Positions 1-64,000 of a stretch of DNA of 64,000 bases are shown piece by piece. The stretch comes from a virus, in the IMG/VR virus record IMGVR_UViG_3300011977_000001; one strand, 5' to 3'. The notes beneath the pieces were generated by a model, which worked only from the letters and a program-made list of their open reading frames with translations, did not search any database and was not told the origin of the DNA. Within the stretch, counting starts at the first letter, position 1; every line of letters starts with the position of its first letter. Both the position numbers and the translations under genes were made by a program.

Positions 1-429
1 AACGATCACGTTGTAATATTTGCCTTTCGGCTCTACTTTTTCCACCTCTACGACCGGTTTCCAGGTGTAATAGAAGTACGGTTCTGCAGGTGTGAGCACA
101 GCAACAAAGTCGAATGGTGTGAGCTCTCTCAGTCTCTTCCAATGTGGCCTGCTTCGATCAGAACCATTGATCTTTGTGCTCACGAATACAGACAAATCCG
201 GTGTTGCAACGACTGTTTCCAGGCTTCCAAATGCGGTCAGGCGAACCGCCTGTTTTGGGCAGAAAATACGAACTTCCTGAACTCTCTTCCATAAACCGGT
301 ATGAGTCAGGACCACATCTCCCTGATGCAGATAACGTATCTCCCGGTATCCAGCCTCGGTTCTGACCATGCTCTGTGCCGAACAGTAAGATCCTTCCGGT
401 GCAGTTTTTCTATCTGGTCGATCTCTCAT
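1..429 (-). CDS. Hint (intein/hedgehog-type) domain protein, N-terminal part; ORF runs off the left edge
   Basis: My own translation from ATG 429..427, with a GGAG just upstream, gives MRDRPDRKTAPEGSYCSAQSMVRTEAGYREIRYLHQGDVVLTHTGLWKRVQEV... and stays open to nt 1. Cys16 followed by V.T..G...I..L..GD.V.T resembles the Hint N-terminal blocks. This ORF is not in the supplied track. Confidence 0.5.
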   Translation of the reverse strand, partial: MRDRPDRKTAPEGSYCSAQSMVRTEAGYREIRYLHQGDVVLTHTGLWKRVQEVRIFCPKQAVRLTAFGSLETVVATPDLSVFVSTKINGSDRSRPHWKRLRELTPFDFVAVLTPAEPYFYYTWKPVVEVEKVEPKGKYYNVIV

Positions 430-547
430 TGATACTCCTGTGCGTTTGCATTTGCCTTATATGACACGTCTGTGCGTTTTATTGATAAAATAATAGGCCG
501 TTCCCTCAAATCGTCAGGAAGCAGCTTCTACGCATCTCACGAGCTAT

Positions 548-970
548 TTATCTGAACACAACTACCATGGACGGAAACGGGGCGTTATATACGCAGCCTC
601 CGAATCTCAATCGGCCACGCACGAATCTGATCTCCGCTTTTCCGTAGCAATAGTCGTGGAACCATGACGTATCGGTCCTGGCCGGCAGCAGCATGACTAC
701 GGTTGTTTTCGGCTTCTTTGATTCATTAAATCCTTTTTCAACCCATTTGGGAATCTGGCGGCCATACGGAGGGTTACAAAAAACACTGTGTCCTCCCCAG
801 TCCTGGTTTAGTCCATCCTCTTCTTTCGTGAAATAGTTTTTGCACTTGAAATTTTCAGCGCTGGCGCACGGGTCCAGGTCGAATCGAAATTCTGCATTCA
901 GGCCATCAAAGAATTTCTGAGGTGTGGACCACTCGTCCGTCTTGCTGCTAAACATTACATCCGTATTCAT
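548..970 (-). CDS. dam: DNA N6-adenine methyltransferase (phage Dam-type)
   Basis: 140-aa ORF with EWSTPQ..F..L..EF.FDLDPCA near the N-terminus and the catalytic NPPY motif (FCNPPYG). The layout is typical of small phage Dam enzymes. Confidence 0.85.
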   Translation of the reverse strand: MNTDVMFSSKTDEWSTPQKFFDGLNAEFRFDLDPCASAENFKCKNYFTKEEDGLNQDWGGHSVFCNPPYGRQIPKWVEKGFNESKKPKTTVVMLLPARTDTSWFHDYCYGKAEIRFVRGRLRFGGCVYNAPFPSMVVVFR

Positions 971-971
971 C

Positions 972-1643
972 TCAGCGTCCGGATGAACCGAACCCGCCCT
1001 GGCCTCTGGTGGTATCGCTCAGCTCGTCTGTTTCATTCAGGTCCTCTGCGAAATACGGAATGATCACCATCTGCGCCACCCGGTCCCCGGTATGAATCGT
1101 ATATGCCTCATCCAGGTCATTATGCAGCGGGATTTGTACTTCTCCCCTGTATGAAGAATCGATCACGGCCACGCAGTTTGCAAGCCTGATACCATGCTTT
1201 GTAGAAAGGCCGCTCCTCGGGAATACACCGCCGAAGTATCCAGCAGGGATTTCAAACGCATATCCGGACGGAATCATAGCTGTCTTTCCAGGTTCAATCA
1301 CTATGTCACCATCAGTCGCTGCATACAGGTCGTATCCTGCTGCTCCCTCGTCCGCCCTGGTCGGAATGTGTGCATTTTCTCTGACTTTCTTGATGTTCAA
1401 TTTTCTTTGCTCCTTTCCTTTGGATAAATATAGATAGATGATATTTTTGCACGTCAGGATAGCTTGCTCCATGACTGCTATCTCGTAAGAAGTGACTTTT
1501 GAAGACCAATCAATGATCTTCTTCGATCGATGAGACTCATTCAGTTCAGAGTCCAGCTTTCGGAAGATTTTTTCCAGTGTTCTCATCTTTTCTTCCGTCA
1601 GCATTTCCTGTCTGATTGGAATCAATATGTGCTGATTCTGCAT
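972..1643 (-). CDS. dut: dUTP diphosphatase (dUTPase) with an ~85-aa N-terminal extension of unknown function
   Basis: The C-terminal 140 aa carry dUTPase motifs (AGYDLYA, FPRSGL, VIDSSYRGEV, GDRVAQMV, RGQGGFGSSG). I chose the start at ATG 1643 because of the GAGAGGG SD. The track ORF extends to 1694 and the true start is uncertain. Confidence 0.8.
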   Translation of the reverse strand: MQNQHILIPIRQEMLTEEKMRTLEKIFRKLDSELNESHRSKKIIDWSSKVTSYEIAVMEQAILTCKNIIYLYLSKGKEQRKLNIKKVRENAHIPTRADEGAAGYDLYAATDGDIVIEPGKTAMIPSGYAFEIPAGYFGGVFPRSGLSTKHGIRLANCVAVIDSSYRGEVQIPLHNDLDEAYTIHTGDRVAQMVIIPYFAEDLNETDELSDTTRGQGGFGSSGR

Positions 1644-1842
1644 CCGCATCCCTCTCAGTAGTCCGATTATTCCACAGCTGGACCGCTTCACCATGCTTCA
1701 TTGCTTCTGGGCCTCTGGCCCCGCAGCCGCCTCTCGCTATTGCACACTCTACTGCCAGGTAGCTCCCACGGTGTGCAAATTCTAGTGTTTCCTCTTTCCC
1801 GCAAAATGGGCAACGAAGTCCGATTTTCTTGTACATAGCCAT
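1546..1842 (-). CDS. Lar-family restriction-alleviation-like small Zn-ribbon protein
   Basis: The sequence LRCPFCGKEE...VECAIARGGCGARGPEA....AVQLWNNR matches the Lar_restr_allev pattern (CPFCG ... C..CGA ... A...WN.R). ATG 1842 overlaps the upstream stop (TGATG) and AGGAAGG serves as SD. The 3' ~100 nt overlap the dUTPase ORF in another frame. Confidence 0.6.
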   Translation of the reverse strand: MAMYKKIGLRCPFCGKEETLEFAHRGSYLAVECAIARGGCGARGPEAMKHGEAVQLWNNRTTERDADAESAHIDSNQTGNADGRKDENTGKNLPKAGL

Positions 1843-2084
1843 CACACCACCTTCCTGATCGTTGTTATGTAGTGTCTATGCGGTTTCCTTCCGCTTATGA
1901 TCTGAAGCAGCAGATGAATCATCAGACTTGTTCCCAGGAATATAGCTTCTTTCTGAAAAGCTGCTTTCCTGTTGCTTTTTGAGTAGATGATCAGGATCAG
2001 GCTCAGCAGCTCTGCCACGCCGAAAATTATAAAGGACTCTTCATCTATCTCAAGTTGATTTGGTAATCCTCTCTCATTTACCAT
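1842..2084 (-). CDS. hypothetical small membrane protein
   Basis: 80-aa ORF with two hydrophobic stretches (FIIFGVAELLSLILIIY; IFLGTSLMIHLLLQII). It is translationally coupled to the next gene. Confidence 0.5.
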   Translation of the reverse strand: MVNERGLPNQLEIDEESFIIFGVAELLSLILIIYSKSNRKAAFQKEAIFLGTSLMIHLLLQIISGRKPHRHYITTIRKVV

Positions 2085-2217
2085 GTTTTGCTCACTTTCT
2101 TCTTTAGTGCAGCTAAATTGTAAGATTTCTTTTTCATAATATCACTAAAGTGCCTGTCGAACAATCTCAACAGGCACTTTAGTGCGCTATAAATCCATGA
2201 ATTTATGCGATCTCTAA

Positions 2218-2640
2218 TCATTCCCACTTAGCGTTCTGATATTCCTTGCTCTTGCCGATGATCGCCCGCCTGATGATATTTGCCAGTTGCTCAACGCCCT
2301 TATATGACTCTCTGGTGTCGACATCTCCCTCGCAGCACTGATAGAGGAAGCACTCAACCGTTTTCAGGGTCTGGTAGATATTCAGGTAAGCATCTCCCAG
2401 GTAGCCCTGCTTCGGCATCTTCGGGATGAAATCTTTCTCTCCGTATCTTGCGTCATAAGCATCGATGTTCATCTGATAGAGCTTATTGTAGATTTCCTCT
2501 ACACTCATGCCTATGTATTCAGCGGCCAACGGCCCGTTTGACGGGGCGTATATTCCGAACATTCCCTCGTGACTCAGTGTCTGATTGATTACCTCAGCAA
2601 TTTTCTTGACGCTCTTCGGTTCGACAATCCAGCAGCTCAT
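2218..2640 (-). CDS. hypothetical protein
   Basis: The in-frame ATG at 2640 (MSCWIVEP...) overlaps the stop of the upstream ORF at 2642. The track ORF start at 2751 would overlap that ORF by 110 nt. No motif recognised. Confidence 0.55.
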   Translation of the reverse strand: MSCWIVEPKSVKKIAEVINQTLSHEGMFGIYAPSNGPLAAEYIGMSVEEIYNKLYQMNIDAYDARYGEKDFIPKMPKQGYLGDAYLNIYQTLKTVECFLYQCCEGDVDTRESYKGVEQLANIIRRAIIGKSKEYQNAKWE

Positions 2641-2641
2641 A

Positions 2642-2968
2642 TTATTTTTCCTCCCTGTCATGAATCTGAAGCGGATACTCGGAAAGTTCTCTGAATCTTG
2701 AATCGCAGGAGAAAGCGAGATTTCCTCCCGCCATGAACCAGTGTCCCTCACTCTGATACGGTTCGATGTGAAGATAATCCTTCCCGAAGAGATGTCTCTT
2801 CACGATCTTGACCAGCTGCGGGTCCTTCTCATCAACAATCAGGTTCCCGTCCTCACAAGCCAGATACAGCTCATTGAATCTGGAAGAAACTCCATGATTC
2901 GAGTAATCGTAATACCCAATCGAACTGTCTCTGTAAACATCGATCGAAAGTGCTCTGACGTTTGCCAT
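2642..2968 (-). CDS. hypothetical protein
   Basis: 108-aa ORF and first gene after the duplicated early promoter region. No motif recognised. Confidence 0.55.
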   Translation of the reverse strand: MANVRALSIDVYRDSSIGYYDYSNHGVSSRFNELYLACEDGNLIVDEKDPQLVKIVKRHLFGKDYLHIEPYQSEGHWFMAGGNLAFSCDSRFRELSEYPLQIHDREEK

Positions 2969-3003
2969 TTCAAATCCTCCTCTTAACCAGGACTCCTCTC
3001 AGC

Positions 3004-3063
3004 TACGTCTATAATATAATATACTTGCATCAGTATATCAATATTGGAATAAAGCACAAAAAT
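3004..3063 (-). promoter_or_regulatory. early promoter region, copy A (minus strand: TTGATA-N17-TATATT) with an upstream conserved 25-mer
   Basis: -35 is at 3036..3041 and -10 at 3013..3018 (read on the minus strand). The blocks tacgtctata (3004..3013) and caatattggaataaagcacaaaaat (3039..3063) recur at 5864..5873 and 5899..5923. Confidence 0.5.
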
Positions 3064-3099
3064 ACAATTTTTAAGCCGATAAAAATGTACATATATGCG

Positions 3100-3582
3100 T
3101 CATTTGATTGTAAGACGCACTCCCCGGATTTCGTCTCCGGTCAGGGTTTTGACCTTGCATACCTCGCTGATCTCGCAGCCTCGATCAGTGAAGTCCATCA
3201 GACATTCAAATCCGTTCGGCCCTTTGCCTTCATAGAAGAATTTCTTCATCCCAGCCTGCTTCATTGTGTCCAAAAACTCATCAACCCAGGTCGGACCGAT
3301 ACTGTACAGATAGGGTTCATCGGCTCCTGCCAACCATGACTTAGCTGCCAGCTCTGCCCCTCTGGATACCGGTCTCTTGATCTTCAGCTTTTGTCTGTTC
3401 AACCATGCCAGCTGCGATCTCGCTGCTCTGGTTTGCAGCTTTTGTGCCGATCTATTGTTTGTCGGGATAACATCTCTGATCTCTCTTTCAATTTTCCTGA
3501 TCTTGTTATCGATTTCTGTCAGGTCTGTTCGGTATTTCATAACCGATTTCAGAATATCCTCCATGACTTCGTTATTCTTCAT
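3100..3582 (-). CDS. hypothetical protein
   Basis: 160-aa ORF with a coiled-coil-like basic N-terminal half. No motif recognised. Confidence 0.55.
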   Translation of the reverse strand: MKNNEVMEDILKSVMKYRTDLTEIDNKIRKIEREIRDVIPTNNRSAQKLQTRAARSQLAWLNRQKLKIKRPVSRGAELAAKSWLAGADEPYLYSIGPTWVDEFLDTMKQAGMKKFFYEGKGPNGFECLMDFTDRGCEISEVCKVKTLTGDEIRGVRLTIK

Positions 3583-3772
3583 TCAAGTCCACCTCCGTAA
3601 CCTCTTCATGCCCGTTGATGTCCTTTTCAGACACCCATGCAGTCTTCAATTTCTTTCCTGACTTCTTCCAGTCTTTTATCTGGTCTATCGCATCCTCCCA
3701 CGAGAAAAAGCTGTCCTTAGCGGACAGTTTTTCCAGGCTTTCGGTCATTGCTGTTACATGATACAGTTTCAT
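3572..3772 (-). CDS. hypothetical small protein
   Basis: ATG 3772 (MKLYHVTAM...) is preceded by GAGGAGGAAGAA and lies just after the upstream stop at 3783. The longer track ORF start at 3880 would overlap the upstream gene. Confidence 0.5.
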   Translation of the reverse strand: MKLYHVTAMTESLEKLSAKDSFFSWEDAIDQIKDWKKSGKKLKTAWVSEKDINGHEEVTEVDLNEE

Positions 3773-3782
3773 TTCTTCCTCC

Positions 3783-3986
3783 TCAATTCTCAATGATCTC
3801 AAAGCCACGGGTGCTTCTAATATCTTCCAGGAAGTGTACGCAGTCGCCTCCCGGGTATCGGTAGATTCCTGCATACTCATTCCCGCACAGGGGCTGTGCT
3901 CCTACCAGGTAGGCTTCATAACCATCATTTCCTCTGATCCTCAGCGGGTATCCCTGCTTCCTCATCTTCTCGACCACTTTGTTCAT
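3783..3986 (-). CDS. hypothetical small protein
   Basis: 67-aa ORF tightly packed in the operon. No motif recognised. Confidence 0.45.
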   Translation of the reverse strand: MNKVVEKMRKQGYPLRIRGNDGYEAYLVGAQPLCGNEYAGIYRYPGGDCVHFLEDIRSTRGFEIIEN

Positions 3987-4005
3987 CTCTTCTTCCTCCT
4001 ATTCA

Positions 4006-4431
4006 TCAGATAGAGAATGCCTTTATCCATGCTCCGTCTTTCCACTCGTACATGCTGGCAAAATCGTTGTCCTCTTTGACTGCCTCGGCGATTTTGAGTG
4101 CATTGTCATATTTCTCAAATGCTTTTCCAACAGCCTTTCCGCTGCTTACTCCCAGGACCATCCATCTCACTTCCTCCGGAGCCGGCAGATACTTCTTGAA
4201 GTACGGCCAAAGGTCCACTTCCACTGTAACCTGCATCTTCCCTACTGGGACTTTGTAGATTTCAATCCATGTCTCATTGAGCTTCCATCCGTAGCCATTC
4301 GACCACACAATGAACTGCTGCATTGCTTCTCTCGGTTCGGTGACTCCACTGGATGTCCAGAGAGTTTTGTCTCTTTTCTCTCCGAACCTCTTCTGAGCCA
4401 TCGGCCAAATCACATAATCACTCAGTTTCAT
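4006..4431 (-). CDS. hypothetical protein
   Basis: 141-aa ORF that overlaps the upstream gene stop by 4 nt. No motif recognised. Confidence 0.55.
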   Translation of the reverse strand: MKLSDYVIWPMAQKRFGEKRDKTLWTSSGVTEPREAMQQFIVWSNGYGWKLNETWIEIYKVPVGKMQVTVEVDLWPYFKKYLPAPEEVRWMVLGVSSGKAVGKAFEKYDNALKIAEAVKEDNDFASMYEWKDGAWIKAFSI

Positions 4432-4640
4432 AGCAATCCTCCTTTGATCTCATCTGCCTTATTCATCTGCCGGCAACTTCTCAGAGCTTGCCATCGTTTT
4501 CCTATACTTCCAGGAACCGCTTCAGACGGTCTCCCGATCGGATGACAATACCAGATAGAAAAGTCTGCTCGGACCGTCTTCCCGTCCTGATCAACTGCGC
4601 CATTAAGGTGAGAAATCATATAACGGTTCATCCTGATCAC
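4428..4640 (-). CDS. hypothetical small protein
   Basis: 70-aa ORF with a GTG start that overlaps the stop of the upstream small ORF (GTGA). Confidence 0.4.
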   Translation of the reverse strand: MIRMNRYMISHLNGAVDQDGKTVRADFSIWYCHPIGRPSEAVPGSIGKRWQALRSCRQMNKADEIKGGLL

Positions 4641-4804
4641 CTCGTCCCTACCAGGGTGCCTGCGGCCACCATGTACAGCCAGCGGACCGCATAATCACGG
4701 CCGTTCTTTTCAGCTAGCTCCTCCATTTCTCTCTGAATCTCCGGGTTCTGTGTGAGTGATGCTGCCCTCTCTCCCCAGATTTTGAATGCTTGATCATCCG
4801 TCAT
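4637..4804 (-). CDS. hypothetical small protein (55 aa, below track cut-off)
   Basis: My own translation gives MTDDQAFKIWGERAASLTQNPEIQREMEELAEKNGRDYAVRWLYMVAAGTLVGTR. The ATG overlaps the TAA of the upstream gene (TAATG). Confidence 0.4.
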   Translation of the reverse strand: MTDDQAFKIWGERAASLTQNPEIQREMEELAEKNGRDYAVRWLYMVAAGTLVGTR

Positions 4805-5427
4805 TATGCATCCTCCCAGTAAGTCCAGCTCTGTACCTTTGAAAGCCCATATCTCTTCAGGTACGTTCCCAGTCGTTTACGGAAGTCATTCCCGGTGGCC
4901 TCATACGCCTTTCTGACGGCCTCGAAATCCTCAGCGGTAATATCTCTGTCCGTCTCATTCGGAATGTCGTAATAGCGGTCAAGGCTGTGCAGGCAGCAAA
5001 TCCGGGAGTTCTTCGGTGAACCAGTGTACTGGACCATCGACTTGATCATCTCGCTGCGCTTCGGATGCGTGAATCTCTTCGCCTCTCTCTCGAATGCGTC
5101 CATGTTCTCTTTGATGAAATATTCCTCAGACTTCTGTGCGTGGTTTGCCATTCCGTTTGCCCGGTCATAATCATCTGTGTCGTATCTGCTGTCGTGATAA
5201 CCGAAGCAGAATTTCGTCTGAATGCTCGGCTTCTCGATCGCAATCATGCGGCCATCATGCAGCTCGACCACTCGATCGATCTTCTTTTCGAAATACTTCC
5301 TCATGCTCTCTCCGAATGACTCAGCGACAACCTCATCGATGTAAGCCTGCTTCAGAACCTTTTCTTCCTTATTCAGCATCCTCTCAATCCTCCTATTAAA
5401 TCCGATCATCAGGTCTCTCGCTTCCAT
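4804..5427 (-). CDS. hypothetical protein
   Basis: 207-aa ORF in the early operon. No motif that I can name with confidence. Confidence 0.55.
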   Translation of the reverse strand: MEARDLMIGFNRRIERMLNKEEKVLKQAYIDEVVAESFGESMRKYFEKKIDRVVELHDGRMIAIEKPSIQTKFCFGYHDSRYDTDDYDRANGMANHAQKSEEYFIKENMDAFEREAKRFTHPKRSEMIKSMVQYTGSPKNSRICCLHSLDRYYDIPNETDRDITAEDFEAVRKAYEATGNDFRKRLGTYLKRYGLSKVQSWTYWEDA

Positions 5428-5525
5428 TTTCCTGTCTTGCTACTCTTCAGCAGGTCTCCTGTCGCTCGGACCAGAAAACCTGCTTACTACTTCGCTTAAA
5501 CCAGTGGAAGCGCCCTCAGGGCCGT

Positions 5526-5825
5526 TCATGCGACCCTGAACTTCTTTGTGGTCCCGACCTTGAAGTATTTCACATAGACATCCGGAAGATCTTTCTTCAG
5601 TGCGGTGGTGTCCAGGTGGTTGCTCGCTACTGTCTGCCAGTAGACGGTGGAATCACCTACCTGCTTCGATTCCTCTCCCTGGATTTCCAGGCTTCCGCTC
5701 ATCTCGGCTTTCAGAGTCTCCTGTCTTGCATTGATCTCTTTCAGCAGAGCCTCATTCTTCTTCCACTCCTTAACCCTCAGGAGCATCTGTCTATCAGTAA
5801 GTTTCTCAGCAGCTTTCTTAGCCAT
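5526..5825 (-). CDS. hypothetical protein (first gene of an early operon)
   Basis: 99-aa ORF. GGGAGGTAAAAGAT precedes the ATG, and the gene lies directly downstream of promoter copy B. Confidence 0.55.
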   Translation of the reverse strand: MAKKAAEKLTDRQMLLRVKEWKKNEALLKEINARQETLKAEMSGSLEIQGEESKQVGDSTVYWQTVASNHLDTTALKKDLPDVYVKYFKVGTTKKFRVA

Positions 5826-5863
5826 ATCTTTTACCTCCCTTAGAAGTGATCATCTGTCTTCCT

Positions 5864-5923
5864 TACGTCTATATAATTACACGTTTTAACGTGGTATGCA
5901 ATACTGGAATAACGCACAAAAAT
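5864..5923 (-). promoter_or_regulatory. early promoter region, copy B (minus strand: TTGCAT-N17-AATTAT) with an upstream conserved 25-mer
   Basis: -35 is at 5896..5901 and the -10 region at 5872..5878. It shares tacgtctata and a 25-mer (23/25 identical) with copy A at the same relative offsets. The spacer contains the inverted repeat CACGT-N4-ACGTG. Confidence 0.5.
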
Positions 5924-5971
5924 GAGTTTTCTGTTTTTCGAATATTATGCACGTTTTATAGTGGCGTTTTT

Positions 5972-5980
5972 TGCTATAAT
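5972..5980 (+). promoter_or_regulatory. candidate extended -10 promoter (TGcTATAAT) for the XRE regulator gene
   Basis: tgctataat lies 28 nt upstream of the ATG at 6008. There is no good -35, and it is divergent from early promoter B. Confidence 0.4.
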
Positions 5981-6007
5981 AATCGAAGAAAATTAGGAGG
6001 TACCGCT

Positions 6008-6253
6008 ATGCTCAAAGAGGGAAAAATAAGCTACGAGAGGCTTTTTATTCTTATGAAGAAGAAGGGACTTACTACCACCGAGATCCGGAAGCGCAATATT
6101 GTTTCAGAAGCAACCCTTACTGCCCTCAGGTCAGGCAACCATATAGGGGGAAATGTTTCGACAAATGCGTTAGCATCTTTGTGCGCTGCCCTGGACTGCC
6201 AGCCAAAAGACATCATCGAATATATTCCGAATGAAGAACTAGATGATATGTGA
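6008..6253 (+). CDS. XRE/Cro-CI-type helix-turn-helix transcriptional regulator
   Basis: ATG 6008 has an AGGAGG SD at 5995..6000. The 81-aa product carries HTH-like LTTTEIRKRNIVSEATLTALRSG and the typical C-terminal ...LCAALDCQPKDIIEY. It is one of only two credible plus-strand genes. Confidence 0.85.
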   Translation: MLKEGKISYERLFILMKKKGLTTTEIRKRNIVSEATLTALRSGNHIGGNVSTNALASLCAALDCQPKDIIEYIPNEELDDM

Positions 6254-6292
6254 CTTTCTTGCTATCAGAATAGAATTTCTTTCACGCACAGA

Positions 6293-6323
6293 AAAAGGGC
6301 TGACCACCATGATCAGCCCTTTT
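6293..6323. terminator. bidirectional rho-independent terminator
   Basis: The sequence is AAAAA-GGGCTGA-ccaccatga-TCAGCCC-TTTT. It sits between the convergent XRE gene (+) and the lysis operon (-). Confidence 0.75.
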
Positions 6324-6422
6324 CCTGAATTATAATAGAGTGCTTAGGGAAATAAGAGACTTCGCTACTCGTTTCTTATAATACCTCATGCATCTGGTCT
6401 ATCAAACGGTCCAGGTGCATTT

Positions 6423-7892
6423 TTATACTTTCTGAATGTACTTAGCGTACATAAAGCCGTAGATATTACCATGTATGCAAACGTAGTACCAGTTCTTCCC
6501 AGCTTTTGATTTCACCGTGTCGCATACATCAACCTGATCTCCTTTATTCAGAGAAGGAATGGATTTGAGTTGCGGATTCTCTGTTCCAGCCCAGGTCCGG
6601 ACTGCAACCTCGTCTCCGGTGCACACGCCATGAAACTTTGTTTTCTTGCTTGGAGCTCCTGCTGCCGGCTTAGCTGGTTCTGCTGGAGCTGTCGGTGCGG
6701 GTGTATTCGGCTTTGATGCCGTTTCTGCTACTAAAGACCAGTCAGGTGTACCATAGCCAGTGATAGCGTAGTATGAGCGGTTATAGGACTTCTTGCGTAC
6801 TCCCCCGCCATTCGGGACTACTCCGGATGCTCCGGAAGTGTTTCCCTCGATCGTTGTGATCGTTCCTGCTGCTACTGCAACGACTAGACCGGTATGCTGA
6901 CCATTCCGGAAGATTATCTGATCGCCAACATGTGGTGTCTTCCCCCAACGGCCTTTTGCCTTATAGTTCATCATCGCCTGATAGCAAGAAGCGGTGTATC
7001 CGTTGAGCATCTTCTTGCCCTTTTCAGCTCCAAACTCTTGATAGAAAAGCCAGTTATAGAACGTACAGCACCATGGTTGAGCCTGTGCCCAGGAAAGCGG
7101 CGCTACGTCCCTGGCATACTTCGTATAGTTTGCGGAACCGGCATTTAAGGTCTTGCTGTCCAGGTTCTTATTTGATCTCTTTTCCAGGTATCCGATCTCT
7201 GCGGTAGCCCGCTTTATGATCGCCTGTTTCGCTGATTCCTCAGTGTACATAGATTTACCCACCTTTACTTCTGAAACGGCTGCTGCGGCCGTCTGTGCCG
7301 CTGGTGTTGGCATTCCGATCGCTTCATTCTGATACTTATAGTAGAAATCCCAGGCTGATTTTCTTCGAGCTGCTTTCAGAGCTTCCGGATTCGCCGGGAT
7401 CTCAAATTTGGTCAGGACCGTATCTGTGCATGTATTTACATCGGTGCTTTCTGATACGACATTCCAGACCGATTTGAAAGAAGTTTTCAGTTCGGTGATC
7501 AACCATGCCAGCTGGCATTCCAGGTCTCCGATGCTCTTTCCTTTTTTCTTACACAAATCGTAAAGACCAGCTTTCCTGCTCGGATAAGTTAGCTGAGTCA
7601 GACCGTATCCATATTGCTTGCCGGCCAGTGGGTGAAGAAACGTATTTCCACCATCATTTCCAGCCTCGCTTCCTCTCTTGATCTTTCCGCTGTCAACTTC
7701 TGCCGTATATTGTTCATCGGTATATGAGATACCGTAAGTTTCCTTTATCCGTCTCCTACACAAATCTTCCAGGCGATTCGGTATAAGCCCGCTCTCGTGC
7801 TGCATGTTACCCATGAGGCCAGCAGCACCAGCCTTTGTACATCCTGCTTTTCTAAGGTATTTCCAAATCTGTATGCTGTTATCTTCCATCAT
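6423..7892 (-). CDS. endolysin: lysozyme-like N-terminal domain + CHAP amidase/peptidase + C-terminal SH3b
   Basis: The N-terminus GAAGLMGNMQHESGL resembles the phage tail-lysozyme-type domain. The middle has CHAP features (Cys in QPWCCTFYNW, His in GQHTGLVV, TIEGNTS). The C-terminus is SH3b-like (VRTWAGT...GDQVDV...WYYV). It lies downstream of the holins. Confidence 0.85.
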   Translation of the reverse strand: MMEDNSIQIWKYLRKAGCTKAGAAGLMGNMQHESGLIPNRLEDLCRRRIKETYGISYTDEQYTAEVDSGKIKRGSEAGNDGGNTFLHPLAGKQYGYGLTQLTYPSRKAGLYDLCKKKGKSIGDLECQLAWLITELKTSFKSVWNVVSESTDVNTCTDTVLTKFEIPANPEALKAARRKSAWDFYYKYQNEAIGMPTPAAQTAAAAVSEVKVGKSMYTEESAKQAIIKRATAEIGYLEKRSNKNLDSKTLNAGSANYTKYARDVAPLSWAQAQPWCCTFYNWLFYQEFGAEKGKKMLNGYTASCYQAMMNYKAKGRWGKTPHVGDQIIFRNGQHTGLVVAVAAGTITTIEGNTSGASGVVPNGGGVRKKSYNRSYYAITGYGTPDWSLVAETASKPNTPAPTAPAEPAKPAAGAPSKKTKFHGVCTGDEVAVRTWAGTENPQLKSIPSLNKGDQVDVCDTVKSKAGKNWYYVCIHGNIYGFMYAKYIQKV

Positions 7893-8062
7893 TTTCTCCT
7901 TTCGGTTCGGGCAGCTGCGTGACGGCCCAAATTTTTAGGTTTCATGCACGACACAAGATATTTGTGAAATTATCTAAATATGAATTTTAGCAGTATAGAA
8001 AGAGGGGTTCCTCCTTTCTCAATGTGGTGGGTCATTCACGCAGCTGTCAAAACGTTCATCAG

Positions 8063-8509
8063 TCAGGCTTCACCATCGATCTCTTCATCTGCCGTTTCGG
8101 CCGGCTCTGCTTCTGGCGTTGCCCCTGAATCTGATTCATTTGATACGGTTTTCTCTCCGGTCAGGACTAGCTTTTCTGCTGCCTCGTTTGAGTCCAAAAT
8201 ATCACGCATCTTATCGAGTGCACGGTCAACCATCATACTGAAGTATTCGAATGAGATGAACTTTGCTACTGCTGGAAATTTTGCCACGAACATGTCATAG
8301 ACATATCTCAGTTTCAACTGTCCGGTCTTCTCTCCGAGTTCGCCTTCAGCCTTTGTGACTGCCCACAGCAGCCATTCCTGGACCTTTGCCAACTGATTCT
8401 TTGTCGGAAGCTGAACGAACTGGATGATTGCCCAAATGACGACTCCAATCAGTGCGATTACTGCGATAATCAATGCCCAGTTCTGAATGAAAAAATTGAG
8501 TTTATCCAT
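8063..8509 (-). CDS. holin-like membrane protein (single N-terminal TM, LL-H-like)
   Basis: The protein has an N-terminal TM segment (WALIIAVIALIGVVIWAIIQF) and an acidic C-terminal tail. It sits immediately upstream of the endolysin. Confidence 0.55.
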   Translation of the reverse strand: MDKLNFFIQNWALIIAVIALIGVVIWAIIQFVQLPTKNQLAKVQEWLLWAVTKAEGELGEKTGQLKLRYVYDMFVAKFPAVAKFISFEYFSMMVDRALDKMRDILDSNEAAEKLVLTGEKTVSNESDSGATPEAEPAETADEEIDGEA

Positions 8510-8511
8510 TT

Positions 8512-8811
8512 TTATCCCTCCAAACCATCGTCTTCTTCATTTACAATTTCTTCCGGTTCTGCCGGCTTCTTTTCCTGCTTCTTTCCGTGCTTTGTCTTGA
8601 CGTTCTTTATCCAGGCCATGCAACCTCCCTCAATGCCCATAAAAGCAAAGAAGCATGTGATCAACGTTGCAGGTTCTGACCCTTTTATGAAAAATCCGAT
8701 CGTCCACACGACTGTAAACGTAAACACAGTTGAAAGGACCATGATCACTGCTGCGTTCATAAAGTCGCCAGGTTCTCTCTTCTTTCGCTTTTTCTTTCTG
8801 AAAAGTACCAT
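8512..8811 (-). CDS. holin-like protein (two TM segments, charged C-terminus)
   Basis: The TM segments are AAVIMVLSTVFTFTVVWTIGFFI and LITCFFAFMGIEGGCMAWI, followed by a K/E-rich tail. ATG 8811 lies 8 nt after GAGG, and alternative starts are at 8820 and 8760. Confidence 0.6.
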   Translation of the reverse strand: MVLFRKKKRKKREPGDFMNAAVIMVLSTVFTFTVVWTIGFFIKGSEPATLITCFFAFMGIEGGCMAWIKNVKTKHGKKQEKKPAEPEEIVNEEDDGLEG

Positions 8812-8823
8812 CCGAATCACCTC

Positions 8824-9270
8824 TTACAGGAGAAAATCATGTGTTGCTAAGCGTTTCTCATAATCTGCTGTGAGAAATGTAACCGTTGATATTGTCTGAT
8901 TATTCTTGAACTCAGGGTGTGACCGGCAGTAGTGGTTGTAAGTTGTTATGTCTGACATGCATTGATCGTATCTGTCCTTACTTGGCTTTTTGTTATTATC
9001 TACCAGCTCATCGCTGAATCTCAGAATCCGTACCCTTGCTGTTACCGCTTCTCGCTCATCTCCTTTGTCTTCCACCCGCTGTATCTTCTGGTCCACTGTG
9101 TCAAATCGCTTATGGACATCATCAAAGCGTTTGTCAATCTGATCAAATCGCTTATTGAACTCAGAATTTTGAGCTTTCTTTGCATCGTGCCTGGAAATCA
9201 GGAACTGGGCAAATCCTAAAACACCCATCCCTCCTCCAAGAAGAATCGATATTACTCCTGTCCAATCCAT
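8824..9270 (-). CDS. hypothetical membrane-anchored protein in the lysis cassette
   Basis: 148-aa ORF with an N-terminal TM segment (VISILLGGGMGVLGFAQFLI), then the repeated KRFDxxxKRFDxV coiled-coil-like motif. Confidence 0.5.
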   Translation of the reverse strand: MDWTGVISILLGGGMGVLGFAQFLISRHDAKKAQNSEFNKRFDQIDKRFDDVHKRFDTVDQKIQRVEDKGDEREAVTARVRILRFSDELVDNNKKPSKDRYDQCMSDITTYNHYCRSHPEFKNNQTISTVTFLTADYEKRLATHDFLL

Positions 9271-9325
9271 TTCTCTGTCCTTCTTTTTAATGTATTGTGA
9301 TTCTTCCCAGTTTCATCATGAGTGC

Positions 9326-10240
9326 CTATTTCTGTTGCTTCCAGCCCTGCATAATCAGTCTCTGCTGCTTGAATCTCTGAATATCATTTGCAGACATACT
9401 GCTGGCTGTGATCGTCCCGTACATAATGTCTTCCTGGTACGGTGAATGAGTCACGCCGATGCAGTGTCCTAGTTCATGCACAATAACCATGTTGATCATT
9501 TTCTGCGAATAAAGTCTCAGATAGCTGTTATTCAGCATAACCAGGAAATGTTCTGCTGTATCGTCTGTCGAATAGCTCACTGCTACCCAGCTTTTGTTTG
9601 CGTTCAGGTTATCCGCTGTCTCCTGGGAGACATATCGGTTTTGTATTGCTTTTCCGTTCGAGTAGTCTGACACCATGATGTCGGCTACTGACGGGTCTGG
9701 AGTATACACAAACGTCCGCCCGATCTTCTTATTGATAAAGTCAATCGCTTTCTTGATCTGGGCCTTGTGTATGCTCTTATAACTCCCGATAAAGCAGAGA
9801 CCATCAGGTGACTTTGGCATGAATAAAGCCCTGGTAGAAGCCCACGGAAGCGTTTGATTGCATCCAATATCCGTAATCTTGATCATGACCGTCTTGCTGG
9901 TTCTGCTGCCGGTCCGGTCTTTCACCATGCACCGATACTTCCAACCGATCTGGCGGATGTTACTTTTCCGGATATAGGTCCGTCTGGTCGCCCCCTGAAT
10001 CTTTTTCCATTTCTTGCCAGGTTTCTTCACGTACCATTGATATGTCAGCTTCTTCCCGGAGGCTTTCAGCTCAAATTCAACATTTCCTCCCAGCCTGGTT
10101 AGCTGTGTTTGAGGCTGAATCTTGATCTTTGGTTTTGCCTGGGTGATCTGTACATTCAGCAACATGTAGACTAAAAGCGCCATCATGCAGAAAGTCCACC
10201 GGGCAGTCATTTTTTGAAATTTTATTCGATCGTTTTTCAT
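9326..10240 (-). CDS. secreted Ig-like domain + metzincin-type zinc metalloprotease
   Basis: ATG 10240 has a GAGAGGGGAAAG SD. There is a signal/TM segment WTFCMMALLVYMLLNVQITQA and an Ig-like repeat (YQWY...GATRRTY...YRCMV). The extended zinc motif is HELGHCIGVTH (HExxHxxGxxH), followed by IMYG (Met-turn). Confidence 0.7.
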   Translation of the reverse strand: MKNDRIKFQKMTARWTFCMMALLVYMLLNVQITQAKPKIKIQPQTQLTRLGGNVEFELKASGKKLTYQWYVKKPGKKWKKIQGATRRTYIRKSNIRQIGWKYRCMVKDRTGSRTSKTVMIKITDIGCNQTLPWASTRALFMPKSPDGLCFIGSYKSIHKAQIKKAIDFINKKIGRTFVYTPDPSVADIMVSDYSNGKAIQNRYVSQETADNLNANKSWVAVSYSTDDTAEHFLVMLNNSYLRLYSQKMINMVIVHELGHCIGVTHSPYQEDIMYGTITASSMSANDIQRFKQQRLIMQGWKQQK

Positions 10241-10338
10241 CGCTTTCCCCTCTCGGCTCAAGCCTTCTGCTCTTGTTTCCTATTCTCAGAGCCGGGAGGA
10301 CAAAGTACAAGAATCCAGGTGCAAAAGTCTGGACACCA

Positions 10339-11469
10339 TCACGCACATAATTGATAGAGCTGATACTGGTCCAGCCCGTCTGCACTGTGTTCTTTGCAGA
10401 GTATCATTTCTTCATTGACTTTCTTTTCCAGCTGTTTTGAGTCAGTCTTTTTCAGAAGTCCAATAAAGCTCTGATACACCTGCGTACAGTATTCCAGTGT
10501 GTACATGCCATGAAGATACCCGTATCGGATACCTGCCAATGATCGTTTAATTCGAAGTGAAGTGGATTTTCTTACATTGATCTGGAACGGTCTGATCTTG
10601 AAGCCTACAAACTCACAACCCTGAGCTGCCGGCCTGATACAGGTTTTCTCATTCAGGTCGAGCTGCAGTTCTTCCCTCAGAAAATTGTCAATCAAAGTTT
10701 CCCACTGATGCAATTTCTGTTTGCTCTCACTCAGGATGATCACGTCATCCATGTATCGTTCATATAATTTGATTCTCAGCTTCCGCTTGCAATACTGATC
10801 AAGCTCATTTAGAAACAGATTTGCGAACATCTGGCTCATCAGGTTCCCAATCGGCATTCCAACTTCAGGAAGCCGGTTCTCCATCGGGACATCCTCTGGC
10901 TGCATTCCTCTCGGTAGTCCGAAACACGTGTGTTTGCAATCAATGATACTGAATAGCACACTGAGAAGTCGCTCATCCGCTATGCGCCGTCTGAGAACAG
11001 CTTTCAATATTTCATGCGGGATTCTGTAGAAATACTTGCTTATATCAAGTTTGAGATAATATAGGTTCTTACCATCACGGGTTGATTTATCAAGCCACGA
11101 TTCCAAGCGCAGGATTGCGCTTATCACGCCCCGCCCTGGAATGCAGCCGTAGGAATCATTTATGTATCCTCGCACAAATATCGGATTCAGCACTTGATAT
11201 ATCGCCCATTGAACGACTCTGTGCTTGAACGCTATCGACATGATGATTCGATATTTCGGTTCATGTATTTGAAAGATATAATATTTATCAATCTCGTATT
11301 CGCCTGAATAAATCTGGTCTCTGAGGTCAGTGACGTTAGTCCAACCATCGTAGTTGAATCTAAGAACAGGCGGTTCATATCGTCTTCCCCGTGAGGCGTT
11401 CTGCAAAGCCTCCCAAAGATTCTCTTTCGAGAATATCTGATCAAAAACGTTCTTTATCTGCTTAGACAC
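10339..11469 (-). CDS. diversity-generating retroelement (DGR) reverse transcriptase
   Basis: RT motifs are present, including YMDD (ERYMDDVII) and the DGR-typical MPIGNLMSQMFANLFLNELD. The gene is adjacent to the TR, avd and a VR-bearing target gene. Confidence 0.9.
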   Translation of the reverse strand: MSKQIKNVFDQIFSKENLWEALQNASRGRRYEPPVLRFNYDGWTNVTDLRDQIYSGEYEIDKYYIFQIHEPKYRIIMSIAFKHRVVQWAIYQVLNPIFVRGYINDSYGCIPGRGVISAILRLESWLDKSTRDGKNLYYLKLDISKYFYRIPHEILKAVLRRRIADERLLSVLFSIIDCKHTCFGLPRGMQPEDVPMENRLPEVGMPIGNLMSQMFANLFLNELDQYCKRKLRIKLYERYMDDVIILSESKQKLHQWETLIDNFLREELQLDLNEKTCIRPAAQGCEFVGFKIRPFQINVRKSTSLRIKRSLAGIRYGYLHGMYTLEYCTQVYQSFIGLLKKTDSKQLEKKVNEEMILCKEHSADGLDQYQLYQLCA

Positions 11470-11710
11470 TTAAATATTCCTATTCGTGCTTAGTGGTTCT
11501 CACCATCACTGGTTACTAACGGCTTACACGCTTGCAGCTGTTTTGTTTGTCTCCGCAGCCGCTGGGCTGTATACGCACACACAGTCCGTCATTTTTCGCA
11601 TCTTTTCAGCGTGGAAACAGACTCCTTTTCCCCCATCGCACTGAGAAAGAATCCTTAGGCTCTTAATATCTGGCTATGCATAGCGTTTCACCATACATCT
11701 TGTGTGGGGT
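11470..11710 (-). ncRNA. DGR RNA spacer region between TR and RT (expected part of the TR-containing template/primer RNA)
   Basis: This is a 241-nt ORF-free stretch directly 3' of the TR on the transcribed strand. The role is inferred from the architecture of characterised DGRs. Confidence 0.5.
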
Positions 11711-11827
11711 AAAGCCGACCGGAACCCGATGTTGCCGTTCGAGTTCGAGCGAGGGTTGTTCAAGTTGACATAGAACACACCGGCATTGCCCTCATTGTTC
11801 CAGTTGCCGCCGCAGTTAGCCACCCGC
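11711..11827 (-). repeat. DGR template repeat (TR)
   Basis: The TR is 117 bp and 106/117 identical to 12302..12418. All 11 mismatches are at plus-strand T, which is A on the transcribed strand. In frame it reads as 11 AAY codons. Confidence 0.92.
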
Positions 11828-11847
11828 AATAGCCTGTTCCCTACCGA

Positions 11848-12228
11848 TTATCCTTTTGAAGCCTTTTTCTTGCTTTCCCACTCCTCCACGATCGTCCGTC
11901 TTGCACCCACTAGTCTTCCTATTTCTGTCAAATAGTCGTTCCAGACTTCAAATGTGTGGTGTGAAAAATAATGCTCCCTGTCACATATCAGCAGATAATG
12001 TTTCAGCTTTGCATTCGCAATGTCCAGGTCTCTCAGGGTAGTCTTCTTAAAATACATTTCATCCGCTTCAACGGCTCTTTCTAGCATTGTATCCATGCAT
12101 GATCTCATATCGGATACGATCGTAAACCGTACAGATTTTGGAAATTGGTTGAATGCGTGATACGCATATCCCATCATATCCTCAATCTTCAGAAGCGTCT
12201 TTTTGTCTTCTTCATTGTTTCTTGCCAT
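11848..12228 (-). CDS. avd: DGR accessory variability determinant (Avd, four-helix-bundle type)
   Basis: 126-aa helical, basic-tailed ORF between the target gene and the TR. FPKSVRF...EIGRLVGARR parallels the Avd pattern (...EVGRILGSW... in the Bordetella phage Avd, as I recall it). Confidence 0.8.
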   Translation of the reverse strand: MARNNEEDKKTLLKIEDMMGYAYHAFNQFPKSVRFTIVSDMRSCMDTMLERAVEADEMYFKKTTLRDLDIANAKLKHYLLICDREHYFSHHTFEVWNDYLTEIGRLVGARRTIVEEWESKKKASKG

Positions 12229-12244
12229 AATCGTTTTCTATCCC

Positions 12245-12278
12245 GTGGGGCGGGGCATTCGCTATCGCTCAGCCCCAC
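12245..12278 (-). promoter_or_regulatory. GC-rich hairpin just 3' of the VR (candidate DGR homing-associated hairpin)
   Basis: GTGGGGC (12245..12251) pairs with GCCCCAC (12272..12278). An alternative register uses GGGGC/GCCCC. The hairpin lies 14-47 nt after the target gene stop. Confidence 0.4.
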
Positions 12279-12291
12279 AGGAATCAGGAGC

Positions 12292-13347
12292 TCAGGCAAT
12301 AAAAGCCGACCGGAACCCGATGCCGCCGTACGAGTTCGAGCGAGGGTCGTTCAAGTAGACAAAGAACACACCGGCAACGCCCTCACTGTTCCAGTCGCCG
12401 CCGCAGTCAGCCACCCGCTCGCCCTGGCAGTTCCAGCCATGGTAGTCCCCACCGTAATCCCCGTTAGGTTCATCCGGATATAGAATCAGCGCTTTGGCCA
12501 GCTCAGGAGCTGTAAGCCCACTTTCAATTCCCATTGCTGCGAAAGAAGACCAGTTTGTTACACTTGTATCTGGTTTTGCTGTAACGAGTGAATTTGAAGC
12601 ACCATATTTCAAGGTACCTGCTGTCCCTGGTGTAACCAGTGAACCACTCTTAGAGATTGCTTTCCAAAGCGTGGAAGAAGATCCAGTATCGCAATCAGCT
12701 CCAAGCGCAGCATTGTTATACGGGATGATCTGAATCTCGCCATCAACCAGTCTCAGTCCGGTCTGCCACTCCCAGATGTTTCCGTTCAGGTCCTGGATTC
12801 CAAATTTCGTATGATCATGTCCCCATGTAGCCGGTCCAGAGCCAGTCAGCACACGATTTATCTTATATGTATCTCCACTGCCCTCATGAGAGGCTTCCTG
12901 ACCTTTCTCATACGGGTACGCAGAATCGTGACCGAACTGGTTATTACCATGAGGCATAGTTCCCATCTGACGGGTCAGAAGAGCGATTGCAGCCCATTCA
13001 GCCTGGCTGGAAAGGTGGAATCCAGCTCCTTTGTTGTCGCAGTAAGTTTTAGCCTGATCATACGTAACATATGTAGCCGGGTCTCTCCTGGCCAGGGAAT
13101 ACGCACGTTTGTTGATTACGACATTCTGGTACTTTGAGTAGTAGAAGCAAGGCTTCTCAACTCCGCCAACCATGAATGCCGGGTGGACGTTGCTGCTTCC
13201 GCCCTTAATCAGCTCAGAATTGAGCATTTTCGGAATCGGTACATAGATTCCAGGCTTGTCCATATCGTCCATCAGGACAACATTCTCGCCCCCAGACAGT
13301 TCAGAGACTGCCGCTGCCATATTGTCATAATTTTCTTTGTAAGCCAT
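12292..13347 (-). CDS. DGR target protein: tail-fibre/receptor-binding protein with C-terminal C-type-lectin/FGE-sulfatase-like variable domain
   Basis: 351-aa ORF. The C-terminus ...CGGDWNSEGVAGVFFVYLNDPRSNSYGGIGFRSAFIA is encoded by the VR and matches the usual GG.W.N...AG.F...LN...SN....IGFR.A scaffold. It is the last gene of the tail-fibre cluster. Confidence 0.85.
   Translation of the reverse strand: MAYKENYDNMAAAVSELSGGENVVLMDDMDKPGIYVPIPKMLNSELIKGGSSNVHPAFMVGGVEKPCFYYSKYQNVVINKRAYSLARRDPATYVTYDQAKTYCDNKGAGFHLSSQAEWAAIALLTRQMGTMPHGNNQFGHDSAYPYEKGQEASHEGSGDTYKINRVLTGSGPATWGHDHTKFGIQDLNGNIWEWQTGLRLVDGEIQIIPYNNAALGADCDTGSSSTLWKAISKSGSLVTPGTAGTLKYGASNSLVTAKPDTSVTNWSSFAAMGIESGLTAPELAKALILYPDEPNGDYGGDYHGWNCQGERVADCGGDWNSEGVAGVFFVYLNDPRSNSYGGIGFRSAFIA
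12302..12418 (-). repeat. DGR variable repeat (VR)
   Basis: Counterpart of the TR at an offset of +591. Codon changes relative to the TR are AAC>GAC (x3), AAT>AGT, AAT>GTT, TAT>TTT, AAC>TAC (x2) and AAC>GGC. Confidence 0.92.
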
Positions 13348-13366
13348 CTGATTCTTTCCCTCCTAG

Positions 13367-13708
13367 TCAGATTGAGTACAGTTTCAGGGTTACGTTGTCC
13401 ATGCTGAACGGGACTGCGATTTTCTCCTGAATTACCTTCTGGGAAGTCTCGTCCTCCGGGTCATAGTCCGGGTTGTCCTTCTCAACCATGTCGTACTGTC
13501 TTGCCGGGATCTCGATCTGAGCAACGTACTCTCTCGCCAGGCCGGTGTGAAGAATGCCGTATTCATCGATACAAATATCAACTGAAATGTCGTCATCTCT
13601 TTCCAACCTTGCCAGGTTGAGTGTGAGCTCGTCATCGCCAAAAGTGATTTTGGTTTTTCTGACCTCGTAATCAATCTTTGGTCCTTCATTTACTTCGATT
13701 ACATTCAT
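13367..13708 (-). CDS. hypothetical tail-fibre-cluster protein
   Basis: 113-aa ORF between the fibre gene and the DGR target. No motif recognised. Confidence 0.5.
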   Translation of the reverse strand: MNVIEVNEGPKIDYEVRKTKITFGDDELTLNLARLERDDDISVDICIDEYGILHTGLAREYVAQIEIPARQYDMVEKDNPDYDPEDETSQKVIQEKIAVPFSMDNVTLKLYSI

Positions 13709-13728
13709 CGAATTTCCCCTTTCCGCCT

Positions 13729-13887
13729 TTATCTCTGGCTTTCGTAAACGGTATTCGTCTTCTGGGCGATCTCGTCAGCCATCTCTCTCTGGTGCTGAGT
13801 TGCCCGAGACGGGTCAATGCCGTAATTGCGCAGCTCCTGTTCCATCTGCTCTCTGCGCTCATCTGAATAAATAATTACATTAGCCAT
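13729..13887 (-). CDS. hypothetical small protein (52 aa, below track cut-off)
   Basis: My own translation gives MANVIIYSDERREQMEQELRNYGIDPSRATQHQREMADEIAQKTNTVYESQR. The ATG overlaps the upstream TGA (TGATG). Confidence 0.4.
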   Translation of the reverse strand: MANVIIYSDERREQMEQELRNYGIDPSRATQHQREMADEIAQKTNTVYESQR

Positions 13888-14357
13888 CAGGATGCGTTTC
13901 CTCCGTGAACATAGAACTTCACTGTGGCCGAGCTAGCAGAGCCTGTAAACCTTGCCTTGAATCCGTTTACCTGCTTGTCGTACACAGCGATGTCGCCGAT
14001 ATTAACGTCTGCAGACTGAATCTCGTAATCCACGATGTAATCCATGGTGTCACGCTTGTTCGTCAGAACGATCGTTGTATCGGAATTATTCTGATAGAAT
14101 CCACCGGTGTTCTTGAGCGTAACGACATGAGTCTCGCCCTTCACATCATTGATGCTTGCTTCGTGGCCGGTCATGATAGTCGTGAGGTAAGCCAGGAGTT
14201 TTGTGTTCGCATCGATTCCGGTTTCCAGGTTGTTGAAATGTTCCTGGTCCATCGGTGTGCCGGTCTGCCCAATTTCTGGGACATCATCAAGCCAGGTGGT
14301 TGGATTGTAATGTTTGTCCCAGTCATTTTCGAGATACGGCTGCTGAATAGTTTCCAT
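13887..14357 (-). CDS. tail fibre protein (XkdV-like N-terminus)
   Basis: The N-terminus W.D...IGQTGTPMDQEHFNNLETGID resembles the conserved start of PBSX-type fibre proteins. The call is also supported by position after the baseplate genes. Confidence 0.55.
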   Translation of the reverse strand: METIQQPYLENDWDKHYNPTTWLDDVPEIGQTGTPMDQEHFNNLETGIDANTKLLAYLTTIMTGHEASINDVKGETHVVTLKNTGGFYQNNSDTTIVLTNKRDTMDYIVDYEIQSADVNIGDIAVYDKQVNGFKARFTGSASSATVKFYVHGGNAS

Positions 14358-14393
14358 TCAAGTTTCCTCCTCTCGTAATTGATAGTTTGCACT

Positions 14394-14422
14394 ATGTAAA
14401 ATGCACTTCTGTGCGTCTAATA
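14394..14422 (-). promoter_or_regulatory. candidate promoter with palindromic ACGCAC-N4-GTGCAT element in the spacer
   Basis: The minus strand reads TATTAG-ACGCACAGAAGTGCATT-TACATA. The palindrome is at 14401..14416, 37+ nt upstream of the ATG at 14357. Confidence 0.4.
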
Positions 14423-14444
14423 GACATAGAAATGCTTTACACCA

Positions 14445-14753
14445 TCACTGAGTTTCCACGATCGGGAAGACGAATTTGTTGACGACTCCCTGCGTTGCTG
14501 TACGCTTTGTTGAGATAGTCTGTGAGCCTGCGACATTGCCTCCTACATCGATGATTCGGACCCCGGTGATCGTTTCTGTACCGGAACCAATCGGCGGGCA
14601 ATTAGCCACGATTTCGAGCTGTGAGCCGTTGACCTTCTTTGAGTTGATTGTCGCATCATACCATGAGCCTCCAACCTGGTATTGAAACTTCACCAGGGAA
14701 GCCAGCCAGTGCTCCCTTCTCTTCGCAAGAAAGCTGCTTGACCAGAATTCCAT
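14445..14753 (-). CDS. hypothetical tail/baseplate-associated protein
   Basis: 102-aa ORF between the XkdU-like gene and the fibre gene. Confidence 0.5.
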   Translation of the reverse strand: MEFWSSSFLAKRREHWLASLVKFQYQVGGSWYDATINSKKVNGSQLEIVANCPPIGSGTETITGVRIIDVGGNVAGSQTISTKRTATQGVVNKFVFPIVETQ

Positions 14754-14799
14754 CTGTCTTTTCCTCCTTTACTGGTAATGAGTTGATCTGTCCATTCTG

Positions 14800-15609
14800 T
14801 CACTTTGTACCACAGTTTGCTTTGCCGCATACTCTATGCTGGACCACGGCGTTCTGCACCATGAAGTCTGAATCCGCTTCAGAAGTGACCAAATTTCCAA
14901 ATGATTGTCTCCCAGGAATCGTGCCTGCTGCAAGCCCTGAAGTCAGTTCGTATGCGTATTCTGCGGCGTTTTGCTCTTTCAATATGTTTACATCACTCTC
15001 ACTGCTGCTGCCCAGAATGCTTCGCCATGGCTTTCCGCCTATGAGCTGTGTACCGCTTAGCTTGTACTCATAAATTGCTTCCTGTCTGGCTTTTGAGACT
15101 TTCACTTTTGTAGTGACCAGTCCCTCAATCTCGAAATCACAGATTGTGTGTGCCGGCTTTGCCATGTTGATGAACTTTTCCATCTCGGCCGGCAGGTCTG
15201 TATAGTCCGTATGGACCGTAAACCGATTCTTTCCAGTGTTTTCCTCGATCGTTACCTTCGTTCCACCAACTGCTGAAAGAATCATCGACACTTTGTACGG
15301 GTTAAGTGGAACTTTGAACCGGATTGCAGAGAAGATATTTTTTCGTCTCTGTTCATCTGAAAGAGTTGAGTTCGTGACGATTCCGTATTCATCTTCGTAA
15401 TACGGCAGGGACCATGTAGCCGTTGCAATCTGTGACTGAGCGTCAAAGTCGTCCCGGCAGGTATTTGCCTCGTCCAGAGCCGTTCCGATTGCCTGAAGAA
15501 GCCAAAGAAAAACTCTGGCCTCCCCGTAAATCGGACTCATGTAATCGATGATAAGCTGTGCTTCTTCTGATGTGAGGATAACCTGCATCAACCTGGTAGG
15601 ATTCAGCAT
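14800..15609 (-). CDS. baseplate/tail protein (XkdU / P2 gpI-like)
   Basis: 269-aa ORF immediately after the baseplate J-like gene. The call rests on synteny with the PBSX xkdT-xkdU pair. Confidence 0.55.
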   Translation of the reverse strand: MLNPTRLMQVILTSEEAQLIIDYMSPIYGEARVFLWLLQAIGTALDEANTCRDDFDAQSQIATATWSLPYYEDEYGIVTNSTLSDEQRRKNIFSAIRFKVPLNPYKVSMILSAVGGTKVTIEENTGKNRFTVHTDYTDLPAEMEKFINMAKPAHTICDFEIEGLVTTKVKVSKARQEAIYEYKLSGTQLIGGKPWRSILGSSSESDVNILKEQNAAEYAYELTSGLAAGTIPGRQSFGNLVTSEADSDFMVQNAVVQHRVCGKANCGTK

Positions 15610-15615
15610 TTACCA

Positions 15616-16740
15616 TCACCCCCTGGTTTCCGTAAACGTAAGGATCTCGACAATCGGTGACTCATACTTTGCGATCGGGATATTCTCGGATTTTCCGTTG
15701 ATCGTCAGCCCAGTAAAGTCGTACACACCAGAAATATCTCCCAGAATGTTTGCAACCTTCTGGTATCGGACCTCTCCGTCTGAGATTGCTGTAGGATAAT
15801 ATTGCTGCATAGCATTCGTAAACGCCTTTTCTACGTCTGTAACCGATGTACCATTGAGCTCCAGGGCCGCTGTTACGGTCAGTTTGACCGGTGTCGGAGG
15901 AACTACGTACAGATTAGCGTTGATCGGAGCAAGCCGCTCATACGGGTTGTCAGGGCGCATGATGTAGTTATAGACATTCTTGCAGAGCGTATCTGTTGCA
16001 GGGGATCCATTACCATCCGTGATAACAATCGTCACCAGGCCAGAGTCGTCAGTCGCCGGGATTATGATCGCACTTCCTACACCATCGACTTCGTTCGCCC
16101 ACCTGGTGTAATCGGAAATAGTTCCGGAGTAAGACGTTGTTCTCGACTGGTCAAAGTACAGAATACGCTCTCTGTAAGCGTCATCTTCCTCTATATCCGT
16201 TCCTCCGGTCATCGCCTCATTGTTCGTACAGGTCGTTACACCATCATCTGAATCTTCCACGATGATGATCTTCCCTGCTGTACAGTTTCCGACTGTTCCT
16301 GTCTCTGCGCACACGACATTGACTTCTACCGTTCCAGTGTCTGGAATCGTATATTCACCATCAGAAGCGTAAGAAACGCTCGGTATCGTTCCAATTCCCT
16401 CAGTCGCAAACAGGTCTCCTTCCAGGATCACCGTTCCCGGATCTCCCGTAATCGTCAGTTTCCCGCTGGCAGCAGTCGGCTGCTTTCTCGGCAGCCCCCG
16501 TGCCTCGCCATGATAGTCCAAGGCTTCTCCTTCTGCGAACTGCGGCCAAATCTGCTGAAAGAGATAATCCAAGTCGAACTGTTTCATCCGTTCCACTTCT
16601 ACTGCAGTCGGGTGCAGCAGGTCATATGCGACTGAGCCCTCTGAAACATCAATATCAATAGGCATGTCTTCAACCATGCGTTTCATAATATCGGTCTCGT
16701 CCGCATCCGTAAGCAAGTCCGGAGTTGTGTATTCTTTCAT
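15616..16740 (-). CDS. baseplate J-like protein (XkdT-like)
   Basis: 374-aa ORF. The call rests on its size and its position between the XkdS-like and XkdU-like genes. Confidence 0.65.
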   Translation of the reverse strand: MKEYTTPDLLTDADETDIMKRMVEDMPIDIDVSEGSVAYDLLHPTAVEVERMKQFDLDYLFQQIWPQFAEGEALDYHGEARGLPRKQPTAASGKLTITGDPGTVILEGDLFATEGIGTIPSVSYASDGEYTIPDTGTVEVNVVCAETGTVGNCTAGKIIIVEDSDDGVTTCTNNEAMTGGTDIEEDDAYRERILYFDQSRTTSYSGTISDYTRWANEVDGVGSAIIIPATDDSGLVTIVITDGNGSPATDTLCKNVYNYIMRPDNPYERLAPINANLYVVPPTPVKLTVTAALELNGTSVTDVEKAFTNAMQQYYPTAISDGEVRYQKVANILGDISGVYDFTGLTINGKSENIPIAKYESPIVEILTFTETRG

Positions 16741-16741
16741 A

Positions 16742-17332
16742 TCAGCCTCCTAATTCTCCTGCGTCATACACAGTGCTCACATCGATCTTCAGATTCTCAA
16801 AGCCTGAGATTTCTGTGGATGCTTCCACCGCATCAGGCGCAATCCAGTTGAAATTGATCGAGTCTACATGAGCGGTCCGACCATACGGGTCTGCTTCCAG
16901 TGCGCCTTTGATCTCACTTCTCAGGATTTCTTCTGCCTCTGCCCTGGACGTTGCTGAGAAAGCCGCTTCTACGTCCACTCCCATCTGATCAGAGTAATCG
17001 TCACACTGGTATCTTGGGGTCGCCAGAGCCTTTTTACACCAGTTCAGCCAGGCTTCGTCAGGCTCACAGATGACAATGTTACCTCCGCCATTGAGAACCA
17101 AATCGGTGTCAAATTTGAGGCCAGGAAGGTATGTTGCCTCGTCTGTCGTTGCGGCATTTGCATCGGAGTTCTCGTCAGCTGCCTCTTCGTCCTCTTCTTC
17201 TAGTTCTTCGATTGCGGCTGCATCTTCCTCGTTCGGTCCAGGGATTAGACCATCACCGCTCTGATCGCTTTCTTCTTCATCTGCGGCATCATCTATCAGC
17301 TCTTCATCCAGAGTTTCATCGTCTTCTCCCAC
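16742..17332 (-). CDS. baseplate protein (XkdS/DUF2634-like) with acidic N-terminal extension
   Basis: The C-terminal ~120 aa fit the XkdS position. The N-terminal ~70 aa are D/E-rich low complexity. Confidence 0.5.
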   Translation of the reverse strand: MGEDDETLDEELIDDAADEEESDQSGDGLIPGPNEEDAAAIEELEEEDEEAADENSDANAATTDEATYLPGLKFDTDLVLNGGGNIVICEPDEAWLNWCKKALATPRYQCDDYSDQMGVDVEAAFSATSRAEAEEILRSEIKGALEADPYGRTAHVDSINFNWIAPDAVEASTEISGFENLKIDVSTVYDAGELGG

Positions 17333-17369
17333 TGCTGCACCTCCTTTTCTCTATTTACCATCGATTTCC

Positions 17370-17621
17370 TCACAGCTTTGCTACGATCACCGGTTCCCCG
17401 GAAGCCCAGCTCACTACGACTCGATTTCCCACTGAGAGTTTGACTCCGGAAGCGGTTGAATAGCCTTTTCTCGGAATCGTAACCCCCAGTGAATCCATCT
17501 TTAGCTTATGACCTGATACTATCACGCCCTGTTCTACGGATACATTGTTGTGGTACGATGCCGTACCATGCATCCGCTTTGAAAGAATCTGGGCAAGCCT
17601 GGTCGTTCCTTTCGAAACCAT
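17370..17621 (-). CDS. small baseplate/spike-associated protein (XkdR-like)
   Basis: 83-aa ORF between the XkdQ-like and XkdS-like genes. Confidence 0.5.
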   Translation of the reverse strand: MVSKGTTRLAQILSKRMHGTASYHNNVSVEQGVIVSGHKLKMDSLGVTIPRKGYSTASGVKLSVGNRVVVSWASGEPVIVAKL

Positions 17622-17647
17622 TTTCTTCTCCTTTCCAGCATTTCAGC

Positions 17648-18901
17648 TTATCGATAAAGCACAAATACTTCGCCAGGATAGATTTTGTCGATATTTCCAC
17701 CACTCCACTTATTCAATGTTGCAGCATTGTTCCTCTTGAACTTGCTGAAGTCAGCCGTTGTTGGGTAACGTCCTAAGAATTTTCTCAGGATCCCTGTTAC
17801 GGTGTCTCCGCTCTTTACCTTGTATTTGACTCCCTTGCCTTTGTTCGAGTTCTTTTTCTTTGAGGTCTTTTTGCTAGACTTCTTTGCGGACGGTCCTGTA
17901 ATTCCTGTTGCACTGCAGGTCTCTATATCCATCTCCTGCTTATCGGCATTGTGTTCTATATCCGTGATGATCTGGTATCCGTGGAACGTATCGGTTTTGA
18001 GGTATATCCGATCTCCCCTTTTCACCATCGGAATGTCAATGCAGGTGATCGTTCCGGTCTTCTTCGGTTTCGACTTCTCTTTCAGAATATAATTTGCCTC
18101 TTTCGTGGCCTTTTTCTTAGAAGTCTTTTTATCCTTGCTGATTTCATCTTGCAGCCGGCCATAGATTTTTACATTTTTCTTGACCGTCTTAACGATTTTC
18201 GGCTTTCCGCTTTTCGATGCCGGTCCCTGGATAACGACCTGAGTCACGACTTCATCCATCGTGGTTTCCATCTCGACTTTTACGGCGTTTTCCTTCTTCT
18301 TGATGTTGTAAATTGTGGCATTTGTACCGGTTCCGGTTACATGAAGCGTATTGCCTTTGAAGTAAATTTCGTACTTCTTCCCGGTCTGCTTCTTTACTTC
18401 ATCCAAAAAGTCCAGGAAAGTATCTGACAGGCACTTTGACCGGATTGCCCGTTTGTCGTGTTTGATCGATTTGTAATTGTAGGAAAGTCCGATTCCCCAC
18501 TTCTTACACATCTTCTTGAAGATACTCTTTGTCTGTCCGCCCAGATACCATGATGCCTTGCTCTTCTGCAAATAGATAGCGTAGTCGTAAATCAGAATCT
18601 GAAGAACATTTTCATCTGACTCAGATATTTTTACTGTCCATACCAGGCCCCTCATCTTTTCTTTCGGCCCGGAGCCCACATTGTAATAAACGTAGGCTTT
18701 GCAGTTGACTTTGATAATGTCACTTAGATATTTGCTTCCAACCATCAGGTTCACTAGATCCACCTGGCACTTCTGAGCGATCTGCTTATCTGGCTGCGCT
18801 ACACTGCAATTCATCATTGCATTATCGAGCTTGTAGATTCTTCCACCTGACACCACTTTTACGGTGTATCGTGGGTCTAACATACTTGCCATCAGGCCCA
18901 C
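17648..18901 (-). CDS. baseplate hub protein (XkdQ-like) with C-terminal LysM domain
   Basis: 417-aa ORF. The C-terminus YKVKSGDTVTGILRKFLG...NIDKIYPGEVFVLY is LysM-like. The hub call rests on position after the XkdP-like gene. Confidence 0.6.
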   Translation of the reverse strand: MGLMASMLDPRYTVKVVSGGRIYKLDNAMMNCSVAQPDKQIAQKCQVDLVNLMVGSKYLSDIIKVNCKAYVYYNVGSGPKEKMRGLVWTVKISESDENVLQILIYDYAIYLQKSKASWYLGGQTKSIFKKMCKKWGIGLSYNYKSIKHDKRAIRSKCLSDTFLDFLDEVKKQTGKKYEIYFKGNTLHVTGTGTNATIYNIKKKENAVKVEMETTMDEVVTQVVIQGPASKSGKPKIVKTVKKNVKIYGRLQDEISKDKKTSKKKATKEANYILKEKSKPKKTGTITCIDIPMVKRGDRIYLKTDTFHGYQIITDIEHNADKQEMDIETCSATGITGPSAKKSSKKTSKKKNSNKGKGVKYKVKSGDTVTGILRKFLGRYPTTADFSKFKRNNAATLNKWSGGNIDKIYPGEVFVLYR

Positions 18902-18905
18902 CTCC

Positions 18906-20138
18906 TCACCATCTCAGCTTTGCGTTCTTTTTTAGTTTGCAGGTCTTCTTTCTTCCAAAATTTCCTGCTTTATTCAATGCCTTCTTGTTCTTCTTATAAA
19001 GCGTTTTCCATTTCGAACCATCCTTATAGACGATCTTTGCAAGCTGATAAAGCGTCTGTCCTTTTTTACCTGGATACGGATTAGGCGTTTGCTTCGCAGC
19101 TCTGTGATTCCTGGACCTTGATTTCTGTGAAGTTATGCTAGGAAGTCTGGATGATAACCACTCAATGTCGTAAGTGTAATCACCCATAGGTCCTTTCTTA
19201 TAATTGAATGAGCTCACGTACACATTGCTGCTGAGCATACCATCGATTGTCAGTTTGACCGGCGTTTTATTCACCCGAAACGACTCAATGTTGTTAATGA
19301 TCTCATTCGGAGGAATGAAAGATTCCTCTTGGACCATGAATCCAAGTGGCTGCCAATATGCCGGCAATCTTCCTTCCCATGAGATTTTCTCCTGTTCTTG
19401 CCCATTCGGTATCTGGATTTCTCCCAGCCCGATGATCGTATGCTTTGCGAAAAGCATTGTCGTTTCGACCTTTACCTCAGGCGGTGATACTGGAAAAGGA
19501 AACTTATTGATAACACCGCCTTCAACATGAATCCAGTTAATTCCTGCTTTCGGGTTATAGGTTATGATCCCACTCGGGATCTTTCTTCTGGCTGCTGCCT
19601 CGGCTACGATCTGTGCATCATTCTTTGCGGCCTGCCTCTGAAATGCAGCTCTGATCTTTTGCGCCTTTTTTATCAGTCTCCTTGCTTCAGCTCTCAGGTC
19701 GTTCGCCTGATTCATCGCTTTTGTCCGTCTGGCCTTTGACATCTTTTTCGCCTGGCGAGACATTTCTTCGGCTTGTGCCATTAACGTATCTGCCTGAGTC
19801 ATGTAGGAAATAGCCTGTTTGCTCACATTGTTCCATGACCTTTCAAGCTCCTTCTGGAAACTTGTGTGAAGCACTTGCTTGGAAATGTCTGCGGCCGCTT
19901 TCGCTGCCTTTTTTTGGGCAACCATGATCGGAGTTTTTTTATTTTTCTGAGCGGCTGCGTTTCGTTTAATCTCTCGCTCTTCTCTCCGTTCCTCCTTACC
20001 ATGAGCTCGCATAATAGGATTTTCTATGACCTTCTGAACGGAGGCAGTTCTACGCTTTTTGGCTATTTCTGCCTTCCGCTGCCTGCGATACGCAGTCTGT
20101 ATAGTTTTGCCATTGCCTGCTTTGGCCATTGTAATCAC
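18906..20138 (-). CDS. tail protein with C-terminal LysM-like domain (XkdP-like)
   Basis: 410-aa ORF directly after the tape measure gene. It has a basic coiled-coil N-terminus and a C-terminus GKKGQTLYQLAKIVYKDGSKWKTLYKKNK that resembles LysM. Confidence 0.55.
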   Translation of the reverse strand: MITMAKAGNGKTIQTAYRRQRKAEIAKKRRTASVQKVIENPIMRAHGKEERREEREIKRNAAAQKNKKTPIMVAQKKAAKAAADISKQVLHTSFQKELERSWNNVSKQAISYMTQADTLMAQAEEMSRQAKKMSKARRTKAMNQANDLRAEARRLIKKAQKIRAAFQRQAAKNDAQIVAEAAARRKIPSGIITYNPKAGINWIHVEGGVINKFPFPVSPPEVKVETTMLFAKHTIIGLGEIQIPNGQEQEKISWEGRLPAYWQPLGFMVQEESFIPPNEIINNIESFRVNKTPVKLTIDGMLSSNVYVSSFNYKKGPMGDYTYDIEWLSSRLPSITSQKSRSRNHRAAKQTPNPYPGKKGQTLYQLAKIVYKDGSKWKTLYKKNKKALNKAGNFGRKKTCKLKKNAKLRW

Positions 20139-20144
20139 CTCCTA

Positions 20145-23100
20145 TTAGCCTGCTGCATACGGTGTGTTCTCATATGCCTGTTCAAGCGCATCTGCCAGGG
20201 CATTCGTAACGATCTCTGTAATCTCCGATGCTCTGCTCTGGACCTGAGATACAACGTCTCCTCCATTTCCATTGATCTGGAATGAGATATTTCCGACTGA
20301 AACGCTCCCGTTTCCTCCGGACTTTGGCTTAGCGTCCGAATTGCCGTTTTCACCATCACTCTTGCTACTCGGCAGCATTCCTCCAACCACGCCGCCGTTT
20401 GCGTGCTTCGAAATTCCCAGTGCGTCCTCTGTCTGAGACAGAAGTTCGAGTGCTCTGGACCTTCTATGCGGTGCGAACGGGATGATCATCTCCGGGTATC
20501 CTTCATCTCCTACCCATGTAAGTTCTGCAGAATCTACCAAACCACCATTCGCTTTCTTCTGCACGCCGCCGACCGTGACAGTTGCAGAACCGGTTCCTCC
20601 GCTTGTAGCTGCTACCGTTGCGGATGCGCTCTGTACATTCAGCTGCGGAACAACCGTAACTGGTACATACACAGTTCCTGCCGCCTGTGCATTAACCGGT
20701 ACCGTTGCGGATACCGGGGTTTCTGCTGCTGCTCTCATTGCTTCAGATACGGAAGTTGCATCGATCATACCAGGTACTCCAGTTGCGTCTACGACCGGAT
20801 TTGCGGTTGTAGTTGTTGAAGATGCCTGAGCAGCCACACTTGCTGCTGCTGACACGGTATCTGCCACTCCTGAAACTCCGCTTGTTACAGTCGGCTGAAG
20901 GGTCATATTGACTGGTTTGTCCACGTTTACAGGTTCACCGGCTGATTCCTGAACGGTGCTTTGAAGCTGTGTATTGTCTACACTTCCAGGTGTCAACTGC
21001 TGATTGACTACTACCTGCTGCGTTGTTTCAGCCGGTGCCACCGTTGTTCCGACTCCAACCATCGTTTCCGGTGCTACTGCTGCCGGCGTTGATTCTTTTA
21101 CAGTTGCTCCGGATGTCGGTGCTTCTGCTGCCTGTGCTGTAATTCCGAATCCAGGTAGTGTAAACCCACTCCACCATCCTTCCAGTCCGGTAACAATGCT
21201 TGACCAGAAACTTTCTTTCATTCCACTAGAAGACGAACTCGGAGCTTTTACTTCCCCACCGGAACCAACACCGACAAGAAGCTGATCTGCCGTTCCGTTT
21301 CCGCCTGCAGAAGTCGTTTTCCCATTTGCCATATCAATGTACTGCTGAAGCTCTGATGTTGCATCTGGGAGCTTACTTGCTTCTTCTTTTGTAAGCGTAT
21401 TGCTTTCTGCCTCTTTAAGTTTTGCATTCACTTCATCGGCGTGTTTTATTAAACCATCCGTATATTCGTCACTGACCTGAGGTATATTTAGAGCCTTTTC
21501 TATCTTTTGTCCTGCTTTTCCAAAGAATCCAACCACTGCCTGTCCAAAGGTCTCAGGTTTTGATGAAATCGTTCTTCCGTTTGAAAGCGTTCCATTTTCG
21601 CCATAGCGAGTCTCAATCATCTCCTGTTTCTTATCGTTCTGGACCGCTCCTGCCCCAGGTTTCTGGTTATTAAGGCCAACTTTTGATCTAATGTTCGCTT
21701 CCATTGTTCCAACATGAGACTTGTTATGCAGCTTATCCTCAGCGCCGTAAATATCTTCCGGTGTATTTTCAACCCACGGCTTCCCGGTAAGGTAATTCGT
21801 CCCAAATGTATGAATACCATTCCCAGTCGGGAGCTCTTTCTTTCCTCCTAATTTTGGCTTTTTCTTCTTTGTTGACTTAATCTGAGGAGAACCAGGTGTG
21901 AACCCTTCTTCAGTTGTTTCACCAGATTTTCCTCCCGAAATTGTGAACTTTTCCCCTGGGAATATCAGGTTAATATCTCCACCACTATATTTATCGAGCA
22001 CTTTCTGGTTTGCTGTCTGGAAGTTCTGAATATCTTCCTTTGTAGGCTCATGTCCCAGCAACTGCCTCAAAATTCCAATAACCGTGTCACCATGCTTTAC
22101 CTCATATTCCTGAGTCTTATCCGTAGTGCCGGTTTTTTCTGATTCTTTTTTGCTAAATTCGTGAGTTGCCTGTTTCTGCAGACCTTTGTATTCCTGGTCA
22201 GTCGTATCTGTCATTGCAAACTTCAATGCTTCTGTGAATGCCTGCTCAACATTTTCATTTCTGAAATAATGATCAGTATCACTCAGGATCTTTCCAACCA
22301 TGTCAACAGCTTCATCGTGATATTGGGAATTTTCATCATTCACGTCCTGAATCAGTCTGAATGCCTGCTGCTGGACCATAGCGTTGCTATAGCCTGCTGC
22401 TGCCATAATTTCAATCCCGCTCTTATAGCTCTCCATCATGCTCTGCGGAACTTCCATTCCTTCGGTTTTCATCTGGTTTATCGAAGTCTTGACTTCATCG
22501 ACCCATCCTGCGATTGATGCTCCGTAATCCTGTGCTGATGCCTGAAGCCCAGAATACTGCTTATTCCGATTCAGCTGCAGATTCATTGCTTCGCCAATCG
22601 ACTGAGTTCCCGTTCCAACTGCCGTGAATGTAGTTGCATCGTTTTCCAGGTTACTCATAGCTTTGTACCATGAGTCTGCATTATTGATATAAGAGCCAAG
22701 GTCGCTGCCGAGTGCATCATCGATCATACCGTTCAGCTGCGACAGAGAATCCACACGTTCTCTTGACTGATTGATGAATGTTTGAATATCTGCATTCTTC
22801 GCAAGCTGTGCATATTCATCAGATCCAAGTCCAAAGGCTTTTGCATATCCTAATTTGGCATTCGTTGAAGCAGTCCGGTATTGTTCACTATTTGCCTCAT
22901 CCATCTGTTTGAACGCTTCGGACATTTTCTCTACACTATCTGCATCAAAATTGCCCATAGAAGACACGGAAGCCGCCTTCTGCATACTGCTCTGCATACT
23001 GGTGAACTCGCTAGCAAGCTGCGTAGAATCAGCCACAAACGGAGTCGCCTTTTTAGCGAACTCGTCAAGTGTAATATCGCCTTTAGTATAAGAATCGTAG

Positions 23101-25607
23101 AGGCCCTTTACTTCCTCCTGATTTTTTTCAAGTTTCTCTTTCGTTGACTTGAACTGCTTTGAATATTCAGCGTTTGCCTGTGCTTCCAGGTCTGCAACGT
23201 TGCCTCCCGCACTCTGGAATGTCCCAAAGTTTTCAAGCATTCCTGCACCATAGCTCATTACAGATGAAAGGGAATTATCCATCGCTGACATAACCTGCTG
23301 GCCGTAAGTATCAGCCTGCTCCTGAGTCAGTGAAATTCCGTTCTGCATCTGTGTATTCATCCCTTCAACATTCTGTGCCGAGGTATTTGCCTGGGTGAAA
23401 TAATTCTGTCCTTCAACGATCTGCGAATTACCATGTACGAACGCATTTTGAGTTCCGTACACTTTTTCTACTGCTGAATTTACCTGATCAGTCGTAATTG
23501 AAAGTGTTGCCATATGCCTCTGAGCATAATCCGTTGCTTTCGCATACTCATCAGTTCCTTTCGTCAGGCGCTCCAAGCTCTTATTTGTGTCTTCTGCGTG
23601 TCTCTTCAGCTCATTACCCATGAACAAACTGATAAGTCCACCAGTAGCAGCGCCAAACAGAGCTCCAAGCGGTCCTGCGACTGCGCCTGCTGCTGCTCCG
23701 ACACCTACCGCTCCGAGTCTTGACCAACCAGAAGTTTTTGTCGCTCTTTTCTGAATTTCTGTATTCTGTTTCGATGCAGTTACCAGGTCCTTAATTCCAC
23801 CTGCCACTGCCAATGCTGCGACTGAAAATGCTGCTGCGTTTGCTACTGGAATCCCTGCATGTGGTTTTGGTGCGGTCAAGAAGCGATCAATGTCATAGAT
23901 GTTGTCACCCTCATCTACTAACCCACCATGAGCTGTGCTAAGAGCACTCACACGTCCCAGTGCAGCTGCGTATCTTTCCATTCCAGTAGCTGCTGTTGTT
24001 ACGTTTGCTACACCACCGCCTGTAAAGATGTTTCCTAATCCCTTGCCGCCAAACAATCCACTGAGAGTTTTGATTCCGCCCATCAGGTTCTTTCCACCGA
24101 ACCCGAGCAGTAACCCGTTTAGAATTGAAGTTCCGCTTAATTTTCCATCAACAAGGGAACTAAATACGCTTTTAAGCGCATTTGCAATCGAATCAGCAAT
24201 CGCTTTTGCAACCCCGGAACCATCAAATCCGTGAAGGAATCCCTGTGCAAATCCAGCTCCGATTGTTGTAGCTTGATTTGCAAGCTCCATATCTCCAGAA
24301 TTTAATCCGAAGATTCCTTTCATGATCGTAGAAAGTCCGCTTCCGATGTCCTCTCCAAGAGCATTTGCCTTTCCGATAAACAGGTCATGTCCTTTTGTAT
24401 CCCACCACTTGCTTAACGGATCTCCGATAACAGTGTCCCATGCGATCTTGAATTTCCCAAGAAGGTCAGCATTCTGAAATTCCTGGCTATTCATGACTGA
24501 GTTAAGATCCTGGATTCGATCAACAAGCCCAGCAAAAGCCTTATCCATGAAAGCGATTGCCTGCGGTCTGATCTGCCCGACAAAATTTCCGAGTGTTTCT
24601 CCAACTTCTTTCAGCGGTCCCTTTACAGTGTTCAAGTCTGTCTTATAAGCAAGCAGGAACTCATGTGCCTGGCCGGCCAAAGACTTCTGATCGTCAGACG
24701 CACCGATCAATGCTTCGCCAATTTTTGCGTAAGCTGCATGAATGTTGTCGATAACACCGGTGATAGTTGCATCACCCATTGCCTGAGCTGCTCCGTGAAT
24801 GTTTTCTTCTACGGCTGCTTGCAGCTGGGTAATGCCAATTTCACCATTCTTCGCCATAGCGGTTATCTGGTCTTCAGTTGTTCCCATCGTTTTGGCGAGC
24901 CACTGATAAACTGGGAGACCTCTTTCAGCTAACCTTTGCAGAGTATCGTTCTGCGCTTTACCGGTAGTTACGACTGCATTCATGATATTTCCCATATCAC
25001 CCATCGAAGTACCAGCAATACCAGCCAGGTCTGCAATATCTACCAGATATTTTTCTAGGTCTTTACCAGGTTTCAGCCCTGCTGCAACTGCTGATGCTGC
25101 TGCTGTGACTGCCTCATCGAGTCCGTATGCAGTACCATTAACAGCTGCCAGCGCATTATTCGAGATTTCGGTGATCGCTTCCGCAGAGTTTCCAAGACCT
25201 TTCAGCTTTGCTTTTGCTTTATCAATGTTGACGACACGGGACCAGCCTCTTGTTAGCATTTCATTGCCAAGTCCTTTTAGCTGTCCAAGTACCATCTGAA
25301 GAGGCTGAGTGACTTTATCCAGTATTTCAATACCAAACTTGATTGTGCCAATCCCAGATAGAGTTTTAACCCCACGCATGATTGTATCTAGCTTTTTCGA
25401 TGCATTGTCCTGAATGTCAAAAGAAGCCTGCATCTTCCCACCGTTTGGCATGTCAAATAGTGGACTCCCATTCAGAGAGTTCATCATTTTGTTTACTCGC
25501 TGCAAAGATTCTTCCAGTCTGTCAAGGGCCTTAGCAGATGCCTCAATTTGTGGAGACATGTTGTCCTGATAATTTGTCCTTACATCGATGATGATTGTTT
25601 CAGCCAT
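20145..25607 (-). CDS. tail tape measure protein (1820 aa) with an internal LysM domain
   Basis: This is the longest ORF and follows the chaperone gene. AAAGGAG serves as SD. Composition is helical and Gly/Ala-rich, and the LysM-like segment YEVKHGDTVIGILRQLLG...LIFPGEKFTI lies at about 21940..22113. Confidence 0.9.
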   Translation of the reverse strand: MAETIIIDVRTNYQDNMSPQIEASAKALDRLEESLQRVNKMMNSLNGSPLFDMPNGGKMQASFDIQDNASKKLDTIMRGVKTLSGIGTIKFGIEILDKVTQPLQMVLGQLKGLGNEMLTRGWSRVVNIDKAKAKLKGLGNSAEAITEISNNALAAVNGTAYGLDEAVTAAASAVAAGLKPGKDLEKYLVDIADLAGIAGTSMGDMGNIMNAVVTTGKAQNDTLQRLAERGLPVYQWLAKTMGTTEDQITAMAKNGEIGITQLQAAVEENIHGAAQAMGDATITGVIDNIHAAYAKIGEALIGASDDQKSLAGQAHEFLLAYKTDLNTVKGPLKEVGETLGNFVGQIRPQAIAFMDKAFAGLVDRIQDLNSVMNSQEFQNADLLGKFKIAWDTVIGDPLSKWWDTKGHDLFIGKANALGEDIGSGLSTIMKGIFGLNSGDMELANQATTIGAGFAQGFLHGFDGSGVAKAIADSIANALKSVFSSLVDGKLSGTSILNGLLLGFGGKNLMGGIKTLSGLFGGKGLGNIFTGGGVANVTTAATGMERYAAALGRVSALSTAHGGLVDEGDNIYDIDRFLTAPKPHAGIPVANAAAFSVAALAVAGGIKDLVTASKQNTEIQKRATKTSGWSRLGAVGVGAAAGAVAGPLGALFGAATGGLISLFMGNELKRHAEDTNKSLERLTKGTDEYAKATDYAQRHMATLSITTDQVNSAVEKVYGTQNAFVHGNSQIVEGQNYFTQANTSAQNVEGMNTQMQNGISLTQEQADTYGQQVMSAMDNSLSSVMSYGAGMLENFGTFQSAGGNVADLEAQANAEYSKQFKSTKEKLEKNQEEVKGLYDSYTKGDITLDEFAKKATPFVADSTQLASEFTSMQSSMQKAASVSSMGNFDADSVEKMSEAFKQMDEANSEQYRTASTNAKLGYAKAFGLGSDEYAQLAKNADIQTFINQSRERVDSLSQLNGMIDDALGSDLGSYINNADSWYKAMSNLENDATTFTAVGTGTQSIGEAMNLQLNRNKQYSGLQASAQDYGASIAGWVDEVKTSINQMKTEGMEVPQSMMESYKSGIEIMAAAGYSNAMVQQQAFRLIQDVNDENSQYHDEAVDMVGKILSDTDHYFRNENVEQAFTEALKFAMTDTTDQEYKGLQKQATHEFSKKESEKTGTTDKTQEYEVKHGDTVIGILRQLLGHEPTKEDIQNFQTANQKVLDKYSGGDINLIFPGEKFTISGGKSGETTEEGFTPGSPQIKSTKKKKPKLGGKKELPTGNGIHTFGTNYLTGKPWVENTPEDIYGAEDKLHNKSHVGTMEANIRSKVGLNNQKPGAGAVQNDKKQEMIETRYGENGTLSNGRTISSKPETFGQAVVGFFGKAGQKIEKALNIPQVSDEYTDGLIKHADEVNAKLKEAESNTLTKEEASKLPDATSELQQYIDMANGKTTSAGGNGTADQLLVGVGSGGEVKAPSSSSSGMKESFWSSIVTGLEGWWSGFTLPGFGITAQAAEAPTSGATVKESTPAAVAPETMVGVGTTVAPAETTQQVVVNQQLTPGSVDNTQLQSTVQESAGEPVNVDKPVNMTLQPTVTSGVSGVADTVSAAASVAAQASSTTTTANPVVDATGVPGMIDATSVSEAMRAAAETPVSATVPVNAQAAGTVYVPVTVVPQLNVQSASATVAATSGGTGSATVTVGGVQKKANGGLVDSAELTWVGDEGYPEMIIPFAPHRRSRALELLSQTEDALGISKHANGGVVGGMLPSSKSDGENGNSDAKPKSGGNGSVSVGNISFQINGNGGDVVSQVQSRASEITEIVTNALADALEQAYENTPYAAG

Positions 25608-25802
25608 GGTGCAAGTCTCCGCTCCTTTTCATCGAAATTTTGCACAATCATAAGTGTTCATGTAGCTTATCCTCTAACGCTTTAAGGGTTGAGGCTATTA
25701 AAAAAGCACGTTCCCCTGGTGTTCGGGTAAAGAACCATGACGGCTCTTTACCCTGCCACTGCCAAATGTAGTGCAATACCGTTGCTAGGGAACTGTGCTC
25801 AA

Positions 25803-26351
25803 TCAGTTTTTTGCGTAATCTGTGAGGTCAACGTCATATCCGGAAAGCTGATCGATTGCATCAGATACTGCGTTCTTCCATCCGCCCGGAAGAAGAATAT
25901 CGACTGCTTCCCATCCTTCGAAAAGGTCAAACTTCTTCTTGATCGCCGGGTTGTCCCAGATTTTCTCACGATCCTCATCGATCGTTGCCTCATAAATCTT
26001 ACGAGACTTGAACTGCGGCCAGTTGACTTCGGTCTCGATCTTCGGAAGATTCTTGCCGGCCGGGTTTCTTGCGTACTTTGCAGATGCCTTTCTAATCTGA
26101 AGCACTTCATCCTCCGAAAGAGGTCTGATCGTAAACTCAAAGAGGAATTTACCATCACGTTTGATCTCAATCTTCTGGCGGCTGGACTCGTCCTCCTTAT
26201 AGTCAGCTGCTTCAAGCAGGGACTTTACCAGGTCGTACTGCTTGTCCTCCACGTTCTCCGGAAGTCCGTTCTTATCAACAAACTCTTCTTCGAGCTCCTG
26301 GTCCTTCTGCTCCACGTTCTCATCTGCAACCGTAGTAGTCTTCTTATTCAT
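25803..26351 (-). CDS. tail assembly chaperone (XkdN-like), zero-frame product
   Basis: 182-aa acidic ORF between the tube and tape measure genes. It ends in the slippery heptamer A_AAA_AAC. Confidence 0.7.
   Translation of the reverse strand: MNKKTTTVADENVEQKDQELEEEFVDKNGLPENVEDKQYDLVKSLLEAADYKEDESSRQKIEIKRDGKFLFEFTIRPLSEDEVLQIRKASAKYARNPAGKNLPKIETEVNWPQFKSRKIYEATIDEDREKIWDNPAIKKKFDLFEGWEAVDILLPGGWKNAVSDAIDQLSGYDVDLTDYAKN
25806..25812 (-). promoter_or_regulatory. -1 programmed ribosomal frameshift site (A_AAA_AAC); the -1 frame stays open for 52 more codons, to 25648
   Basis: The zero frame reads GCA AAA AAC TGA. After a -1 slip the frame reads ...K K LIEHSSLATVLHYIWQWQGKEPSWFFTRTPGERAFLIASTLKALEDKLHEHL and stops at 25650..25648. 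This is the classic G/GT-type arrangement upstream of a tape measure gene. Confidence 0.65.
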
Positions 26352-26495
26352 TTTTTCTCCTTATAGACCAGGCCACCATCGTAGCCCGGCAAGCGGATTC
26401 TAACCGCTTCTGTATGTATGAACCTCAGTTTTTTATTTCGTTTATCTACATCCCCACTCTAAGAGCTGTGCTCAAAGAGCGGAGACGCTTTCTGG

Positions 26496-26951
26496 TTATA
26501 CCAGGCTTGCCAAGTAATCCGGTACGGAGTTGATTCTGAACGAGAACGATCTCTTCAGAATGTCTCCTGGTGTCAGGTTCATCAGGTCGATCGAACCGTC
26601 CGGTACGCAGCGCTTGAATGTCATTCTCTGCTTCTGTCCATCCGGTCTCTCGCAAACGCCAGCAAAATCGAATGTCGGGATCTTACCATCCTTGATTGCA
26701 TCGATGATCGGCTTTGCAACGTACTGATCAGAAATAACTGCCTCAGAGAAAGTCAGGGAGAAGGAAACTCCGGTCGGCACTGCGTAGCTCAGGATTGAGC
26801 CAACAGGCTGATAATCGGTATTGGAAATGCTAGCCTGGACCTGGAAAGTATCAACCTGTGCCATGAAGAAGTCGGTTCCATCTACGTTAATGTACATGAA
26901 ACCGTCCTTCCCACTCATGAGCTGTCTGGTATCAAGAATCTGTCTTGCCAT
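26496..26951 (-). CDS. tail tube protein (XkdM-like)
   Basis: 151-aa ORF directly after the sheath gene. The N-terminus ...SGKDGFMYINVDG..FFMAQVDTFQ is typical of XkdM-type tube proteins. Confidence 0.75.
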   Translation of the reverse strand: MARQILDTRQLMSGKDGFMYINVDGTDFFMAQVDTFQVQASISNTDYQPVGSILSYAVPTGVSFSLTFSEAVISDQYVAKPIIDAIKDGKIPTFDFAGVCERPDGQKQRMTFKRCVPDGSIDLMNLTPGDILKRSFSFRINSVPDYLASLV

Positions 26952-26965
26952 TTATACTTCCCTCC

Positions 26966-28372
26966 TTAAACTGCGCTGTATCTGAATGTGTAATTCAGAT
27001 AAATCTTTTCCAGAGAATCGAGGTCGTCAAGAGCGATCAGGAACCATGCAGAGTCACCCTGATGCGGTCTGTCTGGATCCTCAATGAACGAATAGCCGGC
27101 CTGAATCTTTCCTTCTGCGAACATTGCATCCAGAACATCGGTTCCGAGCTTTATGACATTTGCAATTCCATCATCGTCATTGTCGATTCTTCCTGACAGC
27201 GGGTCGAGTGTTCTGTCGATACGGTCCATCGCTTCCTGACGAACCTTTACACGGCGAATCTTCTTCCAGCCTGCATCCTGATCACTGTTCGGATTGACCA
27301 GTGTAGTAACACCGGACTCAACTCTGACAGTGCCATCAGCAGCAGAGCTGAACATTACGCAGCCGTGCTGGATAGCCTCTATGTGCTGAGAATCGGTAAG
27401 GACCTCTCCCAGGTCTTCCATGTCAGTGACAGTCGCATGTACGATCGAGTCATTGGACGGAGTAGAAGCGATCATTCCAGCCACAATAGCCGCTGCTTCA
27501 TAACCCTCAACCAGGTCTCCGTCTGTGTCGATTGCGGAACCGCCGACATAAACCACGTTCTCATCATTGAATGCTGCTGAATGCTGGATTCTGGTCTTAA
27601 AGGCAACGCTCTTCGGTTCACCAACAACTGCGATAAACAGAGCTCCCAGGGACTTCATTCTTGTAACGAACGCATGAACCAGGGTGTGAACCGCCGGGTC
27701 GCCTGAATCTACACACAGAACATTGAAGCGATACGCTTCCAGAAGTGAAAGCGCAGTGCTGTAATTTTCTGTCTTAGTAGTCGGGTTCGTTCCTGCGGTA
27801 ATCGATGCCTGAGTAACATCAGCGATCTTTCCGGTCGCACCATCAGCTGTCTTTGCGGTGAATACTGCTGAATACTGATTGACTGCATCAACCAGGTTCT
27901 GAATTTCGCTGTCGCCGGCAACAAAATTGACCTTCTCGATCACAGTCGTTCCTTCATAAACGATCAGTTCCTTCATTCCTGCGTCTGCAAGAGTAGACTG
28001 AATCGTAACCTTGAAAGCACGATCAGACGGATACTTTGTGCTCAGGGTTACAGCAACCTTTTCGCCTGCCTTAACCTCATAACTTCCTGAAGTACCATCA
28101 GCGCCGACACGAACAACTCTCAGTTTGTTCGCTCCTGCCTGAAGTGCCCGGAACGCCACCTTCTTGACGCTATCGCTCTTGCCGTAAAGTTCTTCGAGCT
28201 CTGCCACGGTAGTGATCTCGTCACCAACTCCCAGAGGCCCCCAGTCTGCCTGGATGACTGCTGCGACAGTACCATCGTCTGCGCCTGCGACAACACCCAC
28301 GCTAGTGGTGGTGTATCTGCGGTACACGCCTGGTCTGACCTTTGTTTCACCGACTGTGTATAAAGATGCCAT
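26966..28372 (-). CDS. contractile tail sheath protein (XkdK-like)
   Basis: 468-aa ORF with the N-terminus MASLYTVGETKVRPGVYRRY. The call is supported by size and position ahead of the tube gene. Confidence 0.8.
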   Translation of the reverse strand: MASLYTVGETKVRPGVYRRYTTTSVGVVAGADDGTVAAVIQADWGPLGVGDEITTVAELEELYGKSDSVKKVAFRALQAGANKLRVVRVGADGTSGSYEVKAGEKVAVTLSTKYPSDRAFKVTIQSTLADAGMKELIVYEGTTVIEKVNFVAGDSEIQNLVDAVNQYSAVFTAKTADGATGKIADVTQASITAGTNPTTKTENYSTALSLLEAYRFNVLCVDSGDPAVHTLVHAFVTRMKSLGALFIAVVGEPKSVAFKTRIQHSAAFNDENVVYVGGSAIDTDGDLVEGYEAAAIVAGMIASTPSNDSIVHATVTDMEDLGEVLTDSQHIEAIQHGCVMFSSAADGTVRVESGVTTLVNPNSDQDAGWKKIRRVKVRQEAMDRIDRTLDPLSGRIDNDDDGIANVIKLGTDVLDAMFAEGKIQAGYSFIEDPDRPHQGDSAWFLIALDDLDSLEKIYLNYTFRYSAV

Positions 28373-28632
28373 CAGCCTTCTACCTTCCTTTCTCCAAATT
28401 CCTCAACCATTCTCTTTGCTTCCTCAATCGTTGCCGCTCCTACAATTCCCTTATAGTGGAAAGCAGCCCAGACCATATCTTTCGTGCTTCCGATCACTTC
28501 TGGGTGTTCGTAGAAGTCTTCAAACGGATAGAGTTTGAGCGGCTTCTTCTCGGTTTCCTTCGGAACCTGTGCTTCAACAACGTCCTTCTGGACGGTTTCT
28601 GCTTCATTGCTCTTCTTCGACATAGCTTTCAC
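28372..28632 (-). CDS. hypothetical small structural-module protein
   Basis: 86-aa ORF whose stop overlaps the sheath gene start. Confidence 0.45.
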   Translation of the reverse strand: MKAMSKKSNEAETVQKDVVEAQVPKETEKKPLKLYPFEDFYEHPEVIGSTKDMVWAAFHYKGIVGAATIEEAKRMVEEFGERKVEG

Positions 28633-28642
28633 TCCATTTCGT

Positions 28643-29503
28643 TCATCGAACTATTATATTTTTAAGCGGTGTCCCACCGAACTGAGTAAGTATTCCGTAG
28701 GTACCGGTAATCGTGATTTGCCCGGTTTTCAGCTGATCTGCACCCATCTGAGTGTCTGTTCTGTTCACCATCATTGGCGAATCATCGGGCATTGTGATTC
28801 GCTGTCTTCTGATTGCGATTGCTTCCAGCAGCATTTTTGCGATCGTTGACCTGGTTGTCAGGTCCGGAGCTATGATATGAACCATCAGGGTTGCATCGTA
28901 CCACTGAGTGAAGTATGTATTCGGCCTGCTGCTGTCGCTGAGATTTCTCAGTCTCACATACAGGACCGGTTTCTCATCAGTCGCCTCGAACACTTCCGGA
29001 AGATTGTCCTGCCCAATTACAATGTAATCAGGGAAGAGCTTCTTCACGAATGAATCAACGGCTGTAACCGGGCACGGATAGTTCAAATGTTGTACAGGAA
29101 GTGCAACGACATCAAATACCATCGTGACTCCTGCGATCTGATCTCCCGATTCCGGGGTGGTGAACGGAGTATTTGTGCGCCAGTTCACTGCGATCGTGTT
29201 CTCCGCATCTGCAAAAAACTTCTGATCAAGTGCCTTATGCACAATCGGCTCGATGTTTTCCAGAAAAACGTCAGGTGTAATATACACATCCAGCGTCAGA
29301 GTTCCTGAAATTTCTCGTTCAGGGTCATCCTGCATATCGAGCCCAAAAATGATTCGTGGATATTGAGTCTGACCATCATTCCAATTCTCATCTATCGCTG
29401 CCGGTGCTTCTCGGTTGAAAATCGCCGGCGTATCAGCATACTTCGCAAGCAGGTCCGTGATCTCCGTATTTTTTGTTAGGTACTTGTAAATGACTTCATC
29501 CAT
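28643..29503 (-). CDS. hypothetical neck/tail-completion region protein
   Basis: 286-aa ORF between the gp10-like gene and the sheath gene. No motif recognised. Confidence 0.5.
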   Translation of the reverse strand: MDEVIYKYLTKNTEITDLLAKYADTPAIFNREAPAAIDENWNDGQTQYPRIIFGLDMQDDPEREISGTLTLDVYITPDVFLENIEPIVHKALDQKFFADAENTIAVNWRTNTPFTTPESGDQIAGVTMVFDVVALPVQHLNYPCPVTAVDSFVKKLFPDYIVIGQDNLPEVFEATDEKPVLYVRLRNLSDSSRPNTYFTQWYDATLMVHIIAPDLTTRSTIAKMLLEAIAIRRQRITMPDDSPMMVNRTDTQMGADQLKTGQITITGTYGILTQFGGTPLKNIIVR

Positions 29504-29906
29504 AGTACGGTGCCTCGAAAATCTGCTTTATCATCGGTTCTGACTGATCTTTGATCTTCTGGAAATGCGGTCTCGCAGCAATCTTTGAATTACCATATTC
29601 CAGGTAAGTTGAAAGAAGATGACCATTGCGGACCGTTCTTCCGTTCTTAACCTGAATCACTACCGTAACAGCTCGATTGGATTCGCCGGCAACCCGGTTC
29701 TCACCTTTCATCGCCGCCCGGTATTGTCCGGTCCGGACACCAGGCGGATTCCCTGGTGCTGAAGGACTAGGGTTCGTTACAACCTGCTGTGCGGTCTGCT
29801 GAGTGTTCTGCGCAGCCTTAGCCGCCCTGGTCTTCACTCCCGAGATGATAGTCCTGTCGATTTTCTCCCTGATCTCCATCAGCTGCACTGACGGCCTTTG
29901 AGCCAT
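29496..29906 (-). CDS. HK97 gp10-like tail-completion/neck protein
   Basis: 136-aa ORF with the C-terminal ...YGNSKIAARPHFQKI... pattern, in the expected neck-module position. Confidence 0.5.
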   Translation of the reverse strand: MAQRPSVQLMEIREKIDRTIISGVKTRAAKAAQNTQQTAQQVVTNPSPSAPGNPPGVRTGQYRAAMKGENRVAGESNRAVTVVIQVKNGRTVRNGHLLSTYLEYGNSKIAARPHFQKIKDQSEPMIKQIFEAPYYG

Positions 29907-30255
29907 ATTGCAGGTCCTTTCTCTCGTTCAGTCTGTACGCAGTGAAATGACCGAGTTCTCCGTGATCGTGGAATGTTTCTACCCGGAACATCCGATTTCC
30001 TTCCAACATGAACAGATAGTCATTTTGCTGCAACTGCGGGCCTCCGAACGTGACCAGTGTGTGTGAAACTTCGAGACCGTTCTGCTTGTAAGTTTCCCGT
30101 TCGGTCGGATTGATCTGAGACAACATTCCGTAAATTACGGTCCCGGTGTCTTCAAATTTCGCTGCCTTTCCGACCGCTCCCGCAGCAGAAACCATCGTTT
30201 TACGCTTCAGCAGCTTAAACTCTTTATGTCCCTGCCACGGTACAATGAACGGCAT
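29818..30255 (-). CDS. head closure / head-tail adaptor-like protein
   Basis: 145-aa ORF in the connector region. Its last ~30 codons overlap the next ORF, so the true 3' limits and the neighbour's start are uncertain. Confidence 0.45.
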   Translation of the reverse strand: MPFIVPWQGHKEFKLLKRKTMVSAAGAVGKAAKFEDTGTVIYGMLSQINPTERETYKQNGLEVSHTLVTFGGPQLQQNDYLFMLEGNRMFRVETFHDHGELGHFTAYRLNERKDLQYGSKAVSAADGDQGENRQDYHLGSEDQGG

Positions 30256-30268
30256 TTCGTTTCACCTC

Positions 30269-30679
30269 TTAGTCTTCATGCGGATAATTCATGTTTGTCT
30301 GCATATTCTTGTGGAAGTAGTGCGGATCACTCGGGCCATAGTAAGAACCGTACACAGCTGTCGGCACTCCGCTGGAAAGTTCCTTTTTCAGCTCTTTTCG
30401 CATCTGCCTCCACCTTTCCGCTCTTGAATCGAGACTGTACGAGAGACCATCAACTGACGTATTCACCTCAAATGAAAGTCTCATCACGATTGCGTCCAGG
30501 CATTTCAGCTTTGCTCGCTTCCAGTTAGTCGGGTGCTCACTGATCATCTGTGCATATTCTTCATCACACAGTGCAGCAGTCGCCTTCCCGCCTTCCACAA
30601 TCGTGTCGCCCAGTTCAAATCTCATTCGGTTTACACCTCCTGAAATCTGAGACGGGTCATATGTGTACGTTCCAGCCAT
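30269..30679 (-). CDS. putative head-tail connector protein
   Basis: 136-aa ORF downstream of the capsid gene. The call rests on position only. Confidence 0.45.
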   Translation of the reverse strand: MAGTYTYDPSQISGGVNRMRFELGDTIVEGGKATAALCDEEYAQMISEHPTNWKRAKLKCLDAIVMRLSFEVNTSVDGLSYSLDSRAERWRQMRKELKKELSSGVPTAVYGSYYGPSDPHYFHKNMQTNMNYPHED

Positions 30680-30683
30680 GCCC

Positions 30684-30989
30684 TTATGCCCCTACTTTCT
30701 TCCTGCCGCCCCTCTTGCCGGTTTTGGCCGGCTGAGAGGGTACTTCTTTGGGTACATCGCTTTCAGGCTTTTCTGGGGCTTTCTGAGCGGTCTGAGCGGA
30801 ATCGGATTTCTCCTCCTCCGCCTCGTTTGCCTTTTCATCAGTCTTCGGCTTTTCACCATCGACCTCAGCGATCATGCCCCACCTGATCAGCGCAGAAACC
30901 CTCGATTTAACGATTGCCTCCTCCGGAATAGACTCTCCTACACGGAAAGTCTTTCCTCCGAAGTGGCACGGTTTCTTGGCAATATACAT
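30684..30989 (-). CDS. hypothetical protein with a charged, low-complexity C-terminal tail
   Basis: 101-aa ORF directly after the major capsid gene. Confidence 0.45.
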   Translation of the reverse strand: MYIAKKPCHFGGKTFRVGESIPEEAIVKSRVSALIRWGMIAEVDGEKPKTDEKANEAEEEKSDSAQTAQKAPEKPESDVPKEVPSQPAKTGKRGGRKKVGA

Positions 30990-31008
30990 TTAATTCACTC
31001 CTTCACCA

Positions 31009-32028
31009 TCAAACGCAGTCAGACAGGAACGCACCCAGGTCCTGAGAAGTAACCTTCATATCCATAGACATAAGGCCCTCAATGTACTCGGAATGAGTTC
31101 CGTTCTCGCCGGTCCACTGCAGAACCGGAAGATAATTGCCATCTCCCAGCGGATCCCATGTGAAGATGTAGCCTGCGGACGGCTCTTCGATAGACGGTGC
31201 ATCGGTAGCGTACAGAAGCAGTGCCCCCTTCGGGTCGCAGATGAAATCCATCTGACCATCAGCACCGGTCTTTGCCTTATTGACGATCGAGTCAAATACG
31301 ACAACCTTATCGACTCCAAACAGGGTTGCGAGAACATTCTCGTTTGCCTGAGCCGGGTTAGAAGACGAGCCCTGGCCGGTAACACGCTCGATGATTGACG
31401 GATGATTGATCAGTGCGTTGTAGGTTTCCTCACCAAGACCCAGCTTATTCGGCTTGCGGCCCTTCTTCTTCAGGTCAGAAATCAGATTGCGGAAAAACGG
31501 AATCGGTTCAGAGTTGGAATCGCTGAACTTCACGAAGCTATTGGAAGCGGATGCGTTATCAGCTCCAGCCATGTCGGTTCCCCACACGCCCTTCTTGAAG
31601 AACTTCTCAGCGAAGAGAATATCCTGATGAATAGCCATCTGCTGAGAAATTGTCTTGGTCTTCATGTTCTGCTTGTTCATGAATGCCGGTGCATTGGTTC
31701 TTGCATAGTTGATCTGCTCAATCTGGTCAATGCCAAGGATGATCTGCTCAACGGTGCAGTCGTAAACGCCAGTCTCATGTGCGATCTGAGCCGGGTCAAC
31801 CTTGCCGAACTGAGGTTTTGCATGAACGTTGTCACGCAGCAGGTCTTCTTTGGACCAGATGTAGTAAGATGCGCTGGACAGTCTTACCGGAAGAATCGGG
31901 AACAGGGACTTTGCCGGTCTGTTCTGCTCATTCTGGAAATAAGCCATCGCCATAGTTGTCAGGTAAATATTGGGATTAAAAGCTCCCTTTGCGATTGCGG
32001 TAGAAATATCGCCAGTATTAACGGACAT
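31009..32028 (-). CDS. major capsid protein
   Basis: 339-aa ORF following the scaffold and decoration genes. The call rests on size and position, with a strong SD context. Confidence 0.75.
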   Translation of the reverse strand: MSVNTGDISTAIAKGAFNPNIYLTTMAMAYFQNEQNRPAKSLFPILPVRLSSASYYIWSKEDLLRDNVHAKPQFGKVDPAQIAHETGVYDCTVEQIILGIDQIEQINYARTNAPAFMNKQNMKTKTISQQMAIHQDILFAEKFFKKGVWGTDMAGADNASASNSFVKFSDSNSEPIPFFRNLISDLKKKGRKPNKLGLGEETYNALINHPSIIERVTGQGSSSNPAQANENVLATLFGVDKVVVFDSIVNKAKTGADGQMDFICDPKGALLLYATDAPSIEEPSAGYIFTWDPLGDGNYLPVLQWTGENGTHSEYIEGLMSMDMKVTSQDLGAFLSDCV

Positions 32029-32052
32029 TCTTATACCCTCCTTTTATCTGGT

Positions 32053-32448
32053 TTACGCATTCTTCTGATACTTCGTCATCTGGAAGTAGAAGAACTCACC
32101 TGCTGATGCAGACTCAAGAGCGATGCCTGCAACAAAGTTGCCAGCTGCTGCCTTAGCGGCGGTTCCGGTCGCATCGGTAGCGATCTCGTCACCCTTTGCG
32201 ATCTCTGCGCCTGCCTTAGCAAGTCCGATGTCTTTAATCTGGACATCAACGTTTGCGTCCTTTTCTAGGTTGACACGATTGGTGATAATTCCAACACCAA
32301 ATACGACTTCACCTGCGGTATCAGCCGGGACGACTTTACCATCAACGTACTTGAGGAACTTTCCTCTTACGTCTTCAATAGCTGCGCCAGCGGTCTCAGC
32401 AAATACTGCTGAATTGTTGATCTGGCTTGTCATATAAGTCTTAGCCAT
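32053..32448 (-). CDS. head decoration protein (DUF2190-like)
   Basis: 131-aa Gly/Ala/Val-rich ORF between the scaffold and capsid genes. The sequence style (…GDEIATDATGTAAKA…AGIALESA…) is typical of DUF2190 proteins. Confidence 0.6.
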   Translation of the reverse strand: MAKTYMTSQINNSAVFAETAGAAIEDVRGKFLKYVDGKVVPADTAGEVVFGVGIITNRVNLEKDANVDVQIKDIGLAKAGAEIAKGDEIATDATGTAAKAAAGNFVAGIALESASAGEFFYFQMTKYQKNA

Positions 32449-32463
32449 TGTATTTTCCTCCTT

Positions 32464-33618
32464 TTATCTCCTGCGGTTCTGCTCGTACTCAAGTGCAATC
32501 TCCGGATGATCGGACCATGCCTTTGCTTTCGCATCGATATAGTTCATTCCCGGCTGCGACTTGATGTACGACTTTGCAATCTGCTCAATCCTGGACTCCG
32601 GGTCATCGGATGACGGTCCTGCGAAGGACTTTCCGATTTCGCCAAAGACACTGGACTTCTCATAAAGGGATAGTGTCTTGTCCAGGTTGTCCAGATAAGA
32701 CTTGTAGATACCATCACCGGCCTGCTTCATCTCATAAAGGGTTTCTGCAAGTTTGTCCGGGTCCTCTCCGATCGTCTCATACTTCTTGGCGATCTCGGTG
32801 AGCTCCTGCATATCGAATCTCTTCTGAAGAACTGCGATGTTCTCCTCCTGCTTTTTCAGCAGATTCTTATATGCTGCGCTCTTTGCTACATCGGACTTCT
32901 TGCAAGCCTTCTTTACGCACTTCTTAGTGACCGGCTTGGTCTCAGGTGCTTCCTCCGGTACATCTTCCTCGGTATCGTCCTCGGGCTCTTCGTCCCCGGT
33001 GTCATCCTGGTATTCGGCATCGTCCTCTTCACCATCATCCTCGTACTCGTCCTCAGACTCCTCAATCTCATCATCCTCGGAATAATCCTCAGAATCTTCT
33101 GTGTCGTCCTCCTCCTCGTAGTCGGAATCTTCCTCTTCATCCTCAGCCTTTGTGACCTTGCCGCACTTCTTTGTAACCTTGCCACATGCCTTTCCGATCA
33201 GTGCGGACAGCTGCTCCTTCTCCTCGTCAGTCAGGTTTTCGCTCTTGAGCATGTCACCATACTTGGCTGTAACGTCATCCTCTTCTGCCGGTTCCTTCTC
33301 GAAGGAATAGCTCTTGATAATGTCGTTGTACATTGCTTCATTGAACTGGACCAGACTCTTCGCAAGAAGGTCTCTTGCCTCACTGTCGGTGATGTCCTGA
33401 TCGTCCATAATGGACTTATAGGACTTGTAGAGGCAATCGAGATTGGTCCCGGTTGCTTCCATTGACTTATTCACCATCACATCCACCTCGTCTGCTGATT
33501 TCAAAATTGGTGTCTCCGCATCTGCGCTCTTATAGAGCTTGATGTCTGCATCCGGGTTTGCACCTCTCCGGACCAGATCAACACTTTTCAAAATCATGTG
33601 CTTTAATCTGTTTGCCAT
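32464..33618 (-). CDS. scaffolding protein with a long D/E-rich tract
   Basis: ATG 33618 has an AAAGGAGA SD. The N-terminus SVDLVRRGANPDA resembles the N-terminal VSxVDKGAN motif of XkdF-type proteins. The centre contains about 70 acidic residues. The gene lies upstream of the decoration and capsid genes. Confidence 0.6.
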   Translation of the reverse strand: MANRLKHMILKSVDLVRRGANPDADIKLYKSADAETPILKSADEVDVMVNKSMEATGTNLDCLYKSYKSIMDDQDITDSEARDLLAKSLVQFNEAMYNDIIKSYSFEKEPAEEDDVTAKYGDMLKSENLTDEEKEQLSALIGKACGKVTKKCGKVTKAEDEEEDSDYEEEDDTEDSEDYSEDDEIEESEDEYEDDGEEDDAEYQDDTGDEEPEDDTEEDVPEEAPETKPVTKKCVKKACKKSDVAKSAAYKNLLKKQEENIAVLQKRFDMQELTEIAKKYETIGEDPDKLAETLYEMKQAGDGIYKSYLDNLDKTLSLYEKSSVFGEIGKSFAGPSSDDPESRIEQIAKSYIKSQPGMNYIDAKAKAWSDHPEIALEYEQNRRR

Positions 33619-33700
33619 CTTGGTCTCCTTTCTTTCAATATTTGCTGGCAAATTTATCTGGTCGGGTCTCCCCGGATCAGCGTCCTCATGTTTCTCTGGA

Positions 33701-34132
33701 TCATGTCTCTGGCCTCCTGTTCTGCTCCATGTACCTGTTCAGACTATCTTCGAAATTTGGAAGCAATTTCCGTTTCCTGAGCTCCGACTCGCTCAGCCAT
33801 CGTGCGTGAAGCATTTCAACCTCATCTGTTTTCGGTTCTCCCTTAAACTCGTCCGTCCAGAAATAGACGGTTTTGCTCAGGGTATTTCCAAATTTTGTTC
33901 TGTTCAGTGGCCTGAGATGGAGTGGTATGATATTGAACTCTTCTTTTGCCTCCCTCTTAGCCGCCTGCTGTGGGGTCTCTCCCCACTCAGCGTGGCCTCC
34001 TGGTCCACAAAGCCCTCTACCATCACTTCGTTCTCCTACGAGAAACTTTCCGTCCCGCACTACCAGGACTGCCGCTGAATGCGTTTTCGTATCAGCGTTC
34101 TTCCGAATTTGCTCAAATGTCTGTGCAGCCAT
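33701..34132 (-). CDS. NUDIX hydrolase carrying the shared N-terminal leader (MAAQTFEQIRK)
   Basis: The Nudix box is GHAEWGETPQQAAKREAKEEFNI (G-x5-E-x7-RE-x2-EE). The first 11 aa match the leader of gene 45637..47385 (MRAQTFEQIKK). Confidence 0.8.
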   Translation of the reverse strand: MAAQTFEQIRKNADTKTHSAAVLVVRDGKFLVGERSDGRGLCGPGGHAEWGETPQQAAKREAKEEFNIIPLHLRPLNRTKFGNTLSKTVYFWTDEFKGEPKTDEVEMLHARWLSESELRKRKLLPNFEDSLNRYMEQNRRPET

Positions 34133-34134
34133 CG

Positions 34135-35061
34135 TTACCTCATTGGAACTCGCTTACCCTGCCCTGCGATCGAGAACATCTGATATGTTCCGTTCTTTAC
34201 AAGCTCCCAGGTCCGTGGGTCATCAACTTTGAAGCCTATCCACCATCCAAGCGGCACCGTTCCCTGCGGGATTCCCATTGCTTTCAACTTCTCGTCCGTA
34301 AAGACTACGGACTCGACCAGACGACATTTGTTCTGAAGCATCGGGTTATGTTCCTCTCCGCCCGTATGCCAGTTCAGAACATATTCATACACAGCCTTTT
34401 CGAGTTCCTGCGGGGAAACCATATCTCCCTGAAGATCCAGGACCTGCTCTCCGTTCTTTCGTTCAGAGACGTTTGCCCATCCGAATACCAGCTGCTGATC
34501 GTCAACAGACTTTTTTACCATGAACTCGGTTTCTTCTGGCTCTTCCTCTTTCTTCGGTTCTTTACCATCAGACTCATCCGGTTCCTCAGAATCTTCTTCC
34601 TCAACTCCATACACAGCCTGCGGAATATCCGCCGAAAGACTCAGCTGCTGTTTCCTGAACGGCAACCCAGGTTCAACATATCCAAGAGTCATATGCGGTC
34701 TGTAGACTTCAAAGTCTCCGACAACATTCATTCCCATATTTCTGAGAATACGGAGAAGTTTTGACCGAAGTGCTTCGAGCTGCCCCTGCTGCACTCTTGC
34801 ATAGATCACGTCTTTACCATCGCTGCTCTCAGACGCATCGAATCGCCCAGTTTCATCGAACTGAATCTTCTCAGGAATGTCATTTGTGACCTCACTGATT
34901 GCTTCCTCGACTCTCTTCTCTGCCTCCTCAGTAGTCAGGGTAGTGTTTCTTACCCATCCATAAATCAGAGTTATGTGGAGGTCATCGGTGTCCTCAGTGT
35001 GAGCAATGTCATCCGGGTTATTCAGCACTGTTTTCAATGCGATATAAACTTTCAAATCCAT
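34135..35061 (-). CDS. fusion of a 2H phosphoesterase (LigT/Acb1-like fold) with an XkdF-like putative prohead protease domain
   Basis: The N-terminal half has two H-x-T motifs (HITLIYG, HMTLGYV). The C-terminal half, QQLVFGWANV...LQGDMVSPQELEKAVYEY...VESVVF...GWWIGFKVDDPRTWELVKNGTYQMFSIAG, parallels B. subtilis XkdF as I recall it. Confidence 0.65.
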   Translation of the reverse strand: MDLKVYIALKTVLNNPDDIAHTEDTDDLHITLIYGWVRNTTLTTEEAEKRVEEAISEVTNDIPEKIQFDETGRFDASESSDGKDVIYARVQQGQLEALRSKLLRILRNMGMNVVGDFEVYRPHMTLGYVEPGLPFRKQQLSLSADIPQAVYGVEEEDSEEPDESDGKEPKKEEEPEETEFMVKKSVDDQQLVFGWANVSERKNGEQVLDLQGDMVSPQELEKAVYEYVLNWHTGGEEHNPMLQNKCRLVESVVFTDEKLKAMGIPQGTVPLGWWIGFKVDDPRTWELVKNGTYQMFSIAGQGKRVPMR

Positions 35062-35182
35062 TTGCTATCACCTCAAAACGCACATTTGTGTCTTCCTGAT
35101 TTGCATAATAGTGCACCTGTGCACACTGCTTCAATGAGCCAGGTGATTTTTTGACAACTTTTGTGCGGACTTTCATAATGAA

Positions 35183-35737
35183 TTACTTAGTCCGTTTCTT
35201 TTTAGGTCTTGAATTGCCGCCTCTGAGAATGTCATAGACCTGATTGTTGCGTTTCCATGAATCGTCATACTTTCTGCCAGCCTGGCGTGTAGTTGCCGTT
35301 GTCCCGGTCTTCTTGTTCTGTCTTCTTACTCTCTTCAGGCGGTTTTTCCTCTCTCTTGCGGACTCAACGGGTTCGCCAGCCTGTGAAAGATGATGTGTAC
35401 GGGTGTACTGTCTCTGAGCGTCACCTATTTTCTTCGCATTTTTGCGATGATTCTCGTAGACATCAGTTCCTTCGGCATCATCGTCTACCCTCGTTCCAAC
35501 CATGCGTACCCCGCTTCCGAGCTTTCCAGTACGAACAACCTCACGGGCGATTGCTCTGTTATGAGCTTTGCTTGCTCCCGGCTTATACGTAAATGAAACA
35601 GCATTCGGTCCAGTTGAGAAGCGGCCAAGTGCATCGTGGAACGGGTTGAACTTTTCAATATCTTTCTCTTCAACTGCTTTGAAGTCTGCGTCTTTCGATG
35701 CAGTCTTCATAATGTCAAAAAACAGTTCAGCCATCAT
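35183..35737 (-). CDS. leader-tagged basic protein of unknown function
   Basis: The start MMAELFFDIMK at 35737/35734 follows AAAGGGG. The core motif KFNPFHDALGRF is at 35618..35653. The C-terminal half is very R/K-rich. Confidence 0.6.
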   Translation of the reverse strand: MMAELFFDIMKTASKDADFKAVEEKDIEKFNPFHDALGRFSTGPNAVSFTYKPGASKAHNRAIAREVVRTGKLGSGVRMVGTRVDDDAEGTDVYENHRKNAKKIGDAQRQYTRTHHLSQAGEPVESARERKNRLKRVRRQNKKTGTTATTRQAGRKYDDSWKRNNQVYDILRGGNSRPKKKRTK

Positions 35738-36716
35738 TTTCCCCTTTCTTCTTATTTCCCAGCTCAACCAGATCTCCCAGGACGGTTGCCAGCTTTTCGT
35801 CCTTTTTGAACAGGTCATTGAGCAGTGGAAGCGCCACTTCCACCATCTGTGGATGCGGTGCTCCTGTGGTTCCTAGTGCCCTCAATTCAAAGAAGTGCCT
35901 CCACTCCCTCATGTTTGCAGTCATAACCAGTTCTGTTTTTACAGAAATCGGAAGTACAGACCGAGCCATCTGAGGAGTCACGTTTCCACCGATCATTGTT
36001 TCGTAAGCGTCTTCTGTGCCTTCGGCAATCTTGTTCCACCAATCTCCTGGCCAGTCATTCTCTGGGAACTCGAACGGTTTGACAAATGTCACTCCATTAC
36101 CATAGTTGCAATACCTTGTGCTTTCCTGGGCGAAAGACGCTTCTCTATGTCTCACAATCTCGTGTGAAACTCCCCTGTCGCAGATGAATTTCACGGTGAG
36201 GTCGTAATGAACCATCATTTCCCTGGGCGAAAGGTTTTCTTTATCCAGCTCTGTGTATTTTGAGGTGAGCTTTCCAGCAGTGATCTTGCTGAAATCGATC
36301 ATGTCAAATATCGGAAAATATTTTTTCTGCTGGAATATCTCGGCTAGGTCCTTTGAAATTCTGCAGTTATTTCTGGCGCAGGCTTCGAAGAACTCCAACC
36401 ATGCCCGCATGTTCCCTGAAACAATGTTTCTTCCGGAATATTCAAAGCTAGTGGCTCTGAGTTTCAGCAACTCACCATAGTTCTGCACGAATATCGTGCA
36501 CAGTCTAGGAACTTCATCCGTCCTGCTTTCCAGGATGATTGATGCATGTTCAAGCATTGCATAGTGCTTATGTTTCACCAGGGCTCGTACCATCTTTACG
36601 GCTGAGCCCTCTGTGATCCTCTTTTCGGACTTGTAACAAGTCCTCGCTACCTTCTCGATCTTCTTCACCGGATCCTTCTCGGTGATAATCTCGTGTCCCG
36701 CCTTGACTAGCTTCAT
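35727..36716 (-). CDS. thyX: flavin-dependent thymidylate synthase
   Basis: The ThyX signature RHR..S.QESTRY is present as VRHREASFAQESTRY, together with a downstream ...REWRHFFELR... motif. Confidence 0.85.
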   Translation of the reverse strand: MKLVKAGHEIITEKDPVKKIEKVARTCYKSEKRITEGSAVKMVRALVKHKHYAMLEHASIILESRTDEVPRLCTIFVQNYGELLKLRATSFEYSGRNIVSGNMRAWLEFFEACARNNCRISKDLAEIFQQKKYFPIFDMIDFSKITAGKLTSKYTELDKENLSPREMMVHYDLTVKFICDRGVSHEIVRHREASFAQESTRYCNYGNGVTFVKPFEFPENDWPGDWWNKIAEGTEDAYETMIGGNVTPQMARSVLPISVKTELVMTANMREWRHFFELRALGTTGAPHPQMVEVALPLLNDLFKKDEKLATVLGDLVELGNKKKGENDG

Positions 36717-37714
36717 TCATTTCTCCCGTTTCTGAACCATGCATGTCTTACTTTCACGTCAGCAGACTTGTTGATCTCACTGAAAAGGGAATAGGATTTC
36801 TCAAATGTCCCGCTAGACGGAAGGCCCAGCTGTGCCAGGTCATCCACACGCCCTCCCTGTCTCTTCATCGGTTTGATATGATGCTGCCTCAGAATTTCGT
36901 CTGTCTCTTTATCATTCAGAAGTCGATCAACTCTCATTGAACCTGTGATCCACCATGGATTCGTATCGGTTCTCGGGTTTGTTCTGTACTTGTAGCAGCC
37001 TCCCTTTGGAAGTTTGGGGAGCCCAGCCAGAGAATGCTGGAACTTTCCGGTCTTTGTGTACCCGTAGCTCATTGCTTCTTCCTGGTAGTCGTGATCTGCA
37101 TCGATCGTGCACTCAGCCCATACAAAGTTCTTTGGAAAAAGAGTCCTCACACCATCATCGTCTTTGCGAGCGAACTGCTTAGCGTCCGGTGTGTCTCCAA
37201 GATGCCAACCAGGTCTGTAAGCAAGTTTTCCGCTGCCTCCCTGTGTACCTTTTCCTCCCTGCTTTACCTGAGGTCTCCCAGTCTTTGAGGTCCCGGCTTT
37301 CTCGCCTTCTCTCGCATCAAGCCAAACGCCAAATGGAGTAGGAGCTCCGCCAGGGTTTGCAACCATTGGAGGATACAGCTTCCCGTTTTTCGTGAAGAAA
37401 ACTTTATATGCTTTCCTGGTATTTCTCGGAGGTGGGTCCTTCCTCAGGAAAGTGCAGTTTGCAATATCCTCGGCATTCGTGGTCTGGGGCACCGGTGCTT
37501 TCGGTTTTCTCCTTTTCTTCGGCTTTGCTGTCGTTTTTCCTGCAGACGCACTCGAATGAGTTCTTGCCTCAGTAGTTGATGCAGCCATGATTTTCTTCGC
37601 AGATGTGTGGCTATCAGGAACCGTTGTCTTTGCACCACCACCGCTTGTGAACTTACCATCCTTGCCGTGGTACGGGTTGTACTTTGTAAGCCAAACGTAC
37701 TGATCTGTGTTCAT
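36713..37714 (-). CDS. motif-tagged protein of unknown function
   Basis: The protein starts MNTDQYVWLTKYNPYHGKDGKFTSGG, with the core motif at 37649..37684. A Ser/Thr/Lys-rich linker and a ~230-aa unknown domain (..LAYRPGWH..VWAEC..YRTNP..WWITG) follow. Confidence 0.6.
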   Translation of the reverse strand: MNTDQYVWLTKYNPYHGKDGKFTSGGGAKTTVPDSHTSAKKIMAASTTEARTHSSASAGKTTAKPKKRRKPKAPVPQTTNAEDIANCTFLRKDPPPRNTRKAYKVFFTKNGKLYPPMVANPGGAPTPFGVWLDAREGEKAGTSKTGRPQVKQGGKGTQGGSGKLAYRPGWHLGDTPDAKQFARKDDDGVRTLFPKNFVWAECTIDADHDYQEEAMSYGYTKTGKFQHSLAGLPKLPKGGCYKYRTNPRTDTNPWWITGSMRVDRLLNDKETDEILRQHHIKPMKRQGGRVDDLAQLGLPSSGTFEKSYSLFSEINKSADVKVRHAWFRNGRNE

Positions 37715-37815
37715 CGGCTTCTCCTTTCTTTTTTGATTCCTGTGACCATCATGTCATAATCACGTTTGTGCGTTAATAGTTGAGGTAAACTTATTTAAGT
37801 GCGTTGTCATTGCAT

Positions 37816-37840
37816 AAAAAAAGAGTGGCCGAAGCCACTC
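37816..37840 (-). terminator. rho-independent terminator
   Basis: The minus strand reads GAGTGGC-TTCG-GCCACTC followed by TTTTTTT. Confidence 0.8.
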
Positions 37841-37863
37841 AGGTGCTCTTGTATCTTGTATCA

Positions 37864-38037
37864 ATTACTTGTTTTCAGAATCTCGTTCCTTCCTGCGATC
37901 ATTGAGCATTCTGCGAAACTCCTCGGTTTCTTCCTTAGTATGTCTCTCTCCGGAAGGATTGTATTTGAAATTGATCTTTGACGGTGTGAAATGAAATGCC
38001 TGAGCTCCTTCTTTTTCCCACCTCTCTGTCATTTTCA
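37864..38037 (-). CDS. hypothetical small protein (57 aa) with a degenerate KYNPSGER motif
   Basis: My own translation gives MKMTERWEKEGAQAFHFTPSKINFKYNPSGERHTKEETEEFRRMLNDRRKERDSENK. AGGAGAAAT serves as SD, and the ORF lies between the giant gene and the terminator. Confidence 0.45.
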
Positions 38038-38161
38038 TAGCAATTTCTCCTTTCTGGCCATCGGCTGTGCATTTGCTGTAAGTGTAACACTTTCATGTCA
38101 TTCGGAATGACGCACCTGTGTATGTTTCACGTGAAACATAGCTATCATTTATGTGCGCCTT

Positions 38162-41100
38162 TCAAGTAAAAGAATAGCCGAATCTTAATTCATCGAACGA
38201 TACAGCACAGTCAAAGCTCTTCGATACTCCTGCTGCACCATCAGGACCAGCCTCAACCACGTAAATCGTTGTCTTTCTCGCTCCGCTCGGCCAGGTCTGT
38301 TCTTCTTTGTGAAGTACCGTCCAGGAAGCCTTAGAGCTCGCCATGACCTCTTTTTCTCCGTAGGTAGATAAGTGATCGACTGGTGCGGCAGTCCTGTTGT
38401 GCAGGCATACAATCATAACAGAATCCTCATCATTTGCGCCTACATGAGCAAAGTTCAGCCCGACTGCTTTGTCGCTTGACCATGAGCTCATCCTGCCTCG
38501 CATATCGATCGTTGCGCCTTTGCCGGCCTTTTTCATGAACTCGTCATAGTCTTCACGCCTGCCGAAATGTATTCCTCGATACATCGTACCATCAAATGCT
38601 GGTGCTCTGTCCAGGTAGACTTCTGCTGCATCCTGGTCGGACTTTCTGAGTGTTTCATCAGCAAAATACTTTTCCAGCCCTTTCAGGCTTTTCTCTACTG
38701 AACCTCGGTCCAGTCCGGAGTCTTCTTGCATGTGTTTCAGCCTTGCTTCGATGTATCCTTCTCTCTCCCCTTCTTTTATGATACTGATCTGCCCTTTTGT
38801 CGGCTTTGTTGGCCGATAATCCCCATTTTGCTGAAGCAACTGGAAGCCATCGTCCAGAACATCTTTCATTTTCCCAGAGTTGAATGCCTCTATACAGTCA
38901 TCTTCAGAAATAAAGCCGTTGTCGATTGCATACAGAGCCTGATCAGAATCATCTCCATCGTCAAGCTGTTTCCGTACTTCTTTCAGGTGATTCCACCAGG
39001 AAGAGGACCCGGCCTCAGCTTTTGCTTTGATCTTCATTTCACCATGAGAGTTGCTTGTGTGCTGCTTAGTAGTCTTTCCTGTATGAGCTTTTCCTTTTCC
39101 TGGCTTGTAGTTGATGACTAAGGCGGCAGCGGTTCCGGTCGTAAATTTCCCGTCCTTACCGTGATACGGATTATACTTTTCAATAGCACTCTTCTCGACT
39201 TCTTTACCATCACTGTATGACGGCCAGAAGCCGAACTCATTCAGACTATCGCCGGCGAACTGAATCTCTTTAGCTTTAACTTTGAATGCATGTACTGGGA
39301 CGTTTTCATATCTTCCTTCTCCTTTTGCATAAGTTCTTGACAGTGATACCCAGTCGCCCTCATTCAGCTCGTCCTTCGGGCTTGCCCTATACACAGTCAC
39401 TTCTGCATCTGGGCTATCTTTGATCTTCCGCAGCGCAACCATCGATTCACGCAGCTCCGGTCCGTCAAGAGAATACCAGTCCGGGTGTTCCCAGAAATCA
39501 TCTGGAATCGCACCTTTCTCGGTTATGTCAAACGCTCTTCCTGACCTGCTCGGCCTGTGCTGAAGCGCATAATCCAGCTCCCCGCTCGGGTTATGCCTGT
39601 GTATTCTCTGGTCCGAATCGGGTTCTGATTTTGCTGCTTTCTTTCTCGGAACTGTAGATTTTGCGTTGCCTCCGGTTGTGAATTTACCATCAGCTCCGTG
39701 ATAAGGGTTGTATTTGTCTATTCTCTCTACCCCTAACATTTTCAAAACGGTATCATCCTGCAGACCATTCGCTGACTTACCGATGCCATCATCAGGGCCA
39801 GTCTCTACTACATAGATATATGTTTTTCTCGCTCCTTGATATTCAGTTGTTTCTGAGTACATTACCGTCCATCTTGCAGTTGAGCTTGCAAGAATCTCTT
39901 GTTCTCCCTGGCTGCTAATATGTGCGACCGGTGTTGATGTTCTGTTCTTTACGCACTGTATTACGACTGAATCCGCTTTTGAGTCTACTGCGTGCGCAAA
40001 TCCTCTGGCTATTTCTTCTAAGCTGGTCCATGAGCTAGGTTCGTCACGCATTCCAATCGTGCTTCCAGGCTTAACATGGGACATAAATTCGTCATACTGC
40101 TTGCTTCCCTTATCCCAGGCTATTCCTCGGTATGATATGCCATCAAACGCTGGAGATTTTGATACAAAATCATCGATCACATCACGGTCTTCTTCGTAGT
40201 AGGATCCTCCAAAATATTTTTTCAGTTTCTGGTAGTATTCCTCTGCTTTGTTCCTGTCTACTCCCGTATCTTCGCAGATATGTCTTAGCCTGGCTTCATC
40301 CCATCCAACTTTTGAGGCTTCTGCTGAAATGCTAGTCTGTCCTTTAGTCGGTTTTGTTGGGCGATAATCTCCATTTTTTTCGAGAATATTGAAGCCAGTG
40401 TCTAATAGCTCATCTGCAGTTCCTTCCTGCATAGCTTTTATACAGTCTGTTTGTGATGCGAAGTAATGTTTCTTTGCATACAGGGCTTTTTTGTTTTCTT
40501 TTTCTCCTCTTAGTTTGTCTCGCTCATTTTTTATATGATCGAACCACTCATTATTATGAGACTCATTCTCTCTTGAAATATCATTTTCATGCGTTTCACT
40601 GGTATGCGAAATATTACTTACCATCGAAGCGGCCATTTCCTTTTGGCTTGTCTTAAATGGAACAGTTGTCTTAGCATTTCCACCAGTCGTAAATTTCCCG
40701 TCTTTCCCGTGGTAGGGATTATATTTGACGATCTCTTCCAGGCTATTCATTCCAAGAAGTTTTGCGGTCGAATCATCAAATCCGAGCATCTTGGCAACTT
40801 TTACCATGGGTTCCGACTTCTCAATGCTCCCGTCTTCCTTTGTGACATAAAGGACCGGTATCTTGTCGAGTCCCAGGTTGTATGCAGCCATCGCACGATG
40901 TCTCCCCTCCTGGCCTCCGTTGCCTTCTCCGACATTCAGATACGGCATATCCATTTCCGTTCCGTTTTCCATCTTTCCAGCCAAGTTCTCAATGTTCTTC
41001 TTATCCAAACCCAGCACCTGGCTAAGGGCTGTTGTGGTTCCTTCCCCTGTTTCTTTCCCTGTGTTGAAGTTTGCTGCGCATCTTTCCAGATACTCTTCAG

Positions 41101-43300
41101 GGGACATTTCAACGATTGTGGCTTTCAGACCATGATCTCGTAAGTTTTCCCGATCATCGTAGAAACTGATTCCTGTACTATCCTTAAATCCCGGATAATG
41201 TTTCTGGCTTGCCGGTGTCGGTTCAGGCATATCTGCGTTTGTCTTTGGTCCACCATCTGCATTCGCTATGACCTGCTTCAGATGTTTGTTCGCCTGCTGT
41301 AAGTCTTCCAGGGCTTTATCAGACTTTTGAGCTGCTGCATGAAATTCTTCTCTTCCTTCTTCAGGTGGAAGTCCGATTGAAGCCATGAACTTATCATCCT
41401 CGGTCCATTGGTCCTTCGGCTTTTGTTTCAGGTTCTTGTATGCCCTGTCTTTCTCTGCATCTGCTTCATTAAATGCGTCTGCTGCAGCTTTCAGCCTTGC
41501 CCTTGCTTCTTTGTACTCTGACGTAGAAAGGACTTTCGCTCCGATCTCTTTCGAGTAGTCATGCATCGGTTCTCCACTCAGCTTCGATACTTTCTGTGAA
41601 TGAGCTGAGGTCCCATTCGGGTCCACTACAACGCCAGCCCCTGCTGCACAAAACCTCCCGTTTGCATCGTGATTGTGATTGTATTTCAGGATCTCACCAT
41701 CGATTTTGTCCAGGTCGCTCTGTGCATCGTCCGCTTTTTGAATGATTTCTTCTTCAGGCAGTCCCAGCATTTTCTGAATGATCTTCCTTTTTGCCGGTTC
41801 CACCATCAAAAGCTGTGGGCAACGGACCGCTGATTTTTTCAAGCTGCTTCCTCCTGCAAACTGTCCCTGTGTATGATCGATCCAGGCTACATCTTCCAGT
41901 TTTACTGTTCTTGAATACGGGGGATTTCCGCCATAAGAGACCGCATCCTCCCGGCTCGGTGTTACAAAAATTCCGTTCGTGATCGGATGTGAGGAATATA
42001 TTCTGATCTTTCCCGTCTTCAATGCTTTCTGTGCATCAGCCCAGGTATAATCATCTGTATAGTCGTCTCCTGGTTCAAATCCCTCATTAGCCAAGTTTTC
42101 AGGCTGAAGTGTCTCGGCAAATGTCTTAATGTCATCGACTGATCTTATCCATGTCTGATAGCTATTCGGTGCGGGATTGCCGGCCGTAACGATCTTGAAC
42201 TGTCTCTTTTTCAGGTCCGCTACACTTTCTGTGCTTTCTTTGGCTTCCGCTTCTGGTGTCTTTCCACCATCGCCTGTGACATTGTGCCCAGCTCCGACAA
42301 ACTTGCCGTCCTTCCCGTGATTATGATTGTATTTTTCTATCGATTCTTCTGCAGACTTCTCAACATCATCCGGTATCCGATAAATGACATTCAGCTGATA
42401 ATCTTTATCACCCATGACAGGCTGTGCTCCGACCAATTCCAGCTTTTTGTTTCTCCCCAGTACCACTTCGCTCTCGCCCTCATTATCTGTAACAAGTGCA
42501 TGTGTTCCCTCTGGTGTCAGAATTGAAACTCTTACAGGACGATCTCTGAAGTAATTCAGCTCGCTAGCCATCGATGCCGACATATATCCAGGGTTTCTAA
42601 GCATCTTTCCAGTGTGCTTATTGATCTGATCTGCGATAGCCTGTACGGATTGAAGATCCCACTTGCCTGATTTGACCGCTCTCTCAACATCTTCTCCGAT
42701 TGCATACACACTTTGAATGTCGTTCATCCTGGTCAACATGACCTCTTTTTTCAAAGTATCTGCGTGTGTTGCTTTATCCAGTTCGCCAATCAGATCATCT
42801 TTCAAGCTCTCTTTCATCAAGTACATTTCAACTTCAATTTCCCGATCGGTTTTTCCTTCTTTTTTCAGATGTTCTCTATAAGATTCCTCAGTTCCGCCGC
42901 ACCGAAGATAAGCATTGATTCTTTTGGATTTACCATTGTTTACATATTCGTTCTGCGCTCTTCTGACAGCTTCAGCGGTATCTTTGTCCATCGGCTTTTC
43001 TCTTGTTGGGCCCTGCTTATTCAAATAGGCCCAATAATCAGTTTCGGACATGTCCTGGTATGTTTTCCCACCTACTGTGATCTTTTCGCCTGAATATCGT
43101 GTCATGTACTCATCCATCTGGGCAAAGTTATAGCCGCTGGTATCTTCATTCATGTCCACCTGTTCAAAACTCAATCCGCTATCGCCATCACCGGTTACAT
43201 TCTGGCCACTTGGTGCAAATTTTCCGTCCTTCCCGTGGTTGTGGTTATATTTGAGTATGCTGACTCTGTTCTTTCGTGCTTCTGTGAACAGTATTGCCAT
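38162..43300 (-). CDS. giant polyvalent effector protein (~1712 aa): six leader-delimited modules including three ADP-ribosyltransferase domains and a ParB/Srx-like domain
   Basis: I chose ATG 43300 (MAILFTEARK; AAAGGAG SD) over the track start at 43360. Core motifs lie at 43217, 42299, 41651, 40691, 39680 and 39143. ART triads are INAYLR/YMSAS/EGESEVV, YRG/SSWTS/QGEQEIL and YRG/SSWSS/YGEKEVM. The ParB-like motif is GQEGRHRAMAA...IPV. Confidence 0.8.
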   Translation of the reverse strand: MAILFTEARKNRVSILKYNHNHGKDGKFAPSGQNVTGDGDSGLSFEQVDMNEDTSGYNFAQMDEYMTRYSGEKITVGGKTYQDMSETDYWAYLNKQGPTREKPMDKDTAEAVRRAQNEYVNNGKSKRINAYLRCGGTEESYREHLKKEGKTDREIEVEMYLMKESLKDDLIGELDKATHADTLKKEVMLTRMNDIQSVYAIGEDVERAVKSGKWDLQSVQAIADQINKHTGKMLRNPGYMSASMASELNYFRDRPVRVSILTPEGTHALVTDNEGESEVVLGRNKKLELVGAQPVMGDKDYQLNVIYRIPDDVEKSAEESIEKYNHNHGKDGKFVGAGHNVTGDGGKTPEAEAKESTESVADLKKRQFKIVTAGNPAPNSYQTWIRSVDDIKTFAETLQPENLANEGFEPGDDYTDDYTWADAQKALKTGKIRIYSSHPITNGIFVTPSREDAVSYGGNPPYSRTVKLEDVAWIDHTQGQFAGGSSLKKSAVRCPQLLMVEPAKRKIIQKMLGLPEEEIIQKADDAQSDLDKIDGEILKYNHNHDANGRFCAAGAGVVVDPNGTSAHSQKVSKLSGEPMHDYSKEIGAKVLSTSEYKEARARLKAAADAFNEADAEKDRAYKNLKQKPKDQWTEDDKFMASIGLPPEEGREEFHAAAQKSDKALEDLQQANKHLKQVIANADGGPKTNADMPEPTPASQKHYPGFKDSTGISFYDDRENLRDHGLKATIVEMSPEEYLERCAANFNTGKETGEGTTTALSQVLGLDKKNIENLAGKMENGTEMDMPYLNVGEGNGGQEGRHRAMAAYNLGLDKIPVLYVTKEDGSIEKSEPMVKVAKMLGFDDSTAKLLGMNSLEEIVKYNPYHGKDGKFTTGGNAKTTVPFKTSQKEMAASMVSNISHTSETHENDISRENESHNNEWFDHIKNERDKLRGEKENKKALYAKKHYFASQTDCIKAMQEGTADELLDTGFNILEKNGDYRPTKPTKGQTSISAEASKVGWDEARLRHICEDTGVDRNKAEEYYQKLKKYFGGSYYEEDRDVIDDFVSKSPAFDGISYRGIAWDKGSKQYDEFMSHVKPGSTIGMRDEPSSWTSLEEIARGFAHAVDSKADSVVIQCVKNRTSTPVAHISSQGEQEILASSTARWTVMYSETTEYQGARKTYIYVVETGPDDGIGKSANGLQDDTVLKMLGVERIDKYNPYHGADGKFTTGGNAKSTVPRKKAAKSEPDSDQRIHRHNPSGELDYALQHRPSRSGRAFDITEKGAIPDDFWEHPDWYSLDGPELRESMVALRKIKDSPDAEVTVYRASPKDELNEGDWVSLSRTYAKGEGRYENVPVHAFKVKAKEIQFAGDSLNEFGFWPSYSDGKEVEKSAIEKYNPYHGKDGKFTTGTAAALVINYKPGKGKAHTGKTTKQHTSNSHGEMKIKAKAEAGSSSWWNHLKEVRKQLDDGDDSDQALYAIDNGFISEDDCIEAFNSGKMKDVLDDGFQLLQQNGDYRPTKPTKGQISIIKEGEREGYIEARLKHMQEDSGLDRGSVEKSLKGLEKYFADETLRKSDQDAAEVYLDRAPAFDGTMYRGIHFGRREDYDEFMKKAGKGATIDMRGRMSSWSSDKAVGLNFAHVGANDEDSVMIVCLHNRTAAPVDHLSTYGEKEVMASSKASWTVLHKEEQTWPSGARKTTIYVVEAGPDGAAGVSKSFDCAVSFDELRFGYSFT

Positions 43301-43465
43301 ATGCTTGCTCCTTTCTGTGCGTCCACCTGCCTTAACTTTATGCATTAGTACGTTTTTCATAAAGGATTCAGGTCACATTCAACGGGGTACGCATTTGACA
43401 GAGCATAAAAAAGACGGCTGCCCTGGTTTTTGCCATGACAACCGTCTTTTACTGATTTGTTTATT

Positions 43466-43654
43466 CTATTCTATCTCTCGTTCCGGGCACTTGCTGGTGC
43501 TATCAGCGTCAACATACTTGCCAGGCTTTTCTCCGTACTTTTCGCATTTCAGTCCTGCGTTGTGTACACAGTCGAAGCATTGAGATTCTTTCACTGCCTC
43601 CAATATCAAATTATCTTCCATATCGGAGACTCGCCTTTTCGGTCTTTCAGCCAT
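43466..43654 (-). CDS. hypothetical small Cys-rich protein
   Basis: 62-aa ORF containing CFDC...C...C, which is possibly Zn-binding. It lies downstream of the tandem paralogue pair. Confidence 0.45.
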   Translation of the reverse strand: MAERPKRRVSDMEDNLILEAVKESQCFDCVHNAGLKCEKYGEKPGKYVDADSTSKCPEREIE

Positions 43655-43666
43655 CGTTGCCTCCGA

Positions 43667-43864
43667 TCACAGCATAATTCCACGATTCTTTGCGGTCTCT
43701 ATCATTTCTACATACTTTGCGTATGCCTGGACCGCTTTATCCGGTGCGCCCGGCTTCAGTCCTTTGATTCCACCATCATGAACACCATCATATCCAGGCT
43801 GATCAAAGGCAGGATAATACTCCACATACTGGTCAAAGTCTTTGATCGCATCATATGAAATCAT
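43667..43864 (-). CDS. small protein, tandem paralogue 2
   Basis: 65-aa ORF that shares DQPG[FY]DG[IV]H.GGIKGLKPGAPD.A[IV]QAYAKYV with 43876..44082. Confidence 0.55.
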   Translation of the reverse strand: MISYDAIKDFDQYVEYYPAFDQPGYDGVHDGGIKGLKPGAPDKAVQAYAKYVEMIETAKNRGIML

Positions 43865-43875
43865 ATGTATCCTCC

Positions 43876-44082
43876 TCAGTCGATAAATTCTTTCTTGCCA
43901 GGTTCATTACCTTCTTCAGCTTCAGCAACGTACTTCGCATACGCTTGTATTGCCTCATCCGGTGCACCAGGTTTCAGTCCCTTGATTCCTCCGTAGTGAA
44001 TACCATCAAACCCAGGCTGGTCCGGAAACGGCCAGTGTTCAATGTAATCTTCAAACTTTCTGAACGTTTCTTCTCTGGTCAT
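43876..44082 (-). CDS. small protein, tandem paralogue 1 (candidate inhibitor/immunity protein for the upstream metallopeptidase-like gene)
   Basis: 68-aa ORF immediately downstream of 44102..45019 and a paralogue of 43667..43864. Confidence 0.55.
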   Translation of the reverse strand: MTREETFRKFEDYIEHWPFPDQPGFDGIHYGGIKGLKPGAPDEAIQAYAKYVAEAEEGNEPGKKEFID

Positions 44083-44101
44083 CGCACATCCTCCCTATCT
44101 G

Positions 44102-45019
44102 TTATGAATTATCGCTCATGTACTTCGGCCTATATGCCTTATCCAGTTCTTCTCTGGCCAATCTTACCACCTCTTTGGCTACTGGTGTAGCATTATCACC
44201 ATTAGCATTGACATCCGCAAAGCTCTCTGCGAATGCCTCTTTATAGCCCTTTTCGACCGACTGTCTGGACAGTTCCATCAGAATAGCAGTAGCGTCTTTT
44301 CCTCTTCCCTCCGGTGTCTGCTGTACATGTTTGACTGCTGTATCAACAATCTGATTTGCGTAAGTATGCGCATTCCACATGTTTACTTCATCCACACCGG
44401 TATGACCATGGGCTATAATTATTGCGCTTTCTACGCAATGTCCTGCCTCGTGGGCAATCGTTGACTGCGGAGTGGCATTTTTTACCCACCATCTTTGCTT
44501 TCCACTTCCGAACAGGTTATCGGTACTTTCAATCTTAGCCGCTGCAGCCGCTTGTTTCAGGGTTCCCCAGTCCTCCGGATTCAGTTCAAGCGTATTACCA
44601 TTTGTTTGAGCACATGCGTCTCTCCTACGACATATCACAACCTTGTCCAAATAGCTCTTGATCTCAGGAAATTGCTGAGCCACTGAGCCGAATCCTTCCA
44701 TTGCCGCTTTTGCCGCATCTAATCCAATTTTCTTTTTTACTGAAGGTGAGAATCCGTTCCGAAATCCGCATACTTCTCTAGCTGCTATTGTCAGCTCTCT
44801 GTAATCCTTACGCTTTGAGATAGCACTGCTTTTTCTGGCTGCCTCACTTGCTGCGTATCTCTTCTTTTCTCTTGCTACCGCATGATCAGCCAGAGACTGT
44901 TTCGCAGGATTCTTCGTTCTGAACGTAAATGAAGTAGCTGCTGCGCCAGTTGTAAACCGGCCGTCTGAGCCGTGATACGGATTAAATTTCTTTATCTCTT
45001 CTACCAGCTCCACCATCAC
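44102..45019 (-). CDS. leader-tagged HEAGH zinc-metallopeptidase-like protein (paralogue 1 of 3)
   Basis: The protein starts MMVELVEEIKKFNPYHGSDGRFTTG, with the core motif at 44954..44989. It has the HExxH motif AHEAGHCVE and the C-terminal block EAFAESFADVNANGDNATPVAKEV, which is shared with 45637..47385 and 54904..56067. Confidence 0.65.
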   Translation of the reverse strand: MMVELVEEIKKFNPYHGSDGRFTTGAAATSFTFRTKNPAKQSLADHAVAREKKRYAASEAARKSSAISKRKDYRELTIAAREVCGFRNGFSPSVKKKIGLDAAKAAMEGFGSVAQQFPEIKSYLDKVVICRRRDACAQTNGNTLELNPEDWGTLKQAAAAAKIESTDNLFGSGKQRWWVKNATPQSTIAHEAGHCVESAIIIAHGHTGVDEVNMWNAHTYANQIVDTAVKHVQQTPEGRGKDATAILMELSRQSVEKGYKEAFAESFADVNANGDNATPVAKEVVRLAREELDKAYRPKYMSDNS

Positions 45020-45365
45020 TGTTTACCTCCGTGATTCGATTGTAAGTTGAGTTGTGCACAATCTGTAAGAACCCAGGTAAGCTCTTTATTGCTTTGAAAA
45101 TATGCAAATCAGTATATCGATCTCTCCTGCTGCCACCATCACTAGAACAAATGACCGGAAGAGCAATCTCAGAGTCTTTCCTTCTGACTCCTCGGTCTTC
45201 TCTTCTTCACTCTTCCCGTTCATCAGAATATCATTTTTGCGCTTCTATTTTCCGCTGTGACAGCTTTTTCGCTATCACATATATTATATTGTGTCTGTAA
45301 GAGCTAGGAGCGGAGCTGGGGTCAATACGCTAGCCACCTGGGCAACCATGCAATCTGAGACACTG

Positions 45366-45623
45366 TTACTTCCCGTTCTTTTCAGCTGCGAGTTTTGCAA
45401 AATGTCTCATTACCTCATAGCATTCTTCCACGTCAGTGAGCCGGCATTTTCCATCCTTTTCCAGGATATAAAGCGGAGGTCCGCTGAAATTGATTTCGCC
45501 TTCTTTTTCAAAGAATCCTTTATAAGCGTTATAGCCGTTCCACTGACCATAATACTTAATGACCTTATACGGAAGATTCTCTTCTTTGATGAAATCCATC
45601 ACCAGGAGTTCTCGCTTTGTCAT
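45366..45623 (-). CDS. hypothetical small protein; candidate immunity protein for the upstream papain-like module
   Basis: 85-aa ORF starting 14 nt after the stop of 45637..47385. No motif recognised. Confidence 0.5.
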   Translation of the reverse strand: MTKRELLVMDFIKEENLPYKVIKYYGQWNGYNAYKGFFEKEGEINFSGPPLYILEKDGKCRLTDVEECYEVMRHFAKLAAEKNGK

Positions 45624-45636
45624 TCTTCTTCCTCCG

Positions 45637-47385
45637 TCACGTTGTTGCCTTTGAAAGAATTGTTTCCACTACTACAGGGCTTATATCGTAATCGCTCACC
45701 GGCAGCAGTCTGATCGCTCCACCATTCCACTGTGAAAGTCTCGGCTGTCCCCCTACGCCTCCGATCTCGCTGACATACTTCTTCACCTCGTCAGCTCCGA
45801 CAAATGACTTTCCGCTCTGAGGGTCATACAGCCATGTAGTTCCTTTTGATCTCTCGGCTATGATAATGTGTGCACCAGCGCCGTCTCCCCAGCCAAATTC
45901 CATTGTGTATCTCTTACCCTCTTTCAGGGTATTATCCAGGAATCCTGCTGCCTCTTCTGCATCCTTAAATGTTGCCGGGCTATGAATGTTCTTCGGTCTA
46001 TCCTTTGTTCCAGGGATTCGCCATGCCCAGGTTGAATCTTGCGATAGCTGGTCCTGATCATAGTTTCCTTGCATTCTCGGTTTTGCCTCTACATTGAAGC
46101 CTCTTCTTCTAGCTTCATAAGCCAGCACGCAGGTCTGGCAATTATAATGCCTGTAAGTTGAGTTTTCAAATCCAGGATTGGCTTTCTGGCTGTTTGCCTG
46201 CTCAAATGTCATAGGTTCTCCCTTATGAACTCCTGCTAAGCTCTTCGGGTCTGTAACCCCTGGGCCGCAGTGAGTACCATCATCCGTGTCAAACCCGTTC
46301 TGATGCACTTTCGGGTTGTTCACTCCTCCGACTCCCTCATTGTGTCCCATTCCGACAACCTTCTCTTCTGCTCCTCCTGTCGTAAATCGGCCGTCTTTAC
46401 CATGATAAGGGTTGTATTTTCTGATCACAGAATAGTTATGATCATAGCTTTTCTTGATGAATCCTTCTTCGATTGCTCTTTCTCGGCTTATGATGTCGTT
46501 GTCCAAATACTGCTGTAGGTGTTCCGGGTTTTCTTTCAGTTCTTCGACTACCTTATCCTCAAAGGCTCTTCTGGCTTTTCTCCTTTTCTCCTTATATCCA
46601 TCAATTTTCTTACGGGCCGTCTCTGCGATCTCTTTGGAAAACGGGTGTGCATTCTTCCCATTCACGCAATAATCAGAAATAGCCTCGGCAAAAAGCTCCT
46701 GTCCTCCTCCTGTCCGCTCTGCGTATCCGCTAACCGCTTTTCTCAGGTCGGAAATTGACGGAACAGTACCACCCGCTTCCTCAATTTTCTTCTTATAGCT
46801 GTCGTAAGCCTCCATCATTACATCGTAAGATTCTTCTCCAGCTCTCCATCCATCAGCTATCATAAGGCCGCCTGCATGTTTCATCTCATACATTGTCTTT
46901 TCCAGAACGTGGCCCGCTTCGTGTGCTCCGATAAGTTTCATCGCATCCCCATTTGGATGAAACCCGATTTTTTGGTCTCCTTCATATGCAGCCTTTATCC
47001 TTTCCGGGTTGGAATACCATGAAGAATTAACCGAAATATCTTCCCCTTCTGTTCCTGCATACGCAGCTGGGCCAAGGGCCATATCATTACCGACACTTAT
47101 ACTTTTTATTTTTCCTGTTAATTCCGGAAATTTATCGATTGCAGCAGCCACTCCGTCAGCAGTGCCCTTTACAGAGTCAAAATCCAGGCTTTCTATATCT
47201 CCGACCATGCGGATTCCGTATTTTTTATCCACTGTATTGGCCAACTGCTTTGCAGTTTTACATCCAGCCACTTGGCTTTTCCTGCTCCTTACCGTTTTAG
47301 CCGCACTTCCTCCGGACGTAAATTTTCCATCTTTACCATGGTAAGGATTATACTTTTTGATCTGTTCGAATGTCTGTGCTCTCAT
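45637..47385 (-). CDS. two-module leader-tagged protein: HEAGH metallopeptidase-like domain + papain-fold (Cys-His-Asp) peptidase/deamidase-like toxin domain
   Basis: Module 1 starts MRAQTFEQIKKYNPYHGKDGKF (47320..47355) and carries AHEAGHVLE and ELFAEAISDYCVNGKNAHPFSKEI. Module 2 starts at IRKYNPYHGKDGRF (46384..46419) and carries YNCQTCVLAYEARRRG, GAHIIIAE and YDPQ. Confidence 0.65.
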   Translation of the reverse strand: MRAQTFEQIKKYNPYHGKDGKFTSGGSAAKTVRSRKSQVAGCKTAKQLANTVDKKYGIRMVGDIESLDFDSVKGTADGVAAAIDKFPELTGKIKSISVGNDMALGPAAYAGTEGEDISVNSSWYSNPERIKAAYEGDQKIGFHPNGDAMKLIGAHEAGHVLEKTMYEMKHAGGLMIADGWRAGEESYDVMMEAYDSYKKKIEEAGGTVPSISDLRKAVSGYAERTGGGQELFAEAISDYCVNGKNAHPFSKEIAETARKKIDGYKEKRRKARRAFEDKVVEELKENPEHLQQYLDNDIISRERAIEEGFIKKSYDHNYSVIRKYNPYHGKDGRFTTGGAEEKVVGMGHNEGVGGVNNPKVHQNGFDTDDGTHCGPGVTDPKSLAGVHKGEPMTFEQANSQKANPGFENSTYRHYNCQTCVLAYEARRRGFNVEAKPRMQGNYDQDQLSQDSTWAWRIPGTKDRPKNIHSPATFKDAEEAAGFLDNTLKEGKRYTMEFGWGDGAGAHIIIAERSKGTTWLYDPQSGKSFVGADEVKKYVSEIGGVGGQPRLSQWNGGAIRLLPVSDYDISPVVVETILSKATT

Positions 47386-47401
47386 TCTTCTCTCCTGCTA
47401 C

Positions 47402-47430
47402 ATTGTAACGCACTTATGTGCGTTGGTCAA
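47402..47430 (-). promoter_or_regulatory. sigma-A-type promoter TTGACC-N17-TACAAT whose spacer is the perfect palindrome ACGCAC-N4-GTGCGT
   Basis: On the minus strand -35 is 47430..47425 and -10 is 47407..47402. The spacer 47424..47408 contains the palindrome ACGCACATAAGTGCGT (47423..47408). The ATG of the downstream gene is at 47385. Confidence 0.6.
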
Positions 47431-47576
47431 TCTTCTTTCTGGTCTTCATCCGGAGCCATAAATTCATATCTTCCGTTCCAAAACTTAATGCTCTTAGGAT
47501 CCACATGGTACTTCTCTGCTATTAGCTGCTTTACTTCGTCCGCTTTCACAATCATGATTGTCGCTTTCTCTGCCAT
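47427..47576 (-). CDS. hypothetical small protein
   Basis: ATG 47576 (MAEKATIMIVK...) follows AGGAAAAG. The track start at 47609 is a TTG. Confidence 0.4.
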   Translation of the reverse strand: MAEKATIMIVKADEVKQLIAEKYHVDPKSIKFWNGRYEFMAPDEDQKED

Positions 47577-47828
47577 TTTTCTTTTCCTCGTATTATAGTG
47601 TGTAGCCAATCTTTACCTGTTCTTGGTAAAAGGCTATGCTGTTATGGATGCTGTGGATTAGTATTTGTTTCCTACCACCAGATGGTTTCAGAAAGGGTCT
47701 GACCACAGCCTCCTGCTACTTTGTTGATCAGTCAGATACCGCATGACGGTTTATGTGGAACGAGGATACGAAAGCAGCGAGTCCTTGTGGGTCCAACAGC
47801 ATCAAATAATCTTACGGAGGTGATCTCT

Positions 47829-49007
47829 ATGATCATTGTTGCTGTTGATGTCGCAAAGGATAAGCACGACTGCTTTATCACCAACACGGATGGCGAAGTC
47901 CTTTATGATTCCTTCGCCATTCAGAACAATCAGGAGGGCTTTGAAGACCTGTATCAGAAGATATGCTCTGTGACCGATTCCTCACAGAATGTAAAAGTAG
48001 GACTGGAAGCGACCGGTCACTACCATCTCAACCTCCTTGGCTATCTCCTTGATAAAGGTTTCCCCACCTGTCTTATCAACCCGTTACAAACAAGTCTTTT
48101 CAGAAAAAGTCTAAGCTTTAGAAAGACGAAAACGGATCCGGTAGACGCCAGAGCGATTGCGAGATTGCTCATGAGCGATCGGACTTTACAGCCCTACTCG
48201 CTCACATCATACCAGAACGAAGAGCTTAAGTCACTAACCCGTTATCGCGCCGATAAAGTCCGTGAACGAGCAAAGCTGAAATCTTCTCTTTCCAGGCTTG
48301 TCGTGATCCTCTTTCCGGAACTGGAGAAACTCGTTCCGACTCTGCATATGCCTACCGTTTATGACCTGCTCAACGAGTTTCCCGGAGCTTCACACATCGC
48401 TTCTGCTCATCTGACCCGGTTATCTCATCTCTTTTCAGAAGCCTCCAAAGGTCATTATGGAAAAGATGATGCCATCAGGATCAGAAATGCCGCTCGTCGA
48501 TCAATCGGCTTGGTCTTGCCTTCTAAATCTCTTGAACTTCAACATACGATCGCCCATATCCGTTTTCTGGATCGTGAGATCGATGAGATCGAGTCGCAGA
48601 TCTTTGCTCTTCTGGATAAACATCCGCCGAAGATGCTGGACATCCCGGGCATGGGGCCGCGTATGGCTGCCGTTATCGTTGCAGAGATCGGAGACTTCAG
48701 ACGCTTCTCATCACCGGATAAGCTGCTTGCGTACGCTGGTCTTTCTCCGACGACCTACCAGTCCGGACAGCTGACTTCCACTTATGCCAAAATGGAGAAG
48801 CGCGGCTCCAGATATCTTCGTTTCGCATTGTTTAATGCCACGAAATATGTCTGTGTCTGGGATCCGACGTTTCGTGCCTATCTGGCGAAAAAGCGAGCTG
48901 AAGGAAAGCACTATAACGTTGCGGTCTCACATGCGGCGAAAAAGCTCGTCCGTCTGATCTATCATCTGGAGACGACCGGAGAAACATACGTTTCGAAAGC
49001 CTGCTGA
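47829..49007 (+). CDS. IS110-family (DEDD) transposase/recombinase
   Basis: ATG 47829 follows GGAGG. The N-terminus MIIVAVDVAKDKHDCFI is the DEDD_Tnp_IS110 style. The C-terminus has IPGMGPRMAAVIVAEIGDFRRFSSPDKLLAYAGLSPTTYQSG (Transposase_20 style). Confidence 0.95.
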   Translation: MIIVAVDVAKDKHDCFITNTDGEVLYDSFAIQNNQEGFEDLYQKICSVTDSSQNVKVGLEATGHYHLNLLGYLLDKGFPTCLINPLQTSLFRKSLSFRKTKTDPVDARAIARLLMSDRTLQPYSLTSYQNEELKSLTRYRADKVRERAKLKSSLSRLVVILFPELEKLVPTLHMPTVYDLLNEFPGASHIASAHLTRLSHLFSEASKGHYGKDDAIRIRNAARRSIGLVLPSKSLELQHTIAHIRFLDREIDEIESQIFALLDKHPPKMLDIPGMGPRMAAVIVAEIGDFRRFSSPDKLLAYAGLSPTTYQSGQLTSTYAKMEKRGSRYLRFALFNATKYVCVWDPTFRAYLAKKRAEGKHYNVAVSHAAKKLVRLIYHLETTGETYVSKAC

Positions 49008-49085
49008 TAGTATCCTGATATCCTGTTCCAGGGCACCCTTTCGGATGCTCTGTTTGTCATGCAGTTTTCAAGGTGCTGACTTATG

Positions 49086-49108
49086 AAAAACTCGCTTGCG
49101 AGTTTTTA
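49086..49108 (+). terminator. rho-independent terminator after the transposase gene
   Basis: The sequence is AAAAACTCG-CTTG-CGAGTTTTT. Confidence 0.7.
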
Positions 49109-49313
49109 GCGATTAGCTTCTTTTTCAACTTGACTATTAATAGTCAGTCTTTCTGGCATTATTACCAGGTCTTCGTTTAATCATCTTTCTGAATTGTAAG
49201 CTCACCTGCTGCATTGACTGAAGAGTTCAGGTTCAAAACTGCCGTTTCACCATCACGTTGTAACTATGTGGCATTCTTAAAATTACAAATTTGTCACTAT
49301 ATTTTCATAGCAA

Positions 49314-49346
49314 TAAAAAAGACCGTCTCATCAACCGAGGCGGCCT
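49314..49346 (-). terminator. rho-independent terminator
   Basis: The minus strand reads GGCCGCCTC-ggttgat-GAGACGGTC (one mismatch, one G-U pair) followed by TTTTTTATT. Confidence 0.6.
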
Positions 49347-49367
49347 TTTCCATTTCACTATAGATTT

Positions 49368-49520
49368 TTATTCCTGATCGTCCTGATCATCCTGATCATC
49401 GTCTTTCTGTGCTCTCTTCGCATCATACTTTTCCAGGAACTCTCCGATTGCGTCAGAAATGGACTTTGCATCCGCTCCCTGCGTCATCGTGATCGGAATC
49501 CTCTTTCCACTTTTCTCCAT
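49368..49520 (-). CDS. small acidic protein (50 aa, below track cut-off); candidate partner of the upstream gene
   Basis: My own translation gives MEKSGKRIPITMTQGADAKSISDAIGEFLEKYDAKRAQKDDDQDDQDDQE. AAGGAGAG serves as SD, and the ORF starts 13 nt after the stop of 49533..50048. Confidence 0.5.
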   Translation of the reverse strand: MEKSGKRIPITMTQGADAKSISDAIGEFLEKYDAKRAQKDDDQDDQDDQE

Positions 49521-49532
49521 CGTATCTCTCCT

Positions 49533-50048
49533 TTACTGCGGAGGCAGATTGCTCCCCGTTCCACCCGTGGAAATATTTTCAGCGTTTCCAATATCCCAGA
49601 TAGCCTTTTCATTATGCTCTCTTGCATAATCGATTGCCGCATTCTTGTCGGACATGCAGGTCGAAATATCCAGGCTGATCATACCGGTATCCGGGTCCAG
49701 CCATGTTCCGAGATAATTGTCCTTCTGGGACAACAGATCCGCATTGTCTTTCATGAACTTTCTGATTGCTGCCTCTCTGGTATCCGGATCCCTGGCCTCT
49801 TTTGCACTAATCCACCTGCTGCGGTCTGCGTGAGCCGCAACCATGTATCCGCTCTTCGGTTCTTTTCCGGTCTTTACATGCACAGACATTCCGCCCTGGC
49901 GCATAGTGTGATTGGAAATTCCACCCACTACAGTCCCATATGTGAATCTTCCTCTCGCATCGTGATTTGTATTGTATTTTTCAACATCTTCAAAGTCCTT
50001 GTCCCGTGAGGACATGCTCTTTCTAATGTCAAAGAATAGCTTTACCAT
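49533..50048 (-). CDS. leader-tagged protein with an unknown ~130-aa domain
   Basis: The protein starts MVKLFFDIRKSMSSRDKDFEDVEKYNTNHDARGRF, with the core motif at 49944..49979. I cannot name the rest. Confidence 0.6.
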   Translation of the reverse strand: MVKLFFDIRKSMSSRDKDFEDVEKYNTNHDARGRFTYGTVVGGISNHTMRQGGMSVHVKTGKEPKSGYMVAAHADRSRWISAKEARDPDTREAAIRKFMKDNADLLSQKDNYLGTWLDPDTGMISLDISTCMSDKNAAIDYAREHNEKAIWDIGNAENISTGGTGSNLPPQ

Positions 50049-50136
50049 GATTCCTCTCCTTTCAGTAGATTTACTGTTATCTCGAATGTAACTGCTCTTC
50101 TGCTGAAAGTTAAGGCTTCAGGTCAACAAATCCATG

Positions 50137-50592
50137 TTATGCGGTTCTCCGGTTTCTGTTACTGATCTCGTTCAGGAATCTCAGGGCTTTGTAGTATTTC
50201 ATCATCCGTTCCCCGTCTTTCACTGTGAAGTGAATGATCCTTGACCGGTCCATATTGTGCCTCAGGTCGGCCATCTTTACTTTGACGGCCAACGGGTTTT
50301 TACTCAGTTTCTCGACATATACCATGTAGGGCTCACTTTTATCGTGAGTCATCGCTTTGATCGCCGATAGCTGTTTCTCAGTAAATCCCGCTTCTCTAAG
50401 ATTATCAATCGTGATTGCAGTGTCCTCAACCACATCATGAAGCAATGCTACCACACAGCTGTCTTCATCATTCATCTGCTCAGCCACATGAACCGGATGC
50501 ATGATATAGGGCATTCCAGCTTTATCAGTCTGACCATCGTGTGCCCTATATGCTATCTGCATCGCTTTTCTGGTAAGATCCGTGTATACCAA
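50137..50592 (-). CDS. HD-domain small alarmone hydrolase (SAH; (p)ppGpp/(p)ppApp hydrolase-like)
   Basis: 151-aa ORF with H..H...(N22)..LLHDVVEDT, the HD motif of the RelA/SpoT hydrolase family. It is the second gene downstream of the RelA/SpoT-synthetase toxin gene. Confidence 0.8.
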   Translation of the reverse strand: MVYTDLTRKAMQIAYRAHDGQTDKAGMPYIMHPVHVAEQMNDEDSCVVALLHDVVEDTAITIDNLREAGFTEKQLSAIKAMTHDKSEPYMVYVEKLSKNPLAVKVKMADLRHNMDRSRIIHFTVKDGERMMKYYKALRFLNEISNRNRRTA

Positions 50593-50608
50593 TACTCAGC
50601 ATCCTTCC

Positions 50609-50836
50609 TCAGGCTTTGAAATATTTCGCTTTCATCCTCGCTTTAAGCTCGATCGCCTGATCTTTTGTCAGCTCGTCATAGTAAGTCGTGTCATACGGTG
50701 CCTCAAATGCATTTTCAGTGTCTTTCCACTCGTCAGAGCCAGCTGCATAGAACTGCCCGATATTGTTTTCCTGATCGAGTCGGTACAGGGTTTCGTAGTC
50801 GCCGGCATCAATGTCGATTCTACCGAAGTACCTCAT
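50609..50836 (-). CDS. hypothetical small acidic protein; candidate immunity/antitoxin
   Basis: 75-aa ORF between the synthetase gene and the hydrolase gene. Confidence 0.5.
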   Translation of the reverse strand: MRYFGRIDIDAGDYETLYRLDQENNIGQFYAAGSDEWKDTENAFEAPYDTTYYDELTKDQAIELKARMKAKYFKA

Positions 50837-50884
50837 GTTCGTTCCTCCTTTCCTTCTTTAGGATATACCTATATATGTATATTG

Positions 50885-51793
50885 TCAACGCCTATAATCG
50901 TAGGGAAGTGTCTTGTCATAGTACATATAGTACGGAGAATCCGACTTTTTAACGGCCAGGTCGTCAAAAGGCTTGATCGCATCAATGTCCTTCGGTGTCG
51001 GAATTGATCTGGCGTTCTCACTCATCTGCTTTTTCAGCTGCTTCTTCCGCTCCGGTGGGGTATCATCTTTGCGTTCTTCTTCGTACATGACGTGGTTTAC
51101 TTCTTTTACTTCAAGAGACTTCTTTGTATGGAACTGAAGCTCGAATCTTGTACCATCCTTTGTCTCAATGACACAGTTCACGCCTCTGTAATCAGCGTTA
51201 GTATCACCCAGGGTATTCTTGACACGTTTTACCTTATATCCCTTTGCTTCAAATCGTCTTTTTGTCTCCATGAAAGTTGCCGTAAGATGCTCTTCGTCAT
51301 CCATCACTGTATAACGGTTAATATCATACATCCTCTTAACCGCTTCATCCGGATGCACATCTCGATTCTTTTTATCGCTCTGTTCCTTACACTCCGTAAC
51401 GAGTTTTCTGGTTAGCGATTTTTCAGTCTTGAGTCTAAAATCACGGTCGGCAAGCTCGCTCCCGGTAATATCAGCGATCTCATCCAGGTCATTTGTGATC
51501 TGTTTCTCTGCTTTACTCGCTTTCGCTACGGCCGCTTTCGCTGTTGCAGCCGCCTCTCTGTGCAGTTTCTTTCCCTCCGGGCTGTTATCATCCATTGAGC
51601 TTGATATTGTATGCCCAGATGAACTTCCAGAGCTGCCTGCTGAGGCTCCTGCTCCGCTGGTCCCGCCTTTGTACGGAACTGTAGTCTTGGATCCCCCACC
51701 CGTGGTAAATCTTCCGTCTTTACCATGATAGGGATTATACTTTTCAACTTTATTATCTATGCCATTTCTTATTTCACTAAATACTTTCGCCAT
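50885..51793 (-). CDS. leader-tagged RelA/SpoT-family small alarmone synthetase (toxSAS-like effector)
   Basis: The protein starts MAKVFSEIRNGIDNKVEKYNPYHGKDGRF, with the core motif at 51707..51742. Synthetase motifs are FRLKTEKSLTRKL, YDINRYTV, YRGVNCVI and FELQFHT. Confidence 0.8.
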   Translation of the reverse strand: MAKVFSEIRNGIDNKVEKYNPYHGKDGRFTTGGGSKTTVPYKGGTSGAGASAGSSGSSSGHTISSSMDDNSPEGKKLHREAAATAKAAVAKASKAEKQITNDLDEIADITGSELADRDFRLKTEKSLTRKLVTECKEQSDKKNRDVHPDEAVKRMYDINRYTVMDDEEHLTATFMETKRRFEAKGYKVKRVKNTLGDTNADYRGVNCVIETKDGTRFELQFHTKKSLEVKEVNHVMYEEERKDDTPPERKKQLKKQMSENARSIPTPKDIDAIKPFDDLAVKKSDSPYYMYYDKTLPYDYRR

Positions 51794-51880
51794 ATCGGTG
51801 CCCTCCGTTATATCAAATCATATCGAAGCGCACAGATGTGAGCAATTATCCAGGTCCTGTTTTACAGATGTTTTTCGCCA

Positions 51881-52120
51881 TCAAGGTGATAATACTTTCC
51901 ATTTTTTCAAAAAGCCTTCCATGGAATAATACGGGCAGGGCAGCTCACCGTGGCTACCAAACCAGATTGCCGATCTTCCCAGATATTCCACTATCCATGT
52001 TCTAAGTTCATACACAGTACCGTGGATGTAATGTTCCCCCAGGCCAGTTACAAGAGACTGTCCCGATATATTTTGCTTTCGTCTCTCAGTTCTCCTTCTG
52101 GACTTTTTCTGAGCAACCAT
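51881..52120 (-). CDS. hypothetical small protein (uncertain)
   Basis: 79-aa ORF that overlaps the 3' end of the RHH gene by 35 nt. The SD is weak. Confidence 0.3.
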   Translation of the reverse strand: MVAQKKSRRRTERRKQNISGQSLVTGLGEHYIHGTVYELRTWIVEYLGRSAIWFGSHGELPCPYYSMEGFLKKWKVLSP

Positions 52121-52316
52121 CAGCTTCTGCAGTTATCTTCTCCTCCACATCTCTCATGACCGTGCTGGTGATATATCCGTTCACTGATTTGTTTTCAATA
52201 GCAGCAGCAGCCCTGATTTTGTCCTTCTCACCTTTTTTGAATAGAACTAGGATGCGATCGTAGGCTTTTTGATCATACTTCCTAGATGCCCTCATTTGGG
52301 CCTCTGAAACCGGCAT
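52086..52316 (-). CDS. ribbon-helix-helix (Arc/CopG/omega-like) DNA-binding protein
   Basis: ATG 52316 follows AAAGGAGAGG. MPVSEAQMRASRKYDQKAYDRILVLFKKGEKDKIRAAA fits the beta-strand/helix/helix pattern of RHH antitoxins and repressors. Confidence 0.6.
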   Translation of the reverse strand: MPVSEAQMRASRKYDQKAYDRILVLFKKGEKDKIRAAAAIENKSVNGYITSTVMRDVEEKITAEADGCSEKVQKEN

Positions 52317-52424
52317 AGTTTCCTCTCCTTTCATGAAATTTTGTTCTCATAATATACCTATATCGGTATATGTTTCAAGTATAGAAAAACACCACACGGT
52401 CTCTTCAACCATGTGGTGTTCTCA

Positions 52425-52703
52425 TTACGATTTGAAGTTTTTCCAGGCTTCTTCGTGATACACGTCCAATCCTTCATCGTCTGTCTCATACTCAACCGGT
52501 GAGAATGCAGCCTTCGGATTGATCTTCCGATACCTGGCAAGCTCTTTCTGCATGTTCTGATACACAAACAGCTCGCCCTCATTCAGCTCCGGTTTGATCT
52601 GATCTGGTGTCATGTCATCATTCACAGCCAGAATCAGCTGGTTCCAGCGTCTTCCGTTGATCTGATGAATGAGCTCTCTCTGACGATTTGTTCTCTCAAC
52701 CAT
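52425..52703 (-). CDS. hypothetical small protein; candidate epsilon-like antitoxin/immunity for the zeta-type kinase
   Basis: 92-aa acidic ORF starting 13 nt after the stop of the kinase gene. Confidence 0.5.
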   Translation of the reverse strand: MVERTNRQRELIHQINGRRWNQLILAVNDDMTPDQIKPELNEGELFVYQNMQKELARYRKINPKAAFSPVEYETDDEGLDVYHEEAWKNFKS

Positions 52704-52715
52704 GCAGTTCCTCCC

Positions 52716-53645
52716 TTAGTTTGCTTTATTCAGGAACTCTTCGAACTTTTTCTCCTGGCCCGGAACCGGCGTGAATCCTTTTCCCTTGCCTCCAGCAGCA
52801 ATTAGGACCGGCTTTGAGCCTATCGGGCCATTATTGTCGTACAGTTCTGCCTTATCAAACAGATGTGCAACCTGTACTCCGATCGATGTTACTTTCGGGT
52901 GGCACTCCCTGAGAAAGTCGTCTGGGACCAGTCGTGGGCTCTCTCCCTTCTTCATTGCGGACAGATACCTGCTGACGTTTCTCTTAGACGCTTCATCCGT
53001 ATTTACTGTAACATATTCCGCCTCAGTTCGGTAGCCGTGTTCTTTTGCTACTTTCAGCTTAGCCATAACACTTTCAACGCTCCCGTCTCCGGTTCCATCG
53101 TAAGTGATATTGTAGTGTTCATCTGCTGCCACTTTCAGCAATCTTTTGGCGATCATTGAGCTCTCTTCGTGATAGAATGCTGCTGCTCTATCCGTTTTCT
53201 TTGACATAGCTTTGAACCCTGGAAGCATTTCTTTGATCACATCCGGGTCTATCCTGACTGAAGTGGCTGGGTCCATCTTAGAAACGAATCCATCTTTGAT
53301 GACTCGTCCTTTTCCGGATGCCGGCCCGCCGCCCATCATTCGGTAAACTCCCTGTCCAGTTGTTGGTTTGAGTCCTTTCAGATACTGTCTGATAATTCTC
53401 TTATGCAATTCTTCCCGCTTAGGATCTATCTTACCATCAGCAGTGATATGACCGCTCATAGAGTTCTTGAATCCAGTCCTCTGCTCAGCCAGGACATCAG
53501 TCGGGTCGGACGAGTGATAGTCTCTATGCACAGCTTTCGCTGAAGTAGTAAATCTTCCGTCTGCACCATGATAGTGATTGTACTTCTTAATCTCTTCAAA
53601 CGTGCGTGAGCTCTTCATACTCTTCTTGATATATCCTTCCTTCAC
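52716..53645 (-). CDS. leader-tagged zeta-toxin-like P-loop kinase
   Basis: The leader is ..SSRTFEEIKKYNHYHGADGRF, with the core motif at 53550..53585. The Walker A motif is MMGGGPASGKG. Size and layout resemble zeta/PezT kinases. The start is GTG 53645 or ATG 53618. Confidence 0.6.
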   Translation of the reverse strand: MKEGYIKKSMKSSRTFEEIKKYNHYHGADGRFTTSAKAVHRDYHSSDPTDVLAEQRTGFKNSMSGHITADGKIDPKREELHKRIIRQYLKGLKPTTGQGVYRMMGGGPASGKGRVIKDGFVSKMDPATSVRIDPDVIKEMLPGFKAMSKKTDRAAAFYHEESSMIAKRLLKVAADEHYNITYDGTGDGSVESVMAKLKVAKEHGYRTEAEYVTVNTDEASKRNVSRYLSAMKKGESPRLVPDDFLRECHPKVTSIGVQVAHLFDKAELYDNNGPIGSKPVLIAAGGKGKGFTPVPGQEKKFEEFLNKAN

Positions 53646-62125: not shown

Positions 62126-62130
62126 ATTTC

Positions 62131-62379
62131 TTATGCTACCTCCTGCTGCTGTGCATACCTCTCGGCACGCTTCTCTGCTTTCACCTTTTCTTTATAGTCA
62201 TCCATGAACTGGTCATAGAGGAGATAGCTGTAAAGCTCGTAACAAACGATAGAAAACGCTGAGATGAACCACATCTTCGGCACCGTATCCGGTCTCACTG
62301 CTGCAAAAAAACCTATTACGCCGGCAGCTGTAATCAGCTTCGCTTTGATCTTGTTCTTGATCTTCACCATGCGGTACAT
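62131..62379 (-). CDS. hypothetical membrane protein
   Basis: 82-aa ORF with two hydrophobic segments (LITAAGVIGFFAAV; WFISAFSIVCYELYSYLL). Confidence 0.5.
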   Translation of the reverse strand: MYRMVKIKNKIKAKLITAAGVIGFFAAVRPDTVPKMWFISAFSIVCYELYSYLLYDQFMDDYKEKVKAEKRAERYAQQQEVA

Positions 62380-62936
62380 TCATACCCTCTCTTTCTCGGC
62401 CTAGCCGTTACATATGTCGTTCCACGTGAGTTCAGATTCATTTTTACTTTCTTGCCGCAATTCAGGCAGTTATATCTGATTTCCATTGCGGTCTCATTCG
62501 TTTTGTACTTGAAGTGTGCACCGCAAGTACAATCCATGTAGGCCATTTTCAGGTCAGGCAGTGGTGTTATCGCTCCGCATTCCGAACATCTATATTCGCT
62601 GATCGGATTTCTGGCATTGAATGCTCTCAGTTTTCGGCATCTATCGCATCGAATCAGAAGGAATCCTTTGTACTTCTTAGGCTCCGTAATTGCTCCTACT
62701 GTCTCTCCATCTGAATTAGACGGAAACCCGATCACCGTTGAGTCCTTAGGCATTTCTGCTACTGTTACAAGCCCATCCGTCCCGGTCTGTTTAAGCTCCT
62801 CATCCGGAATGATCATATCTGGCTGAATTTCTTCTCCAGGCTGGACCACAATCATGCGCTCCCTCGCATAGTTGATTACGTCCCAGGCATCATCCTGAGA
62901 CATCGGAAAATCAAACCCGTTGATCGTCAGAACCAT
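62364..62936 (-). CDS. hypothetical protein with multiple CxxC zinc-ribbon motifs
   Basis: 190-aa ORF. The C-terminal half carries CDRC, CSEC, C.C and CLNC pairs. Confidence 0.55.
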   Translation of the reverse strand: MVLTINGFDFPMSQDDAWDVINYARERMIVVQPGEEIQPDMIIPDEELKQTGTDGLVTVAEMPKDSTVIGFPSNSDGETVGAITEPKKYKGFLLIRCDRCRKLRAFNARNPISEYRCSECGAITPLPDLKMAYMDCTCGAHFKYKTNETAMEIRYNCLNCGKKVKMNLNSRGTTYVTARPRKRGYECTAW

Positions 62937-63047
62937 TTAATTTTCGCTCCCTTTCTTTGTTACTCAACTAGGTCCTACGCTGTAATAATACACTTTATAC
63001 AGTGTATTTTCTACTGGCAAAACGCACAATAAATCATCTTTTCTTTT

Positions 63048-63076
63048 ATTATAACTGCACATATGTGCGTTGTATA
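63048..63076 (-). promoter_or_regulatory. candidate promoter: ACGCAC-ATAT-GTGCAG palindrome immediately followed by TATAAT
   Basis: The minus strand reads TATACA-ACGCACATATGTGCAG-T-TATAAT. The palindrome is at 63055..63070 and -10 at 63048..63053. The architecture is the same as at 47402..47430. Confidence 0.45.
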
Positions 63077-63098
63077 GACAAAATTTGAAAAATCTCCC

Positions 63099-63284
63099 TC
63101 AAGTCTTGCTTTCTCCCTCATCCATGACAATCTCCGCTTGACATTCTGTCTGGTCCTTACCAGCAACGGTAAGCTCAAATGCACACTGTATTCTATTATG
63201 CTTATCCGTATATGCGATCGGACATTCAAAACAGTCTCCCGGTTTCCATCTTCTGGAAACGAAAAACTCAATCTTTGCTTTCAT
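63099..63284 (-). CDS. hypothetical small protein
   Basis: ATG 63284 (MKAKIEFFV...) follows GAGAGG. The track start at 63308 overlaps the upstream gene further. Confidence 0.4.
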   Translation of the reverse strand: MKAKIEFFVSRRWKPGDCFECPIAYTDKHNRIQCAFELTVAGKDQTECQAEIVMDEGESKT

Positions 63285-63549
63285 CTTTCGCCTCTCTCGG
63301 AATCGCATCTGCGCAATACCACTTGTAGCTCGGAATCTTTTTCATACCATGATTGCAGAACTCTAATCCATATTGGTCTTTCACTCTGTGTCCACAGCTC
63401 TCACAGTGGATGATCTTTTCTGTATCAATCACTTCAGCTACATAGATTGCGTATTTTGCTGCATCCAAGCCAGCGCAGTATTCCTCGCTCTTGTTCTCGT
63501 AATAGCCATTGATTTCATTCAGTACATCAGCTTTCTTGATCAGTTCCAT
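63268..63549 (-). CDS. hypothetical small Zn-ribbon protein
   Basis: 93-aa ORF with CESCGH...C.H. Confidence 0.45.
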   Translation of the reverse strand: MELIKKADVLNEINGYYENKSEEYCAGLDAAKYAIYVAEVIDTEKIIHCESCGHRVKDQYGLEFCNHGMKKIPSYKWYCADAIPREAKDESKD

Positions 63550-63877
63550 TTTGGTCTCCTAAGTCCATGCGGGCTCCACAATAAGGGCAATACTTGTATG
63601 TTTTGTTTGTATCCATCGCTACATTTCGAATCGTGATCTCTCCGCACTCTGAGCAGCGCCAGGATGTGGATATTCCAGGGTCAATCGGCTCGACTATCAG
63701 CCACTTACCATGCCTTATCATATCCGCATCCTCTTTGGGTGCGTCTTCCAGAATCGTTTTGATCAAATGTTCACACGCATTTACGAAATTCTCTTCTTTT
63801 GGGTCTACGTTTCCGCATCCAAACATTCTAGGCAGGTCAGAAATCAATTTATCAGCGTTAATCAGTTTAGCCATCAA
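63527..63877 (-). CDS. hypothetical Zn-ribbon protein
   Basis: 116-aa ORF with CSECGE...CPYCGA near the C-terminus. Confidence 0.5.
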   Translation of the reverse strand: MMAKLINADKLISDLPRMFGCGNVDPKEENFVNACEHLIKTILEDAPKEDADMIRHGKWLIVEPIDPGISTSWRCSECGEITIRNVAMDTNKTYKYCPYCGARMDLGDQNGTDQES

Positions 63878-64000
63878 TCTCCCTGGTCCTTCCTCTCAAT
63901 CTCCACTCTCGTGGATTCATACCTTCTAGCTTACAAAATCCGTACTGATCTCCAAGCTCGCAATTCAAACAGCTTTCTGTCTTCGTGCACAGCTTCCTGA

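Follow-up and report, generated by a model that had tools for sequence, protein, structure and literature searches.

The prototype diversity-generating retroelement (DGR), that of the Bordetella podovirus BPP-1, has the order mtd-avd-TR-brt, with an AAY-rich template repeat (TR) of about 120 nt, lysis genes downstream and a variable repeat (VR) at the 3' end of the gene for a protein with a C-type-lectin (CLec) fold; a GC hairpin with GNNA as its loop comes after the VR. In the cryo-EM ribonucleoprotein of BPP-1 (Handa et al.), a Stop duplex joins sequence upstream of the TR to the spacer, and an Avd-binding stem-loop of about 9 to 11 bp, with a tetraloop and flipped bases, lies downstream of the TR. 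In the same structure, the priming adenosine is the last base of the spacer strand that pairs with the 3' end of the TR, 2 nt before the Stop strand, and a short stem-loop and adenosines (A-minor motif) come directly past that strand. The reverse transcriptases (RTs) of DGRs carry the signature [I/V/L]GxxxSQ in place of QGxxxSP (PMC7826257), and the hairpin of phage-type DGRs has been described as a 7- to 10-bp GC-rich stem with a 4-nt GRNA loop, located 4 to 34 bp from the VR (Guo et al. 2011); enlarging its loop in BPP-1 abolished homing. A second reference system is the DGR of a Thermus aquaticus prophage, of BPP-1 layout, whose variable protein TaqVP (PDB 5VF4) has an FGE-subtype CLec fold. 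Lastly, DGRs are found in the gut Firmicutes myophages Clostridium phage Saumur, Dulem virus 37, Bacillus phage BalMu-1 and Faecalibacterium phage Lagaffe, and work on variation in reads and genomes has reported Lagaffe-type DGRs to be active.

The stretch of viral DNA analyzed here (64 kb, hereafter the window) almost certainly carries a canonical and currently active DGR with the BPP-1 layout (target-avd-TR-spacer-RT). The element belongs to the known gut Firmicutes-phage lineage of Saumur, Lagaffe and BalMu-1 and is of an already well-known kind. The phage is contractile-tailed, of roughly 102 to 106 kb and from the human or animal gut, and its host is probably a Lachnospiraceae-type member of the Clostridia. 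The anatomy of the element is as follows.

10339-11469, minus strand: DGR reverse transcriptase (RT), 376 aa, GTG start
11470-11710, minus strand: spacer (Sp) RNA, 241 nt, between TR and RT
11711-11827, minus strand: template repeat (TR), 117 nt, 25 adenines
11848-12228, minus strand: avd, accessory variability determinant, 126 aa
12242-12281, minus strand: GC-rich hairpin or cruciform after the VR
12270-12296, minus strand: CTG array, four units
12302-12418, minus strand: variable repeat (VR), codons 311-348 of the target, 14 of them adenine templated
12292-13347, minus strand: target gene (variable protein), 351 aa, FGE-subtype CLec fold, closing the baseplate/tail module

The preliminary description of this DNA had proposed a complete DGR with these genes in this order; order and coordinates were reproduced, the spacer measuring 241 nt, and we found all the expected parts, namely, a DGR-type RT, an Avd above threshold, an adenine-biased TR/VR pair and a TaqVP-like target. 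Gene order and strand logic are those of BPP-1, and lysis genes lie downstream in both. The synteny is identical to that of Saumur, Dulem virus 37, BalMu-1 and Lagaffe (baseplate J, gp48-like protein, ORFs of about 100, 150 and 113 aa, SUMF1/FGE-type target, Avd, TR, RT and lysis genes), whose A-biased TR/VR pairs measure 111 to 120 nt and whose RTs are 37 to 47% identical to that of the window. However, their genomes, at 40 to 54 kb, are about half the size of the window genome (roughly 104 kb), which also differs from them in an Ig-plus-metallopeptidase insertion between the RT and the lysis genes and in an extra hairpin in the spacer. In IMG/VR, no RT relative exceeded 62% identity, and neither INPHARED nor GTDB held a relative near enough for DNA or peptide-pattern searches.

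TR and VR were recovered by a repeat finder as a single 117-nt direct repeat, 91% identical and 591 nt apart, with a sharp break in homology at both ends. Compared base by base, they differ at 11 positions (plus-strand sites 11732, 11733, 11739, 11757, 11766, 11771, 11786, 11787, 11795, 11805 and 11817), every one of which is a plus-strand T in the TR and hence an A on the transcribed minus strand, exactly as first described; A makes up 25 of the 117 nt, and 11 positions drawn at random would all hit it with P~5e-9. The variation is adenine specific and runs one way, from TR to VR. Read in the frame of the ORF 13347-12292, the TR carries 11 AAY codons plus GAG, TAT and ATC. The re-analysis gave the same codon changes as those originally listed: eight of the 11 AAY codons are altered in the VR (GAC three times, TAC twice, and AGT, GTT and GGC), and TAT has become TTT. 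The target ORF reads through the VR in frame at its 3' end, and none of the VR variants contains a stop codon. The final 19 nt common to both repeats (UCGGGUUCCGGUCGGCUUU) are GC rich and the next 20 nt are unrelated, and, unlike in BPP-1, no IMH/IMH* pair is recognizable at the 3' ends. Additional VRs matching the TR had been suggested as worth seeking; an adenine-tolerant scan found no second VR in the 64-kb window, and none has been found so far in the genome, of which all but about 20 kb (of roughly 104 kb) was open to scanning, while Lagaffe has one.

The RT (RVT_1, 7.3e-22; PHROG 1423, 2.9e-119) has BPP-1 Brt (8ub7 chain) as its best PDB relative (1.4e-38), and its scores against non-DGR enzymes, GsI-IIC of group II (3.9e-17) and retron-type RTs (7e-16), are far weaker. 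The GTG start is supported, as the alignment with Brt begins at residue 1 in both proteins, which are homologous over their whole length, although the RT of the window is 48 aa longer (376 versus 328). IGNLMSQ (207-213) aligns on IGSLTSQ of Brt (181-187), and the catalytic, dNTP-contact and A-mutagenesis residues are conserved (Brt F66, R74, I76, I181/G182/Q187, equivalent to I207/G208/Q213, and YMDD). Similarity scores and signature together support a DGR-type RT that groups with the DGR clade, as the earlier classification had it. Avd, whose gene adjoins the TR with a gap of 20 nt, matches Pfam bAvd (PF22296; 63.7 bits, cutoff 40) and PHROG 3206, "Avd protein of DGR" (4.4e-25); phmmer detected no relative of it in the PDB.

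Covariation supports the prediction that the TR flanks fold into an RNA architecture of the BPP-1 type, with the following elements.

11831-11841, minus strand: 5' strand of the "cPRT Stop" duplex, GGGAACAGGCU, in the 20-nt avd-TR gap
11709-11705 with 11635-11631, minus strand: P1 helix, CCCCA with UGGGG (spacer alignment, RNAalifold)
11698-11676, minus strand: inserted 10-bp hairpin in the spacer, window specific
11664-11647, minus strand: 9-bp hairpin in the spacer, lineage conserved (RNAalifold, pair counts)
11626, minus strand: candidate priming A in an A-run of the spacer (Sp A85)
11625-11624, minus strand: GG linker in the spacer
11623-11613, minus strand: 3' strand of the Stop duplex, AGUCUGUUUCC (Sp88-98)
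11612-11597, minus strand: short stem-loop CGC-UGAAAAGAU-GCG in the spacer, then AAAAA at 11596-11592

The Stop duplex (11 bp, 11841-11831 with 11623-11613) is the longest helix between upstream sequence and spacer (9/500 shuffles) and was recovered de novo in the window and in four cultured or deposited relatives; as a control, the same search in BPP-1 returned the published avd369-379:Sp59-70 duplex. All 66 cells of the duplex are paired and 8 of the 11 pairs show compensatory change, and RNAalifold also found the duplex, together with the central hairpin, in an unfitted MAFFT alignment of 24 sequences. The helices covary: in a four-helix model, 87.4% of cells are paired, with 122 double-change cells versus 41 in shuffles and a covariation score of 0.483, compared with 0.11 to 0.19 for slid registers. 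The lineage-conserved 9-bp hairpin forms seven of its nine pairs in the window, with 10 to 11 double changes per pair across relatives, and either this hairpin or the window-specific one is a candidate for the Avd-binding stem-loop. An AARGG motif lies 5' of the Stop strand in all relatives; in the window, A83-A85 are predicted to pair with U116-U114, and GGGG with Sp2-5 (-11.4 kcal/mol). The short stem-loops of the relatives (CUCC...GGAG, CGGC...GCCG or CGCC...GGCG) are likewise followed by AAAA. Folded alone, the whole spacer is no better than shuffles (z = 0.09), so the support for the RNA is covariation only, and the spacer matches no Rfam family. The elements come in the BPP-1 order, namely, a hairpin, a putative primer strand with A at its end, a linker of 2 nt, the Stop duplex, a short stem-loop and adenosines. 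The differences from BPP-1 are that the 5' strand of the Stop duplex lies in the avd-TR gap and not inside avd, and that the spacer, at 241 nt with an extra hairpin, is longer than that of BPP-1 (about 140 nt). The gut myophage relatives have this spacer architecture, the CTG array and the post-VR hairpin in common with the window.

The target is a homolog of TaqVP throughout its length (1e-62, residues 8-350 versus 11-384), with VR aligned on VR, a shared GGxW...AG...L.NPR...G.G.R.AF scaffold and 12 of the 14 variable positions inside the TaqVP VR (341-374), despite the different host phylum and environment. Together with the sole Pfam match, FGE-sulfatase (2.4e-08), this bears out the C-type-lectin/FGE-like fold initially assigned; by homology to TaqVP, the protein may also be monomeric, with its 14 variable residues exposed at the surface. 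It further matches PHROG 2889 (1.7e-124). Upstream are genes for terminase, Mu-like portal, sheath, tube, tape measure, sheath initiator, baseplate J and a Mu gp48-like protein, the last separated from the target by three to four small conserved ORFs, and downstream of the DGR are lysis genes, including an endolysin. The target had been called a terminal tail-fiber gene. It is indeed the last gene of the tail/baseplate block, but comparison with Pfam and the PDB revealed no fiber-type or Mtd-type N-terminal attachment or trimerization domains, and "tail fiber" is a reading of gene position only. Whereas Mtd of BPP-1 is trimeric and has three domains, the target has a single TaqVP-like domain and no sequence match to Mtd, and no Mtd or fiber protein in the PDB matched it at an E value of 0.1 or less.

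To follow the element in natural populations, we compared the window with seven distinct assemblies from independent gut metagenomes (eight VRs in total); the evidence is thus a comparison between assemblies and not between reads. The TR showed no difference from that of the window in any of the seven, and each of the eight VRs was different, with 104 of 107 substitutions at TR adenines and all 25 adenine sites varying. As the same phage has an invariant TR but a differing VR each time, we consider the element active, and the "evidently active" of the preliminary description is upheld. On average, 52% of the A sites are substituted per VR; misincorporation by bRT-Avd at template adenines in vitro is also 52%. 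Outside the VR, divergence was 0 to 16 differences per about 8 to 9 kb (0.19% or less), compared with about 14% inside it. One assembly (L001/L005) had the three non-adenine changes, which could reflect low-level non-A misincorporation or a consensus from a mixed population.

That the element is a fossil, with mutagenic homing in the past, a retroelement now dead and VR differences that are old inherited polymorphisms, is very improbable. One genome cannot separate past from present activity, and the hairpin after the VR is non-canonical, but all samples share intact, identical copies of the RT, Avd, TR, spacer and post-VR elements, and two assemblies (L002 and L006) that match the window at every position of more than 8 kb outside the VR nevertheless differ from it at 16 and 13 positions of the VR itself. 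Besides, the VRs are mutually equidistant (13 to 22 differences, mean of 16.9), as independent draws predict, and have no shared derived states. The target belongs to a 90% protein cluster with 62 distinct sequences, while the RT is found as one exact sequence in 128 indexed blocks of the metagenome collection (and the Avd, also as an exact match, in 175); across the 13 full-length members of the cluster, the columns that vary correspond exactly to the 14 A-containing codons, with a single addition. A reading without any retroelement, in which the repeat comes from ordinary duplication or recombination and the VR diversity is an assembly artifact, is more improbable still, to the point of being negligible. 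Hypervariable regions do disturb metagenome assembly (Cornuault et al.), yet all 11 changes within the window and 104 of 107 among assemblies coincide with the adenines of one copy, always the same, which make up 21% of its positions, and this adenine-specific, one-directional pattern rules out duplication or artifact. Furthermore, every VR is in frame and free of stops, the repeat is flanked by Avd and an RT with the DGR signature, and the same adenine bias is seen in 64 related loci (795/816).

The identity of the target leaves more room, and we regard it as unlikely, though by no means negligible, that an active DGR diversifies something other than a receptor-binding tail fiber, either a protein for another ligand (mucus, glycans or a non-host surface) or a non-virion protein. 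A single-domain TaqVP-like CLec protein with no fiber- or Mtd-type trimerization domains, akin to the monomeric TaqVP, would fit such a role. Its best PHROG is of unknown function, related gut phage DGRs also diversify proteins that do not bind receptors, such as Hoc-like decoration proteins, and the second CLec target of Lagaffe lies in the early/replication region. Against this, the gene closes the baseplate block, as it also does in Saumur, Dulem virus 37, BalMu-1 and Lagaffe; a PHROG annotated as "tail protein" matches, in its C-terminal half, the CLec domain of the target (2.6e-13); and the prototype target, Mtd, is the receptor-binding protein of BPP-1. By this analogy, we infer that the target is a receptor-binding protein, in which case its diversification would change the host range of the phage.

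For the active DGR that we favor, the mechanism may be pictured as follows. The avd-TR-spacer region would be transcribed, and the RNA flanking the TR would fold through the duplex of the 11 nt upstream of the TR with Sp88-98, P1, the 9-bp hairpin and the stem-loop with its A-run, giving a scaffold that presumably binds the RT-Avd complex. The cDNA would be primed in cis from a spacer adenosine, for which Sp A85 (11626), located 2 nt before the Stop strand, is the candidate, its primer strand pairing with the GGCUUU end of the TR. The RT would copy the TR faithfully, except opposite adenines, and the cDNA would replace the VR, the 3' side of which may be marked by the CTG array and the GNNA-loop hairpin. 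The predicted outcome is the re-randomization of 14 codons, giving about 5.5e14 peptides, with no stop codons from AAY, and the residues so varied would lie on the ligand-binding face of the protein, which is of the TaqVP-like CLec type and encoded at the end of the tail module.

The post-VR hairpin (DNA fold of -13.2 kcal/mol, z of -1.7) departs from the canonical form in that its stem is interrupted. Its inner form, GGGGC-UGA-GC-GATA-GC-GAAU-GCCCC (12276-12252), has a stem of 2 bp, a 3x4 internal loop and 5 bp, while an alternative 11-bp outer stem, CCUGUGGGGC(U)/(G)GCCCCACGGG, closes a 20-nt loop. The GATA (GRNA) loop (12266-12263) lies 35 nt past the VR and the stem starts 20 to 25 nt past it; the stem falls short of the continuous 7 to 10 bp of Guo et al. 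(2011), and the z score is weak. No T-run follows, and the hairpin was not called as a terminator. The relatives have GATA-, GGTA- or GGCA-loop hairpins at the same location, with interrupted stems in at least 7 of 36. Ahead of the hairpin, the window has four CTG units (12295-12293, 12287-12285, 12280-12278 and 12272-12270), 8, 7 and 8 nt apart, in an array that overlaps the stop codon of the target and extends into the hairpin, whereas BPP-1 has one CTG and an uninterrupted stem. In the window alone, the array has P~0.01. We found no description of such an array in the literature, and it may be a cis element that marks the target, discriminating VR from TR in the role of IMH/IMH*. The array recurs between VR and hairpin in 36 relatives and is absent after their TRs: in these 36 non-redundant loci, there are 3.97 CTG per 50 nt after the VR versus 0.86 after the TR (p=7e-8), with strand specificity after the VR (143 CTG versus 12 CAG), and the array is also found 3' of the remote VR2 of Lagaffe.

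The pattern named in the preliminary description, a template repeat (TR) and a variable repeat (VR) that differ at template adenines, was confirmed in all its details with a repeat finder, a base-by-base comparison and the ORFs. Between 9000 and 15000 there is a single long direct repeat, formed by 11711-11827 (TR) and 12302-12418 (VR), two copies of 117 nt that are 91% identical and 591 nt apart, with homology ending abruptly at both sides. The copies show exactly 11 mismatches, at the very positions reported earlier, and each is a T in the 11711-11827 copy, that is, an A on the minus strand; with 25 adenines in the 117 nt of the TR, the chance of 11 random positions all falling on A is about 5e-9. 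The ORF coordinates and the order target, avd, TR, spacer and reverse transcriptase (RT) also stood as described.

Features of the diversity-generating retroelement (DGR)
13347-12292, minus strand: target, ORF of 351 aa
11848-12228, minus strand: avd, ORF of 126 aa
241 nt, minus strand: spacer between the TR and the RT
10339-11469, minus strand: RT, ORF of 376 aa with a GTG start

The GTG start is supported because the alignment of the RT to Brt of Bordetella phage BPP-1 begins at residue 1. Read in the frame of the target (13347-12292), the TR has 11 AAY codons plus GAG, TAT and ATC, which together hold all 25 adenines; in the VR, as had been claimed, eight of the AAY codons are altered (to GAC three times, TAC twice, AGT, GTT and GGC) and TAT becomes TTT.

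The RT is of the DGR type. It matches RVT_1 of Pfam (7.3e-22) and PHROG 1423 "Reverse transcriptase" (2.9e-119), and by far its best match among solved structures is the 328-aa RT of the 8ub7 series (1.4e-38), a chain with 100% identity to the annotated brt gene of BPP-1, whereas group II intron and retron-type RTs match at 4e-17 or weaker. The DGR signature [I/V/L]GxxxSQ (PMC7826257) is present as IGNLMSQ (residues 207-213), together with YMDD. Counterparts are retained for Brt F66, R74, I76, I181, G182 and Q187, which are reported to contact the template or dNTP or to promote adenine mutagenesis, and all these motifs and residues are invariant in an RT alignment with four phage relatives. 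RT residues 41-86, which correspond to the Brt N-terminal extension and fingers, also gave sub-threshold matches to HigB_toxin (8.9e-05, 23 bits, cutoff 27) and PHROG 5734, probably noise. Avd matches bAvd of Pfam with 63.7 bits, above the cutoff of 40, as well as PHROG 3206 "Avd protein of DGR".

The target matches FGE-sulfatase of Pfam, and its fold can be considered settled because it aligns end to end, at 1e-62, with the crystal structure 5vf4. According to its depositors, 5vf4 is TaqVP, a monomeric FGE-subtype C-type-lectin-fold variable protein from a Thermus aquaticus prophage DGR whose gene layout is of the BPP-1 type. The window VR aligns on the TaqVP VR, with 12 of the 14 variable positions inside TaqVP residues 341-374. 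The gene had been called a tail-fibre gene; its position in the tail module and its homology to Mtd and TaqVP make this reasonable, yet the protein is without fibre-type N-terminal domains. From the same gene position and homologies, it is a reasonable inference that diversification would retarget a receptor-binding protein.

The proposed reading, a complete and active element, is supported by the identities of the three proteins and by other assemblies of the same phage. The exact RT is indexed in 128 blocks of the metagenome collection and the exact Avd in 175, and we compared seven distinct assemblies in which the TR is identical to that of the window and every VR is different. Outside the VR, each locus has 0 to 16 differences from the window in 8.3-9.0 kb, and the TR, the spacer, the avd-TR gap and the post-VR elements are free of them; the 117-nt VR itself has 13 to 21 (about 14%, against 0.19% or less outside). 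Two of the loci, L002 and L006, match the window completely outside the VR and differ from it at 16 and 13 VR positions, respectively. Compared with the TR, eight VRs carry 107 substitutions, 104 of them at adenines (56 A>G, 27 A>T and 21 A>C); all 25 adenine sites vary among the eight, and none of the VRs contains a stop codon. Of 200 adenine cells, 104 (52%) are substituted, the same figure as the 52% misincorporation reported for bRT-Avd in vitro. Pairwise distances between VRs range from 13 to 22, with a mean of 16.9, so that the VRs are mutually equidistant, as expected for independent draws from the TR and not for descent from another VR. At the protein level, the 90% cluster of the target holds 62 distinct sequences; in 13 full-length members, the columns that vary correspond precisely to the 14 codons with an adenine, apart from one further biallelic site. 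Such a pattern marks a one-way transfer from TR to VR that is adenine-specific, recent and recurrent, as observed between assemblies rather than among reads within one sample. It makes the phage a clean natural case of ongoing mutagenic homing, with genomes identical over kilobases and 13 to 16 adenine-templated positions apart, and, as a prevalent uncultured gut phage of about 100 kb, well suited to tracking how receptor binding evolves in longitudinal metagenomes.

The three non-adenine changes all belong to assembly ERZ28614722 (L001/L005), at VR positions 30, 37 and 96 (C>A, G>T and C>T), with none in the other VRs; they could be low-level non-A misincorporation or the consensus of a mixed VR population.

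We also analyzed the spacer RNA (Sp, numbered from the TR end) by comparison with relatives. The nearest annotated RT, 47% identical, is that of Clostridium phage Saumur (host Enterocloster clostridioformis), and Saumur, Dulem virus 37, Bacillus phage BalMu-1, Faecalibacterium phage Lagaffe and the window share a block of baseplate genes, small ORFs, a SUMF1/FGE-type target, Avd, TR, RT and lysis genes. In the published BPP-1 RNA, Avd binds a stem-loop at the spacer's 5' end, TR and Sp form a primer duplex whose last nucleotide is the priming A56, and beyond a 2-nt linker lie the avd:Sp "cPRT Stop" duplex and a short stem-loop with adenosines after it; a thumb ring and an RT-binding stem are also described. 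Folding thermodynamics were uninformative, as the whole TR-plus-spacer RNA gave z = 0.09 and pair counts between upstream and downstream regions in MFE folds did not discriminate from shuffled upstream sequence. Pair counting was replaced by covariation and by a search for the longest helix that the spacer can form with the 40 nt preceding the TR; applied to BPP-1 as a control, this search returned the duplex known from the literature (avd 369-376 with Sp 63-70). In the window and the four named relatives it found one homologous duplex of 9 to 14 bp, upstream GGGRA... with spacer ...UYCC, whose spacer strand is always preceded by AARGG. In the hand-assembled alignment, 66 of 66 cells pair, with compensatory changes in 8 of 11 pairs.

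To avoid hand-fitting, we used a set of 80 IMG/VR loci with RTs 43-62% identical, relatives that were recovered from IMG/VR only with the RT alignment as query; 64 adenine-biased TR/VR pairs were detected among them, with 795 of 816 mismatches at A. An unfitted MAFFT alignment of the window with 23 of the 36 non-redundant loci was folded with RNAalifold, which independently predicted the long-range duplex again, together with a central hairpin of 9 bp that shows 10 to 11 double changes at most of its pairs. A four-helix model that adds P1 and the short stem is 87.4% paired (73.3% in shuffles) and contains 122 double-change cells (41 in shuffles), and its covariation score is 0.483, against 0.11-0.19 for slid registers.

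Elements of the spacer RNA model
11841-11831 with 11623-11613, minus strand: Stop strands, from helix search and covariation
11709-11705 with 11635-11631, minus strand: P1, from the four-helix model
11664-11647 (Sp47-64), minus strand: central hairpin, RNAalifold, conserved in the lineage
11612-11597, followed by AAAAA at 11596-11592, minus strand: short stem-loop, from the four-helix model

The lineage alignment also revised two earlier assignments: Sp13-35, considered as the Avd-binding stem-loop, is a window-specific insertion, and Sp47-53, considered as the primer strand, lies in the conserved hairpin Sp47-64. The insertion is a hairpin of about 27 nt (11698-11676, minus strand; AUGUAUGGUG-AAA-CGCUAUGCAU) between P1 and the conserved GYCAGA motif, absent from all 23 aligned relatives. 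The A-run before the Stop strand pairs with the GGCUUU end of the TR (-11.4 kcal/mol) and, by analogy with the BPP-1 geometry, we infer Sp A85 (window 11626), two nucleotides ahead of the Stop strand, as the candidate for the priming adenosine; all variable adenines are 5' of this point. In such a model the first templated base would be near TR position 113-114 (window 11714-11713), and cDNA synthesis would end just before 11831, with about 50% misincorporation restricted to A. The comparative analysis thus predicts a priming adenosine and gives covariation support, from a distant lineage of Firmicutes phages, to the BPP-1 RT-Avd-RNA cryo-EM scaffold in its Stop duplex, P1, hairpin and stem-loop with A-run. 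Rfam gave no hit at E <= 1 over 9000-14000; to our knowledge, DGR spacer RNAs are not in Rfam.

The phage-type element after the VR is a 7- to 10-bp GC stem with a GRNA tetraloop located 4-34 bp after the VR, and in BPP-1 a loop only 2 nt larger already lowers homing to near background (Guo et al. 2011). The window hairpin has a GATA loop closed by GC/GC, a 3x4 internal loop and a GGGGC/GCCCC stem, or alternatively an 11-bp outer stem with a 20-nt loop. Relatives have hairpins with GATA, GGTA or GGCA loops at the same place, with stems continuous in 23 of 36 and interrupted in at least 7. Because relatives' stems are interrupted too, the window hairpin reads as a variant of this lineage and not as a defect; activity is seen with it in place. 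A role as intrinsic terminator was rejected, as the hairpin has no T-run after it and was not flagged in a terminator scan. We could recognise no IMH/IMH* pair: the TR and the VR share their last 19 GC-rich nt and then diverge completely.

Between the VR and the hairpin (12270-12296, minus strand) there are four CTG triplets at +7, +15, +22 and +30, with spacings of 8, 7 and 8 nt. The same array follows the VR in the cultured or deposited relatives and in all 36 non-redundant IMG/VR loci, with 2 to 6 units each, and it is absent after all TRs examined. Among the 36, CTG density per 50 nt is 3.97 after the VR, 0.86 after the TR and 0.81 in the locus background (Wilcoxon p = 7e-8), and the spacing is 7 nt 59 times and 8 nt 25 times, with a consensus close to RAA-CTG-WAA. 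The signal is strand specific (143 CTG against 12 CAG, the complement not being enriched), and a CAG enrichment after TRs was traced to the conserved spacer motifs GYCAGA and CAGURC.

Lagaffe has a remote second VR (L101:32592-32706), at residues ~265-303 of a 421-aa early-region protein, with 17 mismatches to the TR, only 11 of them at A. Five CTG units follow it (L101:32707-32760) inside a coding region and in shifting reading frames, which argues for a role at the nucleic acid level tied to being a target. No canonical GC hairpin follows this VR, at which homing has been reported as active (PMC11792537), so homing there may not need one. Pairing of the spacer RNA with the array as a guide for the cDNA was rejected, since own and foreign arrays score alike (-22.84 and -22.83 kcal/mol, p = 0.6); protein binding, DNA structure and a replication or priming signal are all candidate modes of action. 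Neither Guo et al. 2011 nor the other DGR papers searched gave a description of such an array, which is no proof that it is undescribed. It might be the one new feature here, and we raise only as a tentative idea, somewhat doubtful to us, that it is a previously undescribed cis element marking the homing target in this Firmicutes-phage DGR lineage, the functional counterpart of the BPP-1 IMH. By separating VRs from TRs and accompanying a remote VR, the array offers a concrete, mutable candidate for a target-recognition signal in the lineage.

Additional VRs matching the TR had also been suggested as worth looking for. An adenine-tolerant scan that found both VRs of Lagaffe as positive control revealed no additional VR in the window or in the adjoining 9.5 kb on the left and 8.9 kb on the right, a region that covers all but about 20 kb of the genome, and tblastn detected no second CLec gene there.

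The element belongs to a lineage whose DGRs have already been described in gut phages, and DGRs that diversify CLec-fold proteins of the tail module are established and common there. As a DGR it adds little conceptually, and its practical value lies in the natural example of homing, the support for the RNA model and the handle on target recognition.

The window codes for a contractile-tailed phage, with a large terminase, Mu-type portal, sheath, tube, 1820-aa tape measure, sheath initiator, baseplate J and a Mu gp48-like protein, followed by four small ORFs, the target, the DGR, an Ig-plus-metallopeptidase gene, small ORFs and a lysozyme/CHAP endolysin. Contigs with the same genes cluster at 102-106 kb and their start points differ; a circularly permuted genome that is complete at about 104 kb is thereby suggested, and not a chromosomal prophage. 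We found no near relative at the DNA level in INPHARED (including a megablast with 7 kb), IMG/VR or GTDB, no exact match of the A-masked full-length TR pattern in IMG/VR, GTDB genomes or JGI metagenomes, and no related locus with the RT as single-protein query in viral and genome collections; among the collections searched, only ENA and Logan assemblies contain the phage. Samples ERZ28614722, ERZ28663618, ERZ930644, ERZ964372 and SRR31860950 are among those that carry it.

Several other genes deserve mention. Directly after the RT (9326-10261, minus strand), a gene conserved in all assemblies of the phage codes for a protein of 304 to 311 aa that combines a hydrophobic segment at its N terminus with an Ig-like domain and a zinc-metallopeptidase domain of the matrixin type (HExxH), whereas in Saumur, Dulem virus 37, BalMu-1 and Lagaffe this gene is absent at that position and lysis genes follow the RT. 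An IS110-family transposase (47721-49007, plus strand; DEDD_Tnp_IS110 and Transposase_20) lies on the opposite strand inside the phage and is polymorphic: the window and one other assembly (L098) have it, and five others lack it. The genomic relatives closest to it come from Lachnospiraceae and related Clostridia, with up to 88% in Lachnospiraceae/Eubacterium MAGs, which weakly supports a host of that kind. The 1732-aa ORF at 38162-43360 (minus strand) varies between assemblies (L095, L100), being 1712 aa, split or 1196 aa, and in one assembly the product has an ADP-ribosylating exotoxin domain (PF03496); the ORF seems to encode a protein of polymorphic-toxin or cargo type whose ends can be exchanged. 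Among the structural genes we also found a 582-aa protein with a papain-fold glutamine deamidase domain (45637-47385, minus strand; Gln_amidase, 2e-11) and a 309-aa Zeta-toxin/AAA_33 kinase-like protein (52716-53645, minus strand; 1.3e-22). Last, the phage codes for a tRNA-Glu (anticodon CTC) at 62022-62102 (minus strand), upstream of the terminase region.

What the first reader, a model, noticed from the sequence alone, without database searches (positions are those of the whole stretch)
33701..36716. Nucleotide-metabolising enzymes embedded in the capsid assembly block: 2H-phosphoesterase fused to XkdF-like domain, leader-tagged NUDIX, and ThyX
Gene 34135..35061 joins a two-HxT 2H phosphoesterase to the C-terminal domain of the XkdF-type putative prohead protease. 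The XkdF N-terminal motif (VSxVDKGAN-like, here SVDLVRRGANPDA) now sits at the start of the scaffold gene (33618). A NUDIX gene with the shared leader lies between them. The arrangement looks like an XkdF/scaffold gene that was split and invaded by enzymes.

2H phosphodiesterases include anti-CBASS Acb1-type enzymes that destroy cyclic-oligonucleotide signals. NUDIX enzymes can destroy ADP-ribose-derived or capped molecules. Packaging either enzyme would let the phage neutralise signalling-based immunity at the moment of injection. ThyX (35727..36716) in this block is also atypical.
Basis: inference. Interest (0 to 1): 0.62.

Follow-up and report, generated by a model that had tools for sequence, protein, structure and literature searches.

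The report
Head protease fused to phosphodiesterase
In this gut phage the only recognisable head-maturation protease is fused to a small 2H phosphodiesterase, and the next gene is a NUDIX from a clade usually fused to head proteins, so both enzymes are probably loaded into the capsid and delivered with the DNA; this is a recurrent variant of a published idea, not a recently invaded gene.

Summary
The domain calls hold.
- Gene 35061..34135 (minus strand) is a 2H phosphoesterase with two HxT motifs, followed by the complete Pfam XkdF/Peptidase_S78_2 core.
- 34132..33701 is a NUDIX with an intact Nudix box.
- 36716..35727 is a ThyX above the TIGR02170 cut-off.
- The scaffold (33618..32464) opens with the XkdF-type box SVDLVRRGAN...LYKS.

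The fusion is not an artefact. The identical protein is on 53 contigs, and about 57 clusters (90% identity) share the architecture.

The "split and invaded" reading is only partly right. A separate XkdF-core gene plus a box-headed scaffold gene occurs in many unrelated phages, so the layout is old. Two real local rearrangements exist. ThyX sits exactly at a junction where relatives have one two-module tagged gene. The NUDIX half-leader arose when a 235-aa tagged gene was deleted.

The NUDIX clade is mostly fused to XkdF cores (22 of 81) or portals (19 of 81), which supports virion loading. Each phage has one XkdF core but many leader tags.

The 2H fold is closest to Acb1 and viral 2',5'-phosphodiesterases but fails the Acb1 Pfam cut-off. 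Its substrate is unknown. Packaged 2H and Nudix effectors were already proposed by Iyer et al. (2017, 2022). The leader tag was found earlier in this scan, on this genome.

The parts
34597..35061 (-). 2H phosphoesterase domain (residues 1-155 of the 308-aa protein), with HxT motifs at H29 and H123
   Evidence: Pfam 2_5_RNA_ligase2 and AKAP7_NLS both exceed their cut-offs. The AF2 model has pLDDT 92-98 across this domain. Foldseek against PDB gives probability 1.0 to Acb1, rotavirus VP3 CTD, LigT, AKAP18 and MHV ns2. Translation checked.
34513..34596 (-). Acidic, disordered linker (residues 156-183)
   Evidence: pLDDT is below 50 for residues 160-183. The sequence is EEDSEEPDESDGKEPKKEEEPEETEF.
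34135..34512 (-). XkdF / Peptidase_S78_2 core (residues 184-308 plus stop). Invariant H238, S251 and S297. It is the only recognisable head protease in the genome.
   Evidence: Pfam score 77 bits, covering profile positions 4-124 of 126. Invariant columns come from alignment A1. There is one copy in the 101-kb record. The genome has no S78, ClpP, S77, S49 or Mu-like_Pro match.
33701..34132 (-). NUDIX hydrolase, 143 aa. It starts 2 nt after the XkdF stop codon.
   Evidence: Pfam NUDIX 67.7 bits. The closest solved structure is BdRppH-like 3ees, followed by MutT. No NCBIfam equivalog cut-off is reached. The clade is mostly fused to XkdF cores or portals.
34100..34132 (-). Half leader MAAQTFEQIRK on the NUDIX, left over from the start of a deleted tagged gene
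   Evidence: The DNA from the XkdF stop to the ATGGCTG start matches the start of the 235-aa tagged gene in L144. From the 'IRK' codons onward it matches the NUDIX of L018.
32464..33618 (-). Scaffolding protein (384 aa from the ATG at 33618) with an acidic middle region
   Evidence: phrog_17741 matches residues 72-392. Its position before the cement and major capsid genes is conserved in L018, L019 and L144.
33526..33609 (-). XkdF-type N-terminal box RLKHMILKSVDLVRRGANPDADIKLYKS
   Evidence: Translation checked. The same box heads the scaffold-position ORFs (about 300-450 aa where complete) in more than 30 loci, opens canonical XkdF proteins, and lies between the core and the scaffold in psiM2 ORF12.
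35727..36716 (-). ThyX (329 aa), translationally coupled on both sides, with an insert of about 110 aa (residues 61-179)
   Evidence: TIGR02170 exceeds its cut-off. The RHREASFAQESTRY motif and the ATGA / ATGATGGCTGA overlaps are visible in the sequence. The insert is seen against solved ThyX structures.
36713..37714 (-). Tagged 333-aa cargo module (phrog_30118). It corresponds to the N-terminal module of a single gene in relatives.
   Evidence: It is 58% identical to residues 39-312 of the L019 488-aa protein. The tag is at 37681.
35183..35737 (-). Tagged 184-aa module (MMAELFF...EKFNPFHDALGRF). It corresponds to the C-terminal module of the same gene in relatives.
   Evidence: It is 53% identical to residues 318-486 of the L019 488-aa protein.
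37823..37840 (-). Terminator-like hairpin that closes the upstream polyvalent-protein unit. The block 37714..31009 lies downstream of it.
31009..32448 (-). Cement protein (32448..32053) and major capsid protein (32028..31009)
   Evidence: Pfam Phage_cement_2 and phrog_1005.

Best explanation
The 308-aa protein is the phage's head-maturation protease (XkdF-type core) with a catalytically intact 2H phosphodiesterase as an N-terminal passenger.

Proposed mechanism:
1. Prohead proteases are built into the procapsid together with the scaffold. The fusion therefore loads the 2H domain into the head without a separate address tag. Docking may use the scaffold's N-terminal SVDLVxxGAN box, which in canonical XkdF sits on the protease itself.
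2. After maturation the folded 2H domain stays in the capsid and enters the next host with the DNA.
3. There it hydrolyses a nucleotide substrate. The candidates are cyclic-oligonucleotide or 2'-5' alarm signals, or 2',3'-cyclic phosphate RNA ends.

The NUDIX next door belongs to a clade that is normally a module of XkdF-, portal- or toxin-containing head polyproteins, so it is most likely a second loaded enzyme. ThyX is a metabolic passenger of the late operon, not cargo.

Shown here: domain identities, recurrence of the fusion, single-copy status of the XkdF core, the fusion partners of the NUDIX clade, and the local rearrangements.

Inferred: protease activity, packaging, ejection and substrate.
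For: - Domains are established by Pfam, AF2 and Foldseek.
- The fusion recurs. The identical protein is on 53 contigs, and about 57 clusters at 90% identity carry 2H plus XkdF with both HxT motifs at constant spacing.
- A full-length match in BFVD shows another 2H-XkdF fusion.
- The XkdF core is single-copy in this genome and in 21 of 21 positive tag-bearing phage records, whereas tags are many per genome.
- No other head-protease family is present in this genome.
- H238, S251 and S297 are invariant in the fused forms.
- Elsewhere the XkdF core is fused to ART-PolyVal, NUDIX, GNAT, Gln_amidase and ChaB domains.
- Of the 150 closest NUDIX representatives, 123 exceed 250 aa. Of the first 81, 22 carry XkdF and 19 carry Phage_portal_3.
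- The order 2H-XkdF, (cargo), NUDIX, box-scaffold, cement, MCP is conserved in L018, L019 and L144.
- Published inference for the class exists: PMC5512222 section 20, and PMC9503650 sections 3.4.5 and 3.5.2.
- The psiM2 XkdF homologue ORF12 is annotated 'structural protein'.
Against: - There are no virion proteomics for any member.
- The protease fold is not established. There is no significant PDB match. T4 gp21 (5jbl_B) is only the best full-length alignment (TMq 0.41, E 0.43).
- Many prohead proteases digest themselves and leave the capsid, so retention of the 2H domain is assumed.
- The window's NUDIX has only half a leader, and that half arose by deletion, so it may not be loaded at all.
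- The 2H domain fails the Acb1 family cut-off.
- The NUDIX resembles MutT/RppH more than ADP-ribose enzymes.
Confidence: 0.58

Rival explanations
1. Trigger-linked antidote. The 2H domain works late in the producing cell, not after injection. Prohead protease activity is what many CBASS CD-NTases sense. A phosphodiesterase that destroys the cyclic-oligonucleotide alarm is therefore fused to the trigger and made with it one-to-one, at the same time and place.
For: Hobbs and Kranzusch (2026 preprint, 10.64898/2026.03.04.709575) report that T4 gp21 is sufficient to activate CBASS and that about 24% of CBASS operons have protease-sensitive activation loops. The best Foldseek E-value for the 2H domain is to the anti-CBASS nuclease Acb1 (7t27, 1.3e-5). 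The fusion with the protease core recurs in about 57 clusters.
Against: The same XkdF core is also fused to ARTs, NUDIX, GNAT and papain-fold toxins. 2H domains are also fused to MuF and portal proteins (PMC5512222). General cargo loading explains all of these fusions, whereas this reading explains only one. Acb1 family membership is not met. CBASS in the unknown host has not been examined.
Confidence: 0.12
2. RNA-end enzymes rather than signal destroyers. The 2H domain acts as a LigT-like 2',3'-cyclic phosphodiesterase or Usb1-like RNase. The NUDIX acts as an RppH/MutT-like pyrophosphohydrolase. Together they would heal RNA cut by host anticodon nucleases or start decay of host mRNA. Whether they are packaged is a separate question.
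For: The best sequence families are 2_5_RNA_ligase2 and TIGR02258 'RNA 2',3'-cyclic phosphodiesterase' (33.6 bits, below its cut-off). The closest solved relatives of the NUDIX are an RppH-like pyrophosphohydrolase (3ees) and MutT. Iyer et al. 2017 list the RNase option alongside signal degradation.
Against: No RNA ligase was noticed in this block. Iyer et al. note that polyvalent-type 2H domains never associate with RNA ligases. The compact fold of about 150 aa superposes best on viral 2',5'-phosphodiesterases (TMt 0.70) and Acb1.
Confidence: 0.22
3. One reading: an ancestral one-piece XkdF (box, core, scaffold) was recently split in this phage and invaded by 2H and NUDIX genes.
For: The pieces of a canonical XkdF are distributed over the two genes, with NUDIX between them.
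Against: - The two-gene layout occurs in L001, L009, L012, L014, L015, Rhizobium phages and many tag-bearing loci. The N-terminal partners differ and 0 to several genes lie in between.
- psiM2 has the order core, box, scaffold, so the box travels with the scaffold module.
- The N-terminal box and first 31 scaffold residues are identical in L018 and L019, although the 2H-XkdF proteins are only about 60% identical.
- The only recent events detectable here are a deletion and the ThyX presence/absence difference.
Confidence: 0.07
4. The XkdF core is not a protease here. It is a scaffold- or capsid-binding adaptor whose only job is to carry passengers into the head.
For: There is no significant structural match to any protease. 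The family is only a 'putative' protease in Pfam. It is fused to many different passengers.
Against: There is exactly one copy per genome. A generic adaptor would be expected on several cargo proteins, as the leader tag is. The His and Ser residues are invariant across fused and free forms. No other protease family is present in the genome. In the exceptions without XkdF, its place is taken by S78 or ClpP proteases.
Confidence: 0.13

Closest known systems
Head-protein-fused and polyvalent phage effectors (Iyer, Burroughs, Anand, de Souza, Aravind 2017, PMC5512222; Iyer et al. 2022, PMC9503650)
   Same: 2H and Nudix domains lie among late or head genes, fused to head proteins. They are predicted to be packaged and injected to counter nucleotide-based immunity. 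Enrichment in myoviruses is reported, and this phage has a sheath gene at 26966..28372. The neighbouring genes are ART, zeta and papain-fold toxin modules.
   Different: The papers name MuF and portal as partners of 2H. [quoted passage not shown] The term XkdF does not occur in the 2017 text. The 2H-XkdF-core architecture and the link to the box-headed scaffold are not described there.
T4 internal proteins and Alt with a capsid-targeting sequence, cleaved by the prohead protease gp21 (PMC9958956 section 3.1)
   Same: Enzymes are loaded into the prohead core and delivered with the DNA. The protease is part of the same assembly.
   Different: In T4 the cargo carries a CTS of about 10 aa and the protease is a separate protein. 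Here the cargo is fused to the protease itself and carries no tag.
Acb1 anti-CBASS 2H nuclease (PDB 7t26/7t27; Pfam PF23474)
   Same: It is a compact viral 2H fold with two HxT motifs. It gives the best Foldseek E-value (1.3e-5, probability 1.0).
   Different: The Pfam Acb1 score is 18 bits, below the cut-off of 27. TM-scores are higher to the rotavirus VP3 2',5'-phosphodiesterase (0.70 against 0.57). Acb1 is a free cytoplasmic protein, not a head-protein fusion. No activity is known for the window's domain.
PBSX XkdF and its one-piece relatives (box, core, scaffold tail). From my own knowledge, unchecked here: the fused or nested protease-scaffold genes of P2 (gpO), Mu (gpI/gpZ) and lambda (C/Nu3).
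   Same: The core domain is the same (77 bits). The N-terminal box and the helical scaffold body are the same. All lie directly upstream of the capsid gene.
   Different: Here the box and scaffold are one gene and the core is another. The core has acquired an N-terminal enzyme.

Membership tests
2H phosphoesterase superfamily | Two H-x-T/S motifs | tested here: met
   H29-I-T and H123-M-T. Both are kept at constant spacing in all 57 fused homologues.
2H phosphoesterase superfamily | Family HMM above the curated cut-off, and the 2H fold | tested here: met
   2_5_RNA_ligase2 scores 44 bits against 27, and AKAP7_NLS 29 against 24.4. The AF2 model has pLDDT above 92, and Foldseek gives probability 1.0 to more than 30 2H structures.
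Acb1 (anti-CBASS, PF23474) | Pfam Acb1 model at or above the gathering score | tested here: not met
   18.0 bits against a cut-off of 27, E 0.0025. Relatives have only 'weak' hits.
Acb1 (anti-CBASS, PF23474) | Hydrolysis of CBASS cyclic di- and trinucleotides | not testable with these tools
   Needs an enzyme assay. Only fold resemblance is available (7t27: E 1.3e-5, TMt 0.57).
XkdF / Peptidase_S78_2 (PF14550) | Family HMM above the cut-off over the full model | tested here: met
   77.2 bits against 24, covering profile positions 4-124 of 126. A six-frame search of the genome gives 79.2 bits.
XkdF / Peptidase_S78_2 (PF14550) | Canonical one-piece architecture: N-terminal VSLVDKxAN box, core, and scaffold-like tail in one polypeptide | tested here: not met
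   The box and tail are in the separate gene 33618..32464. The core gene has a 2H domain instead.
XkdF / Peptidase_S78_2 (PF14550) | Serine-protease fold and catalytic His/Ser | tested here: inconclusive
   H238 and S297 are invariant, in the order His then Ser, 59 residues apart. However, there is no significant PDB match, and T4 gp21 reaches only TMq 0.41 with E 0.43.
NUDIX hydrolases | Nudix box G-x5-E-x7-RE-U-x-EE-x-G-U, and the Pfam model | tested here: met
   The box reads GHAEWGETPQQAAKREAKEEFNI, with the final G replaced by N. Pfam scores 67.7 bits against 21.1.
NUDIX subfamilies (MutT, RppH, NudE, NudC) | Equivalog model above its cut-off | tested here: not met
   The best is MutT at 40.7 bits against 148. 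RppH scores about 20 bits and NudE 16.9 bits.
ThyX (FAD-dependent thymidylate synthase) | TIGR02170 equivalog cut-off and the RHRxxSxxxxSxR motif | tested here: met
   97.9 bits against 87.9. The motif RHREASFAQESTRY is present. There is an extra insert of about 110 aa compared with solved ThyX structures.
Leader-tagged head cargo of this phage (K[YF]NPYHGxDG[KR]F tag) | Full tag at the N-terminus or at a module junction | tested here: not met
   There are 14 full tags between 54457 and 35618, but none in the 2H-XkdF protein or in ThyX. The NUDIX has only the first half.

The most novel reading that the evidence does not exclude
The phosphodiesterase is fused to the prohead protease because protease activity is the very signal that many CBASS systems sense. 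The phage would then make the alarm-destroying enzyme one-to-one with the alarm trigger, at the same time and place.

A second, compatible reading concerns the scaffold. Its N-terminal SVDLVxxGAN box would be a detachable piece of the XkdF fold that docks, and perhaps activates, the cargo-bearing protease in trans.
Probability: 0.12. Interest if true: 0.8.

Novelty: new variant of a known kind. Interest (0 to 1): 0.45.

Why it matters
- If the 2H and NUDIX enzymes are really delivered with the DNA, gut phages of Clostridia could disarm nucleotide-based immunity before any phage gene is expressed.
- The XkdF core would then be a natural chassis for loading enzymes into capsids.
- The box-headed scaffold paired with a separate core gives a concrete, testable handle on how an uncharacterised but very common head-protease family is recruited.
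- The recent report that prohead proteases trigger CBASS makes a protease-phosphodiesterase fusion a pointed test case.

Tried and rejected
- Sequence search of the PDB with the protein and with its family profile found nothing for the XkdF core.
- Foldseek of a canonical XkdF N-terminal model found no significant fold match. The protease fold therefore stays unproven.
- I tested whether the leader tag is tied to XkdF. It is largely tied (21 of 24 records, 18 of 20 near-complete) but not strictly. Two complete records use an S78 protease and one partial record uses ClpP. I therefore dropped 'XkdF is the dedicated tag receptor or protease'. I ran no base-rate control for PF14550 in untagged phages, and shared descent confounds the count.
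- Literature searches for XkdF, psiM2 and BCSR5 gave nothing useful.
- Model coordinates are not exposed, so I could not check which strands pair with the N-terminal box. The trans-docking idea rests only on pLDDT contrasts.
- The sigma-70 promoter scan found no more sites than shuffled sequence.
- My first idea, that ThyX is a recent insertion, is softened. ThyX is in the same slot in L144 and L145 at about 58% identity, so the direction (insertion or loss) is open.
Full report
**Setting.** The window is part of a 101,340-bp IMG/VR virus record estimated to be 96% complete. All genes discussed lie on the minus strand. Read 5' to 3' on that strand, the order is:
- terminase (59812..58355)
- Mu-type portal (58338..56635)
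- about 21 kb of leader-tagged effector genes, including a 1732-aa polyvalent protein (43360..38162)
- a terminator-like hairpin (37840..37823)
- a tagged 333-aa gene
- ThyX
- a tagged 184-aa gene
- the 2H-XkdF gene
- NUDIX
- scaffold, cement protein and major capsid protein
- head-completion genes and the tail sheath

The closest public DNA comes from human faecal samples. One homologue is named from a Faecousia MAG.

**Observation.** The domain calls are right.
- The 308-aa protein has a 2H phosphoesterase at residues 1-155. Pfam 2_5_RNA_ligase2 scores 44 bits and AKAP7_NLS 29 bits, both above cut-off. The HxT motifs are at H29 and H123.
- An acidic disordered linker follows.
- Then comes a Peptidase_S78_2/XkdF domain covering positions 4-124 of the 126-position model (77 bits).

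This is the whole Pfam core, not a C-terminal fragment. In canonical XkdF proteins (L016, Bacillus and Clostridium prophages) the order is N-terminal box (ISFVSLVDKAANKKSFAIIKS), core, then a scaffold-like tail of about 230 aa. The window's scaffold, starting at the ATG at 33618, begins MANRLKHMILKSVDLVRRGANPDADIKLYKS. This is the same box. NUDIX and ThyX are both sound calls. The NUDIX 'leader' is only the first half of the tag that marks 14 sites in the effector block.

**The fusion is not an artefact.** The identical 308-aa protein is recorded on 53 contigs. About 57 clusters at 90% identity (42-65% identical to the query) carry 2H plus XkdF in one frame, and all keep both HxT motifs at constant spacing. 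Some of them add ART-PolyVal or other modules. BFVD holds another full-length 2H-XkdF match (341 aligned columns).

**What the XkdF core is.**
- It is single-copy here and in each of the 21 positive tag-bearing virus records.
- This genome has no S78, ClpP, S77, S49 or Mu-like protease. The S77 and Mu-like searches also found nothing in any control genome, so they carry less weight.
- His238 and Ser297 are invariant. In the canonical numbering they are H92 and S147.
- The order His then Ser, about 55-59 residues apart, is as I recall for T4 gp21 and HK97 gp4. That comparison is from memory and was not checked.
- Structurally the case is open. No PDB hit is significant, and T4 gp21 is merely the best full-length superposition (TMq 0.41, E 0.43).
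- In other phages the core is fused to ART-PolyVal, NUDIX, GNAT, Gln_amidase and ChaB, or to ParB-like domains annotated 'DNA methyltransferase/prohead protease' in Rhizobium phages.
- One copy per genome with varied passengers fits an essential head protein used as a carrier. It does not fit a generic address domain.

**Split and invaded?** The two-gene layout is widespread. It consists of a core gene, often with N-terminal passengers, and a separate scaffold gene headed by the box.
- It occurs in the environmental phages L001, L009, L012, L014 and L015, in Rhizobium phages, and in dozens of tag-bearing loci. Between 0 and several genes lie between the two.
- In psiM2 ORF12 the order is core, box, scaffold in a single protein.
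- The box therefore travels with the scaffold module, and the core can sit before it, after it, or in another gene.
- No box was found in the 16-18 kb around the S78 or ClpP proteases of tag-bearing phages that lack XkdF. Those records were not scanned in full.
- Relatives L018, L019 and L144 have 2H-XkdF proteins about 60% identical to the window's. They keep the order 2H-XkdF, tagged 235-aa gene, NUDIX, box-scaffold, cement, MCP.
- The layout is therefore old, and the direction of change (fusion or fission) is undetermined.

**Two real local rearrangements.**
1. *ThyX.* In L019 and L018 a single 488/548-aa gene covers both the window's 333-aa gene (58% identity, residues 39-312) and its 184-aa gene (53% identity, residues 318-486). 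ThyX lies exactly between them, at the module junction just before a tag. It is translationally coupled on both sides. L144 and L145 have ThyX in the same slot, with proteins 57-58% identical. This is a long-standing presence/absence difference.
2. *NUDIX half-leader.* The window's sequence from the XkdF stop through ATGGCTG matches the start of the 235-aa tagged gene of L144. From the IRK codons onward it matches the NUDIX of L018. A deletion between two E-I-[RK]-K coding stretches removed the 235-aa gene and the NUDIX N-terminal extension, leaving the half leader.

**Are the enzymes loaded into virions?** There is no direct evidence, but the fusion evidence is strong.
- Of the 150 closest 50%-identity cluster representatives of the NUDIX, 123 are longer than 250 aa and the median length is 621 aa.
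- Among the first 81, 22 contain an XkdF core, 19 a portal (Phage_portal_3), 12 an ADP-ribosyltransferase and 3 a zeta toxin.
- XkdF-NUDIX single chains exist (P0064, P0073, P0093).
- The 2H domain is covalently attached to the head protease.
- The psiM2 XkdF homologue is annotated as a structural protein.
- Iyer et al. already proposed that 2H domains fused to MuF or portal are packaged and injected to degrade immune nucleotides. They proposed the same for Nudix domains fused to MuF, portal or the capsid-processing serine peptidase.
- The finding is therefore a new architectural variant of a published class.

**Substrate.**
- The 2H model is very confident (pLDDT 92-98).
- Its best Foldseek E-value is to the anti-CBASS nuclease Acb1 (7t27, 1.3e-5).
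- Its best TM-scores are to the rotavirus VP3 2',5'-phosphodiesterase (0.70). LigT, drCPDase, AKAP18 and MHV ns2 follow.
- It does not reach the Acb1 Pfam cut-off (18 bits against 27).
- The NUDIX is nearest to an RppH-like enzyme and to MutT, and reaches no equivalog cut-off.
- Signal degradation and RNA-end chemistry both remain possible.

**A newer angle.** A 2026 preprint reports that prohead proteases, T4 gp21 among them, activate CBASS by cleaving a loop in the CD-NTase. A phosphodiesterase fused to the protease could then be an antidote made together with the trigger. I rate this low (about 0.12), because the same core also carries many unrelated passengers.

**Docking idea.** In the AF2 model of a canonical XkdF N-terminus, the box forms a strand (residues 3-17, pLDDT 70-85) and the C-terminal strand carrying S147 is confident (pLDDT 75-79). 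In the window's box-less core, the equivalent strand (residues 297-308) falls below pLDDT 50. This is compatible with the scaffold box pairing with the core in trans.

**Relation to earlier scan notes.** The leader tag and the 1732-aa polyprotein were already reported for this genome (e1-3642096). HEAGH peptidase-like modules were proposed there as processing enzymes (e1-3599010, e1-3642098). Two results here add to those notes. Tag-bearing phages nearly always have one XkdF core, but can instead have S78 or ClpP proteases. Tags and half-tags also mark gene and module boundaries: many XkdF-module proteins end within 10 residues of an AKTFxELxx half-tag.

**Verdict.** The finding is a recurrent, previously undescribed variant (2H fused to the XkdF-type head protease core, with a dedicated virion-type NUDIX alongside) of the known class of head-packaged effectors.

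Noticed in passing
window 35727-37714; L019 8397-9863; L018 8219-9865: ThyX sits exactly at the junction of two tag-delimited modules that form a single gene in relatives L018 and L019. L144 and L145 have ThyX in the same slot. Tag junctions therefore behave as joints where genes can be inserted or lost without breaking modules.
   Followed up: yes
window 34100-34137 compared with L144 8856-8931 and L018 11742-11812: A deletion between two E-I-[RK]-K half-tag coding stretches removed a 235-aa tagged gene (with an HPxxxxFSxED-type domain) and the NUDIX N-terminal extension. This created the half-leader on the NUDIX.
   Followed up: yes
proteins P0060, P0064, P0071, P0073, P0075, P0083, P0090, P0093, P0094, P0096, P0098: Many XkdF-module proteins end within about 10 residues of a half-tag (AKTFxELxx). 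Stop codons therefore often fall between the half-tag and the YNPYHD core. This would fit a cleavage or joint site at that point.
   Followed up: partly
G005:C1:57342-57647 (L140), G018:C1:15444-15749 (L141), G021:C1:29177-29674 (L142): Tag-bearing phages without an XkdF core carry an HK97-type S78 protease embedded in a 611-637-aa ORF, or a ClpP-like protease. The tag system is therefore not tied to a single protease family.
   Followed up: partly
window 33526-33609 and more than 30 loci: A conserved box of about 28 aa (KLKxMxLxSVDLVRxGANxxADIxLYKS) heads the scaffold genes of XkdF-type phages. No Pfam model covers it. In the window's scaffold it is followed by repeated phi-K-S-A-D motifs (LYKSAD, ILKSAD) that look like processing sites.
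   Followed up: partly
window 35727-36716, residues 61-179 of ThyX: The ThyX has an insert of about 110 aa relative to solved ThyX structures. Versions of 315-345 aa form a large family in metagenomes, alongside versions of about 210 aa.
   Followed up: partly
L018 6721-8072: In relative L018 the block upstream of the head genes holds EcoRII-C and Vsr genes. This region is a variable accessory slot in the lineage.
   Followed up: no
L020 2716-3771 (psiM2 ORF12): The archaeal virus psiM2 has the XkdF core, then the box (VVTVSIVDRPAVPKARYLSIKRG), then a scaffold tail, all in one protein annotated as structural. The module spans both bacteria and archaea.
   Followed up: partly
L009 474-2210, L014 5712-8417: High-GC environmental phages have ParB-like polyvalent proteins that end in an XkdF core and carry a variant tag, DQPRDxxGRF.
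   Followed up: no
window 32464-33618: The scaffold contains a tandem KKCGKVTK repeat and an acidic tract of about 90 aa.
   Followed up: no
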